Shown here one piece after another: positions 1 through 64,000 of a stretch of DNA of 64,000 nucleotides; within the stretch, counting starts at the first letter, position 1; each line of letters begins with the position of its first letter. This stretch comes from Cyanophora paradoxa CCMP329 (lineage: Eukaryota; Plantae; Glaucophyta). The stretch covers positions 248,001-312,000 of the forward strand of contig QPMI01000095.1 of the NCBI GenBank assembly GCA_004431415.1, read 5' to 3'. Position numbers and translations under genes: made by a program. The notes beneath the pieces are model-generated. The model saw nothing but the letters and a program-made list of their open reading frames with translations. It ran no database searches and was not told the origin of the DNA.

Positions 1-3000
1 TGGTACCTGCCCCGGCGCTCGGCCCGGGGGCGCCGGGCGGGGGGCTCGGGGCGGGGGCGTACACGTCGTGCTGGATGGGGCGGAGCTCGTCGTGGACCTC
101 GAGGAGGCCGGCGGGGGCGACGTCGGCCCGCCCCGGCGATATGATCTGCCAGGAGCCGAGGTTCGCGCGGCGGCGCAGCGCGGGGTCCATGCGGCGGAGG
201 ATGGCGGAGAGGGCGAAGAGCGGGCTCCCGCGCAGGACCTCCTCGGTGAAGAGGGCCGCCACCCAGGCCTCGGCGCTGAACGCCAGCGCCAGGTAGGCCG
301 CCTGCGGCTGCAGCGAGCCCTGGAAGAGGTCCACCAGGGCGCCCAGCGCGGTCCGCATGCGGTCGGTGCAGGCCTTGAGGTGGAGGAGGGCGGGGCCGCT
401 CTTGAGGGGCCCCGCCTTGAGCCGGTTGAGCTCGTGGAGGCAGTCCCAGAGGGCGGCGTCGTCCAGCGAGAGGCACGCGTTCTCGAGGACGAGGCCGGCG
501 GCGTGCAGCTGCTGCTCGAGGTCGCCGGCGGCGCCGAGGGCCTCGACGGCGAGGCGCCCGGCCTCCTCCATGCCGGCGTCGAGGAAGAGGAGGTCGCGGA
601 GGACGTGGCCCTCGCTCTGCTCCAGCGCCCCCCGCAGCTTGCGCCGGAAGCTCGTGATCCGCTCCAGCTGCGCCGCGTTGTCCCAGTGGCCGCGGTTCCA
701 GAGGATCGAGTCGAGGTGCTGGTTCATGCCGTGGTCGAGGCAGTAGCGGGCGCCCTGCGAGACCACCTCCAGGTCGCCGCCGCAGTGCACCGACTTGAGG
801 ATGCGCAGGTACTCGTTCATGTCCCACACCAGGCCGTCCTTGCAGTGCCAGTGCATGGCGGGGTCGCAGCGGATGGGGCGCTCGTAGGCGGCGAGCTTGG
901 CGCGGTCGAGGCCGCGGGAGGCGAGGTGGCCCCAGAAGGCGTCGAGGGAGCCGTTGTTGCAGAGGAAGGCGAGGTACGCCTCGCAGATCGGCACGTCGTC
1001 CGGCGTCGTGTTGTTGTGCAGCTTCTGGTGCCACTGCTCCCTGCGCCCCGCCCTCAGCCTCGCCGCCCCCAGGGGCGGGGCCGGCGGGCGCGGCGGGGCG
1101 GGACGGACAGGAACGTGTTGGGGTCCTCGGGGAGGCGGTGGCGGTGCATGATGTTGAGGATCTCGTCGCGGATGCGCTGCCCGTTGCCCCCGCCCTTCCC
1201 CAGCATCGGCAGCATCATCCGCGCCAGCTGCCGCGTTCCCGGCGCCGTGCGGTACACTTGCGCGATTTGCATCGTCAGGCCGTCCTGCGCCGCCGCCAAG
1301 ATCCTGCCCCGCCGCCTCAGCGCCGGCCGAGCGCGGCGGCCGGGGGCGCGGACCGAGGCTGCGTGTTGTAGTTGCGCTGCCAGTCGAGCTGGCGGATGAA
1401 GGAGAAGCGGAGCCAGGCGTAGAGGAGGGCCATCTTGTCGAAGTCGCCGGCCGCGCCCGGCAGCAGCTCCGCGCAAAGGTTGTAGCGGTGCATGAGGGTC
1501 CAGGAGAAGGCCTCGGCCTCGCCCTCGATGATGCGCTCCGCCATCTGCGCGTCCAGCACGCCGGGGCGCGGCCCCTCGACGACGCCGCGCAGGGCCACGA
1601 AGAAGCAGCCGCCCTGCACGGGGGCCCGCATCTGCACCTGCGGACTCGCCGCGCTGCGGCGCCTCAGCGGGGCCGGGGCCGCCGGGGGGCGCGGAGCGGC
1701 GCACTCCGCGAAGAAGAAGGCGAGGCCGCGGGGGCAGGCCTTCGCCGGCACCGTCACCTCGATCATCGCCAGCCCGCGCCCGTCTGCCCCCCTCTCAGCC
1801 CCCGCCCCGCCCCGCCCCCGAGCGCGACCAGGCGCACCGCAGGCGGGGAAGGGGGTCATGCAGGCGGCGCCTTCGGTGCGGGAGCCGGGCGGCTGCATCT
1901 CTGGGGGCGGCGCGGCGAGGGCGTGGCGGCGGGGGGCGAGGCTCCAGTGGAGGAGGGTGCCCGGGCGGTCGGTGACCCAGCGCACGCGGTGGCGCTCGGG
2001 GCCGCGGACGAGGAGCACCTCCGCCCCCGCCTCCTCGTCCAGCGCCGCCGCCGTCCACTCCACCGCCTCCGCCGCCCCTCCGCCCCGCCGCCTCTGCCGC
2101 CAGCGCCGCCCGCACCCGCACGTCCCGCAGCGGCGACGGCCGCGGCGGCTGCAGGCGGAAGGAGAAGTTGGCGCCGCGGGACTTGAACCAGGCGGGGCGC
2201 CCGCCGGGGCCCGGCTTGTGGAGGACGAAGTGGAGGGCGAGGGGCAGCCGTCGAGCGCCGCCTCCACGGCGACGGCGTACACCTGCTCGCCCGAGGCCCC
2301 GCCTCGGGCCGCACCGCCGCGAACGGCGTCCGCACCGCCAGCGCGTCCACCGCCGCCGTCCCCGCGGCCACATCGCCGCCGGCGGCTGCACCCACTCGTG
2401 CCGCGCCCGCGGCGAGACGCCCCAGTGGAGCACGAGCCCGGCCTCGGGCGTGCTCAGCACGGCGCGCACGCGGCCGGCGGCCTTGAAGAGGCGGGCGGTG
2501 AGCTTGCCCCGCAGGCCGTCGATCTCGAGGAGGCCGCCGGCCACCTCCTCCTCCCCGGGCCCCGCCTCCAGCGCCTCGAAGCCCACCTCCGGCGCCTCCT
2601 GCGCTGGCGCTGCGCGGCCTCTCGGAATCAGAGAGCTGCGCGTTCGCTACGGAGCGCCGCGCACCGGCTGGGGCCGGGGGCGGCGAGGGCGTCGAGGCGG
2701 TGGGGGCCTTGGGGGCCTCGGGAGCGGCGGGCTCGCGGGGAGCGGGCTGGGCCGACGGGGCCGGCAGCTCGGCCTTGGGGAGCTCGATCCTGCCGCACGC
2801 TCAGGACGCCGCCGGGGTGGCTGCGGGGCGGGCCGGAGGCACCAGAAGTGGCCGTCCTCCACGGGGGTCTTGATCCAGCGGTTGGGCGCCGTCGCGCTGC
2901 CGCCCCGTGAGGCGCGCGGCGCGGCGCGGCGGCGGGGCGGCGGGGCGGCGCACTCGCGGAAGATGAAGACGATGGCGTGAGGCAGGTCGGCGCAGACGGG

Positions 3001-6000
3001 GAAGCGGAGGTGCAGGGCGTGCACGCCGCGCTCATCCGCCTCCGCGGGGAACGCGCTCTCGCACGCGATCCCGCTCACCGTGCTCCCCGCAGGCATCCAC
3101 TCGCGCGCCGGCAGCCGCCAGTCGCGCCGCTGGCGCGCCTGGCCCCAGTGGAGGACTGCGGGAGCTCAGGGGGGCGGGGGGCGGGGGGCCGGGGGGCCGG
3201 GGCGGGCACCGAGGCCGGGCCGGTCGACGAGGAGCTCGAGGTCGACGACGCCGGCCTCCCGGCGCACCACCGCGTCGCATCCGTGCTCCTCCTCCAGCTC
3301 CAACTGCACCACCCGCACCCCCTCCCCCGCCCCGTACCCCTCCCGCAGAGCCCGCAGCGGGCTCTGCGCCCCACGGCGCGGCTCGCGGCGGAACGGAGGC
3401 GCCGGAGGGGTCGGAGAGCGACGCACGACGCGGGGCGGCTGCAGGCGGAAGGAGAAGTTGGCGCCGCGGGACTTGAACCAGGCGGGGCGCCCGCCGGGGC
3501 CCGGCTTGTGGAGGACGAAGTGGAGGGCGAGGGGGCAGCCGTCGAGCGCCGCCTCCACGGCGACGGCGTACACCTGCTCGCCCGAGGCCCCCGCCTCGGG
3601 CCGCACCGCCGCGAACGGCGTCCGCACCGCCAGCGCGTCCACCGCCGCCGTCCCCCGCGGCCACATCGCCGCCGGCGGCTGCACCCACTCGTGCCGCGCC
3701 CGCGGCGAGACGCCCCAGTGGAGCACGAGCCCGGCCTCGGGCGTGCTCAGCACGGCGCGCACGCGGCCGGCGGCCTTGAAGAGGCGGGCGGTGAGCTTGC
3801 CCCGCAGGCCGTCGATCTCGAGGAGGCCGCCGGCCACCTCCTCCTCCCCGGGCCCCGCCTCCAGTGCCTCGAAGCTCACCTCCGGCGCCTCCTCCTTTGC
3901 CGCCTTTGGCGCCGGCTCGATCTTCGGCGGCTCGGCCGCCGACGCGGGGGCGAGCGCGGGTTCTGGCTTGGGTGCCGGGGCCTGTGCGGGGGCGGGTTCC
4001 GGGGCGGGCGGCTCGGGGAGCTCGACGAAGAAGTGGCCGTCGCCGGTGCTCGCCTTTATCCAGCGGTTCGGCCCCGATTTGCTGCCGGCCCCTCAGGCGC
4101 CGCCGGGCGGGCTGCGCGGGGCGGCGGGGCGCACTCGCGGAAGACGAAGACGAGGGCGCGCGGCTGCTCCGGCGAGAGCGGGAAGCGGATCGGCAGGCTC
4201 GCGATGCCCCGCATGTCTGCCACCCCCTCGGCGCCCCGCCGAGTGGCCGCGGCGCGGCGGGGCGGGGCGGACGGACCGAGCTCGGGGAAGGGGGTCTCGG
4301 CGGCGATGCCGACGGGGAGGCCGCCCTCGGGGATCCAGGCCGGGGCGGGGGCGCGCCAGTCGCCGCGCGCGGCGGCGACGCCCCAGTGGAGGACGAGGTC
4401 GGGGCGATCCACGGAGACAATCGCCAGCACCTCCTTCGCCAGCGCGTTCTGCGGCGCCATTAGCGGGGCGGCCGCTGGGGCGGGGGCGCGGGGGCGGGGC
4501 GCGCCCTGCGGACGGTGACGTCGCAGGCGTGCTCGTCCTCGTCGAGCGCGAACGTGTGCACCGCCGCCCCCGCCGCCACCGCCCGCTGCCGCACCACCGC
4601 CAGCGGGCTCTGCGCACCCCGCTCGCCCCGGCGCGGCGCCCGGGGGCCGGACAGCGCACCACGCGGGGCGGCTGGAGTCGGAAAAAGAACTCGCCGCCGC
4701 GGTGCTTGTACCAGCAGTTGCCGGCCGCCCTGCGCGGCGGTCGGGGGCGTGCTGGGGCGCGGGCGCGGCGGCGGGGCGCACCGGGTGAGGACGAAGCGGA
4801 CGGCGAAGGGGCAGCCTTCTAGGTTTGTTTCGATGGAGGTGCCGTGCAGCGCGCCGGCCTCCGCCCCGTCGGCCGGCAGCAGCCCCGTCCGCACCGCGAT
4901 CTTGTCCGCCTGCGCCGTCGCCCCCCGCGGCCACATCGCCTGCGGCGGCAGCACCCACTCCGCCTGCCGCTTGGACGTGACGACGCCCCAGTGGAGCACG
5001 AGGCCGGGCTCGGGCGTGCTCAGCGCCGCCCGCACGCGGCCGGGGGCGAGGAGGACGCGGGCAGTGATCTTGCCGCGCAGGCCGTCGATGTCGAAGGCGG
5101 TACAGGAGAGCTCCTCCTCGCCGGGGCGGGCGGCGAGCAGGGCCGCGGCGATCGTCAGCCTCGGCGGGGGCGGCAACTCCACCGCGAAATCCCCGCCGCT
5201 GTTCTTGATCCACCGGTCCATCGCCGCCGCGCTGCGCCGCACGTCGTCGGCGCAGGTCGTGGGCGGGGCGGGGGCGGGTGCACTCGCGGAGGACGAAGCA
5301 GAGGCCGCCCTGGGGCTGGCCCACCACGGGGATCTCCAGCGTGATCGCCGCGACGCCGCGCTCGTCTGCGCGCCGCGGTGAGCGCTCGCGCGGGGGCCGG
5401 GGGGCAGGCGCGCCGAGCTCGGGGAAGGCGGTCTCGGCGGCGAGGTGGAAGAACTTGGAGCCGGCGGGGGCCCAGGGCTCGGGCGGGCGCCGCCACTCGC
5501 CGGTGCGGTCCCAGAGGCCCCAGTGGAGGACGAGGCCGGGGCGGTCGACGCGGAGCTCCACGCGGTTGACCGCCTCCGCGTGCTTTTGCACCACCACCAC
5601 GTCGCAGTGGTGCTCCTCCTCCACCCCGAACGACCACACGCGCGCTTCCTTCGGCAATCCCGCCCGCAGCCGCCGCAGCGGGGACTGCCCGCGCGTCAAG
5701 GTCGAGCAGGCGCGCGTCCGGCAATCGCTAAACCGAGGCACCTCGCGGGGTGGCCGCAGCCGAACGCTGAAGTTCAGACCGCGGCATTTGTACCAGCACC
5801 GCTATAAAAAACTAATGAAAAAGAAACCATAGGAAATAAAAAGAAAGTTAAAGCACACCGGGTTGTCCGATCTGCGAGACAGGCATGGCCAGGGCCGAAA
5901 TATATGTCAGCGGACCAACCACCCGGCGCGTTGCAAGAAGAAAGAGAAGAAAGACCGCGTGAGGGAGAAATGAATAGCCAGCGGGCACTTGTCCGCGGGC

Positions 6001-6672
6001 GCAGTGAAGATGACTCCGTAGGCCTCATCTGCAGAAGTGTTTCAAACATCCCAAAGAGGGCGAACCAGAAGTGTATCAAACATCCAAACAAGGCTATGCG
6101 CTATGTGCGCTATGTGCGTACCAGGAATGGACGACGTTGTCTTTTTGAGAGGTACGCGGCACGAGATCGAATCCGCTTGAACGGTGCCCTCCGGTCGAAG
6201 GTTTTCATCGGGCAGTGCCCACTCTGGTTGCAGTGAATTGAGGCGTTAGCCACCCCAACGACACCGCTCGCACTAGAAGTAGCGGTTGTCAGCTTACCGT
6301 GTCTCGCCTCAGGGGAGACGCCCCAGTGCAAAACTACGACGGCAATCAGTGGATCTGAATGTTTCAAGTTCAGGAAAAATGGGCACCGAGGTGAGGCTCG
6401 CGGCTGAAAACGGCGAGGCGCACTTTCCCGCCGCAGCGGATCAAGCGGGCCTGGACGCTAAAGCTGTTCCCGTCAACGTGGTGTACTTCGGTGCGCAGGA
6501 GATCTTCTGCAAACGCTTCCCGCGCGTCGAGAAGCTCGCTGTCAATCGGCTCCACCACTTTCAATTTGGCCGGCGCTACCGCGACGGATGCGTTTGATGG
6601 GGCTGCTGCCTCGAACGCCTCATTCTGTGCGAGCGACGGCGCCAGGTCGTCGACGGGCGCGGCGGGCGCCAT
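1..6672 (-). CDS. GWD: Alpha-glucan water dikinase (R1/GWD-like), multi-exon, 3' part beyond window start; N-terminal array of CBM45-like starch-binding modules
   Basis: Minus-strand exons encode GWD core motifs GGGNGQRIRDEILNIMHRH and EQWHQKLHNNTTPDDVPICEAYLAFL (about 960-1200) and YAWLRFSFIRQLDWQRNYNTQPR. Repeated LVLHWGV...EW..PP...A.ET.F...FV....W.K..G.NF modules lie upstream. ATG at 6672 (MAPAAPVDD). Confidence 0.88.
2145..3890 (-). repeat. Near-identical internal duplication (about 450 bp) of one CBM45-like module: about 2145-2600 vs 3435-3890
   Basis: Both copies read ggctgcaggcggaaggagaagttggcgccgcgggacttgaacc...cacctccggcgcctcct. Differences are mostly 1-nt changes in homopolymer length. 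Confidence 0.9.
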
Positions 6673-6904
6673 GCGGCCGGCGCGACCGTGATAACGCCCT
6701 CCGGCGAGCGCGGTAATACAAAATCGCTGCTTAATACAAAATCGGCTACGACGGCGGAGCGGCCGTTAACGTTGGGCCGGGGTTGCGGCGGCAGCCGGTT
6801 CCGCGGCACTGTACCCAGCACCAGCTCCTTCCCCGGCCGGGACTTCGTTCGCATGCAAGCTAGCGGTATTTATGATCGCTAGCTAATCGACATCAGCACA
6901 GGTA

Positions 6905-9900
6905 CTAGTTGGCGTCGGTCGTGGATTGGGAGGGGGCGGGGCCCGAGGTGACGACAGAGGTAGCAAGGGGTGTGGAGGAGGGGAAGTAGGCGCGCAGCAC
7001 GGCGCGCACGTCCTCGATTGTCAGCCTCTGGTAGAACTCGGCGATGTGCCTGCGCCGGCCGACGAGTGATTAGGCTCCGATGTGCACTGGCCATGGCGCC
7101 GGCCGGGGCGCGCGCGTGCGAGGCAGAGCTCGAGGGGGCGGGCCGGGAAGCTAACGGGCGGGCGGCGCCGGTGCGGACCGGACGCAGTGGAGGGACTTGC
7201 GGGAGCCCGGCGTGGCTAGATGAAGCATGGCATTGAGGTGGAAATCTGCCGCTTAGATTTACATTGCGAAGCATCTGGTGGCAGCGAAGAGGGGTGGGCA
7301 CCGTTAGAGGAGGCGAGGGCGGTGCGGACGGTCTCGACGAGGGGCCGCAGGGCCTGCTGGAACTCGGCGGGGGAGGGCCCCGCCTCGCGCAGCTCCTCGA
7401 GCACGCGGCGGATCTCCCCCAGCGTCACCTCCACCTTGTCCGGGAAGGCCCCCGCCAGAATGTAGCTCACCCCGCACCCCATGAACTCGAACTGGACCCG
7501 CGTCAGTTGACCCGTGGCCGGTGACTGCGAGGGGAGGCGAGGGGCGCGCGACCGCGCACGTGCAGCGAGGACATGGACGCGCTGTCGGAGGCCGCGGGCC
7601 GGCGGCGGCGCGCCTCAGGGGACGAGGGGGCGCGCAGCGCGGCGCGGCGCTGAGGGGCACCTGTAGAGGAGGGACTTCTTCTCGCGGACGTCGGCGTAGA
7701 GGCGGTTGTTGACGAGCTCGTGGACGACCGTCAGCACCCGCACCACGTACAGCGGGTGGCCCCGCACCGAGGCCGCCTCCGCCCACGGCGCCCCCTCCCC
7801 GGCTGCTGGCGGCGGCGCGCGGGGCGGGTCGGCCGGCCAGGCGGGGGCGAAGGGGGCGAAGGAGACGCCCGAGGCCTCGCCCCACTTGGAGGAGGACGGG
7901 AAGCCGAGGGCCAGGACGGCGCGCGCGTTCTCCGCGTCCCCCACGTGGCCCCGCCACTCGCGCGGCGCCGGGGAGAAGCGGAGCTCGCGGCGCATGGCGG
8001 CGAGGGGCGGCGGGGCGGGGAGCTCGGGGAGGGGCAGGGTGCCGAGGAAGCGGAGGAGGGCGCGCTCGAGCTCCTCGGGCTCGAAGTCGCCCACCACGCT
8101 CACCTGCCGCCCCGTCGCCACGGCCCCCGGCGCCGCGCCGCGGGGCGGGCGGGCGGGCCTCGAGGGAGCGGAGGTGGCGGGCGACGGCGCGCAGGCAGCG
8201 CTCCGGGGTGAGGGCCTCCAGCGCCCGCCGTTCCAGCGCCACCAGCCGCCCGTCCCCTGCCGGCGGACTCGGCGCGCGGCGGGGGGGCCGGGCGGGGCGG
8301 GGCGGGCCCTGGGGCTCGGAGAGGAGGCGGAACATGTTGTTGAGGGCGAGGCGCTCGGGGTTCTTCTCGAGGAGCTCGCAGGCGAGGAGCTCCTCGCGCA
8401 GGACGCGCGCGAAGGTCCCCGCGTGCACCGCCGGCTCCGCCAGCGCCCCGTGCAGCAGCTCCAGCGCGGAGGCGACACCGCCGTCCGTCACGGAGCACGA
8501 GAGGGTCACGCACAGGCGCTCGCCTGTAGCTCGTGAATTACGAGAAACTTTTACAAAAATTATTTCTTTAGCTCCGGAAGTATTTATTATAGAAATATTT
8601 TAAAACTTACTGTCCGCGCCGCCCCGCAGCCCTACGCCGCGCAGGGCAGCCCACCGACTGACAATCTCGGGCGCCAGCCCCCCGGCGGCTCCTTCGACGC
8701 AGCAACGCAGACCCACCGATATCTGCAGCCTTCGACGTTAGCTGCAGCCATCGATATCGGGACTCGAGCGCGCAGCCATCGGCTATCGGCGGGCCCAGCC
8801 GCGCACCGCGGCCGAGTCCTCCAGCTCGGGGGCCGCCCCCGCCGGCACCCCCGGGTCCCGCTCGAGGGCACGGCCCCCGGGGCTCGCCACGCGGAACTGC
8901 ACCTGCTTCCGCTCGAAGTCCGTGCGCCGGTAGGCCACGCGGATGCCGTTGCTGAGGGCGAGGAAGGAGTAGCCACCGACGGGATCGAACCAGCGGGCCA
9001 GGGGCCCCTCCCCGGCGAGCGCGGCGGCCCGCTCGAGGCGGAGGTCGGCGGGGGCCTCGGGGCCCGAGAGGCGCGGGTCGTCGATCGGGACGAAGGCCGG
9101 CGCGCACGCCGCGAGGCGCGCCTCCAGCCCCGCGGGGTCCACGATGTGCTGCGGGATCTGCTGCCGCGCCGGCGCCTCCGCCCCCTCCGCGACCGTCGCC
9201 GCCACCAGAGCCGCCACCGCCTCCGCCGTCAGGCCCACCGGCCTCCCGCTGCCATCCGCGTCCGGCCCCGCCACCTCGCTCACTGCGCCAGCGTCGCGCG
9301 CGGCGGCGGGCGGACGGCGGGCGGGGAGGGCTCACGTGAGGGCGGGCCGTACACGAAGAGGAGGGAGGGCGAAAGCAGATAGTAGTCGCTCTCCGCGGCG
9401 GGCCGCGGCGCGGGGAAGCCGCCCTCGAGCAGGCCTTGGCCCACGCCCCAGGGCCCCGCCACCGCCTCCGGCCCCGCCCGCGCCACCAGCTGCGGGGGCG
9501 TCAGGGGCGGGGCGCCGGGTGGCGCGGGAGGGGCGGGACCTCGTAGGTTCGCGGGAAGGCGAGGACGAGGTTGTAGAGCTCGGCGGCGCGCCGGTTGACC
9601 ATCTCGAGGGAGAGACGGGGCAGGAGGGCGCGGTACTGGCGCAGCGTCTCGGTACGGGAGAGGGTCAGGCTGCCCCCCTCGAGGTCGCCCAGGAGGGACT
9701 CCATCAGGTCCTCGCTGTCCAGCGTCTCGTCCTGTTCTGCGGCCAGCTCGCTCTCTTTCATGAACTGCGCTTCCAACTGTCAGACTCTGCTCTCCCGCCG
9801 ATCCCCGTCAAAAAGCCCGACCTGCGCCACGCTGTGCTCGTACTCCTCCGGCGTGAGCCTGCGCTCCGCCCGCCCGCTTGCGCCTCGGCGGCGCGGGGCG

Positions 9901-11572
9901 GGGCGGGGTGGGGCGGGGCGGGGCACCCGTGGGCGGCGAGGCGGACGGCCTCGCGGACGGCGGCCTGGAGGGCGGGCCGCCAGTGCTGCGGCAGCGCCGT
10001 CACCGTGAGGCTGTTCACCGCGCACGCCTCCCGCGTGCTGTCCGAGTAGCTCCAGCTCAGGCTCTGGAAGGGGCACGGCGCCCCCTCGTGCCCCTGCAGC
10101 AGCGCCTCCGTCCGCGCGTCGAGCGCCATCCCGCACACCTGCCCGCCCCGTCAGCCGGCGCCGCGGCGGCAGCGGCGGCGGCGGCGGAGCGCGCCGTGTC
10201 GCAGATCTGCCAGAGGAGGTCGCGGCGGCGCTGCAGCGGCGCCATCGGCAGTTTCACGGCGAACGTGAACGTCACCGCCTTCAGCAGGTCGCTCTGCGCC
10301 GCGCCTCAGCGGCGTCGCGCGGCCGCCAGCGGCGGGGGTGGGAGAGCGCCTCGTAGATGACGAGCGGGGCCGGCGGGAGGGCCCCGAAGCGGTGCTCCAC
10401 GGGCGGCGGCCCGCGCGGCGCCGCCGGCAGCTCGGCGGCGGCCTCGGGGCGGGGCGGGGCGGGGCATGGGCCAGGCGGGCCCGCGGGCGCGGGGCGGCTC
10501 GGGGCCGAAGGTGGCGCGGGCGAGCCGCTCGACGTCGGAGGCGCGCACGTCGCCGACGACCACCAGCGACATGTTCTCCGGCGCGTAGTGCCTGCCCCCC
10601 GCCCCCTCGCCCCCGCCCCGCCCCCCGAGGCTTCCCGGGGGGCAGACCTCTCGTAGAAGGCTCGCACGTCCGCCGCGCTCCAGCCCTTGATCTGCTCCTC
10701 CTGGCCGATGGGAAAGCGGTTGGGAAGCGCCGTCTCGGGGTGCTGCTGCTTGAACATCGCGACGGTGAGGCGGTTGTCGATGGTGTTGCGCATGGCGACT
10801 TCGGAGAGGATGGCGCCCCGCTCGCTCTCCACCCCCCCCTCCTCGATTTTCGCCCGGAACGCAAGCTCGTGCAGGATCTCGATGCACACGCCAAGGTTCT
10901 CCTCACCGTCCCCCTCCCCCTCCCCGTCATCCTGCCTCGCCTCCTCGCTCTCGTCGTCCTCGGAGCCGCGGGTCGGGGCGGAGAGCGTGTACACCGTCTG
11001 CCTGAAGTCCTGCGCAAGATCGTCAGCAACACGCCCCTTTGCGGAAAGCAACAGGCGCCACGGAATCCATCTACGCAAGCGCCGAGGCGAGCGCGGGCAC
11101 ACCGTGAAAGCGTTTGTGTCGCCTGCCGCAGCGTCAATCTCGGATGATGGGCCGCATTACGATTTGGGCGGACCACCGAAGCTCATGCCTAAGCGCGCCA
11201 GCTTTCTCCGAAGCACCTCCGACGACTCGTACTTCTCCGTCTACGCGAGTGCGTATGTGAGCGCGTGCGCACGGCCGCAGAACGCCGCACCGCTCACCCC
11301 GAGGAACACGACGTGCTCCAAGTAATGCGCGATGCCCTGCTGGTCCTCCGCCTCGTTCAAGCTGCCGACGCGAACCTGGAGGAAGCACGACACGCGCTCC
11401 GGCGGCTGGACAGCGCTCGGTCGACGTTTGGATGACGCAATGTGCAGCTAAACAATGCAGCTAAGCGCACGGTTGAGTTCTCGAGGACGATGTAGCTGAA
11501 GCCGTTTTGGAGCGCACCGCGGGTGAGCCGCGGATGTTCCTCAACCGGCGCATCGAGCTCTGCATCGTCCAT
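6905..11572 (-). CDS. Peptidase family M16 zinc protease (stromal processing peptidase / PqqL-like), multi-exon
   Basis: N-terminus GALQNGFSYIVLEN..PPERV..LQVRVGSLNEAEDQQGIAHYLEHVVFLG carries the inverted HxxEH zinc motif (about 11305-11345). Also ERGAILSE..MRNTIDNR, LPNRFPIGQEEQI, LSNGIRV and LYADVREKKSL. Last exon ends TTDAN* at 6905. Confidence 0.85.
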
Positions 11573-11666
11573 CGCCCCGGTCTGGCTGCCCCAGTCCCTA
11601 CGGTCACAGTCCCGGTACCCCCCGCCTGGGGGATACAGCGTCAGGCGGGGCCATCGCTCTGCAGGG

Positions 11667-12727
11667 ATGGCGATCCAGGTGGCCCCGTTTGCTCTTTATC
11701 TCTCGCCCGGCATTTTCCTCCCAATCCGAGCCGCCTTCGCCCGGGGGCCGAGCAGCTGTCTGATTCCCCCTGCGCACCAGGTCCACTACGTACCGATCTT
11801 TGCCACTATCGTAGGCTCTATCGCGCACTGGGCCTATGACAAGGTTTCTGGCAAGAAGCACGCGCGAGTGTTCGCGGAGCGCATGCTCCAGTACATCCTC
11901 TGCCTTGCCTTGACTCTCCAAGGCTTCCTCGGGTGCGTTCGGAAGCTTCGCAGTCTTTTCCGCACCCCCCAGCTCCGCGCGCGATCCGCATTATTTGAAC
12001 TTCGTCGCAGCTGGTACACGCACCGCTTCCACGGCCACACCGTTGCGACCGTGCGTTTATCGAATGTTTCCTATCGCTTCGCGCGCGCGATGTACCTTCC
12101 TCATGCTGCGCGCAACAGGATATGGACTGGCCCCCTGGCAACCCCTTCCAGCAGGAGGTCGGCGGGACCAACCTGCTCTTCGGTGAGCCTCGCGCAGCTG
12201 CGCGTACTCCCACGACGCGAAAAGCTGAATCCGCACTCCCTCGACAGGTTTTCTCGGGATCGGGTGCATGATCTACGAGGGCACCTTCTGGCTCGCGACC
12301 GGCATCGCCAACGCGGTCTTCATTGGCAATGCGTCTTACGTCCACTATTGTGAGCCCCCTCGACCCTGCGCGAGGCCGGGATCTGCGGTCGTCGAGCTGG
12401 GGCTGCAGACGAGTGGGTGTACAACAACAACCTGTCCCCTGGCAACTGCGGCGTGCACCTCGCCGGCGACCTTACTCAGACCGGTGCGTCTGCGCTAGTT
12501 GATTCGAAGCTGCGGCGCGCCGCTTTTACTGATTGCCGTCGCCAGTGACTCTGTGCTGCCTCCTGATCTACTACTTCCTCGCGCACCGCTCGACCCACTT
12601 CGCGGTGCAGAAGAAGGGCCGCTCGAAGGCGGCCGCTGCTGCCGCAGCCGCCGCCGCCGCCGCGGGCGCCACTACCCCGTCGCGTATGACGACGCGGTCG
12701 GCGTCGCGTGCCTCGAAGAAGGACTGA
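11667..12727 (+). CDS. DUF6790-like small multi-pass membrane protein, multi-exon
   Basis: Spliced exons give YILCLALTLQGFLG..H.FHGHTVA...GLAPGNPFQQEVGGTNLLFGFLGIG...FWLATGIANAVFIGNASYVH....NNLSPGNCGVHL..D. This matches the recalled DUF6790 pattern (PFQ.EVG.AN..G...H....N..PGN.G). Confidence 0.6.
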
Positions 12728-13107
12728 TCGCATGCAGCTAGCAAAGCTGTTTTTGAGTTTTAAAACCGAACCTGTCACGCATATCGTCGAAGTCGACGTC
12801 GGTGCAGCTGAGGCAGCCGCTGAGACGTCGAAGTTAGATAGATATGCGCATGCAGCTATGGCAGTGAGGCTAGTCGCTAGTCGATAGGCTAGCTATAGCG
12901 ATCGTGCCGGGGCTAGCTATAGCGATCGCGCTGCGCGCAGCTGCAAGCCGGGGACGGGGAGTGGGGGGCGGGTCGGGGGTATGAGTTCATATCTGTCCTG
13001 GGCAATTCCGAAAGCTCAAGGTTGGATGGGGTTGGACTTTGCTTACTAGCTTTCCAAAAGCTTAGGACTAGGAAAGCTCTGACAAAGCTTACTAGCTAGT
13101 ACTAGTT

Positions 13108-13715
13108 ATGGAGAAGGAAGCGCCGGGAACATCAGGCTCGGCGCCGGCGTCTAACACTCGCTTCAGAAAGTGCAACGGGTACGTTCACAGGCGCACCGAA
13201 AGTGCGCTCTGACAAGTCGTAATAGATGCGGGAGCACCGATGCGATGGTCCAGGTGCGACGCGGCGGCGCGTACTACGGTAGCCGCTCAGGCCCTTCGTC
13301 CAATTTAGCTAAGCCCCCTCTGCAGTACCACGTGAACTCTGCAGGCTCCAGAGCGTACGCGGAGCGCTGCGTTGACTGTAGAAACGGGAATAGGTGTGTG
13401 CCTCGAGCTCTCGTCGACTGCGTCAGCGGTGTCCGTCTGAAGCGTTTTCGCCCGTCTAGCTGGAAAAGGCTCACGATCTCTTCTCTGGAGCATCAAGTGG
13501 GGCCACGGCCAGGGACGGCGAGCGGAGACGCTGGGATGGCGAGGCCGGCCAGTGCGAGGCCGCCCAGCGTGAGATATAGCCAGAGGCCCGCTGCTCAGCG
13601 CCCAGCGATCGCGAATGACGACACACGATCTATGCGCACACATACAACAGCGACCAGGACAGCGGCTCAGGGCTCGGCGAGGCCGGCTTCTGCAAGGGCC
13701 GGCTCCCAGAGGTAG
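13108..13715 (+). CDS. Small hypothetical protein with RPASAR repeats, probably spliced
   Basis: ATG at 13108 (MEKEAPG), GT..AG interruptions, and an ORF-track segment with repeated RPASAR/RPAAQR ending at TAG 13715. No family recognised. Confidence 0.35.
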
Positions 13716-13816
13716 CGGAGGTGGCCGCAGAGCCCAGGACCTTCCCCTTGGGATTTACTTTCAGGATCTACTGCACTCGGCCAATTGCAAGGTTCTAATG
13801 AAATAGGCTGCGGTTG

Positions 13817-15172
13817 TCAATAGTTATACTTTGCATTCAAGGCCGTATATCCGTCGCCGGTTTGATTTGGCGGCGGTACCCACTGCATGGATAAATCGGC
13901 GCAGAGAACTCGATATTTTGTAGCGAAATTCCGTACCTCCTCCTCCCGGGGACCCACGATTATGTCCGCGTCTTGGTCGGGTCCGGGCAGCGATGCGCCG
14001 GGCTTCGGTCGCTTCGCCTCGGGCTCTTCCAAGAACGCCGACGGCGGGGGCCGGCCCTTCCCCGCGGCCCCCTCCTTCGGCTTCATCATCTGCCGCCGAG
14101 CGAGGCCGTGAGCGCACTCGGCGTGGGAGACGGCAAAGAGGCCGGCACCTGGAGCCCCCCGACGGAGGTGTTGATCCTGTGCTCCTCGGCCTTCTTCGCC
14201 GTCCCGCTCGGCCCCGCAGCTGCCTGCCTGCCCGCCTCCGTGGCGCGCGCCGCAGTGAGAGAGGCGGCGGGGGCAGCGGGGGCGTGCCCCGAGGCCTCGG
14301 CCGCCTTCTCCTCGCCCTTGGCCTGCGCGATCTCGCCGGGCTCCTTCTTCTTCACCGCCGCCAGCGCCGCGCTCATCGACATCCCCGCCCCGCGGCTCTT
14401 CGAGGGGCCCGCCCCTGGGCCCGCCTTGCCCGCCCCCGCCCCCGCCGCTGCTGCAGACGGCTTGGCGGGCTGCGCGAGCCTCGGAGCCGCGGGCTTGAGG
14501 GGCTCGAGGGCCGGCTTGACGAGCTGGGCGAGGCTCGGGCGGGGCGGGGCCGGGGGCGGGGCGGGCGGGGCGCGCACGGCGAGGTACTTGTCGAGCTTGA
14601 CGAGCTCGGCGTCGAGCTCCTTGACGCGGCGCTTGAAGCCGGCGACCTTCATCACCTCCTCCCGGCTCCGCATCGTCCGCATCACCGCCGCCACCTCGTC
14701 ATCCTCGCCCTCCGCCGCCGCCGCCGCCGCCGCATCCTCCTGCTTCTTGATCTCCGCCTCCAGCTTCTCCTTCTCCGCCACTGCCGCCGCCTTCTTCGCC
14801 TCCAGCTTCTCCTGGTTCAGCACCTCCGGCCCTTGCTGCGCCACCGCCCGCAGTCGGGCCCCGTCCCCGCAGCGCGTGCCGGCGGCGGCAGCAGGGAACG
14901 TGCCTGCCCGCTGTGCGCCTTGCGCTCAACCTTCTTCTTGCGCTCGGCCGTCCGGTCGAAGAACTCGTCGTCCCCGCTGTCGCTGTCCTCGCCCCCCCCC
15001 CCCTCCTTCCGCCTGCCCGCCCGTCAGCACCCGCGCAACAACCCCAAGCACAAAGGCGCCGCCCGCACTGTTTCCTCTCGTCGGACCTGCAGGCAGGAGA
15101 TGAGCGGGGGCGGGGCGGGGGCGGGGGACGGGGGCGGGGCGGGCGCGGGAGACGGGGGCGGGGCGTGACGAA

Positions 15173-15208
<36 letters not shown>

Positions 15209-16831
15209 TTCTTGCGGTCCCGCATCTCGTCGCGGAGCTCGTCCTCGAGGTCCTCCATCTGGCGGCCCCGCTCGGGCCGGGGCGCCCGCGGCGGGGAGCC
15301 CGCGGCGCACCTCCTGCGCCAACTTGTTGATCGCCTCTTCGTTCTTCTGCACCTGCCTCGCCTGGCCCTCAGTCAGGTCCTGGCCCTTGTCCTCCTTCGC
15401 CCGGATCCGCGCGATCTCCGAGTTGAGGTTGTCGATCTGCGGCGGCTCAGGAGGGGCGGGGCGGGCGCGGGCGGGGCGCGCGCCTTGGCCTTCTTCTGCT
15501 GCATCTTCTCGATGACCTTCTGGGCCTTGGTGCTAATGAGGGAGGAGGCCTTCTGGGCGGCGTTGACGCGCTTGGCGATGGCCCCGGCCTTGTCCGTCCC
15601 CGCCGAGTCCTCGTCCATCAGCCCCGCCAGCAGCGCTTCCCCGCCCTCGCCCTCCAGCGGCGCCTCCTCCTCCTCCTCCTCCTGCGCGTCCTCCCCGAAG
15701 CCCCTGCCCCCCCGTTGGCTCCCAGCCCCCCGCGCCCGGGTCCCGGCCGCCGCCCCGGCCCCGGCCGGACGCACCAGCTAATGCCATCCTCGGCGGCGGG
15801 GGCGCCGCTGACGGCGGAGCGAATGGCGGCCTCCTCGGCCTTCTTCTCGGCCAGCTTCTGCAAATACCGCATCTTCGCCCGCTCCAGCCGGTTCGGGCCC
15901 TCCTCTGGCATCATCTCCGCCGGCCCTTGCTGCTCGCCCCGCTTCGTTTCCCGATGCGCGGTTCCCCGGGGACGGGGCGGCGCACGAGGACGTAGAGCCG
16001 CGTCGACTGCCCAAAGCGCAGCACGTCGCCGACGTTCAGCGGGAAGTACTGCCCGCTCTTGATCGCCTGCTTGTTCACGCTCGTCCCGTGCGTGCTCCCC
16101 AGGTCGAAAACCTGCGCACGCCTCAGCTACCTCGCCCTGCTCCGGAGGGTGCAGACCGCAGCCGCACATTCACTGTGCCTGCGCTCGCACGTTCAGTTCA
16201 GGCCGCTCAACTGATAGCACAGGGCAGACCTGTCTCCGAGTGCTGAATCACCGCGTGCTGCCTCGACACTGTATGACGCGCGCGCAGAGTCAGACACGAA
16301 AACCCATTGCCAAAAACCTGCGAACCGGATGGGTGCTCCAGGCCGATGTCGCTGAGCATCGCAAGCGAATGAGCAGTAGACAACCACGCGTCACGACTAC
16401 ACGCACCATATGTCCGGCTGCCGTCCTGCAGCCCGAGGAAGCGCATGCGATCAGTTCTAGCTAAGATCGCGCAGCTCGCGCGAGACGAACCGATGATGTA
16501 GTGATCCTTCCCTTTGATGTCTATGGTCTCCACCTGAGCATCAGCATTAGGGCGCGTGTGCGCTGCAGGGCGGGGTCGGGCGCGCCAACGACCCGTTCTT
16601 GAGGACCTCCAGCTTGAACTCATGTGTCGGGACCGCAGCCCAGCTCGGTTTCTCGTATTTTGGCGCTTTGGAAGCCGCGGGGGCCTCCGCGGGCGGCTCC
16701 GGAGGTGCAGGAGCCGGAGGCGGCGCGGGGGCTGGCGGCGCAGGCGCTGGCGGCGAAGCCGCTGGAGCTGGTGGCGACTGACTCGGCTTCCGCGGCGCCG
16801 GGACGGCGAAGACACCGTCCGGGCCTCCCAT
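13817..16831 (-). CDS. SLC4A1AP: Kanadaptin-like FHA-domain protein, multi-exon
   Basis: YEKPSWA..P...FKLEVLKNG; FHA motifs LEHPS.SRQHAVIQH and DLGSTHGT; DSDSGDDEFFDRT; diagnostic C-terminus WVPPPNQTGDGYTALNAKYNY*. Confidence 0.85.
15175..15205. repeat. Poly-G31 tract (poly-C on the sense strand) inside a kanadaptin intron
   Basis: Run of 31 G immediately after the minus-strand donor AA|GTGCCCC. Confidence 0.85.
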
Positions 16832-16969
16832 TGCGGCGACTCCGGCGAGAGAAGGGGGGATACCGCGACTTCGCGGCAACGCGCTTGACGACTTGGTCTC
16901 AGGCTTACCTAGGAGCCGGGGAGCTTGGAGCGAGCGCGAGCGCGCTAGGCTGTCGTCGTCGGCGCGACG

Positions 16970-19900
16970 ATGGCGCTCTCCACCTCAACGGGCTTGCTGA
17001 GGTGCGCCGTCAGGGAAGCCTTGCATTCCCGCCGCCAGTGCTGAAGGGCTCCCGCCTGCAGTGATCTGCTCACGCAGCTCGAGGTAAGCGTTCGCACCGC
17101 CGGCAAAGGCTGTCCGCGCTTCACCGCCAACTTCGCATTCGCGCTCATTGCCGCCGGGCGCAGGTTCTCCTGTATCGAAAATGCGTCGAAGAGAACAGGA
17201 AGCCCACGACCGAGGTCGCATCCCTCCGCCTGGGCGAGGTGCGTCGCTGCCGCCTTTTGATCATCGCCGTATGAACGAGCCGCGTGGCGCAGGTCGCGCA
17301 GGTCGATTCGGAGGAGATGAAGCTGGGCATGCGCCAGATCCAGCGCCTTCTTTTCTCGATTTCGAAGGATTACCTTGCCGACATCCTCGAACGGTTCCTG
17401 TACTTCACAGGTCTGCTGCGTCGCGCAGCCAGTTTAGAGTGCTGCACTCACTTCGTTTCTTTGCAGACAAGTACTGTGCCCCCATCCGCGGCTCCGACGA
17501 CCGCGGCGGCCTTCTTGCGCCTGGACAGAAAGGAAAGCTGGAGAAGGTGGAGGCTGCGGATGTCATTGATGACATTAAGGATGATACGCTGGACTTCTAC
17601 GTGCTGGAGACCATCCACCAGCTCATTCTGCTGAACCGCGGCGGGGACCACGGCCGGTCCGACACGTGTTATGCATGCTCGCCTTCCCGCCCTCACAAAT
17701 GGGCGCTTGCAGCGCTGCGGAACGTATTAGCAACTTGCGTGTTCGCCTCCTCCCATATGCGTTTGATCGGCTCGACTACCGCTTCACGTCCGGTGTGTTG
17801 CGCAGCTCGCCTCTACCGATGACCCGGCTCACACTAGTCGCCCTCGTAGCGGTCAAGTACATGGCGCAGCTAACCGTTGGTGTCATTTCGCTGGACCACC
17901 TCCAGGTCTCCATGGTTCCACTGAGCAGCGCACTCTTCGTCGACTGACTCCTCGCGCGCCAGCCTGTGTGCGAGGCTCTTATTGCCAAACAGAGCCAGAT
18001 TATTACAAGCCTTGAGCGCATGGAGCGCGAGATTCCGGCGTACATGCGCACTGCGGTTCGCCTTAGACTCCCCTCGCTCCTCGCACGGCATTGACTGTGC
18101 CTGTAGCGCCACGTTGCATTCGGCCTCTCGGATCCGCTGCAGACAACCGTGACGCTAGACTTCCTGGATCGAATCCGTCCCATCCTGGCCAAGTGAGCTC
18201 GTTTTCTCTGCCCGGCTCTCCGTCCTGAGTGCTTTGGCAGGCTCGACCGCGGCTTTCTACGGCAATGCGCTTGCGAGTCGCTGGCGTCCATCTTCACGGA
18301 GCTAATGCTGTCGGAGCGGCTGGACAAGCAGGAGGACTGGAAGTGGTTCCTGAAGAACGGAGGCGACCTCCCGAAGCGCTTCTGGACTTCGTACGGCGGT
18401 CGGCCCCGTGCTTCCGCTGCCCGCTCCGTCTCTTCTCACGGGCGGGGCAGAGATCTACAAGCTAGTGGAGAAGTGGGCGTCGAAGCAGCGGACGTCGGCG
18501 TACTGCTACAAGCTCATGCAGGTGATGATCTGCCTCGGGGACGAGGAGCTCTACACCAGCAAGAAGAACAGCGAGATGCTCAAGGCCGTCCTCAGCGGCA
18601 CCCGCGTGCGCACCGCCCCGCCCCGTCCCCTTCCCCCACTCCCCCGTCCTCCTTCCCCGACGCGTGGTGCAGGACAAGGGTCTGAAGAAGGAGTCGATGG
18701 AGGTGCTGCGGGACTACTGCAAGATGGTGCGGCCGGAGATCCTCAAGAAGCACGTCGAGGAGTTCACCAAGCACATGACCCCCATCATCAAGGAGCTCTT
18801 CCCCGCCAAGCGCATGCCGATCATGGACAACGACGGCCCGCAGCTGATAGCGCTGCTCATCGAGCTGGGCCGCAAGCACCTGCACTTCGCCATCGGCGTG
18901 ATCGAGAACATGCTCAAGGACAAGTCGTACCACGCCGACTACAAGGCCGTCGCCATGCGCGCCCTCTGCGTCCTCGGCCACGACTTCCCCAAGGAGGCCC
19001 GCTCCCGCCCCGCCCCGCCCCGCCCCGCCCCGCCCGGGCCTGACGCGGCGCAGATCACGGGCTACTACTACGTCCTCTCGCCCCTGATCTTCCCGTACAT
19101 CGAGGAGCCTACTGACGGCTCCCTCCTCTGGGCCGCCATCCCCTGCTTCCCCACCATCGAGACGCCCAGCGAGGAGCGCCAGAAGCGGGTCCGCCCTCGC
19201 CCCGGGCGCTGTCGCGCCGCGCGGCTGACGGGGCAGGCAGCTGGTGACTACCATCGCCAAGCTGACCCTCTCAGAGGACAAGGAGATCGCCCTGGCGGCC
19301 ACCGTCAGCCTCCAGGAGCTCCTCATCAAGCACCCGGGTGCGCGCCGCCGGGCCGCCGCCCCGCCGGCCCCTGACCGCCCCGCAGACACCTTCCTCGTTC
19401 ACACCCTCAGCGCCGTCGTCGAGGTCTTCGCCGTCTTCTCCTCCCTCACCAAGGCCCGCCCCGCACCGCGCCCCGCGCCCCTCGGCGGCCCTGACGCGGC
19501 GCAGGACGAGATCTTCCGCGCCTTCAACAACATGAACGCCCTCTTCCGCGTCTTCTGCGACAACGCCGCCCACCAGGACCCGCCCCCGAAGCCCGGTCCG
19601 CCCCGCCCCGCCCCGCCCGCCCCGCCCCGCCCCGCCCCGCCCCGCCCCGCCCCGCCCCGCCCCGCCCCGCCCCGCCCCGCCGGGCTGACCCCTCGCAGAC
19701 CCGGAGCCGTGGGTGGCGTTCCGAACGCGGTTCGAGGCGGCGTGCCTGCGGTGGTTCACGCACAACGAGTCGTGGATCCGGGACGAGGCGCAGCGGCTGC
19801 TGCTCGTCATCGGGCGGCCCGAGTACCGGGCGATCGAGGCGGAGCTGCCGGCCGACGCCTACCGCACGCCGTACCTCGCGGACTGCTTCGAGAAGCCGCT

Positions 19901-22900
19901 GGGGGCGGAGCACAAGTGGGTGCCGGAGCTGGGCAAGTTCCTGCTGGAGAACCGGGAGAAGTACGACGCGTGCATCTCGATCGCGTGGAACATGATCCTC
20001 GACCGCTGGCTCGCCCTCACCAACGAGATCCCCGCCCTCGTCATGGCGCAGCTGCAGGGCGGGCAGAACGCCGCCGGTGGGAACGAGCGCCTCGAGCTCT
20101 GGATCAACCTCCTCCGCTTCCTCACCCTCGGCCTCCGCTCCTTCGGCCGCGAGGGCAAGGACGAGCCCGGTCCGCCCCCGCGCCTCCCCGCCGCCCCGCC
20201 GCCCCCGACACCGGCCCCGGGGCAGCGATCGAGGGGGCGTTCATCACGCGGCGCGGCGCGCAAACGTTCCTGACGGAGCTGGCGACAATCGTGACGCGGG
20301 TCGGGTCGCGCATGACGGAGCCGATGCGGGCGGAGGCGATGGCGGGGCTGGAGCACATGCACCCGTCGTGCTTCGAGCTCTTCATCGAACTCCTCAAGAC
20401 CAAGTCCCAGCAGGCCTCGCAGGAGCGCCTCTCCAAGCGCCGCGGCCGCAACGCGCCGGCGCAGATCGAGCTGCCCCCGTGGGAGTTCGAGCTCATCTTC
20501 CAGGAGCCGATCCTCGAGACGGTCGCCAAGCTCTTCTCGAAGATGGAGGCGCAGACGCTCGCCTCGGGGGACAAGTTCACGATGATCGCGACGCTCGCCG
20601 GCTGCGTGGCGGGCTGGACGACCGACCCGCCGCAGCGGCACGCCAACGCGCGGCAGAACGTGAAGCGCTACATGGCCGAGATCCTCGTCAAGTACGTCGA
20701 GGTCGCCGGCATCGACGTCGGCCGCCGCACCGGCCTCCTCAACGGGCCCTTCGGCACCGTCAACATCGGCTCGCTCGGCTTCCGCCGCCAGCTCTTCCGC
20801 CTCCTCTCCACCTGGTACTGGTTCGGCTCCTCGGCCGGCGGCTCGAACAGCCCGATCGCCCAGGGCTGCATCCAGGCCCTGCAGCGCCTCGAGTGCGCGG
20901 CGGCGCCGGACCGGCGCTTCGACCTGGAGGAGGAGAACTACGTCGACCCGGCGTACGGGAGCCTGGACGGGAACCGGGACCTCTCGCAGGAGGCGTGGCA
21001 GCTCGAGGTCGCCGTCGCCCGCGCCCTCGTCGGCCTCCTCCGCCTCGGCACCTTCGAGAACAAGGACGTCGAGGACCAGATCCTCATGCTCCTACACTCG
21101 TGGTTCGAGAAGGGCGACGGGCGTGCCGCGCAGGCTGTGGACGCCGCCTTCACGGTCTTCCTCGAGCACAACCCGCACCGCCTGCGGACCTTCATCCAGT
21201 CGAGCTGCCCGGAGTCGTTCCAGACGGTGCTGCAGCAGCGGCCGGCGGAGAACCTCTCGCTGAACTACCTGCGTGCCCTCGTGCGCAACTTCACCGGCGA
21301 GGGCGTCTCCGAGCTCACCCTCTCCGTCGGCACCACCTCCGCCAAGATGTGCGCCCCGCCCCCGCCCCCGCCCCCGCCTCGCCGCCCGCTCACCGCCCCG
21401 CCCAGGCTCTGGGTCTCGCTGCTGCACCAGTGCAGCCCGCTGCCGCTGGCGCGGCAGCAGGCGGTCATCCTCGGCAACTTCCTGGCGAAGCGGCAGGTGG
21501 ACCACGTGGAGGCCGGGGAGGCGCTGGCGGCGGACACGCATCGGATGCCGCACCTGTACGCGGAGCTGGCGCGGCGGTACAGCGCCTCGCTGGCGCTCAA
21601 GTACCGGCACTGGACGGTGGACCTGCTGGACGCGGCGGTGGCGACGCTCGAGGGCGGGCCCCTCTCCGTCTCCACCCGCGAGAACCTCATGCAGATGCTC
21701 CTCCCCTGGCTCCGCAACTTCGGCTGGATCCTCGGCAAGGCCCTCCAGTCCTCCACCGCCAGCGAGGTCTTCATCGTCTCCAAGAAGACCGCCCGCCCCT
21801 TCCTCGAGCACCTCTTCAAGCTCACCCGGTGCCCCGCGCCCCGCCCCGCCCGCCCCGCCCCGCCCGCCCCGCCTGAGGCGGCGGCAGGCTGTGCGCGGCG
21901 AACAACAACGCCGACCTGGCGCGGAGCGACGCGATGTTCAACGCGGACCCGACGGCGGTGGGGGCGCTGGGCCCGACCTCGCTGCTGGCGCGCCTCGTGC
22001 AGTCCATGTGGGTCGCCCTCGTCACCGACGCCGAGTACGTCCCCTTCACCGTCCCCGAGGTCCGCCCCGTCCCCCCCGCCGGCCCCGGCGGCGCGGCGAG
22101 CGGCCGGCAGGTGGTCGACTTCGTGCTCGACAAGTTCGCCATGTGCGAGGTGGACGCCCAGGGCTACTACGAGAGCAAGCCCCCGGACCGCGCCCCGGAG
22201 CTCATCCCCGGCGACCGCAACCTCTGCCGCATGATCATCACCTGTGCGGCCGCCCCCGCCGCCCCCGCCCCGACCGGGGCCAACTGCCGCGCTGACCTCG
22301 TGGGGGGCAGACCTGACGCGGGCGACGAGCGGGCAGCAGCGGCAGGTGCCGAAGCTCGTCTTCGAGCGGCTCATGGAGTCGCTGCGGAACTACGGGCCGG
22401 AGGGGGTCGTCTGGGGCGAGAAGATCGACTGGAGCGCCCCCCTCGAGGTCATCCCTCGCGACGCCCACAAGCAGCACAACGCCCAGGGCGGTCCGCCCTC
22501 CCCGGCCCCGCCTCACGCCGCGCCGGCCGACGCGCGCGCAGAGCTGCTCGAGGGGATCAAGCCGTGGGAGCTGGGGGCGGTGCAGCTGCTGGTGGACCTG
22601 GTGTGCGAGCTGGACCTGCTGGTGGTGCCGCAGCTGCACCTGCTGCTCCTCACCGCCTTCGCCCTCTACCACTCCAACGCCCTCGTCAAGTTCCCCGAGC
22701 GCGACGAGCTTGTCTACAACCTGCTGCAGTCCATCGCCATCCGCCACGCCGCCACCTCCGAGGCCCGCGCCACCGCCCTCAAGTTCGTCCGCGAGCACTT
22801 CATGGTCTCCATCATCCCCGCCGAGACCGTCCGCCCGCCCCGCCCCGCCCCGCCCCGCCCCGCCCCGCGCCTCACCGCCCCCCGCAGCTGCCGCCGCTGC

Positions 22901-25900
22901 TGCAGCCGGTGAAGAAGGAGGATGAGAAGAAGAAGGAGGAGGAGAAAAAGGAGGGGAAGCCGGCGGAGGAGGCGGCGGGGCCTCCGAAGAAGCAGAAGGA
23001 CCACCTGGTGGAGCTGATCGACATCATGGCGGAGTCGCGGGGCCTCGGGGACCAGCTGCGCGCCGACATGGCCAAGCTCGCCCTCGCCTGGGCCGTCCGC
23101 TCCGGCGATCGCGACGTCTCCCTCCAGGCCCTCCGCGTCTTCGCCCTCCTCCACAACGCCGCGCCCGACGTCGCGCCCGACAACGCGCTGCTTCGGCTGC
23201 TCTCGCGGGCCCTCGCGGAGGCGCTGCGCAATGGGGACGAGCCCTCAAAGGTCCGCCTCATAGCCTCCCTCTTCGTCAACGTCCCCAAAAATATGGTGCC
23301 GCCCCCTCTTCGAACGCCCCCCGCTTGCTTTGGGGCCGAGCCGGCGGCAGACGACGACGGACATGGAGTGCTGGGAGCTGATCGTGAAGACGGGCATCGT
23401 CATGCTGGGCCTCCCGGAGGTGGAGAACTTCTCGATCGGGCTCAACATCCTCGTGCAGGTGTTCGTGGAGGAGCACAAGGAGATCGACAAGCAGCAGCTG
23501 CTCTTCGCGTCGGAGGGGATGTGGACGCCGGCCGCCGGCCCCGGCTCGGGCGTCCTCGCCGTGGACGAGCGGGGCGAGCCGCGGCAGCTGAGCATCGACG
23601 AGACGATCGCCTCGACGCTCTTCAAGGGCCTCTGCACGCCCTCGACGTACGAGAACACGCTCAACCTGATCGAGCGCTTCGCCTTCTACTACCGGGACAA
23701 GTGCGGGCTGACGAGCAAGCTCCTCATGGACTCGCTCACCACGCACGCCCTCGTCTCTGCCGCCAAGGCGCGGGACGCCGCCCCCGCGAAGCGCGCGGCG
23801 GCCTTCCTGGGCCAGTTCGGGGGCAAGATGGGGGAGCTCGAGGGCGTCTTCTCCGCCCACGTCGCCGAGACCGCCATCTCCACCAACGAGGAGAAGGAGC
23901 GCGCCGCGAAGCAGGCCCTCGCCTCCAGCATCCCCACCCCCATGTACGCCAGCAAGGAGCCCCCGCCCCCCACCCCCATCTCCCTCGTCATCAACACCTT
24001 CAAGATCCGCCCCGTGCGCCCCGGCCCCCGCACCCGGCCCCGCCCTCGCCCCCGCACCGCCTGACGCCGCCGCGCGCAGCTGCCGGCGTCGCTGCGGAGC
24101 CGGGTGATCTCGCGGTTCGCGGGGGCGATGATGAAGCACTTCGGGACGCGGGGGCAGCGGGGGTGCATCGTGCGGGTGCTCCTGACGTTCATCCGGCGGG
24201 GCCTCTCGGCGTGGCAGGCGCCCGCGCTGGACTGCATGGCGCACATCGTCGCGGAGATGTCGCGCGCGTGGGAGGCCCCCGAGTTCGAGGAGATGCTGCG
24301 CCTCGTCTTCCCGTTCTACTACAGCACGGACGCGGAGGTGCAGCAGATCGCGGAGGGGATGCTCGTCCACCTCGTCCGCTGCGCCCCGCAGGGCGTCGTC
24401 GAGGAGCTCCGCCGCGCCGACCAGCCCCAGGGGGAGCCCCAGGACCAGCGCCGCGCCGGCGGGGGGCCCCTCGAGCCCCGCAAGCCCCCGACCCGCGGCC
24501 AGGCCATCCGCGAGGCCCGCCGCCGCCCCGCGCGCCCCGCCCCCCTCCGTTGACGGGCCCCGCAGGTCTTCAGCTTCATGACGAAGCCGCGGGTGACGTC
24601 GGTGATGGAGCCGCCGCCGAGCGCGTTCGGGGCGGAGGCGCGGCTCTCGCGGCAGGCCTCCCTCGCCAAGTTCAAGATGATCGCGACCAAGGCGGTCGCC
24701 TCGGAGGGCACGCGCGGCGTCGACCGGACGAGCTCGGAGACCGTCAAGGCGCCCCCGCAGGCGCGCCCCGGGGAGGGCATCTTGGAGGAGCCCCTCGAGG
24801 AGGAGGCCGCCGCCAGCAGCGCCGACGAGGCCCCGCCCGCCCCTGTCTCCCCCCCAGCCGCCGCCGCCTCCCCGGCCCCAGCCCCCGCCGCGCCCGCCCA
24901 GCCCCTCGCCGCCCACGACGACGTGAGCCCGCCCCGCCGCATTGACGTGTGCGAACCCGCTGAGCGCCGCGGCAGAGGCGCCGCGACGACGACCGGCGCC
25001 GCGACGACCGGGACCGCGACTACGACGTGCGCCACGCTCTCGCCGGCCCCTTGCGGGGCCCGGGGCCGAGGCGGGTCCCCCGCAGCGCCGCCGCGACGAC
25101 CGCGACGACGACCGCCGCCGCGACCCGCGCGATCGGGGCTCCGACTACGACTACGTGCGCGCGCCGGCGAGGCGCCCACGCGGGCCTGACTGAACCGCAG
25201 CGCCGGCGTGATGACGGGCGCCGCCGCGACGACCGGGACGACCGCGACCGCCGGCGCGACGATAGGGACGACGACCGCCGGCGCGACGACCGCGACCGTG
25301 ACTACCGCCGCGACGATAGGGACCGGGACTACGACCGGCGCCGCGACGACCGCGACGACGACCGCCGGCGCGACGACCGGCGCCGCGACGACCGGGAGCG
25401 CGACTACGATTACGAGCGCCGGCGGGACGAGCGGGGCGATGTGCGCACGCTCCCCGCCCTCGCGCCTGCCCCCGCGCGCATCGGAGCTGACGTCGCTGCA
25501 GCGCCGCCGCGACGACCGCGACGGCCGGGACCGCGATTACGGGACTGTAAGCCCCGCGCCCTCCCGCCCCGCCCTGCTCTGGGCTCATCCTGCCCTCGCA
25601 GAGCTCCCGCCCTCTCGCCGAGCCGGCCCGCGGCCCCTCCCCGGTTCCCGCCGTCCCCGCCCGGGGCCCCACGCCGCCTCCCCCGCCTCCGCGCGGGCCC
25701 TCGCCGGTGCCGGCAGCCGCCGCGCCGCCGCCGCCGCCGCCGCCGCCTGCGCGGCCGCAGCCGCAGGACGTGGACAGCATCCACTCGTCGGACGCCGGCC
25801 GCCGCGGCCGCCGCTCCTCCTCGCCCTCCCGCTCCCTCTCCCGCTCCCCCGACCGCTCTCCGGCGCGCTCCCGGCCGCTCCCGCAGCCGCAGCCGCAGCC

Positions 25901-26025
25901 GCAGCCGCAGCCGCAGCCGCTCGAGGAGCCGCTCGCGCTCGCCTCCCCCTCGGGCCGCCCCGCGAGGCCCCGCCCCCGCCGCCAGGCCCCGCAGCGACGA
26001 CGAGGGCGACAACTTCGACGTTTAG
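16970..26025 (+). CDS. FRY: Furry / TAO3 / MOR2-PAG1-like large HEAT-type scaffold with RD/RS-rich C-terminal tail, many exons
   Basis: Segments resembling the Furry N-terminal domain: KW..K....YCYKLMQVMICLG, LIELGRKHLHFAIGVIENML, AAIPCFP, IAKLTLSEDKEIALAATVSLQELLIKHP. A continuous chain of plus-strand exons with GT/GC-AG introns runs to DDEGDNFDV* at 26025. Confidence 0.65.
24980..25935 (+). repeat. Coding low-complexity repeats: (gacgaccgc)-type RD repeats and (GCAGCC)n RS repeat at about 25882-25920
   Basis: Translate to RRDDRDDDRRRDDRDRDY... and RSRSRSRSRS. Confidence 0.85.
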
Positions 26026-26695
26026 GCCCCCGCCCCGCGCGCCTGCGGCACCTGTACCGGATCTGCTTGTTTGACATCGATCGATCGAACCTGGCGCTCG
26101 CGGGGGCTGATCGTCACGCAATCTAAAGCAGTCACAGAGTCGTCTCAGATTTAGAGCCGACGTCGCCATCCGTCGGCGTCGGTATAACTTGACTTTAATT
26201 CGTCGGGTACAGCCCCGACCGAGGGAGGGTAACACCGCCCCGCGGGGACAGGGAGGGAGATGCCATGTTGCAAGTTGGAGGGGAGCTACGCCCGCGGCAC
26301 ATGTGATCACGCCGTGCGACGAGCTCAAGCCTCGCCGCTGCCTCGCGATCGGAGGCCCGGCTCATGATCAGCGGCTGTCATGATCGCACTGTACATGGCA
26401 CAATCCTTGTATAGTACGTATCATGGGACCGTCGGACCATGAATCGAGCAGGCTGGGCCCCGCGGGGCTCTGAGATTTGGAATTCAGTGCAGGCTTCAAG
26501 GCCTAGGCTCGGAACGCGTACGTGCGCAGACCGTCATGATCGATATCAGTCCGTCGGACCGGTACTGTGGGCCCGGCGTGGGGCCGGATCCGGATGCCCG
26601 GCTGCGGGGCCCAGGGCCAAAGGGCCAGGAAGCACTAGCTCTAGCTCTCAGAGTTTCGGGCTACGCGCGCGGGGGCTGGCCTGGCCTAGGCCTCC

Positions 26696-29085
26696 TCAGT
26701 CGAAATAGTCGTCGAGTTCAAAATGCGGATCCAAGAGGGCGTCGCCGAGGTGGCCGACGTCGAGGCCGCTGAGGGCGACGTTCTCGAGGGTCTCGGCGAG
26801 GTCCGCCGCGGAGTCGCCCGCGAGGAGGGCCCCGACGAGGCGCCCCTCCTTGAGGACGAGCTTGACGTACTCCTTGCCGGGGACGGTGCGGGTGCGGACC
26901 TCGACGGGCGCCTCCATGCCCTGCCCCTTGAAGCACCCCAGCAGCACCAGCTTGTGGCCCAGGAAGCGCGTCACGTGCCCTGCCCCCCCGCCCCGTCCGC
27001 GCAGGGCCCCCGCGGGCCCCGGGGCCGGGGCCGCACCGAAGAGCTCGAACTGGAGGCCCAGCACGGGGTCGTCCTCCCCCGCCCCCCTGCGCCCCTTCGG
27101 CGTCAGCCCGGCGCCCCGAGGGGGGCGGCCACGCGCCGGCCGCCCCGCGCACGCACCCCGCGCCGGCGTCGGCGGCCATGCAGTGGGCGGCGAAGGCGCC
27201 CATCTGCTTCGCCTGGCTCCAGAGGCGCATCTGGAACCAGAGCGGGCTGTTCGTCCAGGTGACGGTGCAGGCGTCCCCGGCGGCGTAGAGGCCGGGGGCC
27301 GAAGCGCGCATGCGGCGGTCCACGATCACGCCGCCGTCCGCCGCCCGCTCCACCGCCCCCGCCACGAACTCCGTGTTCGGCGCCACTGCCCCGCCTCCCG
27401 GTCGGCGCGTGCCGGCCCGCCGCGGCGGGTGGGGCGGGCGGGGCGGGCGGACCGCCGGTGGCGGAGACGAGGAGGTCGCAGGGGACGGTGTGGCCGTTGG
27501 AGAGGCGGGCGACGAGGCGCCAGGGGGGCCCCTCCCGCGCCGCCTCCCCCGCCAGGTCCCCGTGCTGCCCCCACACCGCCTCAGCCGCCCGGAGGGGCGC
27601 CCGGCGGGCGGCGGGCGGGCACGCACGGCATCGGGGGCGTGCGAGTCCCACAGGCGCTCGAGGCGGCAGCTGTACTCTACCCGCACCTGCCGCCGCGCCC
27701 GCCGCTCCGCCTCCGCCGCCGCCCGCCCGCCTCGCCCCGCAGCACCTCCGTCCAGCCGGGGCCCAGCGCGCCCGCGTAGGGCCGGGCGGGGCGGGGCGGG
27801 CGGGGCGGGCTCGCCCTGGGCGGGCGGGGCGGGCTCGTCGGGAGCGTCGGGGGGGGCGCCCTCGTGGAGGGTCTCGGCGCCGAGGAGGGCGACGCCGGCG
27901 GGGGGCGGGGCGGCCTCGGGCCCCTCCGCGAAGAGGAAGGGGAGGAAGAAGCGCGCCGCCTCCTCGTCCAGGAACTTGTTCCCGCTGCGCGCCCCCGCCT
28001 CAGCGGGGGGCGGAGGCGGGGGCGGCGGGGGGGCGGGGCGGGGCGCATGAAGGGCTTCTTGACGGCCCAGACGACCTCGACGCCCTCCAGCGCGCTCACG
28101 AGCTCCATGGCGATGCCGCCGTTGCCCACCACGAGCACCCGCCGCGCCTCCGCGATCCGCTCCCGCAGCCGCTGCCCCACCCCGTGCGCGTCGCGAGGGC
28201 CCGCCCCGAGCGGGCCGGGCCGGAAGGCAGGCCCACCTCGATCGTCTCCGTGTCCCGGATGCCGATGACGTTCGGACTTTTGTACAGCAGCTGCGCCCAT
28301 GCGCAAAACAGCCGATCGCGAAGTCAGCGGCGCCTATCACGTTGGCCCCGGCCCGGCCCAGCGTCGGCGCCAGCGCGCGGCGCTGGCCCGCGCTAGCTCT
28401 GAGCGCTCGCACCTTGGGACGGGCGCCAGTGGCTATCAAGAGTCGCTCGTAACCGATTTTCTTCCCATCAGAGCAAACAACAACCTGCGATCTGCGTTAC
28501 CCATGCATGCGCAGTGGGCACGAGCGTGCACGTGGGAATACTGGAGCTCGGGGGGCGCGGGGCCCCATCTGGCGGCACCTTGCCGGCAGTGTCGATGGAG
28601 CTCACGGCAGTGGCAAGGACTCTAACCTGTGACGCGGCCGGTGCCCGCCGACGACGGTCAACAGGCGGTAAGGAACTCGGGGACCTCGCAATGTTGGGAA
28701 GGGTTGTTCTCACACACGCACATTAGGCGCGATGTGCACGTGGTCCGCCTGGATCCGGACGCAGGTCTTCGACATCAAGGGAGGCACCGGCGCTGCAGCT
28801 GGCGCGCTGTGTGGACCGCACCGCATCTTCTTGGATTTGGAAGTCTTCGAGCGTCTTCGTCACGCGCTTCACGTCGCGCACGAGCTGCGCGCGGTCGGTC
28901 GACGTCAGATGAGCTCACCGTGTGAGCGCGCGGCGCGGTCGCGCCTTCAGTACAGGCGCGCCGGACACCACGCATATCGATCGCTCGTCCAGGTGTGCGA
29001 GCGTCTCGGCAGCAGTGACCGCGGTGATGCCGCCGCCGACGATCAAATAAGAGAACGAGAGCGGCGCGCCCTCCGGCGACGCCAT
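26696..29085 (-). CDS. PYROXD1: Pyridine nucleotide-disulfide oxidoreductase domain-containing protein 1, multi-exon
   Basis: YLIVGGGITAVTAAE, IATGARPK, GIRDTET, VLVVGNGGIAMELV, YAAGDAC, WFQMRLWSQAKQMG, FELF.HVTRFLGHKLVLLG; C-terminus LLDPHFELDDYFD*. Confidence 0.92.
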
Positions 29086-29658
29086 GCCGCAACTGGAAGG
29101 GCTGCAACAGCGGCGGCGGGGGGCCAGCACAGCCCCGTGTTCCTGGAGTCCGCCGTCGAGACAGGGTACAAGCGACTTTCACCGCAAGCCCTAGCATTAG
29201 CCCTACCCCTCCTGCAGGTGCACCGTGCACGGTGCACCGTGCACAGCCTGGCAGTGCCGTGCGCGTTCGAGAGGGCGCACGACCCTAGCTCAGCACGTCG
29301 GCATGCAGCACGTCCTTATCACCGACCGAGAGCCTTTTCACATCTGCCGGAGAGCAAGCCAGCATCCTATGCGCAGTTAGCACCAGCTGCAGAGCGGCTC
29401 TACTTACAGATCGCTCCCACGCGCCGGGTTTTTCGCAGCTTGCAGAATAGAGCTGGAGGGGCGCTGTTGATGGCAGTGTAGGGCGCACCGCGTCCTTGCC
29501 TCCTGAACCGACGATCTCAAGACCAAGCTTGCCGCCGCCGACGGTCCCGCTGCCGCCGCGCTGCAGCCGCGGGGCTCCGGGCCCGCTTGTCCCCGGTGCG
29601 GCGTTGGTGTCTGGTTCGGCGTTCTGAACCTGGCCGCGCCCCGAGGTTAAGTTTTTGG

Positions 29659-32632
29659 ATGATCCACTCGGCATCCGCGCCGGCGCTGGGCGGCTCGCCC
29701 TCCGCGAGGTCCGGGGCCTCGCCCCGGGGGACAAATAGCAACCAGGCCAGCGCGCGCAACTTTCGGCGCGCCTTGCACCACCTCCTCGCGAACACGCCGA
29801 GTCAGCACCGCCGGGGCGCCGCGACGCCGATCGCCCCTGATCCCCCCGCCGCAGCGCGCTCGCTCGACGTGGAGAGCAGCAGCTCCGAGGACGAGGATGC
29901 GGGGACGCTCCACGCGGCGGCGGGCCCGGGCGCGCCCCGACTCGCTGCGAGGCCGGCGGCCTCGCTCGAACTCGAAACCATCGAGAAGCGCAACCGCATC
30001 CCAGACCTCGGCGCCAAGGCGGCTCGGCGAGAGCCCGTCGAGGTCGACGTCATGTCGAGTTTGCGATACGGCGCCGCGACCCTTCGCTTCATCGAGAAGG
30101 TGCGCCGGCGCCGGAACGGCTGTGCGCACGGGAGCCCGAAGTGCGCCGTTCGCGCCGACGCGATTGCAGGACGGGCGGCGGCTCCTGTTCGCGGTGCGCC
30201 GGTCGGCTCGCGGGGCGGGGGTGCGGGGCCGAGGGGGCGGGCAGGACGACGTGGCAGCGGCGCTGGACTCGCCGCCTCTGGCGCAGGGGGACCGGCGGCG
30301 GAGCTGCCTGGAGGCCTCGTTCCTCGTGCGGCCGGGCGCGGGGCTGGGCGTCGCGGAGGCGGGGCGGGGCCGGGAGCCGGTCCTCGTCAAGGCGGCCGTC
30401 ACCGACGAGCTCGGCCTCTTCCTCCTCACCCTCCGCAGCCGCCTCGCCTGGGCCAGGCCCGCCCCGCCCCGCCCCCGCCCCCCGCCCCCCACCCCGCCGG
30501 GCGACGGGGTGCGTGCAGGGAGTTCTACTCGTGGGGGTGCGCGTTCCTGCGGCGGGAGGAGCAGGCGGGCCACGGGAAGAGCGAGAACAGCGCGGCGGAC
30601 ATCTTCGCGTGGCTCTACCGCCGCGACCTCGACCGCCAGGCCGAGGCCGCCCAGAAGCTCGCCCGCGCCCAGGCCGCCGCCCCCGGGCCCCGCCGCCCCC
30701 GCGCTGGCGAGGAGGAGGGGGGCGGGGGCGGGGGCGAGGGGGAGGGGGAGGGGGAGGAGGGGCGCCCCTTCTCGCAGCTGATCCTCCAGGCGGCGCCCCC
30801 GCCGCCGGCCACCAAGGAGGACACGCGGCGCCTCGTCGAGGGCCGCATCGTGCGCGCCGCCGCGCACGCCCTCCAGCAGCTCCGCGACCTCCACGTGGAG
30901 AAGGGCGGCCAGTGGCGCCTCCTCGGCGCCCACCAGAACGTCATGCGCCACGTGCGCGCCGACGCGCCCCGCCCGCCCATCTACCGCGCCTCCGTCACCC
31001 TCCCCGCCCCCGTCCGTCCGCCCCCTCCCCGCCCCCCGCCCGCCCCCTCACCCGACCCCGCAGCCGCACCTCGTCGCCAACTTCGTGTGGGACACGGGGC
31101 GCCGCGCGGCGTGGGTAGGCGGCCCGAGGGCAGGTCGGTGGCGGGGCGGTGTGGCTGAGGAGGGGGGGGGCGGGGGGCAGGACGCGCTGGTGCACCGGGT
31201 GACCGTCGTCTCCGAGCTCGATCGCTTGTGCAAGGTGGAGCGTCTCGAGGAGAACCGCATCCTCCCCGCGTCCGCCCCGTTCCGCCTCCCGCCCGCCCCC
31301 CGCCGAGCCCCCGCAGGCACCTCCCCTTTGACTACTGCTACGTCGTCTCCGCGAGCTACAGCGCCTTCGAGCGCACCTACGCCCTCGCCGCCCGCTCTGT
31401 CCGCCCCCACGCCGCCCTTCCTCCGGCCCCCGCCTCACCGCCGGCGCCGCCCGCGCAGTGCGAGCACCCGAACGTGCGGCCGCACCCGAACTACGTGCGC
31501 GATGCGGCGCCGGGGCTCGCCTCGCAGCGCGCCGACGCCGCGCAGACGCGGTGCAATATGCTCTGCGTCGGCTACGTTGTTGCTCTCGTGAAGAAGGGCG
31601 TCTCCCAGCTGACGGCGTATTACCAGAGCGCGCCCCGCCCCGCACGCCCCGCGCCGGCGCGCCGCCGCTGAGGGGGCGGGGCAGTCGAGTACCGGGGCGT
31701 GCTGAACAAGGTCATGGAGGAGACGCTCCACGCCGGCCGCCTCCAGGCCCTCATCAGCGCGCCCCGCCTCGCCCCGTCCCGGCCCGCCTGCCCCGCGCTG
31801 AGCGGGGCGCAGCGCTGCGGGACTCGATCCGGGCGGAGGTCGTCTCGGGGTCGGCGCCCCGCTCGCTCCCCTTCCAGCGCAACGCCGTTGGGGACGTGCA
31901 GAGCGGGCTCGTGCGCACCAAGCCGGGCGCCCGCAGCCTCGTCGCCGTCGCGCGCCTCACGAAGGTCTTATCCAAGTGGAAGCGCGTGCGAACAGCCCCG
32001 CCCCGCCCCAGCCCCGCCCCCGGTTGGCGCCCAAGGCCCCGCAGACGGCGGCGGAGAAGGGGGAGGAGGGGGGCGGGGAGGGGGAGGCGCGGGAGGGGAA
32101 GGAGCTCGCCTTCGCGATCGCCCCGGGGCAGTCCGACGGGGAGCGCGGGGCGGGGCCCTCGCTCCCGCCCATCCCGGGGGCGGCGGGGCCGGGGCCGGGG
32201 GCCGGGGGGGCGGGGTCCGCGGCGTCGGGCTCGTCGCGGCTGCAGCGGCAGCGCTCCCTCCGCATCGAGGTGCGGCGCCCGTGGCCCCTCCCCCCCTCCC
32301 CCCCTCCCTCCCCGGTGCTGACGCCCCACAGACGCTCATCGACGCCTTCGAGGCGAGCGCCGCCTCCCCCGCGCCCACCGACCCGCCCTGTGCCCCCGCC
32401 CCGCCCGCCCGCCCGACTGCCCCGCGGCGTCTCACCCCCGCCCACGCGCAGCAGCTCGCCCTCGCCCACTGCCCTCCCGCCCCTCCGCCGCCTCTCCAAG
32501 CGCGGCCTCCCCGACCTGCGCCCCTCAGCCCGCTCCCCGTCCGCCCGCTCGCCCTCGGCGCGCTCGCCCTCAGCGCGATCGCCCTCGGCGCGCTCGCCAG
32601 AGCCGCTGCGATCCATCAGCAGCCTCGCCTAG
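29659..32632 (+). CDS. Hypothetical multi-exon protein with C-terminal (RSPSA)n repeats
   Basis: Coding-like exons separated by introns of the host type (e.g. AG|GCCCGC at about 30457), and a 15-bp tandem unit encoding SARSP x5 at about 32525-32600. No family recognised; start uncertain. Confidence 0.5.
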
Positions 32633-32902
32633 CCGCGCCCCAGCGACTTCACCCCTCCTCCACCGCTGCCCCGCCCACCCCCCTTCTTCCACCTCTGCAC
32701 AGTATCTGCTTCTGCGCGATAGATGCCTGCAGGATTTTTCAACATAGTGCATAGTGTGCTCTGATCTCTTCCTAGTGCACAGTGTGATTCTGTTAACAGT
32801 GTTCTTTTTCAACGCTCTCCGCGCGCCTTCTCCGTCACGGCGTCGGCCGGGCCCTGCCTGTGCGCGTGCGGGGGTCTCGGGCGCGGTCTGGGGGCCGGCG
32901 CC

Positions 32903-34144
32903 TTAGTCGGAGGCGGGTTCGACGGAGGCGGCGCCGGCGGCAAGGACGGCGTCGGCCCACGCGGCCGGCAGGCACGCGAGGAGGCGCGGGGCGGCCGCCC
33001 CGGGGCCGACCGCTTTGCTGCGGGCGGGCCCTCGGCGGGGCGCGCGAGGCGGGGGCCGGGGCGCACCGGAGGAAGGGCTCGGGGCTCGCCAGCGCCTCCA
33101 GCACGGCGCCGGCGACGAGGCGCGGGTCGGCGGCCCCGGCCTCTGAGCGGGCGCAGAACGCGAGGGAGCGCCGGAGGGCGTCGTGGTACGGCTCCGGCGA
33201 GCGGGCGATCGCCTGGCGCCAGCTGAAGGAGACGTACTCCGCGTTCACGAGGCCGGACCTCGTCCACCCTGCCGCCCCGCTCGGGGCCGCCTCCGGGCCG
33301 GGGGCCGGGGCGCCGGGGCGCACCGGGCTCGACGACGGAGACGCGCACGCCGAGGGGCGCCACCTCCCGCCGCAGCGCGTCCGCCAGCCCCTCCACAGCG
33401 AACTTCGTCGCCGCGTAGCTGCACCCCGCTCAGCCTGGCAGCCGGGCCGCCCGCCCCGGCGCCGGCGCCACGCGGGGTGGGACACGGCGTGCCATCCTAG
33501 CCGGAGAAGAAGGAGCTCGCGATTAGGCCGGCGCCGGAGGAGATGAACACGACGCGGCCCTTGCTCTCGCGCAGCTGCGGCAGAAGCTCCTGCGTCACGG
33601 CCATTACCCCAAGGACGTTCACTGCAGTCATGATCAGCATGCGCAGAGTTCGAGAGGGGCTCGCGCTGCGAGCTGGACGCGTGGTCCAGCTAGCGCTATG
33701 GCTGAGAGTTGCAAAACAGGTGCACAGCGCGCCGTCAACCATGCGCTTGAGCTCCTCGAACGGCATCGTTTCCAGGGGGCCAACAAGGCTCCAGCCAGCG
33801 TTGTTGACCAAGCCGATGCGGCCGCCCCCGGCGATCGCCGCAACCTTGACGGGAAGCTCCCGCACGTGCTGCAGCCCCCCCGCGCGCGCACTCGCCCTCT
33901 CAGGGCGCACAGGCGGGGCCGGGCGTTCGGCGCGCGCGCCTGCTCGTTCGTGACGTCGAGGATGACCGGGTGCATTCGGGGCGAGCCACGGGCTGTGAGC
34001 CTGTCCGCATCGATCTGCTTGCGTACGCCGGCTTGCTGTGAGCCTGTCCGCATCGATCTGCAGCGCCGTTGCCTCGCCGATCCCCGACGAGCAACCGGTC
34101 ACTACAACCGTGTACGGCGCCTCGTGCGACGGCCCGCCGCCCAT
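32903..34144 (-). pseudogene. Short-chain dehydrogenase/reductase (RDH/17beta-HSD-like) with a frameshifting duplication near the 5' end
   Basis: VVTGCSSGIG, LDVT, GLVNNAG, VNVLG, YAATKFAVEGLADALRREVAPLGVRVSVVEPG. The frame breaks at a duplicated 27-mer (about 33992-34061), which could be an assembly error in a functional gene. Confidence 0.7.
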
Positions 34145-34556
34145 CTGGTGGCTGACGTTTCGCCAGGCGGGGTAAAGGCTTCAATTGGGCTGTACGGGGT
34201 ACGAAGCCGTGTCGGCCTTATCCTCCTCCAGCGGGCGCAACCCCATTGTTCGTCTGCAGGAGATGGTTGCAACGCACAAACCGTTCGCTGACGAGCGGAC
34301 AGCCCACATCTCCTGCCCCGAAGGCCAGGTGCGCGCTGTCAGTTGTGTAACTGCAGCTGCCGCCGCGGGCCGGGCTTCGACATGATTCTGCGCTCCGCAA
34401 TCCGTTTTCGACGCCGTTCGATGCCGAAATGTTTCGGATCTAGACCAGAACATCGCCGAGAGTCGTGTCAGCTGCCGAACGCCTAACGCCGAACGCCTGA
34501 CGATTCGGGCCGGGCTCAGGTGGTGGCGAGCGTGTCAGTTTTGTACGGCACTTGGG

Positions 34557-36262
34557 ATGGCCCTGGTCACCACGTACGTGCCCCGGCCGGCGGCCTCGCG
34601 GGGCGCGACCCTCGGCGAGGATCGAAGGGGCGGCGCCCGGCGCTCACCGAGTGGGCGGGTGCAGGTGCTGAGTCGGAAGGAGGTTGACGCGAAGGCATCG
34701 AAAACGGTGCCGGGGAACGTCGAAAACGCCTCTTGAGTGATCTGCTCAAGCTTGTGCAGGTGGCGGAGAAGTGCGTGGGGGAGTCGAGGTGCGAGTTCGA
34801 CGTGGACCTCGAGTCGCTGGGCCTGAGCGCGGCGGAGGACCCGGCGCCGGGCGAGGCGAAGCACCTTGGAGGCGACTACACGTGCGCGGCGCCGACGGAG
34901 CTGGCGCCCGTGGCGGAGTCGAGCTTCGCGCTGCTGCAGTGCGGCCCCGGGGAGGCCCTCGTCGATTTGGATCTCCGCTTGGTCCCCCTCCCCACCTCCG
35001 CCGCCGGCGCCCTCGCGGGGCGCGCGGCGGGGGCGGCGGAGGCGCTGGGGGGGCACTCGGGGGCGGTGAGCGGGCACGTCGCGGAGGGCTGCCTCGGCAA
35101 GCAGCTCTGCGCCGTCCTCGTCGACACGCGCCTCGGGCTCGGCCTCGCCCGCGACCCCCTCCCCGGCCTCCCCAAGGCCCTCGCCGGCTCCTTCCTCTGC
35201 GGCCCCGCCCCCGGTGCCCCCGCCCCGCCCTCGGCGCGCCCCGCGTGCAGCTGAGGCGGGGCGGGCAGAGGCGAGCGGGGGCTACGAGCCCGTCGAGTGG
35301 CCGAGCCTCTCGGCCGACAGCTCCCCCGAGGCCGCCGAGCCCGAGGAGCCCGAGCCCGAGGAGCCCGAGCCCGAGCCTAAGAGCGAGGAAGAGGCGGAGG
35401 CGGAGGCTGAGGCCGAGGCCGAGGCCGAGGCGCCGAGCGCGGCGGCCGCCTCCAAGCCGTCCTCCACCACCTTCGACGCCGCCCTCGGTCCGCCCCGCCC
35501 CGCCCCTCTCCCGCGGCGGGCCCACGCGGGGGCCCGGGCTCCGGCAGCGGGGGCGAAGGCGGAGGGGGGGGCTCGGGAGCTGGTGTGCGTGGGCGAGGAG
35601 GGCGGCTTCCTGGAGGCGTGCGCCTGCGCGAAGGGCGCGGGGGGCACCGTGCGGACCGTCTCCGTCTCCTCGGCGGCCCTCATCGCCCCCGACGGCCGCG
35701 CCGCCGACGCCACCGCCCAGCTCGCCGTGCGCCCGCCTCGCCCCAGCCTGACCCCCCCGTGGAGCGGGCGGGGCCGCCCTCTCACCGCCCGCGGCGCAGC
35801 GCGAGTGCGACGGTGACGCGAACGTGCGCTCCACCCCGCGCCGCCTGCGCCGCCCCTCGGGACAGGGCCTGACGGTGCGCGCCGGCAGTGCAACGTCTTC
35901 GTCTCCCGCTCGCTCTTGCGACTGGTCGACCCCGGTGCCCCGCCCCGCCCCGCTTCCCTGCCGCCCCGCGCGCCGTCGCCTCGCGTGACGCCGCGCAGCG
36001 CCGGACGCCGGCCCCGCGGCGGTGCGCACGCTCGTCGTCAAGGCCGACTGCGGTGTCCCCGGCCCCGTCGCAGCCCGGCGCCCTGTGCCTGACGCGGGGG
36101 CAGGCCCCGGGGAGGCGGCGGGGCGGGGGCGTGGGACTTCGGGGAGGCGCTGGCGGCGGAGGAGGGCTGGGAGGCCCTCGCGGCCGCCGGCGACGAGGCC
36201 GGCCCCGGCCCCCTCGACGCCCTCGACGACGCCCCCGACGCCGACCTCCCGCCCCTCCTCTA
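34557..36262 (+). CDS. Cys-containing protein with SUEL/galactose-binding lectin-like segments and an acidic linker
   Basis: CVGESRCEFDVD...DPAPG..KHL...YTC and CLGKQLCAVLVD....DPLPGLPKAL...FLC resemble the C-terminal half of SUEL lectin domains. Start and exon structure uncertain. Confidence 0.4.
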
Positions 36263-36756
36263 GGCCCCGCCCGCCCCCGCGCGCGCCGGGCGCCCGCGGC
36301 CACGGCGCCGCGCCGGCCGTCCCGCCCATGGCCACGCGCAACGTTGCCGGGCCCGGGCGCCCGCGCACGACCGCGCGCTGCTCCATATGCATGCACATGC
36401 ATATGTCATGCATATATATGGCCGTAGCTGCAGTACGTATACGTACGAGTCCGACGGTCCGTACCGACGACTGGCTCCGAAAATCATTCGGCCCAAACTC
36501 AACGGGGGGCCGGGTACGCGTACACGAGCTGCATCCGATCCAGCCTGTCGACGTGTCCCCTGTCCCTTCAGCTCGGGTCTAGTACGCAGCTGTACCGTAG
36601 TACGCTTCGCGCAGATCCAACGCAGCAAGATCCAGCTCACTTTCACGCTCCGAGTTCAGCGTGGCCGCCTTCCCCTCGTGACGCGCAGGCAGACGTCGAT
36701 CAGCAGGAGCCGGGGATGCGTCGGGAGCGTTGATCACGTCTTAACAAGCGCTTGAG

Positions 36757-39700
36757 ATGGGCTGCAAGCCGAGCTCTCCACGCCAGATCGGCGTTGCAGA
36801 CGCGAGCCCGGTCAAGCCGGAGCAGCCCAAGAAAGCACACTCACAAGGCGCCGACGTGCGGGTCGACACTCCGTCCCGACTTGGGCGTGCTGCAGAGACG
36901 GACAAGGATGCCGAGACGGGCAAGGCGCTCAGCCCGCGCCCAGCCTCTCCAGTCCAGCCAACTCCGGGCGAGCCGACGCCTCTGCCCGGGCAGGTGCCCG
37001 CCGCGGAACCTTCGGGGACGCGCAAGGTGCGCAGATTGCCGTACGCGAGCCCCACTCGCTCCAGACGCGCTCGATCGGCAGGCGGCCGGATTCGGGGGCG
37101 CGGCGGCGAAGAGCCAGGAGCTGCGGGCGCAGCTGTACGCCGGCGATGAGGCGGCGGGGCCCCCCTCTGCGCCGCAGGCTGCCGCGCATGAGCCTGCCGC
37201 CGCCCCCGCTGCGCCTGCCGCATCCGCAGACGGGGTCGCGCCAGCCGTTGTGCAGGCCGCCGCGCCGGCCGAGAAGATGACCAAGGCGGAGGGCGGAGCC
37301 GGCGAGGTCGCTGTGGGGCCAGCCCCCGAACCGACTGCGAGCGCGGCCCCAAGCGTCCAGCCGACGGGGGCCGTCGCGCCCCCTCCCTCAGCAGCCCCGG
37401 GCCCCGACCCGGCGCCGGGGCCGCGTCCCGAGGTGCCGCCACGGGCAGCGCCGGTCGCGGGCGGCGCTGCCAGTGCCGCCGCAGCTTCCGCCCCTCCAGC
37501 CGCCGCCGCCCCTCCAGCTGCCGCCCCGCCGCCTGCCGCCGGCGAGCCTCCGCCCGGCCCCGCCCGCTGGCCGCCCCGCCGGCGAGCGCGGGGAAGGGCG
37601 GGCCGGGCGGGCGGCGCCGCGCGTCTCGCTGGACATCCCCGCCGAGGCCGCCGCCGCCGCCCTCCCCGCCCCGCCCCTCCCGCCCTCCCGGAGGCCGCCC
37701 CGCCGCCCGCCCGCCGCCCGGTGCCGCGGGGGCGGCGCTCGGGCCGCAGCGGAAGGCGTCGCTGTCGGTGCCGGCGGTGCCGCCGTCGCCGGGACGCGGT
37801 CGCTCGCCCTCGCCGTCGCCCTCGCTGGCGAGCGCCGGCTCGCAGGCGGGGCCGGCCGAGGCGGCCGACGCGCGCACCATCCGCGTCTTCCTCTCCTCGT
37901 CCGCCCCGCGCCGCGCGGCGGTCACGCGGGGCGGGGCGGCTGAGGGGCCGGGGCGGGGCGCAGGACGTTCAAGGACATGGAGGGGGAGCGGGGGGAGATC
38001 TTCCGCTCGGCCTTCCCCCGCCTCCAGCGCCTCTGCGCCGCCCGCGGCCTCTTCCTCGTCTTCGTCGACCTCAGGCGCGGGCGCCGCGGGCGGGTCCCCG
38101 GGGCGGGGCGGCTGAGCGGGGCCGGGGCGGGTGCAGGTGGGGCATCTCGGAGGAGGAGGCCCGCGGTGCGCCTCTGGTTTAATTGACGTCTGCGTCACTG
38201 AACGAGCTGCCTTCTCTCCAGAGGGGCGCGTCCTTCTCTCATGCCTCAGAGGCGAGCTCCCGCTCCCTCCCCCTCTCGCCTCGCCCTGACGTCGCCCCGC
38301 AGAGCTCGACCGCTCACAGTACTTCGTCTCATTGTCAGCCCCTCATTTCGAAGCGCTGCGCATCCCCGCCCGCTCCCGGTCGCTCACGGTCCCCGCGCAC
38401 GCGCAGCCTGAAGCGGCGCTACGGGTGAGGGGGCCCGGCCTGGGGCGGGTCGCGGGGGCGGGTGCGAGGGGTGGGGCAGGTGGCACCAGGCGCCGGGGGA
38501 GGCGGACGAGCTGATCGGGCGGACGTTCGAAGTGGCGGGGGAGGAGTACCCGTTCATCCTCCGCTACCGCGACCGCTCCATCACCGAGTGCGAGGTCCTC
38601 GCCGCCGCCCTCGACCGCCGCGCCCCCGTCCGCCCCCGCCCCGCCCCGCTCCCCCGCCCCGCCCCCCCGCGCCGGCCGCGGGGCGGGGGCCGAGGCGGGG
38701 CGGGGGCAGACGCACAAAGCGGAGGGGGCGTGCCTCTTCTACTTCGCGAGCGCGGGGCTGCTGGCGGGGGAGCCGCCGGAGAGCGCGCACGCCGAGGCCC
38801 GCATGGCCGACCTCAAGGCCGCCATCCGCGCGGGGCGGCCCGGCGCCGTGCGGGCCGAGTACAAGGAGGCCTCGGCGCTCGCCAACGCCATCCACGACGA
38901 CCTCGTCGCCATGATCGAGCGCGACTACCCGCCCCGCGAGGCGCGCTCGTGGCTGGAGGAGGAGCGCCTCGCGCAGGAGGCCCACGCGAGCGCGCTACGC
39001 AAGGTCTACGTGCGCCGCCGCGGCGTGCACGCCGCCCTCGACGCCTACGCCGCCGCGGCGGGGCCCGAGCTCTTCCTCCTCTCCGGGCCCGCGGGCTACG
39101 GCAAGTCGGCCGTCCTGGCGAACTGGGTGGCCGAGTACGAGGCCGCCCACGCCGACGAGGACGCCCTGTCCGCCCCGCCCCGCCCCGCCCCCCGCCCCGT
39201 CATCGCAGCCCCTCACGCCCCGCCCCGCAGGGCCGTCATCACGCACTTCGTGGTGCGCGGGGCCGGGGGCGGGGGCGGGAGGCAGCGCCTCGGCACGTGA
39301 GCGGGGGCGGCAGGGGGGCTCGGACGGGTCGGCGAACGTGCGGTCGGTGGTGCGGCGGCTGCACGACGAGGCGCGGGAGCGGCTGCACCCGTTCGCCCCG
39401 CCCGCCCTCCGCTCCCTCGACGCCATCTCCGACGAGACCGACCTCGTCCGCCCCGCCCCGCCCCGCCCGCCCCGCCCCGCCCCGCCCACCCCGGTGACCC
39501 CGCGGCAGATGGCGCGCTTTGCCGAGTGGCTGGCGGGGGCGGCGGCGGCGGCGGCGGGGTGGCGGTGGCGCACGCGGGGAAGCACCGGGCGATCAAGGCG
39601 CACTGGAAGGCGACCTCCATGGCCGCCGTCTCCCAGCTCAAGGCCGCCCCCGCCAGCGCCCGCGAGAACCCGCGCGCCCGCGCCATCCGCTCCCGCGTCG

Positions 39701-42700
39701 CCGAGTCGCGGGCGCGCCTCGCCCCCGCGGCGCTCGCGGCCTGGCGCCCGCGCATCCTCCTCGTCGTCGACGGCGCCGACCGCATCGCCGCCACGCACGC
39801 CGCCGCCCGCCGCCTCGCCTGGCCCGCCCCGCCCCGCCCCGCCCCCCCGGCCCCCGGGCGCGCCCCGCCTGAGTGCGCGGGGCAGGCTGCCGCTGACGGC
39901 GGGCCCGGAGCTGCGGGTGGTGGTCTCGACGGTGCGGGAGGGGGACGCGTACGAGGGCGCCAAGGGCCGCGCCCACACCGAGTTCGCCCTCGGGCCCATG
40001 GCCGGGGACGAGATCGAGGAGCTCGCGCGCAGCGACCTGCGCACCGTCGGCAAGGCCCTCGACGGGGCGCAGATGGGGGCCCTCCTGGCGGCCGAGCAGT
40101 GCGCGGTGCCCCTCTTCCTGCAGGCGCTGCTCGGCGAGCTCAAGGCCTCCGCCGTCTTCGAGACCCTGCCCCGCCTCCTCGAGACCTGCCTCGCCTGCCG
40201 CAGCGCCGAGCAGCTCTACCAGCTCACCCTCCGCCGCTGGCTCGGGGCCTACCCGCTCGTGGCGCCCGCGCTGGGGGCGGCGCTCTGCGGGCTGGCGGTG
40301 TCGCGGGTGGGCCTCGGCGAGGACGAGATCCAGGCCCTCGTCGGCGTCGGCGGCGCCCTCGCCGCCCCCGGCCCCGCCCCCGCCGCCCGCGGCCCCGCGC
40401 TCGGCGGCCCCGCGCCCTTCCTCGAGCCGGTCTCCCCGCTGCTCTGGTCGGAGTGCTTCTCGGCCATCCTCCCCTCGCTGGCGAACCGCGGCGGCCTCCT
40501 CTCCCTCGGGGAGCGGCCCCTGGCGCGGGCGGTGGAGACGGTCTTCGGGCTGGGGGAGGCGGAGGGGCGGCGGCCGCACCACGCGCGGCTGGCGCGCTTC
40601 TTCGCGGGGCAGCCGGCGGGGGAGCGGCGGGCGCTGGAGCTGCCGCACCAACTGCTCCACGCGGGGCTCCTCGCCGAGCTCCCCGCTGTCCTCCTCGACC
40701 TCGACACCCTCCACCGCCGCCGCCACGACATCCACGAGGCCCGCCCCGCCCCGCCCAGCGCGCAGCGCGCAGAGCGCGGCGGGGCTGACGGGGCGGGGGG
40801 CAGCTGGCGGGGTACTGGCGGGCGTGCTCGACGCCGGACGCGGAGATCCACGCGCGCTACGAGGAGGCGCTGGGGCGGTGGGAGGAGGAGCAGCAGGCCG
40901 CCCTCCAGGCCGAGGAGGCCCCCGCGGGGCCCGCGCCGGCCCGCGAGACCCGCCGCGTCCACGCCCGCCTCGTCCGCTCCTCCCGCCTCGCCGCCCTCCT
41001 CCAGGCACGCCCACCCGCCCGCTCCCGGCCGCCCGGCGCGGGGTGACGGGGCGGGCAGATCGTGGGGTCGCTGCTGCGGGCGCTGGGGCGTTCGCGCGGG
41101 CGGCGCACTTCTTCAAGCGCTCCCTCGCCACCCTCGAGGAGATGGACGAGCTCCTGCCCCCGCCGCCCGCTCCCCGGTCCCCGCCCGCCCCCGCCCCGCC
41201 CCGCCCCCCTCCGCCCCGCCCCTCTCTGACGGGGCTCCAGGCGGCCTCGCCGGGGGCCTCCCCGCGGGGCGGGCCCTCGCCGTCGCCGGGGGCCGGGGCG
41301 GAGGGCGGTTCCGGGGAGGACCCGAACGAGATCAACTTTAACTTTGACGAACGAATTTCGCACGCGACGCACAACCTGGCGGCGCTGCTGCAGGACCTGG
41401 GGCGCTACGAGCAGGCGCTGCCCCTCTACGAGCGGTGCCTCGTCCTCGACGCCCGCCTCGCCGGCTACCCCCAGTGGCGCTGGCGCGACGAGGAGGCCTC
41501 GGGCGAGGCCGACGTGCGCCTCGGCGCCGACGCGATCGCGACGATGGTGAACCTGGGGGAGGCCTACCGCCAGCTGCAGCAGTTCGAGGAGGCGGCGACG
41601 CTCCTCTCCAAGGCCCTCGCCCTCACCGAGCGCGAGTTCGGGGCGGGGCACCCGTCGACGGCGGCGGCCCTCCAGGGGCTCGCCTCGGTGCACTCGGACA
41701 GCGGGGAGCACGCGGCGGCCCTCGAGCTCCACGAGCGCGCCGTCAAGGTCTTCGAGATGGCCTTCGGCAAGACCCACCCGCAGCTCACCAGCGCCCTCAA
41801 CAAGCGCGCCCGCCCCCGCCCCGCCCCGCCCCGCCGTGCTCGGCGGGCCGGGGCTGACGTCGGGGGCAGCCAAGCGATCGCGCTGCAGCGGGTGGGGGAC
41901 CTGGCCAAGACGGAGGCCCTACTTCGCCGCTGCCTGGAGATCCGCGAGCGCTCCGACGGGCCCGACCGTCCGCCCCGCCCCGCCCCCCCGCCGGGCGCGC
42001 GGGGCCCCGGGCGAGCGGGGGGGCGGGGGCCAGACCCGGCGGTGGCGGCGTTCCTGAACAACCTCGGGGAGGTGCTGCGGGGCCGCGGCAGGCGCCCCGA
42101 GGCCCTCGCCCTCTTCCGGCGCTCCCTCCGCATCCGCGAGGCCGCCTTCGGGCCCTCCCACCACGCCGTCTCCGTCGTCCTCAACAACATCGCCTCCGCC
42201 CTCCAGGAGGAGGGGGACCTCCCGCAGGCCCTCGCCCTCCTCCGCCGCTCCCTCGCCATCCGCCGCCTCGCCTACGGCGACCGCCACGGCACCGTCGCCG
42301 TCGCCTGCAACAACATCGCCGAGGTCCTCTACAAGCTCGGCCGCCTCGACGAGGCGCAGCCCCTCTACGAGGAGGCCCTCGAGATCGCAGAGGAGGCTTG
42401 CGCTCGCCTCGCCCCCGGCCCCGAGCACCGGCCCCGGCGCCCGGCTGAAGCGCCCTCGCGCAGGTGTACGCCCCGGGGGAGGCAAACCCGAAGACGCCGC
42501 GCACCAAGTCGGGGCGGCTGCGGCGGCGCAAGTCGGGCCCCTCGCGCGCCTCCTCGGGGACGCCCACGCGGAGCGAGCACAGCGGGGACGGCGCCGCGTC
42601 GGCCTCGGCCGCGGGGGAGGGCGAGGAGGCCGTGAACCCCGAGCTCGGATCCATCGCCGCGAACTGCGCCAAGTGCCTCGTCGCCCGCGGCCGCTACGCC

Positions 42701-43397
42701 GACGCGCTGCCCCTCTTCGAGCGCGCCATCGGCATCCTCGAGAAGGCGCGCGGCCCGCTCGACGCCGCCGTCGCCGCCCTCCACGCCTCCCTCGGTGCCC
42801 CGCCCCCGCCCCCCCGCCCAGCCGGCGCCCCCCTCGTCCCCTCACGGCGGGGCAGCGTCGGCGATGGTGAAGCTGAAGCAGCCGGGGGCGAAGCTCGGCG
42901 CCATCGCGCACTACCGCCTCGCCATCCGCGCGATGGAGGCCGCCCGCGGGGAGGGCCCCGACGACCCCCGCCTCGGCGTCGCCTGCAACAACCTCGTGCG
43001 CCCCCGGCACCCCCCACGCCCGGCCCGGGGCGCGGGCGCGGGGCGAGGCGGGGGCTGTGGGGCAGGCGCTGCTGTACCTGGGGATCCCGGCGGGGACTTC
43101 GAGGCGGACCCCGCGCTCGACGGCGAGGCCGCCGGTCCCGCGCAGGCGGCCGTGCCCCTGCTGCGGCGCGCGCTGGCGGCGACGGAGCGGGAGGTGGGGC
43201 CGGCGCACGCGGACACGGTGGAGGCGGCGAGCACGCTGGCGAACGCGCTGGAGGAGGCGGGGCAGGGGGAGGAGGCGCGCGCCCTCCGCGCCAGCCACGG
43301 CATCCCCGAGCCCAAAGCCGGCGACGGCGAGGACGAGGAGGGCGAAGAGGAGGAGGCCGAGGAGGGCGACGAGGGCGCTGGAGCAGAGACGGAGTAG
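36757..43397 (+). CDS. DUF4062 + NACHT-type NTPase + TPR-repeat protein (nephrocystin-3/TEP1-like architecture), multi-exon
   Basis: TIRVFLSSTFKDMEGER, VDLRWGI and RSITECE (DUF4062); Walker A LSGPAGYGKS; LLVVDGAD; kinesin-light-chain-type TPRs (A..LNNL..L....G....A..L..RSL.IR...G..H); N-terminal MGCKPS. Confidence 0.8.
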
Positions 43398-43680
43398 TTT
43401 GTGGCGATCAGCTGCAGCCGCCTGCCGGCGCTGCAGCATTCGCGTGCGTGGCGCTGACCCTTGTGAACACGGCGTACTACGCGTGGTAGATCCAGGTCGT
43501 CGACGTCGTGGTAGATCCAGGATTCAGATCTAGAAAGGTCTGAGAGGAATTTCAAGAGATCTAGACTCTGAGAGAGGAATTCGAAAAGAAAAGCCATTGC
43601 AATTGCCCTTTGCAGGCCCTGCCGTGGCCTGATGGTCAGGGGCTTAGAGGGCTGCCAGGCTGTGTTCTCGCCACTCTAAA

Positions 43681-45109
43681 TTGCAAGGGGGGGTACCCCC
43701 TCCCTTGCTCCCCTGGTGAGTTGGTGCGGCGTACTTTCTGTGTTAGCAATTTTTGTAAGATGCGATTCTTTGCATGCGCTCTCGTATAGGTGTGATCGCA
43801 TCGTAGCCGCTGCGAGCGGCGGAAAAAAACGCCAGGGCGGGGCTGCGCAAACATGTCGAGCTCGCGCCTCACCCGCTATTGCTATACGCGCCGGACCACG
43901 TGCTCCTGATTGCTCTCGATGCGCTCTACAAACTCTGTCATACATGCCCGGGCCCGAGAAGCGGCGTGCGGCGCGCTAGACCGCCTCAAGTACCTGTTGT
44001 ACCGGGCGCCGGAAAAAAGCGCTCCTGCGAGTTGGAGGAGATCGTGTTGCAGTACCCGTACGCCGCTTGGGGGGGACCCGTACGCCGCTTGGGGGCAGGG
44101 GGGAATGGACGCCGCTTGCTGGGTACAACAGCGTAGGCCGAATGTTTCGCAACCTTAAGCTTGTTCGCAATGATGCGGGAAGCAGTTCAAGCAGCCGAAG
44201 CGCCCGTGACCACGTCCGGTTCCGCATTCCTGTGCGCTTCCGGCTGCGGCCTCGAGCCGCCTACGCTCTCGGTTTCTGACGGACTCCGGTTCAAGCTCAA
44301 GTTCAGTTACGACGAGCTGTCATGCCGGTGAGCAAGTACGGCCAGCGCGCTAGCTCGGCGCCACGCGCACATATGCATGCGCGTATGTTGACCCGCGGCG
44401 ATCCGTAGCAGATGATGCGGCTTCGCAGTATTCGCGCCGCTCTCCAGGACACGCCGCGCGGCAGGACACGCCCGACGCCACCTGCCGCTCCGCCCGCTTC
44501 CCGCCCGCCGCCCGCGGCCGCCCGCTGCCTCAGCTTCGTCGACTCCAGGTTCGCCCCGCCGCTGCTGCTGTGCATCTCGCCCGGCCGCCGCCGCTGGTCG
44601 CTGCGCCGCTGATGCTGCGCACCTCACCCTGCCGCCACCGCTTGGCCCCGCCACCGCTGTCTGGCGCGAGCTGACGCCTCGGCCCTGCGCAGGCTGTGCG
44701 CAGTGCCTGGCCACCTGTCGCCCCGCCGACTTCCCCGCCGGCTGCCTCAGCTTCGTCGGCTCCAGCTGCAGGTTCGTCCCGCCGCTGCCAGGCTGCTGCT
44801 GCGCATCTCACCCGACCGCCGCCGCTGGGCCCCGCCCCCGCACGGCCGCTGTCCGGGGCGAGCTGACGCCTCGGATCTGCGTATGTGCAGGCTATGTGCA
44901 GGGCCCGGCGCCACCTGTCTGTCCTCCCGCTTCCCCGCCCCCCGCCGCCCTCGCCTGCGCATGCCCGCCAGCCTGGTGCCGCCGCCCGCCTCGCAACCCA
45001 CCCGCCCGCCTCGCCACCCCAACCGTACGCCTCGCCACCCCACCCGGCCGCCTCGCCACCCCGGCGCCTCGCCCGGCGCCCGCCCTGCCTCTAGATCTCT
45101 GCACCCCCC

Positions 45110-45140
<31 letters not shown>

Positions 45141-48100
45141 ACACAAGTACCCTGCAATATGTACAAGTACCCCCCCTTGCACCTCCGCGCGCGGCCCGCA
45201 CTAGCCGCACTTGCAGAGGGCCGGGCGCGGTCTGCTAGTTGCAAGGGGGGGTACCCCCTCCCTTGCTCCCCTGGTGAGTTGGTGCGGCGTACTTTCTGTG
45301 TTAGCAATTTTTGTAAGATGCGATTCTTTGCATGCGCTCTCGTATAGGTGTGATCGCATCGTAGCCGCTGCGAGCGGCGAAAAAAAATGCAAGGGCGGGG
45401 CTGCGCAAACATGTCGAGGTCGCGCCTCACCTGCTATCTCTATATGCGCCAGACCACGTGCTCCTGAATGCTCTCAATGCGCTTTACAAATTCTGTCATA
45501 CATGCCCGGGCTCGAGAAGTGGCGCGTGGCGCGCTAGGCCGCCTCAAGTACCTGTTGTACCGGACGCCGAAAAAAAGCGCTCCTGAGAGTTGGAGGAGAT
45601 CGTGTTGCAGTACCCAGCAGACTTCGTTCGCGCTAGCGCTAGCTGGGCGGAGGCGTGGCGCCGACCGAATGCAACGCCATATGCATGCTCCGACCGTGGC
45701 GAAGTTCTGCTCTGCTCGACACCATATGCATGCGGACACAGCCGGGGCAGATTTGTGGGTTGTGTCTTGTGGGTTGCGGAGCCTCGGAGAGCACCTACAG
45801 CTGCTGACCAACATGTACAAGCACGTTCGTCTGCGCCGGTAGTAGGCGCCCGCTTGGCCGAGGCCGCGCCCGACTGTCGGCGCCCTGCGCCCGCCGACCG
45901 CAGATCCGAGCTTCGAATTCAGCAGCAGCAGCCCTGACGCATGGGTCTGGCCTCTAGCAGCAGCCGCCTCGCGTGGCCTCTAGCAGCCGCTAACGCGCGG
46001 GCACGTCGTGTTCGGCCGCGGAGTGCTCCTGCATCTGTCGTCTTGGTCTGCATCGGCCCGCGCCAAGCCGCCCTCGAGCTCGCGCACCGATCCCGGCGCC
46101 ATGTAGCCGGCGGCAGGCTCGAGAGACAAGCGGCGGCGCGGCTCGACGGGCGGGCGGGAGCGCGGCGGGCGGGGCGCGGCTCGCCGGTCAAGCATGTGCA
46201 TGCGCAGGCTATGCGCAGGGCCCGGCGCCTCCTGCCGCCGCTCCGCCCGCTTCCTCGCCCGCCGCCCGCCCGCTGCCTCAGCTTCGTCGACTCCAGGTTC
46301 GCCCCGCCACTGCTGCTACTTATATACGCACCTGACCCGGCCGACCCCGCTGGGCCCCGCCCCCGCACAGCCGCTGTCGGGGGCGAGCTGACGCCTCAGC
46401 TCTGCGCATGCGCAGGCTATGTGCAGGGCCCGGCGCCTCCTGCCGCCGCTCCGCCCGCTTCCTCGCCCGCCGCCCCGCCGGCTGCTTCAGCTTCGTCGAC
46501 TCCAGGTTCGCCCCGCCACTGCTGCTACGCACCTGACCCGGCCGACCCGCTGGGCCCGGCCTTCGCTCGGTCGCTGTCGGGGAGAGCTGACGCCTCGGCC
46601 CTTCGCAGGCTATGCGGAGGGCACGGCGCCAACTGCCGCTCCTAACTCCCGTGCCCCCTCCCGCCGCCGCCCTCGCCGCCGCCTCCCTCCCTACCCACCC
46701 GCCCACCTCGAGACCCCGCCGGCCTCGCCCGGCCGCCTGTCTCCCCCCCCCCCCCCCCCAAGTACCCTGCGATGAGTCAAGTACCCCCCCTTGCACCTCC
46801 GCGCGCGGCCCGCACTTGCCGCACTTGAACAGGCCCGGGCGCGGTCTGCTAGTATTTGCAAGGGGGGGTACCCCCTCCCTTGCTCCCCTGGTGAGTTGGT
46901 GCGGCGTACTTTCTGTGTTAGCAATTTTTGTAAGATGCGATTCTTTGCATGCGCTCTCGTATAGGTGTGATCGCATCGTAGCCGCTGCGAGCGGCGGAAA
47001 AAAACGCCAGGGCGGGCTGCGCAAACATGTCGAGCTCGCGCCTCACCCGCTATTGCTATACGCGCCGGACCACGTGCTCCTGATTGCTCTCGATGCGCTC
47101 TACAAACTCTGTCATACATGCCCGGGCCCGAGAAGCGGCGTGCGGCGCGCTAGACCGCCTCAAGTACCTGTTGTACCGGGCGCCGGAAAAAAGCGCTCCT
47201 GCGAGTTGGAGGAGATCGTGTTGCAGTACCCGTACGCCGCTTGGGGGGGACCCGTACGCCGCTTGGGGGCAGGGGGGAATGGACGCCGCTTGCTGGGTAC
47301 AACAGCGTAGGCCGAATGTTTCGCAACCTTAAGCTTGTTCGCAATGATGCGGGAAGCAGTTCAAGCAGCCGAAGCGCCCGTGACCACGTCCGGTTCCGCA
47401 TTCCTGTGCGCTTCCGGCTGCGGCCTCGAGCCGCCTACGCTCTCGGTTTCTGACGGACTCCGGTTCAAGCTCAAGTTCAGTTACGACGAGCTGTCATGCC
47501 GGTGAGCAAGTACGGCCAGCGCGCTAGCTCGGCGCCACGCGCACATATGCATGCGCGTATGTTGACCCGCGGCGATCCGTAGCAGATGATGCGGCTTCGC
47601 AGTATTCGCGCCGCTCTCCAGGACACGCCGCGCGGCAGGACACGCCCGACGCCACCTGCCGCTCCGCCCGCTTCCCCGCCCGCCGCCCCGCGGCCGCCCG
47701 CTGCCTCAGCTTCGTCGACTCCAGGTTCGCCCCGCCGCTGCTGCTGTGCATCTCGCCCGGCCGCCGCCGCTGGTCGCTGCGCCGCTGATGCTGCGCACCT
47801 CACCCTGCCGCCACCGCTTGGCCCCGCCACCGCTGTCTGGCGCGAGCTGACGCCTCGGCCCTGCGCAGGCTGTGCGCAGTGCCTGGCCACCTGTCGCCCC
47901 GCCGACTTCCCCGCCGGCTGCCTCAGCTTCGTCGGCTCCAGCTGCAGGTTCGTCCCGCCGCTGCCAGGCTGCTGCTGCGCATCTCACCCGACCGCCGCCG
48001 CTGGGCCCCGCCCCCGCACGGCCGCTGTCCGGGGCGAGCTGACGCCTCGGATCTGCGTATGTGCAGGCTATGTGCAGGGCCCGGCGCCACCTGTCTGTCC

Positions 48101-48285
48101 TCCCGCTTCCCCGCCCCCCGCCGCCCTCGCCTGCGCATGCCCGCCAGCCTGGTGCCGCCGCCCGCCTCGCAACCCCACCCGCCCGCCTCGCCACCCCAAC
48201 CGTACGCCTCGCCACCCCACCCGGCCGCCTCGCCACCCCGGCCGCCTCGCCCGGCCGCCCGCCCTGCCTCTAGATCTCTGCACCC

Positions 48286-48316
<31 letters not shown>

Positions 48317-48414
48317 ACAAGTACCCTGCAATATGTACAAGTACCCCCCCTTGCACCTCCGCGCGCGGCCCGCACTAGCCGCACTTGCAGAGGGCCGGGC
48401 GCGGTCTGCTAGTT
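43681..48414 (+). mobile_element. Head-to-tail trimer (43681-45238, 45239-46855, 46856-48412) of a non-autonomous Helentron/Helitron-like (HINE/DINE-like) element of about 1.6 kb
   Basis: Each unit starts TTGCAAGGGGGGGTACCCCCTCCCTTGC, carries the 15-bp inverted copy GTACCCCCCCTTGCA about 60-70 bp from its end, then a GC stem-loop and CTAG followed by T. Units 1 and 3 are nearly identical; unit 2 is diverged. Internal subrepeats and a C-run/(CA)n tract are present; no transposase. Confidence 0.65.
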
Positions 48415-50314
48415 AAATCTGCTCAGCCGTTTCTGGCCCATGTCGGCGGCGGAAAATTCAAAAAGAATTCCGGTACGCCTGCGGCTGCCGCAGTGCGCGC
48501 ACGCTGCTATATATCGCTGACGCAATGCTTCCGGATCCGAGGCTTCTGCAATCACATATGCAGTGAAAAAGAGATCTAGACCGTCCGGTCCGACGGTCGG
48601 ACGTCGACTCTGGCCCGGCGGCAGAAAATTCAGCCATCGAACTTCAGCCCTGGCAGCGATCCGACAATTGCAATCTCAGCGCTGTCGATTCATGATCATG
48701 TGCATCGTGCATCGTGGCATGTGCCGCAGTGCCTCAGCCTGGCAGTGCTTGCGGAATTCGATTTCAAGTTCTCGGTTTGCGGATTCACACTGGTGCCGTG
48801 TCCTCAATTTCCGAAGTTCGAAGGCTTAACTTAAAGTAAGTTTGGCAAATCATTGAATCGAAGAACAAACTCCGACACATGTACAGACAACCGTTGAACT
48901 TGGCGACCTAACTAGGCCGCCGGGCCTGGCAGGCTGCTGCTGGCCATCCGATGGCCCAGTAGCCCAGCCGTTGAGCAAGAGCCCAATAGCCCTAAAGCAA
49001 CGTTGGACCTCAAATTGGCAAAGATTGGGGAAGGGAAAATCACTTCCCCTGTCCCTGTCCCTCGGGCCCAACCCTACCCCAAATCCCATTTCCCCGACCT
49101 CCGCAAAACCCGGGCCGCGCGGTACATCCTGAAAGCCCATCCCCAGGGGACTCCGAAACCATGTCTCCCGGTCCCGTCCGAGCAAAGGGTGATCCAGGAA
49201 CAGGCACCAACACCCGGGACAAAAATGGGTCCAGCGACGCACAGGGAGCAGATGTACGGGCCAGACCAGTTCGTGGTCGTTGCACGCATCATGCCCGACA
49301 TTCCGTTCTGCGAGAGCTAGGCCGGGCGCGAGCGCGGTCGCGTGGGAGGACGCCGCGCGCGCTAGCCAATCACATTGGAGAGTGCGAACTTACCCTGAGG
49401 AAAGTCTTTTTACGGACCCCCCCCTGCCACTTCCTCCCCCCACGCCGGCCCCGCCTGGCCGCTTTCCGAAGTTCCGAAGTTCTCGAGCTCACTCCCGGCC
49501 CGCACAGCTCGCGATCCGATGATCGGATAGCGCTCTCAGCGCTTGGCAGTCTGCTGCAGCTGTACATGTCGCTAGCCGCGCGCGCCAGCCGCGCACGCCA
49601 CAGCCGCTCCAACCGCGCGCATGCAGATCGCGCGCGCTTTGCCCGCGCATGCGCATGCAGATCGCGCGCGCGCGGAGGCCAGCCTCTAGGCAATTGCAAT
49701 TGCAAGCCGCGGCCGCGCGCCTCCCGAGTCAAGTGCACGTGCAGGCCTAGGCATATAAGGTTCGATTTGTGATTATGCGCATGCATGAGCTCGAGCTATG
49801 ACCATCTCCCGCCCGCCGGCCGCGGGCCGCGCCGGCACCCCGCGGCCGGCCGCGGCCGGCGCCGGCGCCGCGGGCGCCGGCCCGGCGCCGCGGCCGGCGC
49901 GCCCGGGCCGGGCGCCCGGTGCCCGCGACCTACCTATGGCCTAGCCTCGAGCTCGAGCTCGCGTAGGCCTCGAAGACAGCTCGCCTGGCATGGCCTCGAT
50001 TTCAAGTTTTTTTCCTCAAGCTCCGAGGCTCAGCGGCTTTAATTTGTTCCTTTTCCGGCTCGAACTTCGGAAGTCTCTAGAATCTAGATCTGCTCTCTAG
50101 CGCCTGGAGGAGGGCCTCCCTGCTAGCTCGACCCCCCCAGACCCAGACCCGCGGCCGCGCCGGCGCCAAGCTCGACCGCCGCCCCACCCCGGCCCCCGCC
50201 GCCTCGAATTCAGAACCTCCTCCCTCCCGGGCTCCTCCCGCCGCCCTCCGACGCCGGGGCGCGCCCCTGCACGCCGCCGGCCCCCGTCGGCCCCGCGCGG
50301 CTCGCCCCACCGGG

Positions 50315-50772
50315 AGCTCAGCTTGGCGCAGTGTCTCCAAACAATAACCTCGCGCGACCACACGATCCACCGTAACAGCATCGAATCTTTTCGAAAATCA
50401 CCGTAAGGCTCAGTGTCACGATCGAAAAATTAATCGATAAAATACAACTTCATCGAATCACCACACGATCCACCGTAACAGCATCGAATCTTTTCGAAAA
50501 TCACCGTAAGGCTCAGTGTCAAGATCCAAAAAAATACAACTTCATCGAATCACCACACGATCCACCGTAACAGCCCGCTGTACACTTGATTCACACCATT
50601 TTCTATGCAGTGTCTCCCACAATTCCACAAGATTCCGCACGATAAACAGTAAGAAGCCCGTTGTGTCTTTTTTCGCGACTCTTCTACAAAGATTCCGCAC
50701 GATTCACAGTAACTTTTAACCAAAAGTTTAATAAAAATAATTCATGCTCGACTTCGACTTCTTAGATTATAC
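50315..50772 (+). repeat. Left terminal inverted repeat (458 bp) with internal tandem repeats
   Basis: Reverse complement of 60546-61003. The same 67-aa ORF appears 201 bp inside each end. Internal unit ccacacgatccaccgtaacagc... starts at 50358, 50461 and 50553. Confidence 0.95.
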
Positions 50773-50776
50773 AAAC

Positions 50777-51529
50777 CTAAACCATAATAGTCGTGGGTTC
50801 ATTACTAATTCTTACGGATTCTCTCTTTTTTATCGCTCGTTTCTTAACAAACTTGCGAAACGCTTTCATGTCATCATCTGTCAATATTGCGCGATCGGTA
50901 TAGGTCTTTATATCATATCCTTGCAATCCAGTTATGACGGTCTGATAATTGTAACCCCAAAGTCTATGTAGTTCTTTGTAGGTCTTCCTATCCATTCCAG
51001 CGTTATATTCATCATAAGCACATTGAAACTCTTTCTCATTCCCTAAAATATTGAAGAAAACCACGAATTCCACATTACGACGAATGGTAGTAGAAATAGA
51101 ACATAAACGCTGAACATTGAAAATTACGGTAATATTATAATGTCTTCCACTCGTAACAAGTTTTTTTAAGGTCATATTTGTTTCCATATTCAGTGTGGAA
51201 CCGATCATGTCATCTAAAATTATAACCAAACTATTACGCTTTTCATTGTTTTCTATTCGTTTCTTTTGCATACTAATTAGTTTTATCACTACATTATCGT
51301 CCCATTCCTCGTAGATATTTCCAGGATGCGTTATATCTTTGAATTGACCCGTAAACGCAGTGGAACTAAACACTACGATTTGATCGATCTTATCACGCAG
51401 TTCATAAAGTAGATATTTGCAATATGTCGTTTTTCCAGAATTAGACCTACCAGCCAGTAAGAAACGCGACGGTAATTTAGCTGTTTTTGCCGGCTCGAAT
51501 TCGGGAATATCATTTAAATCTATATCCAT
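50777..51529 (-). CDS. A32/FtsK-like genome-packaging ATPase (250 aa from the ATG at 51529)
   Basis: Walker A LAGRSNSGKT, Walker B VIILDD, and the A32-type motif GRHYNITVIFNVQ...IRRN. Confidence 0.92.
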   Translation of the reverse strand: MDIDLNDIPEFEPAKTAKLPSRFLLAGRSNSGKTTYCKYLLYELRDKIDQIVVFSSTAFTGQFKDITHPGNIYEEWDDNVVIKLISMQKKRIENNEKRNSLVIILDDMIGSTLNMETNMTLKKLVTSGRHYNITVIFNVQRLCSISTTIRRNVEFVVFFNILGNEKEFQCAYDEYNAGMDRKTYKELHRLWGYNYQTVITGLQGYDIKTYTDRAILTDDDMKAFRKFVKKRAIKKRESVRISNEPTTIMV

Positions 51530-51628
51530 TACTGTGTGTCCGTTACAGTAATAAGATAAAAAACAAAATAATGCGCTAACCAATACGCAACTTTCGGGGG
51601 TTCCTATTCTTAGGAAAGAAAAGAACTT

Positions 51629-52855
51629 TTAAAAGTTGGAGACTTTCAGAGTCGAAATGTTGTAGCCATTGAGTATCATGACATTGTGACGGAGCGCGTA
51701 AATGTCAACCTGAACCGGCGCAGCATCTGTGCAACCGGAAACGGTCAGATCCATGTACGAACTTGCAGAGTTGAAGAAATCTTGGTAACCCATGACTGAA
51801 TTATGGAGCGAATCCTTCCCAGATTTAGAGAGAACAACACCGTAGATACAAGCATTTTCGAAGCCAAAGTCATTGTTTCCAACAGTGCAACCCTTGAAAT
51901 GTGTAGGAATATGATTAGCAGCGGAGAGGAAACCAGAAATGGGTTTATTAGAGATTTCAAGCGATCGGTTATTATGGAAAATTTGGAATTCATCGATTTT
52001 AACCGCAGAAGTGTAACCGCGGAAATCAGAATGAGTGTATTTCTCCAGTTTGTTGACATCGCGAACAGTCATAATAATTGAATGAACCAGACCGGAAACG
52101 TTAGCGAGTGAAACCTCGACCGCCTCACCAGAATCGGCGGTTTTCAGCGATCGCGTCTTTTTGTGGATGACTTCCGTAATCGGAATACGAATACCTCCCT
52201 GTTCATTCGCCATTTTAATGAGAGTCTCCGCCTCCGCAGAAGCGATATTAACGAATTGACAGATTAGCCCGCAATCAGTCATGGCGACAGATCCACCAGC
52301 GGGGACTTCTACAATCGAAGGTTCGCGGAAGTCTACCTCAATAGCGGGCATTTCCGCCAGGCAACAGAGTGGGAAGTACGCATCATCCCAGAAAGCAGCG
52401 GGAATTTTCACTACGTACTCAGATGAATAATTGGTAGATGCGCGGTTTGTCTCGGTATCAAGTCCAAGCGAAATATACATGCTACTAAGCGTGGCGTAAT
52501 CATTATCGATCAGAGTGTTTACAGTGATCCAATCGCCAGGAATCATATACTTAAAACCACCATGGGTAAAACGAACTTCTTTAATGTAAGAAGCGCCGCC
52601 ATTGGGTAGTGTGCATTCCTGACCACCACCGGTAGTAACCTTAAAGTAAAGCGAAACGCCACTTAGTAGTTGCTTGCGTGGTAGATCAAAATAAGCGGTT
52701 GTTTTGAATCCGAAAGTGTTACCGCGTGGGCGAACCTGTTCAAGGAACGGCTTATACTTGGCGTTGGTTCCGATTTGAAGACCGGGAGATAGATAAATTT
52801 GATCCGATCCGGGAGTAACGAGGAGTTCCTTTAAAGTTGTGCCTGAAATCGACAT
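51629..52855 (-). CDS. Double jelly-roll major capsid protein, NCLDV-MCP-like (408 aa)
   Basis: FDLPRKQLLSGVSLYF, YIKEVRFTHGG...IPGDWI, VVKIPAAFW...FPLCCL.....IEVDFR and C-terminal VDIYALRHNVMIL parallel conserved NCLDV/Polinton MCP blocks. Lies between the ATPase and penton genes. Confidence 0.8.
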   Translation of the reverse strand: MSISGTTLKELLVTPGSDQIYLSPGLQIGTNAKYKPFLEQVRPRGNTFGFKTTAYFDLPRKQLLSGVSLYFKVTTGGGQECTLPNGGASYIKEVRFTHGGFKYMIPGDWITVNTLIDNDYATLSSMYISLGLDTETNRASTNYSSEYVVKIPAAFWDDAYFPLCCLAEMPAIEVDFREPSIVEVPAGGSVAMTDCGLICQFVNIASAEAETLIKMANEQGGIRIPITEVIHKKTRSLKTADSGEAVEVSLANVSGLVHSIIMTVRDVNKLEKYTHSDFRGYTSAVKIDEFQIFHNNRSLEISNKPISGFLSAANHIPTHFKGCTVGNNDFGFENACIYGVVLSKSGKDSLHNSVMGYQDFFNSASSYMDLTVSGCTDAAPVQVDIYALRHNVMILNGYNISTLKVSNF

Positions 52856-52908
52856 GATCTTATGTTTAAAATACGAAAAGAAAATTTTAATTTACTTTAT
52901 TAAACAGA

Positions 52909-53811
52909 ATGACGCGTTATTATCTAAATATTGATTCCCGAGACCGGGACGAAGGAACCCCCACAAACTATTCTTATAAACTTCCCCATGCAATCCAAAA
53001 TGTTAAAGCGTGTCGTGTTACTAATTTCGAAATGTTCAATAACATTTACAATCTAAGCGAGGATGGAGTACTCACAACATCAACATATGACGCAGGAGGT
53101 GTTATTAAAAATAAAAATAATCTCATTGCGAAAGGATCATATACCATAGATAGTTTAGTAAATCTTCTAAATGCTACGATATCAACACAGGTGTATAGTA
53201 CAGCGGGAACAACTTATACCCGTCACTTCAATGTCTCATATAACCCCACATCAATGCGACTTAGAATTATGGGAGAGTCTGAATTCAATCTTAAGTTTGG
53301 TAGTCTTATTTTAGCCAATTTCCTCGGATTTCCAGAAACGGTACCGCAAGAGTCAGCGGAAGGTTACCCATCGGTTCTGTTTGATTTACCGGTAACCGTT
53401 GGTGCTTACACATATACCAATTACCTTGACAGCGTCATAGCGGTCGATCTCCTGTTTAATTCGTACATCCTTTTACATGTCGATCCACTCAAAGGTAATT
53501 ACGTAAGCAAGAACACCAGCGATGACAAAGCGCTCGCTAAAATTGAGATTGACCAAGAGGTAGGACATCTTCTAAAATATGATTCTACCAATAACTCTAT
53601 GATCATTCATGAACAAAACGGATTAGTGGAAGTTGAGACGCTCAAAGTGCGTTTAACGTATTGGAATGGTGTAGAAACTGATATTACCACGGATTGGTCA
53701 ATGACATTAGAACTTTTCACCGAAGATGAACAAGAACTAACAAAAGCATCATTAAAGAGTATCATAAGAGATTTAGAGGCTGTTTATCTACCGTTTGGTC
53801 GAAACTATTAA
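52909..53811 (+). CDS. Minor capsid (penton) protein, single jelly-roll (300 aa)
   Basis: N-terminal LNIDSRDRD....YSYKLP...NV, internal G.YT...L...LN, and C-terminal LKVRLTYWNG..D...DWSMTLEL, typical of PLV/NCLDV penton-like proteins. Confidence 0.8.
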   Translation: MTRYYLNIDSRDRDEGTPTNYSYKLPHAIQNVKACRVTNFEMFNNIYNLSEDGVLTTSTYDAGGVIKNKNNLIAKGSYTIDSLVNLLNATISTQVYSTAGTTYTRHFNVSYNPTSMRLRIMGESEFNLKFGSLILANFLGFPETVPQESAEGYPSVLFDLPVTVGAYTYTNYLDSVIAVDLLFNSYILLHVDPLKGNYVSKNTSDDKALAKIEIDQEVGHLLKYDSTNNSMIIHEQNGLVEVETLKVRLTYWNGVETDITTDWSMTLELFTEDEQELTKASLKSIIRDLEAVYLPFGRNY

Positions 53812-53872
53812 GCCAATTATCCGCTAAATGTGATATGATATATCGCTAATTATTTTTGTTTCAGTATTACAA

Positions 53873-54622
53873 ATGGCTCGTAAGACTCAACCGAAGAATT
53901 TCTTAGAAAAACCCGTTGAACAGGCAGAACCAGAACGGAAGCAATACAAGAAATCGAAAGGAACCGCAGCATACGAAAGCGGTGATATTGATAAGACTAT
54001 CGATAATACAATTAATTCCCATGCTGTGGCGCCGGTAGATGATACTAACGATTCTAACGCTCTTATTGATCAAGTCCCGCTAAACAAGATGCCGGGCGCT
54101 AAGCGTGGTATCAAAAAGGGGCAATTCAAAAGCGCAACGCTTGATAAAGTAGCGAAAAAATCGACTCTTCTTAAACTTCTCGATGGTGGTGAGCGTCTAT
54201 ATTCAACTTATTCAGAAAAAGACCGCCGGAACCGCTACTTTATTAGATCAACAAAAGGTAATCTAAGAACAGTACCATACAGACATGCTAAAAGTCTCGT
54301 TGATGGTATCGCAGAAGAGGTAGAGAAAGAGAAGAAGATAACGGAGGAACCGATAACCAAAAAGAAGGTAGCAAAGAAACCCGATGTTACGTTCGATGTC
54401 CTACCGGATCCAATCAAAGAAGAAAAGACCGCAACAAATGAATTAATCGCTAAAACGATTGATTACCAAGAATCCAATAAAACGGATTTGCCGGTGCTTA
54501 ACAAGAATATACTAAGGGTTGCTACATCACAATCTGACCCGATTAACTCGATTCCAAATGGTGCGCCGATGCTTTCAGGATTCGCTAAATTGCGCATCCG
54601 TCCGGGATACATGAGGGCATAG
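53873..54622 (+). CDS. Lys-rich hypothetical viral protein (249 aa), possible core/DNA-binding protein
   Basis: Intact ATG-initiated ORF in the structural block, K/E-rich, no recognised family. Confidence 0.7.
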   Translation: MARKTQPKNFLEKPVEQAEPERKQYKKSKGTAAYESGDIDKTIDNTINSHAVAPVDDTNDSNALIDQVPLNKMPGAKRGIKKGQFKSATLDKVAKKSTLLKLLDGGERLYSTYSEKDRRNRYFIRSTKGNLRTVPYRHAKSLVDGIAEEVEKEKKITEEPITKKKVAKKPDVTFDVLPDPIKEEKTATNELIAKTIDYQESNKTDLPVLNKNILRVATSQSDPINSIPNGAPMLSGFAKLRIRPGYMRA

Positions 54623-54635
54623 CCCGACATTTGCG

Positions 54636-54675
54636 AAGCCCAGCGTTAAGCCCAGCGTTAAGCCCAGCGTTAAGC
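54636..54675 (+). repeat. 12-bp tandem repeat (AAGCCCAGCGTT)x3.3 in the central non-coding region of the element
   Basis: Read directly; the core AGCGTTAA recurs at about 54711. Confidence 0.9.
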
Positions 54676-54932
54676 ATCATTCTAACGTTAAAATTTTCTT
54701 TACAAAGAATAGCGTTAAACATCCATCTCCGAATTTTAGCGCTCACGTTTTGCTTAATTTTTTTTAAGCGGCGTTGTAGAGAAGTTGTGATATCCATGTA
54801 TCACGCTTTTTCATCACCTGTTCTACGGGGTTCATTCGTAGAATCGAGGAGGCGAAGACCTTCAGCTTATTTTTCCGGGCATCTTCTTATTAACGATGCG
54901 CAATGTTCCAAAACATCATACATACGAGACAA

Positions 54933-54961
54933 AAAATGATTTAAAGATTTCTCGCTATATA
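54933..54961 (+). promoter_or_regulatory. Putative early promoter AAAATGATTTAAAGA...TATATA upstream of ORF 54987
   Basis: 14/15 identical to the motif at 55405-55419; both start 52-54 nt before the ATG. Confidence 0.55.
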
Positions 54962-54986
54962 TTAGAAGAGGATCAACAGAGACACA

Positions 54987-55226
54987 ATGGTAAGCGAAGC
55001 GCATAAGAAAGCAACAATGCGTTATCTGAAAACTGAGAATGGGAAGGCATACCTTACAAAATACAAGAATGCTCTAAAAGAACTCTATAAGACCGATGAA
55101 TGTTATCGATCTATGAAGATTGTGAAGAGTTCACAAAACGCTTATATTGCTAATGCGGTATGTTTCGTAAAATATCTATTTGGTGTTCCTCGTACCAATC
55201 GAGGACGTCCACCAATATATTGTTAA
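54987..55226 (+). CDS. Small basic viral protein (79 aa) with a C-terminal AT-hook-like RGRP
   Basis: Intact ORF preceded by the shared promoter motif; contains HKKATMRYLKTENGK and NRGRPP. Confidence 0.6.
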   Translation: MVSEAHKKATMRYLKTENGKAYLTKYKNALKELYKTDECYRSMKIVKSSQNAYIANAVCFVKYLFGVPRTNRGRPPIYC

Positions 55227-55404
55227 TTAGTTTTCTCGGCGCGCTTGCTCTGAGAAAGACCCAAACCGCGGTAATCGCGCTGAAACGTTAGGCGTTCACT
55301 TCGAGTTATTTTTAGAATCATCAAATGATGGTCGACCCCTTTGTTATTTTTAAAATTGCTTGACCGGTAAATTTTCCCGATCGGTCAAAAAAATCTCATG
55401 GAAT

Positions 55405-55439
55405 AAAATGACTTAAAGAATTCTTTTCTTGTATATATA
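55405..55439 (+). promoter_or_regulatory. Putative early promoter AAAATGACTTAAAGA...TATATATA upstream of the polymerase-helicase gene
   Basis: Second copy of the motif at a matching distance from the ATG (55457). Confidence 0.55.
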
Positions 55440-55456
55440 ATAAGAAAACAAGCAAA

Positions 55457-58400
55457 ATGCCCCGAGCATCGAATCTGAGACTGCGAAAGAAGAAGCAAGA
55501 GACGGTGGCGAAGGCGATGGAAGCCTTTGTGACCGATAAAATCACTCGTGAGAAGTTTGAGGAGTACCTTGATCTGATCACTTACCAGCGTCCGAGAGAG
55601 GAGAAGTTAGATAATACCATTACTGAACTGAATCGTGTTCTTTACCAACGGTTTGAGCGTAAGCAACAGAAGAAGGCGGCGAAAGCCGAGAAGTTGGCGC
55701 GCAAGCGTCGGGATCCGTTTGAGAAAATGATGGCGAACCTTCGTGAGTATATCCAGAACTCACCAGGAAACATGGTAACTCTGCATGTCCGTATTTACAA
55801 GGACATCTCACCCGGTGAGATTCCAAACCTTCCCGCTAACTCTAATGTAGTCGAAGAAGATGGTACGTTCTACTACGAGATGAAGAAGACAAGTAGTAAC
55901 CAACCGCTCTCCATTCAGTGTTCCAAAGCGAATTTTTTAAATGCACTTGACAAAATCAATACCACATTTAATACCTTCCCGGCTCTGATGGGCGTTGAGA
56001 ATATCCAAGAGTTCATGTTTGCAATTCTAAAAGAGAATGCGGGAAATCGTGATTTTCGGTACTTTGTAGTAGTTCAAAATGATATTTACGGTAACATCCT
56101 GACATTTGAGCGAATCATCACCACCGACAACCAAACTTATACACCGAGACAACTACAACCACTTCGTGATACTCAATATGCTCCGATGATTATTTCGAAG
56201 TATATTCGCAATGAGACTAACCCACAAGCGAAAACGTTGGAGGAACTCTTTATCCGGGGCGATAAATTTAAAGTGGGTCGTTGTGTTCCCGATGTCCTTG
56301 TTATGCACTTTGCCCGAGCATTTCAGAAAGCGCAAGGGAAAGGTAAGTATAAATCCGTGAATTGGTCGCATGAAGGTATATTTAAAATGATTCGTGGGCG
56401 TGAACCTGTTGAGGGTGATGATTGGGGCTTTACTTTCGAGGAAATCGTAGAAAAAGTTCTTACTCCTTACCGTCTTGGATTTGTCACAATCGACAAAGAC
56501 GACAAGACCGAAATACCGGAACTCACTTATAAACCAAACACCAGAAATACCCACCTAACCCCATCGGTTGCATACGTGAAAATCGAAAGTGGACACTTAT
56601 ACCTTCTTAATGAAAATCTCAAATCTCTCACTCACTCATTCAATGGTTCGAAGTCGAATTCCGACACAAACCTTTCGGTGGGTTCGCGATTCAAGATTAT
56701 CAAGCAAAGAAAACATCGCGAATTTGCGGCAACTCCCGAGGATATTGTGAAAATCATTAATTCGGAGGAGATGAAGAACCAGAGCAAAATTTCGATTTGT
56801 TACAGTGGATACCTTGACGATCTCCTTAAAACATTCATCGTCGATGTTAATTACCAAGTTCACGCCGGACTATCGCCGATGCGCAAGGTTACACACATTC
56901 ATTTCACCTATGGCGAAAAGAGTATTACGATCACACCACCCGGTTCAGATACAGACGTAGAGACAGCCTACCAGATTAACTTTAAGGATGCTGAATATCG
57001 CGATAAGTTCGAGCGTCTGAATCTTTTAATGTATCTGAGTCTTGTGAACACTAATAATAAGAGTACGTACAATGATCAAACCGCTACAGCTTTTCGCATT
57101 GGTTCACAGACTGCCCTACGTGGATTTTTCGATTTGGATAAGGAGACCATTGAAGAGATTGGGTGGAACAGGAATATTTACGAACACGATGTGTGCAAAG
57201 CCTACCCTGCAATCATTGCGAAACAGATAGAAAATATTCCAGTTGTGGGTAAGTTCGATTATTTCCAAAAGACAGTCGTAACTTCCGCGGATCAGATCGA
57301 AAAGTATAACTTCTACTACGTAAAATTGAAGTCCAAGTTTTTCAAAACCATGAAAAATTCGGATGGAACTACGTACGAACTGAACATTTACAATCGCTAT
57401 AAGCGAATGCTGATTGATTCACGTTACAATGTCATCCCCGGTTTGGTTCTCAAAAAACATTATGAGGATGTCAAAGATGATATTACCATTAAGGCGGTTC
57501 TCAGACCATATAAATTGGTTCCAAACTACTCAGGCGATGTGATCAAGCAAATTATGGAGTCTGACCTTCACCCAACAGATAAAAAGCAAATGCTTGTATC
57601 AAACATTGGGCAAATCGGAAAACAGAAGAACCATAAAGTAAAAACCACGATCTTTAACAAGCGCGATGATGCCGTTGAATTCCAAAAGCAACATGGCGGA
57701 GAGGTGAAACTATACGTTTTTGGTAAAGATCCTACAACGTATGACCCAACTTGTTACGTCGTTGCTGAGGAAAATATCACAGAGCCACACTTCTATTATG
57801 TGAATCAAGAAGCCGAAAAGTACCTTACTGATGGTTTCTTACCATTCCACAATCTCATGTATTCCATCATGCGAATGAATCTTTACGAGAAAACCGTGGA
57901 GCTAAGTAAGAAAGGATCCCATCCAATCTCTGTTAACACTGACTGTGTGTACACAATCTCGTGTGATCCCATCCAAACTCATACTTTCGATCGCAACAAC
58001 TACGACAACATCGGAAAGTTCAGCGTGAACCACTGCCCCAATTTCATTAAGAAGTATACCGGGAAGAACAAGGAGTTTGAACTTAAGAAGTTGCATTATG
58101 GAAAGATTGAGAGAGATGAGGATTTCGTGAAGTTGGAAAAGTTAAACTACATAGTTCACTCAGTGGTTGATGAATACAACACTCCCGCGATTTGCGATAC
58201 TCTCGAAACTCTTAAACGTTGTATCATTCTCGGAATCGTTCCAGGAGTTGGTAAGACATTCATAGCCACTCAGCTTGCGAAACGCTTCAAAAATCCACTT
58301 TTCATTGTTCCGACTAACAAGAGAATTCGCGACATGAAACTACAACATGGTCTTCCCAATGTTAAGACCATTTATGATGCCCTACATCTGAAAGTTGACG

Positions 58401-59518
58401 ATTCAAACATGGACGAAGTTGTAGGTGGAAATGCTGCGGGATTGGCTGAATATGATGGTATCTTTATTGACGAAGTGTGTCAGTTCACAGTTTCGGAGTT
58501 GGCGGCGCTTGCTCACATTATGTTAGTGCTATTCCCTGATAAGGTTTACATCGCCACGGGCGATCCTTACCAAAATCCACCCATCCAAGATATGACAGTA
58601 GACCAGAAACAATACTATTCGTACATTCTTCGTCTTCTATTCCAGAACGAATTAGTATTGAAGGTCAATAAGCGTCACAAGTCCCAGAAGGATAAAGACA
58701 CTGTCGAGGAAATCAAACAAGATCTATTCGAGAATGGTATGAGCATCCCGGATGTCATCAAAAAGTACAAGTTTGAGACAGTTAATACTTTGGGGAAGGA
58801 TGACAGGGCGATAGTTTACACCAATCGCAAGGCGGCGGAAGTGAACCTACAACTCCACAAAATGAACCATGGCGAAGACGTCCCGATCTACGCGAAGGGT
58901 GTGGAAATTGTCGCAAAACAAAGGATCGTGAAGAGTGGCGTGACAATTCACAATGGGTTCACTTACACCATTAAGGCGTTCGATGATAAAGAGTTCGTCA
59001 TCGAAGACGTCGCGACAAATGAGGTAATCACATTAGACCCGCCGGCAATGCGATACTTTGCGCTTCCATACGCTTACACTTGTCACGTGGTTCAAGGTGA
59101 TACCATCGAATGCGAAAACGGTAACATCGTCATCTACGAATCGGGCGCCCCATACGTTTCGGCGGAATGGTTCTATACCGCAATCACCCGAACGACCGAA
59201 CTAAGCCGTGTGAAGATTTACCATGATGGTTACGAGTGGGCGGATTTCGTCGTTAACATGAAGAAGTTTAACGAGAGACTCGAACAGTACAAGGAGCAAG
59301 ACCGAAAGGCAAATCGACCATTTGATGAAAAGGATTATGTCAATTGGGAGTGGATTAAGAAACGTTACGGCAAACAATATGGTCATTGCCTGCGCTGTTA
59401 CGGTGGTATGGATTTCGATTTAAGTGTAATTTCGGTGGATCGGATCAATAACGCGTTACCCCATACTACTAAAAATTGTTTCCTGTCCCATATTAAGTGT
59501 AACTGCGCTGCTCAATAA
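55457..59518 (+). CDS. Multidomain replication protein (1353 aa): putative terminal protein / vOTU-like domain, divergent protein-primed PolB, SF1 (RecD/Pif1-like) helicase, C-terminal HNH/Zn domain
   Basis: PolB-like motifs A (EHDVCKAYP), B (KQMLVSNIGQIGK) and C (SVNTDCVY). SF1 motifs GIVPGVGKT, IFIDEVCQ, GDPYQNPPI, YAYTCHVVQGDT and FYTAITR. C-terminal CLRC...SVDRINNALPHTTKNC...H..CN. Confidence 0.85.
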   Translation: MPRASNLRLRKKKQETVAKAMEAFVTDKITREKFEEYLDLITYQRPREEKLDNTITELNRVLYQRFERKQQKKAAKAEKLARKRRDPFEKMMANLREYIQNSPGNMVTLHVRIYKDISPGEIPNLPANSNVVEEDGTFYYEMKKTSSNQPLSIQCSKANFLNALDKINTTFNTFPALMGVENIQEFMFAILKENAGNRDFRYFVVVQNDIYGNILTFERIITTDNQTYTPRQLQPLRDTQYAPMIISKYIRNETNPQAKTLEELFIRGDKFKVGRCVPDVLVMHFARAFQKAQGKGKYKSVNWSHEGIFKMIRGREPVEGDDWGFTFEEIVEKVLTPYRLGFVTIDKDDKTEIPELTYKPNTRNTHLTPSVAYVKIESGHLYLLNENLKSLTHSFNGSKSNSDTNLSVGSRFKIIKQRKHREFAATPEDIVKIINSEEMKNQSKISICYSGYLDDLLKTFIVDVNYQVHAGLSPMRKVTHIHFTYGEKSITITPPGSDTDVETAYQINFKDAEYRDKFERLNLLMYLSLVNTNNKSTYNDQTATAFRIGSQTALRGFFDLDKETIEEIGWNRNIYEHDVCKAYPAIIAKQIENIPVVGKFDYFQKTVVTSADQIEKYNFYYVKLKSKFFKTMKNSDGTTYELNIYNRYKRMLIDSRYNVIPGLVLKKHYEDVKDDITIKAVLRPYKLVPNYSGDVIKQIMESDLHPTDKKQMLVSNIGQIGKQKNHKVKTTIFNKRDDAVEFQKQHGGEVKLYVFGKDPTTYDPTCYVVAEENITEPHFYYVNQEAEKYLTDGFLPFHNLMYSIMRMNLYEKTVELSKKGSHPISVNTDCVYTISCDPIQTHTFDRNNYDNIGKFSVNHCPNFIKKYTGKNKEFELKKLHYGKIERDEDFVKLEKLNYIVHSVVDEYNTPAICDTLETLKRCIILGIVPGVGKTFIATQLAKRFKNPLFIVPTNKRIRDMKLQHGLPNVKTIYDALHLKVDDSNMDEVVGGNAAGLAEYDGIFIDEVCQFTVSELAALAHIMLVLFPDKVYIATGDPYQNPPIQDMTVDQKQYYSYILRLLFQNELVLKVNKRHKSQKDKDTVEEIKQDLFENGMSIPDVIKKYKFETVNTLGKDDRAIVYTNRKAAEVNLQLHKMNHGEDVPIYAKGVEIVAKQRIVKSGVTIHNGFTYTIKAFDDKEFVIEDVATNEVITLDPPAMRYFALPYAYTCHVVQGDTIECENGNIVIYESGAPYVSAEWFYTAITRTTELSRVKIYHDGYEWADFVVNMKKFNERLEQYKEQDRKANRPFDEKDYVNWEWIKKRYGKQYGHCLRCYGGMDFDLSVISVDRINNALPHTTKNCFLSHIKCNCAAQ

Positions 59519-60576
59519 TGGATAACGTGTTATCTTACAAGAAGTATCGCCAGAAATTGATAAATGATAAAGTTAATTTTGATGAAGAAGAATTGAAAAA
59601 ACGATTTTTAAACTCAGAAGTTCACCAGATATTTAAGAAACCACAAAAGCCTAAAACATTTCTAAGAATTGTCGCAAAGCCACGATCATTTCAAGTAGAC
59701 ATTATGTATTTTAAAGGATATCAAACAGCAAACAATGGAATTTTTAAGATGATAAGTTTTATTGACATATTAAGTCGAAAGGCGTACGTGTATCCTTTCA
59801 AAACAAACCAAGATATCCCAAGTATTCTTAATCGGTTCAAACAGGACGCCGGAAAGGTCGCCGCTCTATCGGGAGATAATGAGTTTTCCAGTGCAATTTA
59901 TCGCAATTGGTGCGGAGAACATGGAGTCAGACTATATACCGATGTTGCTAAGGATGAACATATTACAGTTGGTGATAAACTCGGAATTATCGATAGATTC
60001 ACAAGGACTTTCAAGCAATATTTAAGGAAGGCAATGACAGCAAAGGGGACAACGAAATGGATCGATCTATTAAGTGAAGTTCTCGATGTTTATAATAATT
60101 CGCCTCATAGTGCTTTGAAAAATGACTCACCAAATGCTGTGTATTCTGATGAAGATAAACAGCTATACATTTACCTTCGGGATACTGTCCACAATAACAA
60201 CGTAAAGGGAAATGAGAAAGTTGATGTAAAACCAGGTGATACTGTTCGAGTGTTTGAAGGTAAAAAAAGTGCGTTTGAAAAGGAAGGTGCGCGATTCAGT
60301 CAGAAGGTCTTTAAAGTTGGAAGACCTGACGGTAACCGGTTTAAAGTATTGGAGGACATGGACGGAGAAGTAAAGGAAGTAAAGCGACGTTTCAAGAAGC
60401 AAGAATTACAGAAAGTGAAAGAAACCGAAATTATTAAAATTCCATCACAGAAACGAATAGAGAGAGTCAAGAAAACGAATAAAGTTAATGAAAAGTTAAA
60501 GAAAGAAGGCATTAAACCCAATCGTAGTAACATCGTGAGACGAAAGTATAATCTAAGAAGTCGAAGTCGAGCATGA
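59518..60576 (+). CDS. Retroviral-like (rve) integrase (352 aa)
   Basis: FQVDIM, IDILSRKAYVYP, LSGDNEF, GIIDRFTRTFK, WIDLL..V...YNNSPHSAL...P and KPGDTVRV. The last 10 codons lie inside the right TIR. Confidence 0.93.
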   Translation: MDNVLSYKKYRQKLINDKVNFDEEELKKRFLNSEVHQIFKKPQKPKTFLRIVAKPRSFQVDIMYFKGYQTANNGIFKMISFIDILSRKAYVYPFKTNQDIPSILNRFKQDAGKVAALSGDNEFSSAIYRNWCGEHGVRLYTDVAKDEHITVGDKLGIIDRFTRTFKQYLRKAMTAKGTTKWIDLLSEVLDVYNNSPHSALKNDSPNAVYSDEDKQLYIYLRDTVHNNNVKGNEKVDVKPGDTVRVFEGKKSAFEKEGARFSQKVFKVGRPDGNRFKVLEDMDGEVKEVKRRFKKQELQKVKETEIIKIPSQKRIERVKKTNKVNEKLKKEGIKPNRSNIVRRKYNLRSRSRA

Positions 60577-61003
60577 ATTATTTTTATTAAACTTTTGGTT
60601 AAAAGTTACTGTGAATCGTGCGGAATCTTTGTAGAAGAGTCGCGAAAAAAGACACAACGGGCTTCTTACTGTTTATCGTGCGGAATCTTGTGGAATTGTG
60701 GGAGACACTGCATAGAAAATGGTGTGAATCAAGTGTACAGCGGGCTGTTACGGTGGATCGTGTGGTGATTCGATGAAGTTGTATTTTTTTGGATCTTGAC
60801 ACTGAGCCTTACGGTGATTTTCGAAAAGATTCGATGCTGTTACGGTGGATCGTGTGGTGATTCGATGAAGTTGTATTTTATCGATTAATTTTTCGATCGT
60901 GACACTGAGCCTTACGGTGATTTTCGAAAAGATTCGATGCTGTTACGGTGGATCGTGTGGTCGCGCGAGGTTATTGTTTGGAGACACTGCGCCAAGCTGA
61001 GCT
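60546..61003 (-). repeat. Right terminal inverted repeat (458 bp)
   Basis: Reverse complement of 50315-50772; ends ...GCTGAGCT, followed by the TSD CCGGG. Confidence 0.95.
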
Positions 61004-62014
61004 CCGGGAGCCCTGGGGCGCCTGATCTCCCTGTCGGCCCCGACGAGCCCCATATGCATGCATGTGGCCCCACGCCGGCCCCGCTGCATCGATATCCGCT
61101 GGCGCCGCTCTCCAGTGAGGCGCCGCGGGCGCCGGCCCCCGCCCCCACCCGCGCCGGCCCCTCGCCGGCGTCCCCCTCCGCCGACCCAATGCGGGGCGTC
61201 GATATCGCAGCGGCGATCGGGCGGCGCTCCTCGGCCTCGACGCCCATCCTCGCGAGCCCCGCCTCCGGCCCCCTCCTCGGCGTGAGTCTTCTCGAGCCGG
61301 CGCCCCCGCTAGCGCTCCGGATCAAGATCTAGAGCTGCAGGATCCTGGCCTCAACCCCTCCCCCCTCGCCCCCCGCCCCGAATCGCCCCGAATTCGAAAG
61401 TGAATTTCCCTTCCCCGGACCCCGCAGCGGCGTGCACGAGCACGACCCCTTCCGAGCGCGCGCCGCAGCGGGCCCTTTATCTAGAGTGAATTCGAAGAAA
61501 ATCAGATGATCCGGGATCGGACTCGGCGAGCCTCGGAGCCTCGGAGATCCTTACGCCATCGTGTGCTGATCATGATCATGAATTCGAAAATTCTGTCGTC
61601 TTCGTCCATCCAGGCCCCGATCCAAAATTCTGTGCATACGCACTGGAGGCCCGATCCAGGCCCTATTTCTAGGGCCCCCATGCCACGCTAAAATCCACCA
61701 AGGGCGTGCAAGCAACTTGCAAATTAAAGTATTTTGCTTGCCAAATTTCAGCTGCTGAGCTGTGCGTCACCACTGGTCACCGGGTGCAGTGCAACTGCGC
61801 ACATGCGCATGCTGCAGCTGTCACAATCCGACTCGCTGATCATGATCATGAGCCCCCTTCCGCGGGACAACCGTTGAACAGCGCTTAGTATCGCGGGGCT
61901 GGCAGCGCGCCGCGCCCGCGTTTCAGAGGCCGCGCGTCGCCAGGCACGGGACCTGGAGGGACGCGCGGCGGGGCGCTGGGGCGCTGAGAGGCGGCGACCG
62001 CAGCGGGGCCATAG

Positions 62015-64000
62015 CTATAGGCGTGCGTGCTCCTGCGGCCACGGGCCCCGCGGGGTCGGGGCCTCGCGAGGGGCAGAGAGGGGCGGGCGGGGCGCGCTCA
62101 CGGGACGGAGGCGAGGGCCGGCTCGGGCTGGCGAGCCTCGGAGGGCGCGGCGCGGGGCGCGGCTCGGGGCTGGCGAAGCGCCGGTCGGGCCCCAGGGGCC
62201 CCTCGGCCCCAGCACCGCCTCGAGCCGCTCCTGCCCCCGCCCCGCCTCGCACCGCCGCGCAAGGCCGCGGGCCGCGGGGCGACGCACCAGGGCCCGCTCC
62301 GAGACAGGCGCGAGGCGCAGCGCGGAGGCGGAGGCGGCGGCGGCGGCGCGGGCGGCGGGGGCGGCGGCTGCGAGGCGGGGCAGGGAGGCGGCGTGGGCGT
62401 GGAGGAGGAGGGCGGCGGGGAAGGCGCCGAGCCCCGCGGCGGCGAGGGCGCGCTCGGCGGGGCGCGGCTCGTCGGGGAGGTGGAGCGGGGCGGGGGCGGG
62501 GCGGGGCCGGGGCCGGGGCGCGGGCGGGGCGGCCCTCGCGGCGGCGGCGGCTGCGAGGAGGCGGGGGACGTCCTCCGGGGCCGCGGCGAAGCGCAGCGCC
62601 ACCTGGGCGGCCGTCAGCGCGCCCCGCCCGCGGCGCCGCGCCCCGCGACCGGCGCGCCTCGGCGGGGAGGGCGCTCGCCGCGGTGGCGAGGGCCGCAGCG
62701 AGGCGCGGGGCGGCCGGGGGCGGGAAGGGCGGGCGGGCGCCGGGGCCGGTGGCGCCGGGGCGGGGCGAGGAGGAGGATGCGGTCGTAGCGGGCGGCGAGG
62801 GGCGCGAGGTTCGCCAGCATTGCCCCGCCAGCTCCTCCGCCGCCCCCGGCCCCGCCTCCGCCCCCGCCCCGCAACCTGCCCCGCCCTCCCCTTCAGCCCT
62901 GGGGGGAGGGCGAGGAGGGGCGGGCGGACGAGGGCCGGGGCAGGAGGACGACGGCGGCGGCGGGGAGAGGGCAAGGCGGCGGGGGCCTCGAGGGGCCGCA
63001 CCGCCACCGCCAGCCCCGCCCCGCGCAGCGCCCCAGCAGCCCCTGCCGCCCCCGCCATCAGCCCAGGCGCGGGGGCGCGGAGCATGGCGGCGGCTCACGG
63101 GCTCCTCCCGCTCGAGGGCGGCGCTGGCGAGGAGGGGCGGGGCAGGGGGCGGGGCCGGGGCGGCCGGGGCGAAGGCGGCGGGCCGAGGCGGGCGACGCCT
63201 CGGGCGCGAGCAGCGCCCCCGCCTCCAGCGGCCCCGCCGCCCCGCCCCGCCAGCCACGCCGGCCGCCGCCCTGCGGCCCAGGCGGCGTCAGCGGGCCTGC
63301 GAGGGAGGGAGGGGGAGGGGCGGGCCGGAGGGCGGCCCAGAGGCGCTCGGCGGCGCCGAGGGCGGCGTCGGCCTCGGCGTCGGCGGCGGGGCGGGGCGGC
63401 GGGGCGGGGCGGGAGGCGGACGGAGTGGAGGCGGCCGCGCGCCTCGAGCGCCGCCGCCGCCTCGGGCAGCGCTGCGGGGCCGCCCCCGTACCAGACGACC
63501 AGCCCGTACCTGCCGGCCCCGCCCTCGCCCCACAGCACCGCGCTCCCTCCGGGGCGGCGCACCGCTCCCAGGGACCTCGGGGCGGCGGCGGCGGCCTCGG
63601 TGGCGACGTGGACGGGGGCCGGGGGAGGGCGGCCCAGGCGGGGCCACGGGCACGGCGGCGAGGGCGAGGGCCGCCACGGGGGCGGGGCCCTCGGGCCGCA
63701 GCACGGCGGCGGGGCCGCAGGGCCGAGGGCGGCGCAGGCGGGGCCGATGTACGGGGGCCCGGGACGAGCACGAGGCGGGGCGGGGCGGGGCGGGGCCCGC
63801 GTGGAGGGCCCCGCGCCCCCGGCGGCGGCGGCGGCGGCGGCGTGGGCGGCGAGGGTGGCGCGGAGGGGGCGGCGCGGGGCTCTTCGGGCTCGGGGCCGGC
63901 GGGGAGGGCGGCGTCGCGCCAGAGGGGCGGGAGGAAGCGGGCGGCGAGGGGCCCGAGGCGCCCGTCGTCGAGCACCGCCGCGAGGTACGCCCGCAGCACC
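62015..64000 (-). CDS. Partial multi-exon host gene (3' part), possibly SHOC1/Zip2-like XPF-related
   Basis: Minus-strand exons LERE..., MLANLAPLAARYDRILLL and PAERALAAAGLGAFPAALLL loosely resemble the SHOC1/Zip2 C-terminal region; introns of the host type. Weak assignment. Confidence 0.3.

Follow-up and report, generated by a model that had tools for sequence, protein, structure and literature searches.

A probably intact 10.7-kb Polinton-like virus of Tlr1 type in the genome of the glaucophyte Cyanophora paradoxa

A low-GC insertion in a Cyanophora paradoxa contig, located in the 64-kb stretch of DNA analysed here (the window), raises the question of whether it is a complete endogenous virus and whether, as a preliminary description proposed, its gene combination is new. 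The element proper spans positions 50315-61003 (10,689 bp) and is bounded by terminal inverted repeats (TIRs) at 50315..50772 (+ strand) and 60546..61003 (- strand), whose match, previously claimed over 458 bp, proved exact by computation across that whole length. The termini are AG...CT, as in Polinton/Maverick TIRs; two subrepeats of ~100 bp lie inside the left arm, and an arm measures 463 nt when flanking bases are counted in. Both sides carry the 5-bp target site duplication (TSD) CCGGG (50310..50314 and 61004..61008), a match whose chance is 0.002-0.003 given the flank composition. The TSD is therefore intact, as had been noted, and the earlier bounds of 50310-61008 locate the element correctly but include both TSD copies. 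The element has a GC fraction of 0.406, as against 0.729 in window positions 1-44000 and 0.795 in the right flank, and its observed/expected CpG ratio of 1.32 indicates the absence of CpG erosion; a base composition unlike that of the host is thereby borne out. Seven open ORFs, the number first counted, give the element a coding share of 84%, which rises to 92% once the TIRs are set aside. For the MCP, replicase and integrase, alignments to homologues extend through most of each protein, which fits intron-free genes. We found no second copy of the element within the window and no Rfam match across 43-64 kb of the window, and a search for a terminal hairpin within the first 186 nt of the TIR was negative (z -0.64). 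The window also encodes a glucan water dikinase domain, and the left flank of the element is repetitive.

We consider it likely that the locus holds a complete endogenous Polinton-like virus (PLV) of 10.7 kb with the Tlr1 gene set. Its own rve integrase probably placed it there in the recent past, and it is predicted to undergo protein-primed linear replication and packaging into double jelly-roll capsids. This agrees with the initial view of a complete, recent, endogenous PLV that is clearly smaller than usual, the published PLV range being 14-40 kb. The sharp GC step, the repetitive left flank and the lack of a junction-bridging contig among the run contigs listed could instead point to a free virus or contaminant joined into a host contig during assembly. 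However, mis-joining does not make a 5-bp duplication flanking exact TIRs, the element's sequence words occur in 14 of 24 listed public runs with one organism label (0.79-0.83 of the words), and related MCPs sit in long host contigs according to Table S2 of PMC10120064. A chimeric assembly is accordingly an exceedingly improbable account of the locus.

The structural genes of this likely PLV comprise a 250-aa A32-like genome packaging ATPase (50777..51529, - strand; Pfam Pox_A32, E 4.8e-15, above the cut-off), an MCP (51629..52855, - strand) and a 300-aa ORF positioned head to head with the MCP (52909..53811, + strand). As a single sequence, the MCP is without a homologue in Pfam, the PDB or the word index, and its single-sequence fold was useless (pLDDT 30); contig scans with the MCP retrieved no relative, and likewise with the ATPase. 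Its profile (A1) matched neither PDB sequences nor Pfam, and none of the six profile members has a Pfam MCP match, virophage MCP families included, while the control contig L005 gave Sputnik_MCP_1st at 1.9e-48. An AlphaFold2 model (pLDDT 66.7, pTM 0.72) nevertheless shows the double jelly-roll capsid fold, with PBCV-1 matched by Foldseek at E 6.5e-19 and by VIA at Z 27.9 (rmsd 3.2, 329 aligned). In the protein-cluster atlas the MCP scored 0.98 to Capsid_N clusters. Hence, of the label "NCLDV-like MCP", the fold and the best solved-structure matches, which are NCLDV capsids, stand, but the label itself is not diagnostic. The 300-aa ORF scored 0.98 to unnamed viral clusters, its top PDB match (PBCV-1 P1, E 1.1) is weak, and a profile comparison with the putative pentons of related contigs was not significant; it may be a minor capsid protein (penton). 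The proposed full morphogenesis module consequently holds for the MCP and the A32 ATPase, whereas the minor capsid call is weak and lacks a significant alignment.

The capsid type is already catalogued in C. paradoxa. In PMC10120064, the MCP is ~80% identical to the C. paradoxa MCP in row 24 of Table S2 (241/299, hand count), its homologue P0006 is the C. paradoxa gene in row 106, and it falls within the Bellas 2023 cluster definition, which asks for 25% identity or more to a cluster member across 30% of the length. Tables S2 and S4 of that source assign 272 + 94 hits to C. paradoxa MCP clusters 21 and 29, which are unnamed there, with Cyanophora absent from the main text. Our literature search retrieved no account of how large the genomes behind these two clusters are, how they end or how their genes are arranged. 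Among 156 glaucophyte EVEs (PMC12220804 Table S6), 139 carry Pox_A32, 85 rve, 34 an SF1 helicase and none a protease. Polinton MCP models match two of the 156 and Pfam none of our six profile members, and standard profiles thus overlook a capsid lineage for which a single genome yields hundreds of hits.

Should this capsid module be placed with Zoravirus, Zephyrvirus or the Tlr1/OmPLV branch in the PLV continuum related to Nucleocytoviricota, and not in Aquintoviricetes, making the element the smallest and first glaucophyte member of that continuum? The best structural matches are NCLDV capsids (Z of 27.9 for PBCV-1 versus 16.9 for Sputnik and 16.1 for mavirus), Capsid_N/Capsid_NCLDV occurs in 10-18% of the members of the atlas clusters, and the HHpred matches given for catalogued relatives in PMC10120064 are ascovirus and iridovirus MCPs. 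Further, the MCPs of Tlr1 and OmPLV occupy a branch position intermediate between PLVs and NCLDVs. RVE is frequent in Zora/VC218, as are PolB-SF1 fusions in Zephyr members (bioRxiv 2026.06.19.733378). On the other hand, a PLV capsid structure is absent among the PDB matches listed, so the comparison may miss the right competitor. Moreover, the MCP profile picks up the MCP of contig L004 (E 1e-9). The Trimcap-like contig L015 has three MCPs, of which one is matched (E 3e-8; profile-profile 94.8%) and is itself a weak Capsid_N match (E 3e-4). No Mriya48, HUH or VLTF gene was recognised when the element was scanned with general Pfam models. We therefore regard this placement as a real possibility, though one that we do not quite favor.

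The right half of the element is dominated by a Tlr1-like replicase of 1,353 aa (55457..59518, + strand), recognised by its motifs, helicase matches and published architecture. It combines a predicted vOTU dyad (C276, H380), a PolB palm (motif A D578; motif B K710/N716; motif C NTDC with D829), an SF1B helicase (Walker A 930-934, DE 1005-1006) and a C-terminal HNH-type nuclease (about 1311-1350). Four homologues share 24-28% identity with it across 85-99% of the region used as query. The Cys/His of the OTU, the HNH and the motifs of palm and helicase are kept in a 7-sequence alignment, whose motifs are the basis of the polymerase and OTU calls. The replicase profile matches RecD/Dda helicases, the Pfam scan of the element's ORFs gave no DNA_pol_B_2 match, and scans of phage records with the ATPase and the replicase gave no relative. 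These palm and SF1B motifs and helicase matches uphold the PolB-helicase fusion recognised at the outset, and the OTU-palm-helicase-HNH architecture is a described PLV type (PMC5499653; PMC11161782). The Pfam scan of eight ORFs detected no protease family and hence no capsid maturation protease, with the 249-aa and 79-aa ORFs unassigned; however, as the replicase carries the predicted OTU protease dyad, the claim of "no protease" is confined to the Ulp1-type maturation protease.

The replicase is directly followed by an rve-family integrase of 352 aa (59518..60576, + strand), whose start overlaps the replicase stop and whose last 31 nt lie inside the right TIR. Its Pfam rve match (E 0.0016) is below the cut-off, but relatives pass that cut-off; together with the triad alignment this sustains the original assignment, and foamy virus integrase is matched at E 0.0045. 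A contig scan with the integrase alone gave no relative. The catalytic triad is D61-D120-D159, the third acid being Asp where canonical rve, and all four relatives in one comparison, have Glu. This Asp, together with the loop insertion next to it, recurs in the L008 integrase and in 11/11 readable of 21 metagenome loci (about five distinct sequence types), and is therefore a lineage trait. Our literature search found no description of a DDD rve, so that this triad, shared with environmental relatives, looks undescribed; if it were shown active, rve integrases would gain a new catalytic variant. Conversely, D159 and the absence of the first Asp of replicase motif C, in a palm domain that was read as inactive in 2016 (PMC5499653), might mark a recently integrated dead copy with an inactivated integrase and polymerase. 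Against this, the Asp is a lineage trait, and the 2024 account in PMC11161782 predicts active palms and expects loss of the first motif-C Asp to leave activity. We hold such a dead copy to be quite unlikely.

Two small ORFs lie between the 300-aa ORF and the replicase, namely a 249-aa basic ORF (pI 9.6; 53873..54622, + strand), which is possibly a DNA-binding core protein, and a 79-aa basic ORF (pI 9.8; 54987..55226, + strand). Neither has a family, none of the related loci examined has a homologue of the 249-aa ORF, and their status as genes is an assumption, because no homologue was found for either. A 70-aa ORF (54585-54797, - strand) was dropped because it has no family and coincides in part with both the 249-aa ORF and a 12-bp tandem repeat. 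The literature search returned no paper on DUF5901.

The element could alternatively be a deletion derivative of a 15-20 kb family member, transposon-like or packaged by the proteins of sister copies and hence not self-sufficient. We recognised in it neither a fibre protein nor a lipase nor anything else that would serve entry, and rve stands directly behind the replicase in four of the five IMG/VR contigs with a full-length replicase relative (two near-identical), the contigs with this cassette being 15-20 kb long with more ORFs. Contigs from the DNA runs have loose ends (54809-54964) and joints (54611-54674), which indicate that sister copies vary where the structural module gives way to the replication module. 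Yet the 92% coding content between exact TIRs, with all seven ORFs open and no gene fragments, argues against deletion, as do near-exact contigs of 0.9-1.4 kb in two of the 14 runs, which cover both modules. We judge a deletion derivative rather unlikely. The public runs show a diverse multi-copy family, and the presence of the sister family in runs guessed to be RNA hints at its transcription; none of the listed runs with the element's words is recorded as RNA, which carries no weight in either direction. With its motifs intact, the element may be active, as the initial view suggested.

For the intact PLV that we prefer, a life cycle can be posited by analogy with the described family. The 5-bp duplication would arise as the integrase joins the AG...CT ends to host DNA. 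Once the element is released, a priming domain at the N-terminus might be removed by the OTU domain, synthesis would fall to the palm domain and unwinding to the fused SF1B helicase, and the A32 ATPase would fill capsids for which a maturation protease is not required. The element encodes neither an RNA polymerase nor a transcription factor, and transcription would therefore be borrowed. We lean slightly toward a silent provirus that would be switched on by a co-infecting giant virus, over the alternative of autonomous nuclear replication. Most cultured PLVs depend on a giant-virus helper in the account of bioRxiv 2026.06.19.733378, and giant-virus remnants and methylation of viral genes are noted for C. 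paradoxa in PMC12344493. A bolder version, in which this is a self-sufficient, inducible seven-gene virus at the lower size limit of PLVs, with a glaucophyte-specific capsid lineage nearer to those of giant viruses than to Aquintoviricetes and an undescribed DDD rve, is doubtful; if true, it would be the first virus of a glaucophyte and a bench model for a Tlr1-type virus. An intact seven-gene copy in a culturable alga would allow Tlr1-type virion formation and fusion polymerase activity to be put to the test, and would indicate how small the gene set can be in a group published at 14-40 kb.

Among known systems, Polintons/Mavericks and mavirus-type virophages share with the element rve, TIRs, a 5-6-bp TSD, MCP/ATPase and, putatively, an mCP, but it lacks their Ulp1 protease and stand-alone pPolB, and its capsid is not of the virophage family. 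Polintoviricetes were accordingly rejected (no Ulp1 protease or canonical pPolB, the polymerase being fused to an SF1 helicase), as were Virophaviricetes (no virophage-type MCP match, no protease) and a transpoviron (MCP and ATPase present). The broad-sense PLV features of a double jelly-roll MCP, an A32-like ATPase and no maturation protease are all present. Zoravirus, VC218, Zephyrvirus and OmPLV share the NCLDV-like capsid module, with RVE in Zora/VC218 and PolB-SF1 fusions in Zephyr, but are 15-30 kb in size; Zora has Mriya48/HUH and no endogenous Zephyr is known (bioRxiv 2026.06.19.733378; PMC12721341). The element is also below the Mriyaviricetes/Zoravirus size criterion of 20-45 kb. OmPLV encodes a tyrosine recombinase, and its helicase lies on the N-terminal side of a complete pPolB (PMC12721341). 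PLV-Bnat, SAF5 and TVS1 share the palm, SF1 helicase and C-terminal HNH replicase and the lack of a protease, but this larger-sized group mostly has a tyrosine recombinase or no integrase (PMC5499653). Tlr1 of Tetrahymena thermophila shares the MCP, A32 ATPase, RVE, TIRs, absence of a maturation protease, PolB-palm/SF1 helicase fusion with vOTU and, putatively, the mCP, and is likewise integrated in several copies (PMC5499653; PMC11161782); it differs in its C-terminal nuclease (GIY-YIG versus HNH-type), whereas the element has an algal host and seven genes in 10.7 kb. Since the Tlr1 set is already published (PMC5499653; PMC11161782) and the replicase-rve order recurs in the IMG/VR contigs, the proposal of a new gene combination fails. 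The literature search found no description of the element's architecture, and its size and the genome anatomy of this glaucophyte lineage look undescribed. With its vOTU-palm-SF1-homing nuclease replicase and an RVE integrase with target duplication, the element matches Tlr1 by predicted gene set and replicase architecture.

The terminal inverted repeats (TIRs) of the element match exactly over 458 bp counted inward from 50315 and 61003, its termini are AG...CT, and CCGGG flanks both ends as a 5-bp target duplication, a match expected by chance in 0.2-0.3% of cases at the flank composition. Its GC content is 0.406 against 0.68-0.80 for the host, CpG is not depleted, and seven ORFs cover 92% of the interior: 4 nt separate the left TIR from the ATPase stop, the integrase ORF starts before the replicase stop codon is complete, and it ends 31 nt within the right TIR. 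Nothing suggests decay, and the element is real; what the preliminary description observed is confirmed, while its interpretation as a minimal Polinton-like virus (PLV) of a possibly new group holds in part. The host DNA just left of the insertion carries a tandem duplication, 43681-45240 and 46856-48414, whose units are set 3,175 nt apart and share 99.3% identity over 1,565 nt. Another copy of ~1.6 kb, more diverged, lies between them, and the repeat DNA adjoining the element is high-copy in DNA runs. The host genes of the window are GC-rich and include those for a glucan water dikinase Ig-like domain, a short-chain dehydrogenase and a TPR protein (1000-5800, 33497-34180, 39897-42635).

The structural module opens with an A32 ATPase (50777-51529; Pfam E 4.8e-15), followed by the major capsid protein (MCP; 51629-52855), which has no Pfam match and no PDB sequence match; of 1.84 billion representatives only five are related to it, with local identities of 24-28%. 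The model folded from an alignment with those five (pLDDT 66.7, pTM 0.72) is a predicted double jelly-roll of the NCLDV-like type, because the structural matches to the PBCV-1 capsid (Foldseek E 6.5e-19; Z 27.9, rmsd 3.2, 329 aligned) and the protein-cluster atlas (0.98, with Capsid_N in 10-18% of cluster members and recognition below the usual level) agree. Sputnik (Z 16.9) and mavirus (Z 16.1) rank lower, in an order that lacks a PLV competitor among the solved structures listed. The NCLDV-like capsid proposed earlier is thus borne out as a fold, which by itself gives no placement, since no PLV capsid is among those structures and the MCP profile also matches the MCP of contig L004 (E 1e-9) and a capsid of contig L015 (E 3e-8) that itself matches Capsid_N. 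The latter is one of three adjacent capsid-like genes (3236-7500), Trimcap-like, on a TIR-bearing contig. Two remote MCP relatives are encoded on short contigs, P0008 on one of 15.5 kb and P0009 on one of 11.7 kb; the latter could be another small member. Its position and the atlas make the ORF at 52909-53811 the probable penton; alignment tests for penton identity were not significant. The 249-aa and 79-aa ORFs are both basic and yielded no homologue, and the latter (54987-55226) ends in an RGRP motif that resembles an AT-hook.

The 1,353-aa replicase yielded four homologues among 7,076 candidates, and conserved in their alignment are C276 and H380, the three palm motifs (A, B and C), the motifs of the helicase and, at the C-terminus, one of HNH type; palm motif C reads NTDC, its first Asp being absent. 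With palm and helicase motifs in one protein and profile matches to the RecD and Dda helicases, the suggested PolB-helicase fusion stands, and by its sequence it is assignable to the Tlr1-like helicase type of Krupovic et al. 2016, which in PLV members ends in HNH (PMC5499653). According to a 2024 update, an active vOTU precedes the palm, for which activity is likewise predicted (PMC11161782). The absence of a protease is accordingly limited to a maturation protease, because a predicted vOTU (C276/H380) precedes the palm. Seven IMG/VR loci were found with the replicase alignment, five matching at length; in four of these (15-20 kb; two near-identical) an rve gene lies directly downstream, and the fifth, L005, has a virophage capsid. 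On that contig a Sputnik-type capsid and the same Tlr1-like replicase occur together (140-4105 and 12375-14102). The theme of bioRxiv 2026.10.13.758929 is that replication and capsid modules are freely exchanged.

The integrase was rightly placed in the rve family, with D61, D120 and D159 as its triad. The third site is Glu in all four relatives of one comparison; the closest relative (L008, 35%) has Asp there together with the same loop insertion, a combination seen in one of five relatives compared. A two-sequence alignment found 21 metagenome loci, 10 of them unscored for the triad motif, and Asp occupies the third site in 11 of 11 readable loci, which represent some five different types, L008 again among them. 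This retention in L008 and all readable loci argues that the Asp-Asp-Asp triad is a lineage trait rather than damage; a whole-word literature search found no paper on such an rve triad. The subfamily with third-site Asp and the loop insertion is seen in L008 (5991-7097), L017-L022, L025, L027, L030 and L032. In the longer loci it comes after a 1,200-1,280-aa ORF; in L018, L023 and L025 that ORF gave neither a Pfam family nor a match to the Tlr1-like profile.

Fourteen of 24 listed public runs, all under one organism label, contain 0.79-0.83 of the element's words. Over 49300-60540 there are 721 contigs in run X1 (186 at >=99% identity, 178 at 95-99, 195 at 90-95 and 162 below 90), some belonging to the repetitive flank, and 454 in X8, with near-exact pieces of up to 1.4 kb; none of those listed spans a junction. 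These runs hold a diverse multi-copy family, whose sister copies vary in TIR length and around 54611-54964; loose contig ends cluster at 54809-54964, likely a module boundary. A 12-bp tandem repeat (3.3 copies; 54636-54675), 3' of the 249-aa ORF, is skipped or replaced in sister copies, and a TIR variant of a sister copy lacking ~175 nt (50442-50618 and its right-TIR mirror) is present in four of four runs compared. In X15 and X18, labelled as RNA only by a guess, flank repeat depth is 0.3-5.9 against 1,259-4,318 in X1; they contain short contigs of diverged relatives at depths in the thousands and one contig of 2.1-2.3 kb, ~98.5% identical, over part of the TIR, the integrase and the helicase end. 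The pattern hints that the family is transcribed, mostly from other copies, and gives neither level nor strand.

The main rival reading, a deletion derivative reliant on such sister copies, strikes us as rather unlikely, and we lean towards a silenced, helper-induced provirus, since most PLVs in culture depend on a giant virus (bioRxiv 2026.06.19.733378) and the C. paradoxa genome has giant-virus remnants and methylated viral genes (PMC12344493). The rve protein would have integrated the element by its TIR ends, which would explain the target duplication seen. The predicted mode of replication is protein priming, with a primer domain released by the OTU domain and unwinding by the helicase. 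Capsids that require no proteolytic maturation would be filled by the ATPase. There are no transcription genes, and so expression would rely on host or helper.

One MCP homologue, P0006, is itself a C. paradoxa gene. Bellas et al. 2023 (PMC10120064) include six C. paradoxa MCPs, one identical to ours at 241 of 299 residues by hand count, and 272 genome matches in cluster 21 plus 94 in cluster 29, each of them a nameless cluster marked as new; the species is absent from the main text as covered. Glaucophyte EVEs (n = 156) have 0 proteases, 85 rve and 34 SF1 helicases in Bulzu et al. 2025 (PMC12220804). The host is therefore likely Cyanophora; the lineage has been counted, and literature searches did not find a description of it. 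Polinton, virophage and transpoviron identities were ruled out by the features tested. The gene combination, which was said to define possibly a new group, is that of Tlr1, which has MCP, minor capsid protein, ATPase, RVE and this helicase type and lacks a protease (PMC5499653); replicase followed by rve also recurs in the four IMG/VR loci. In gene set the element corresponds to a Tlr1-type PLV, and it would work like one. OmPLV has a different fusion (PMC12721341). Elements of 15-30 kb that combine an NCLDV-like capsid module with RVE or a PolB-SF1 fusion are known from bioRxiv 2026.06.19.733378, the covered portion of which leaves Cyanophora unmentioned; ours is smaller. What is new here is the anatomy of an unnamed glaucophyte lineage, the Asp-Asp-Asp integrase and a size that, at 10,689 bp, is indeed smaller than typical, below the published PLV range of 14-40 kb.
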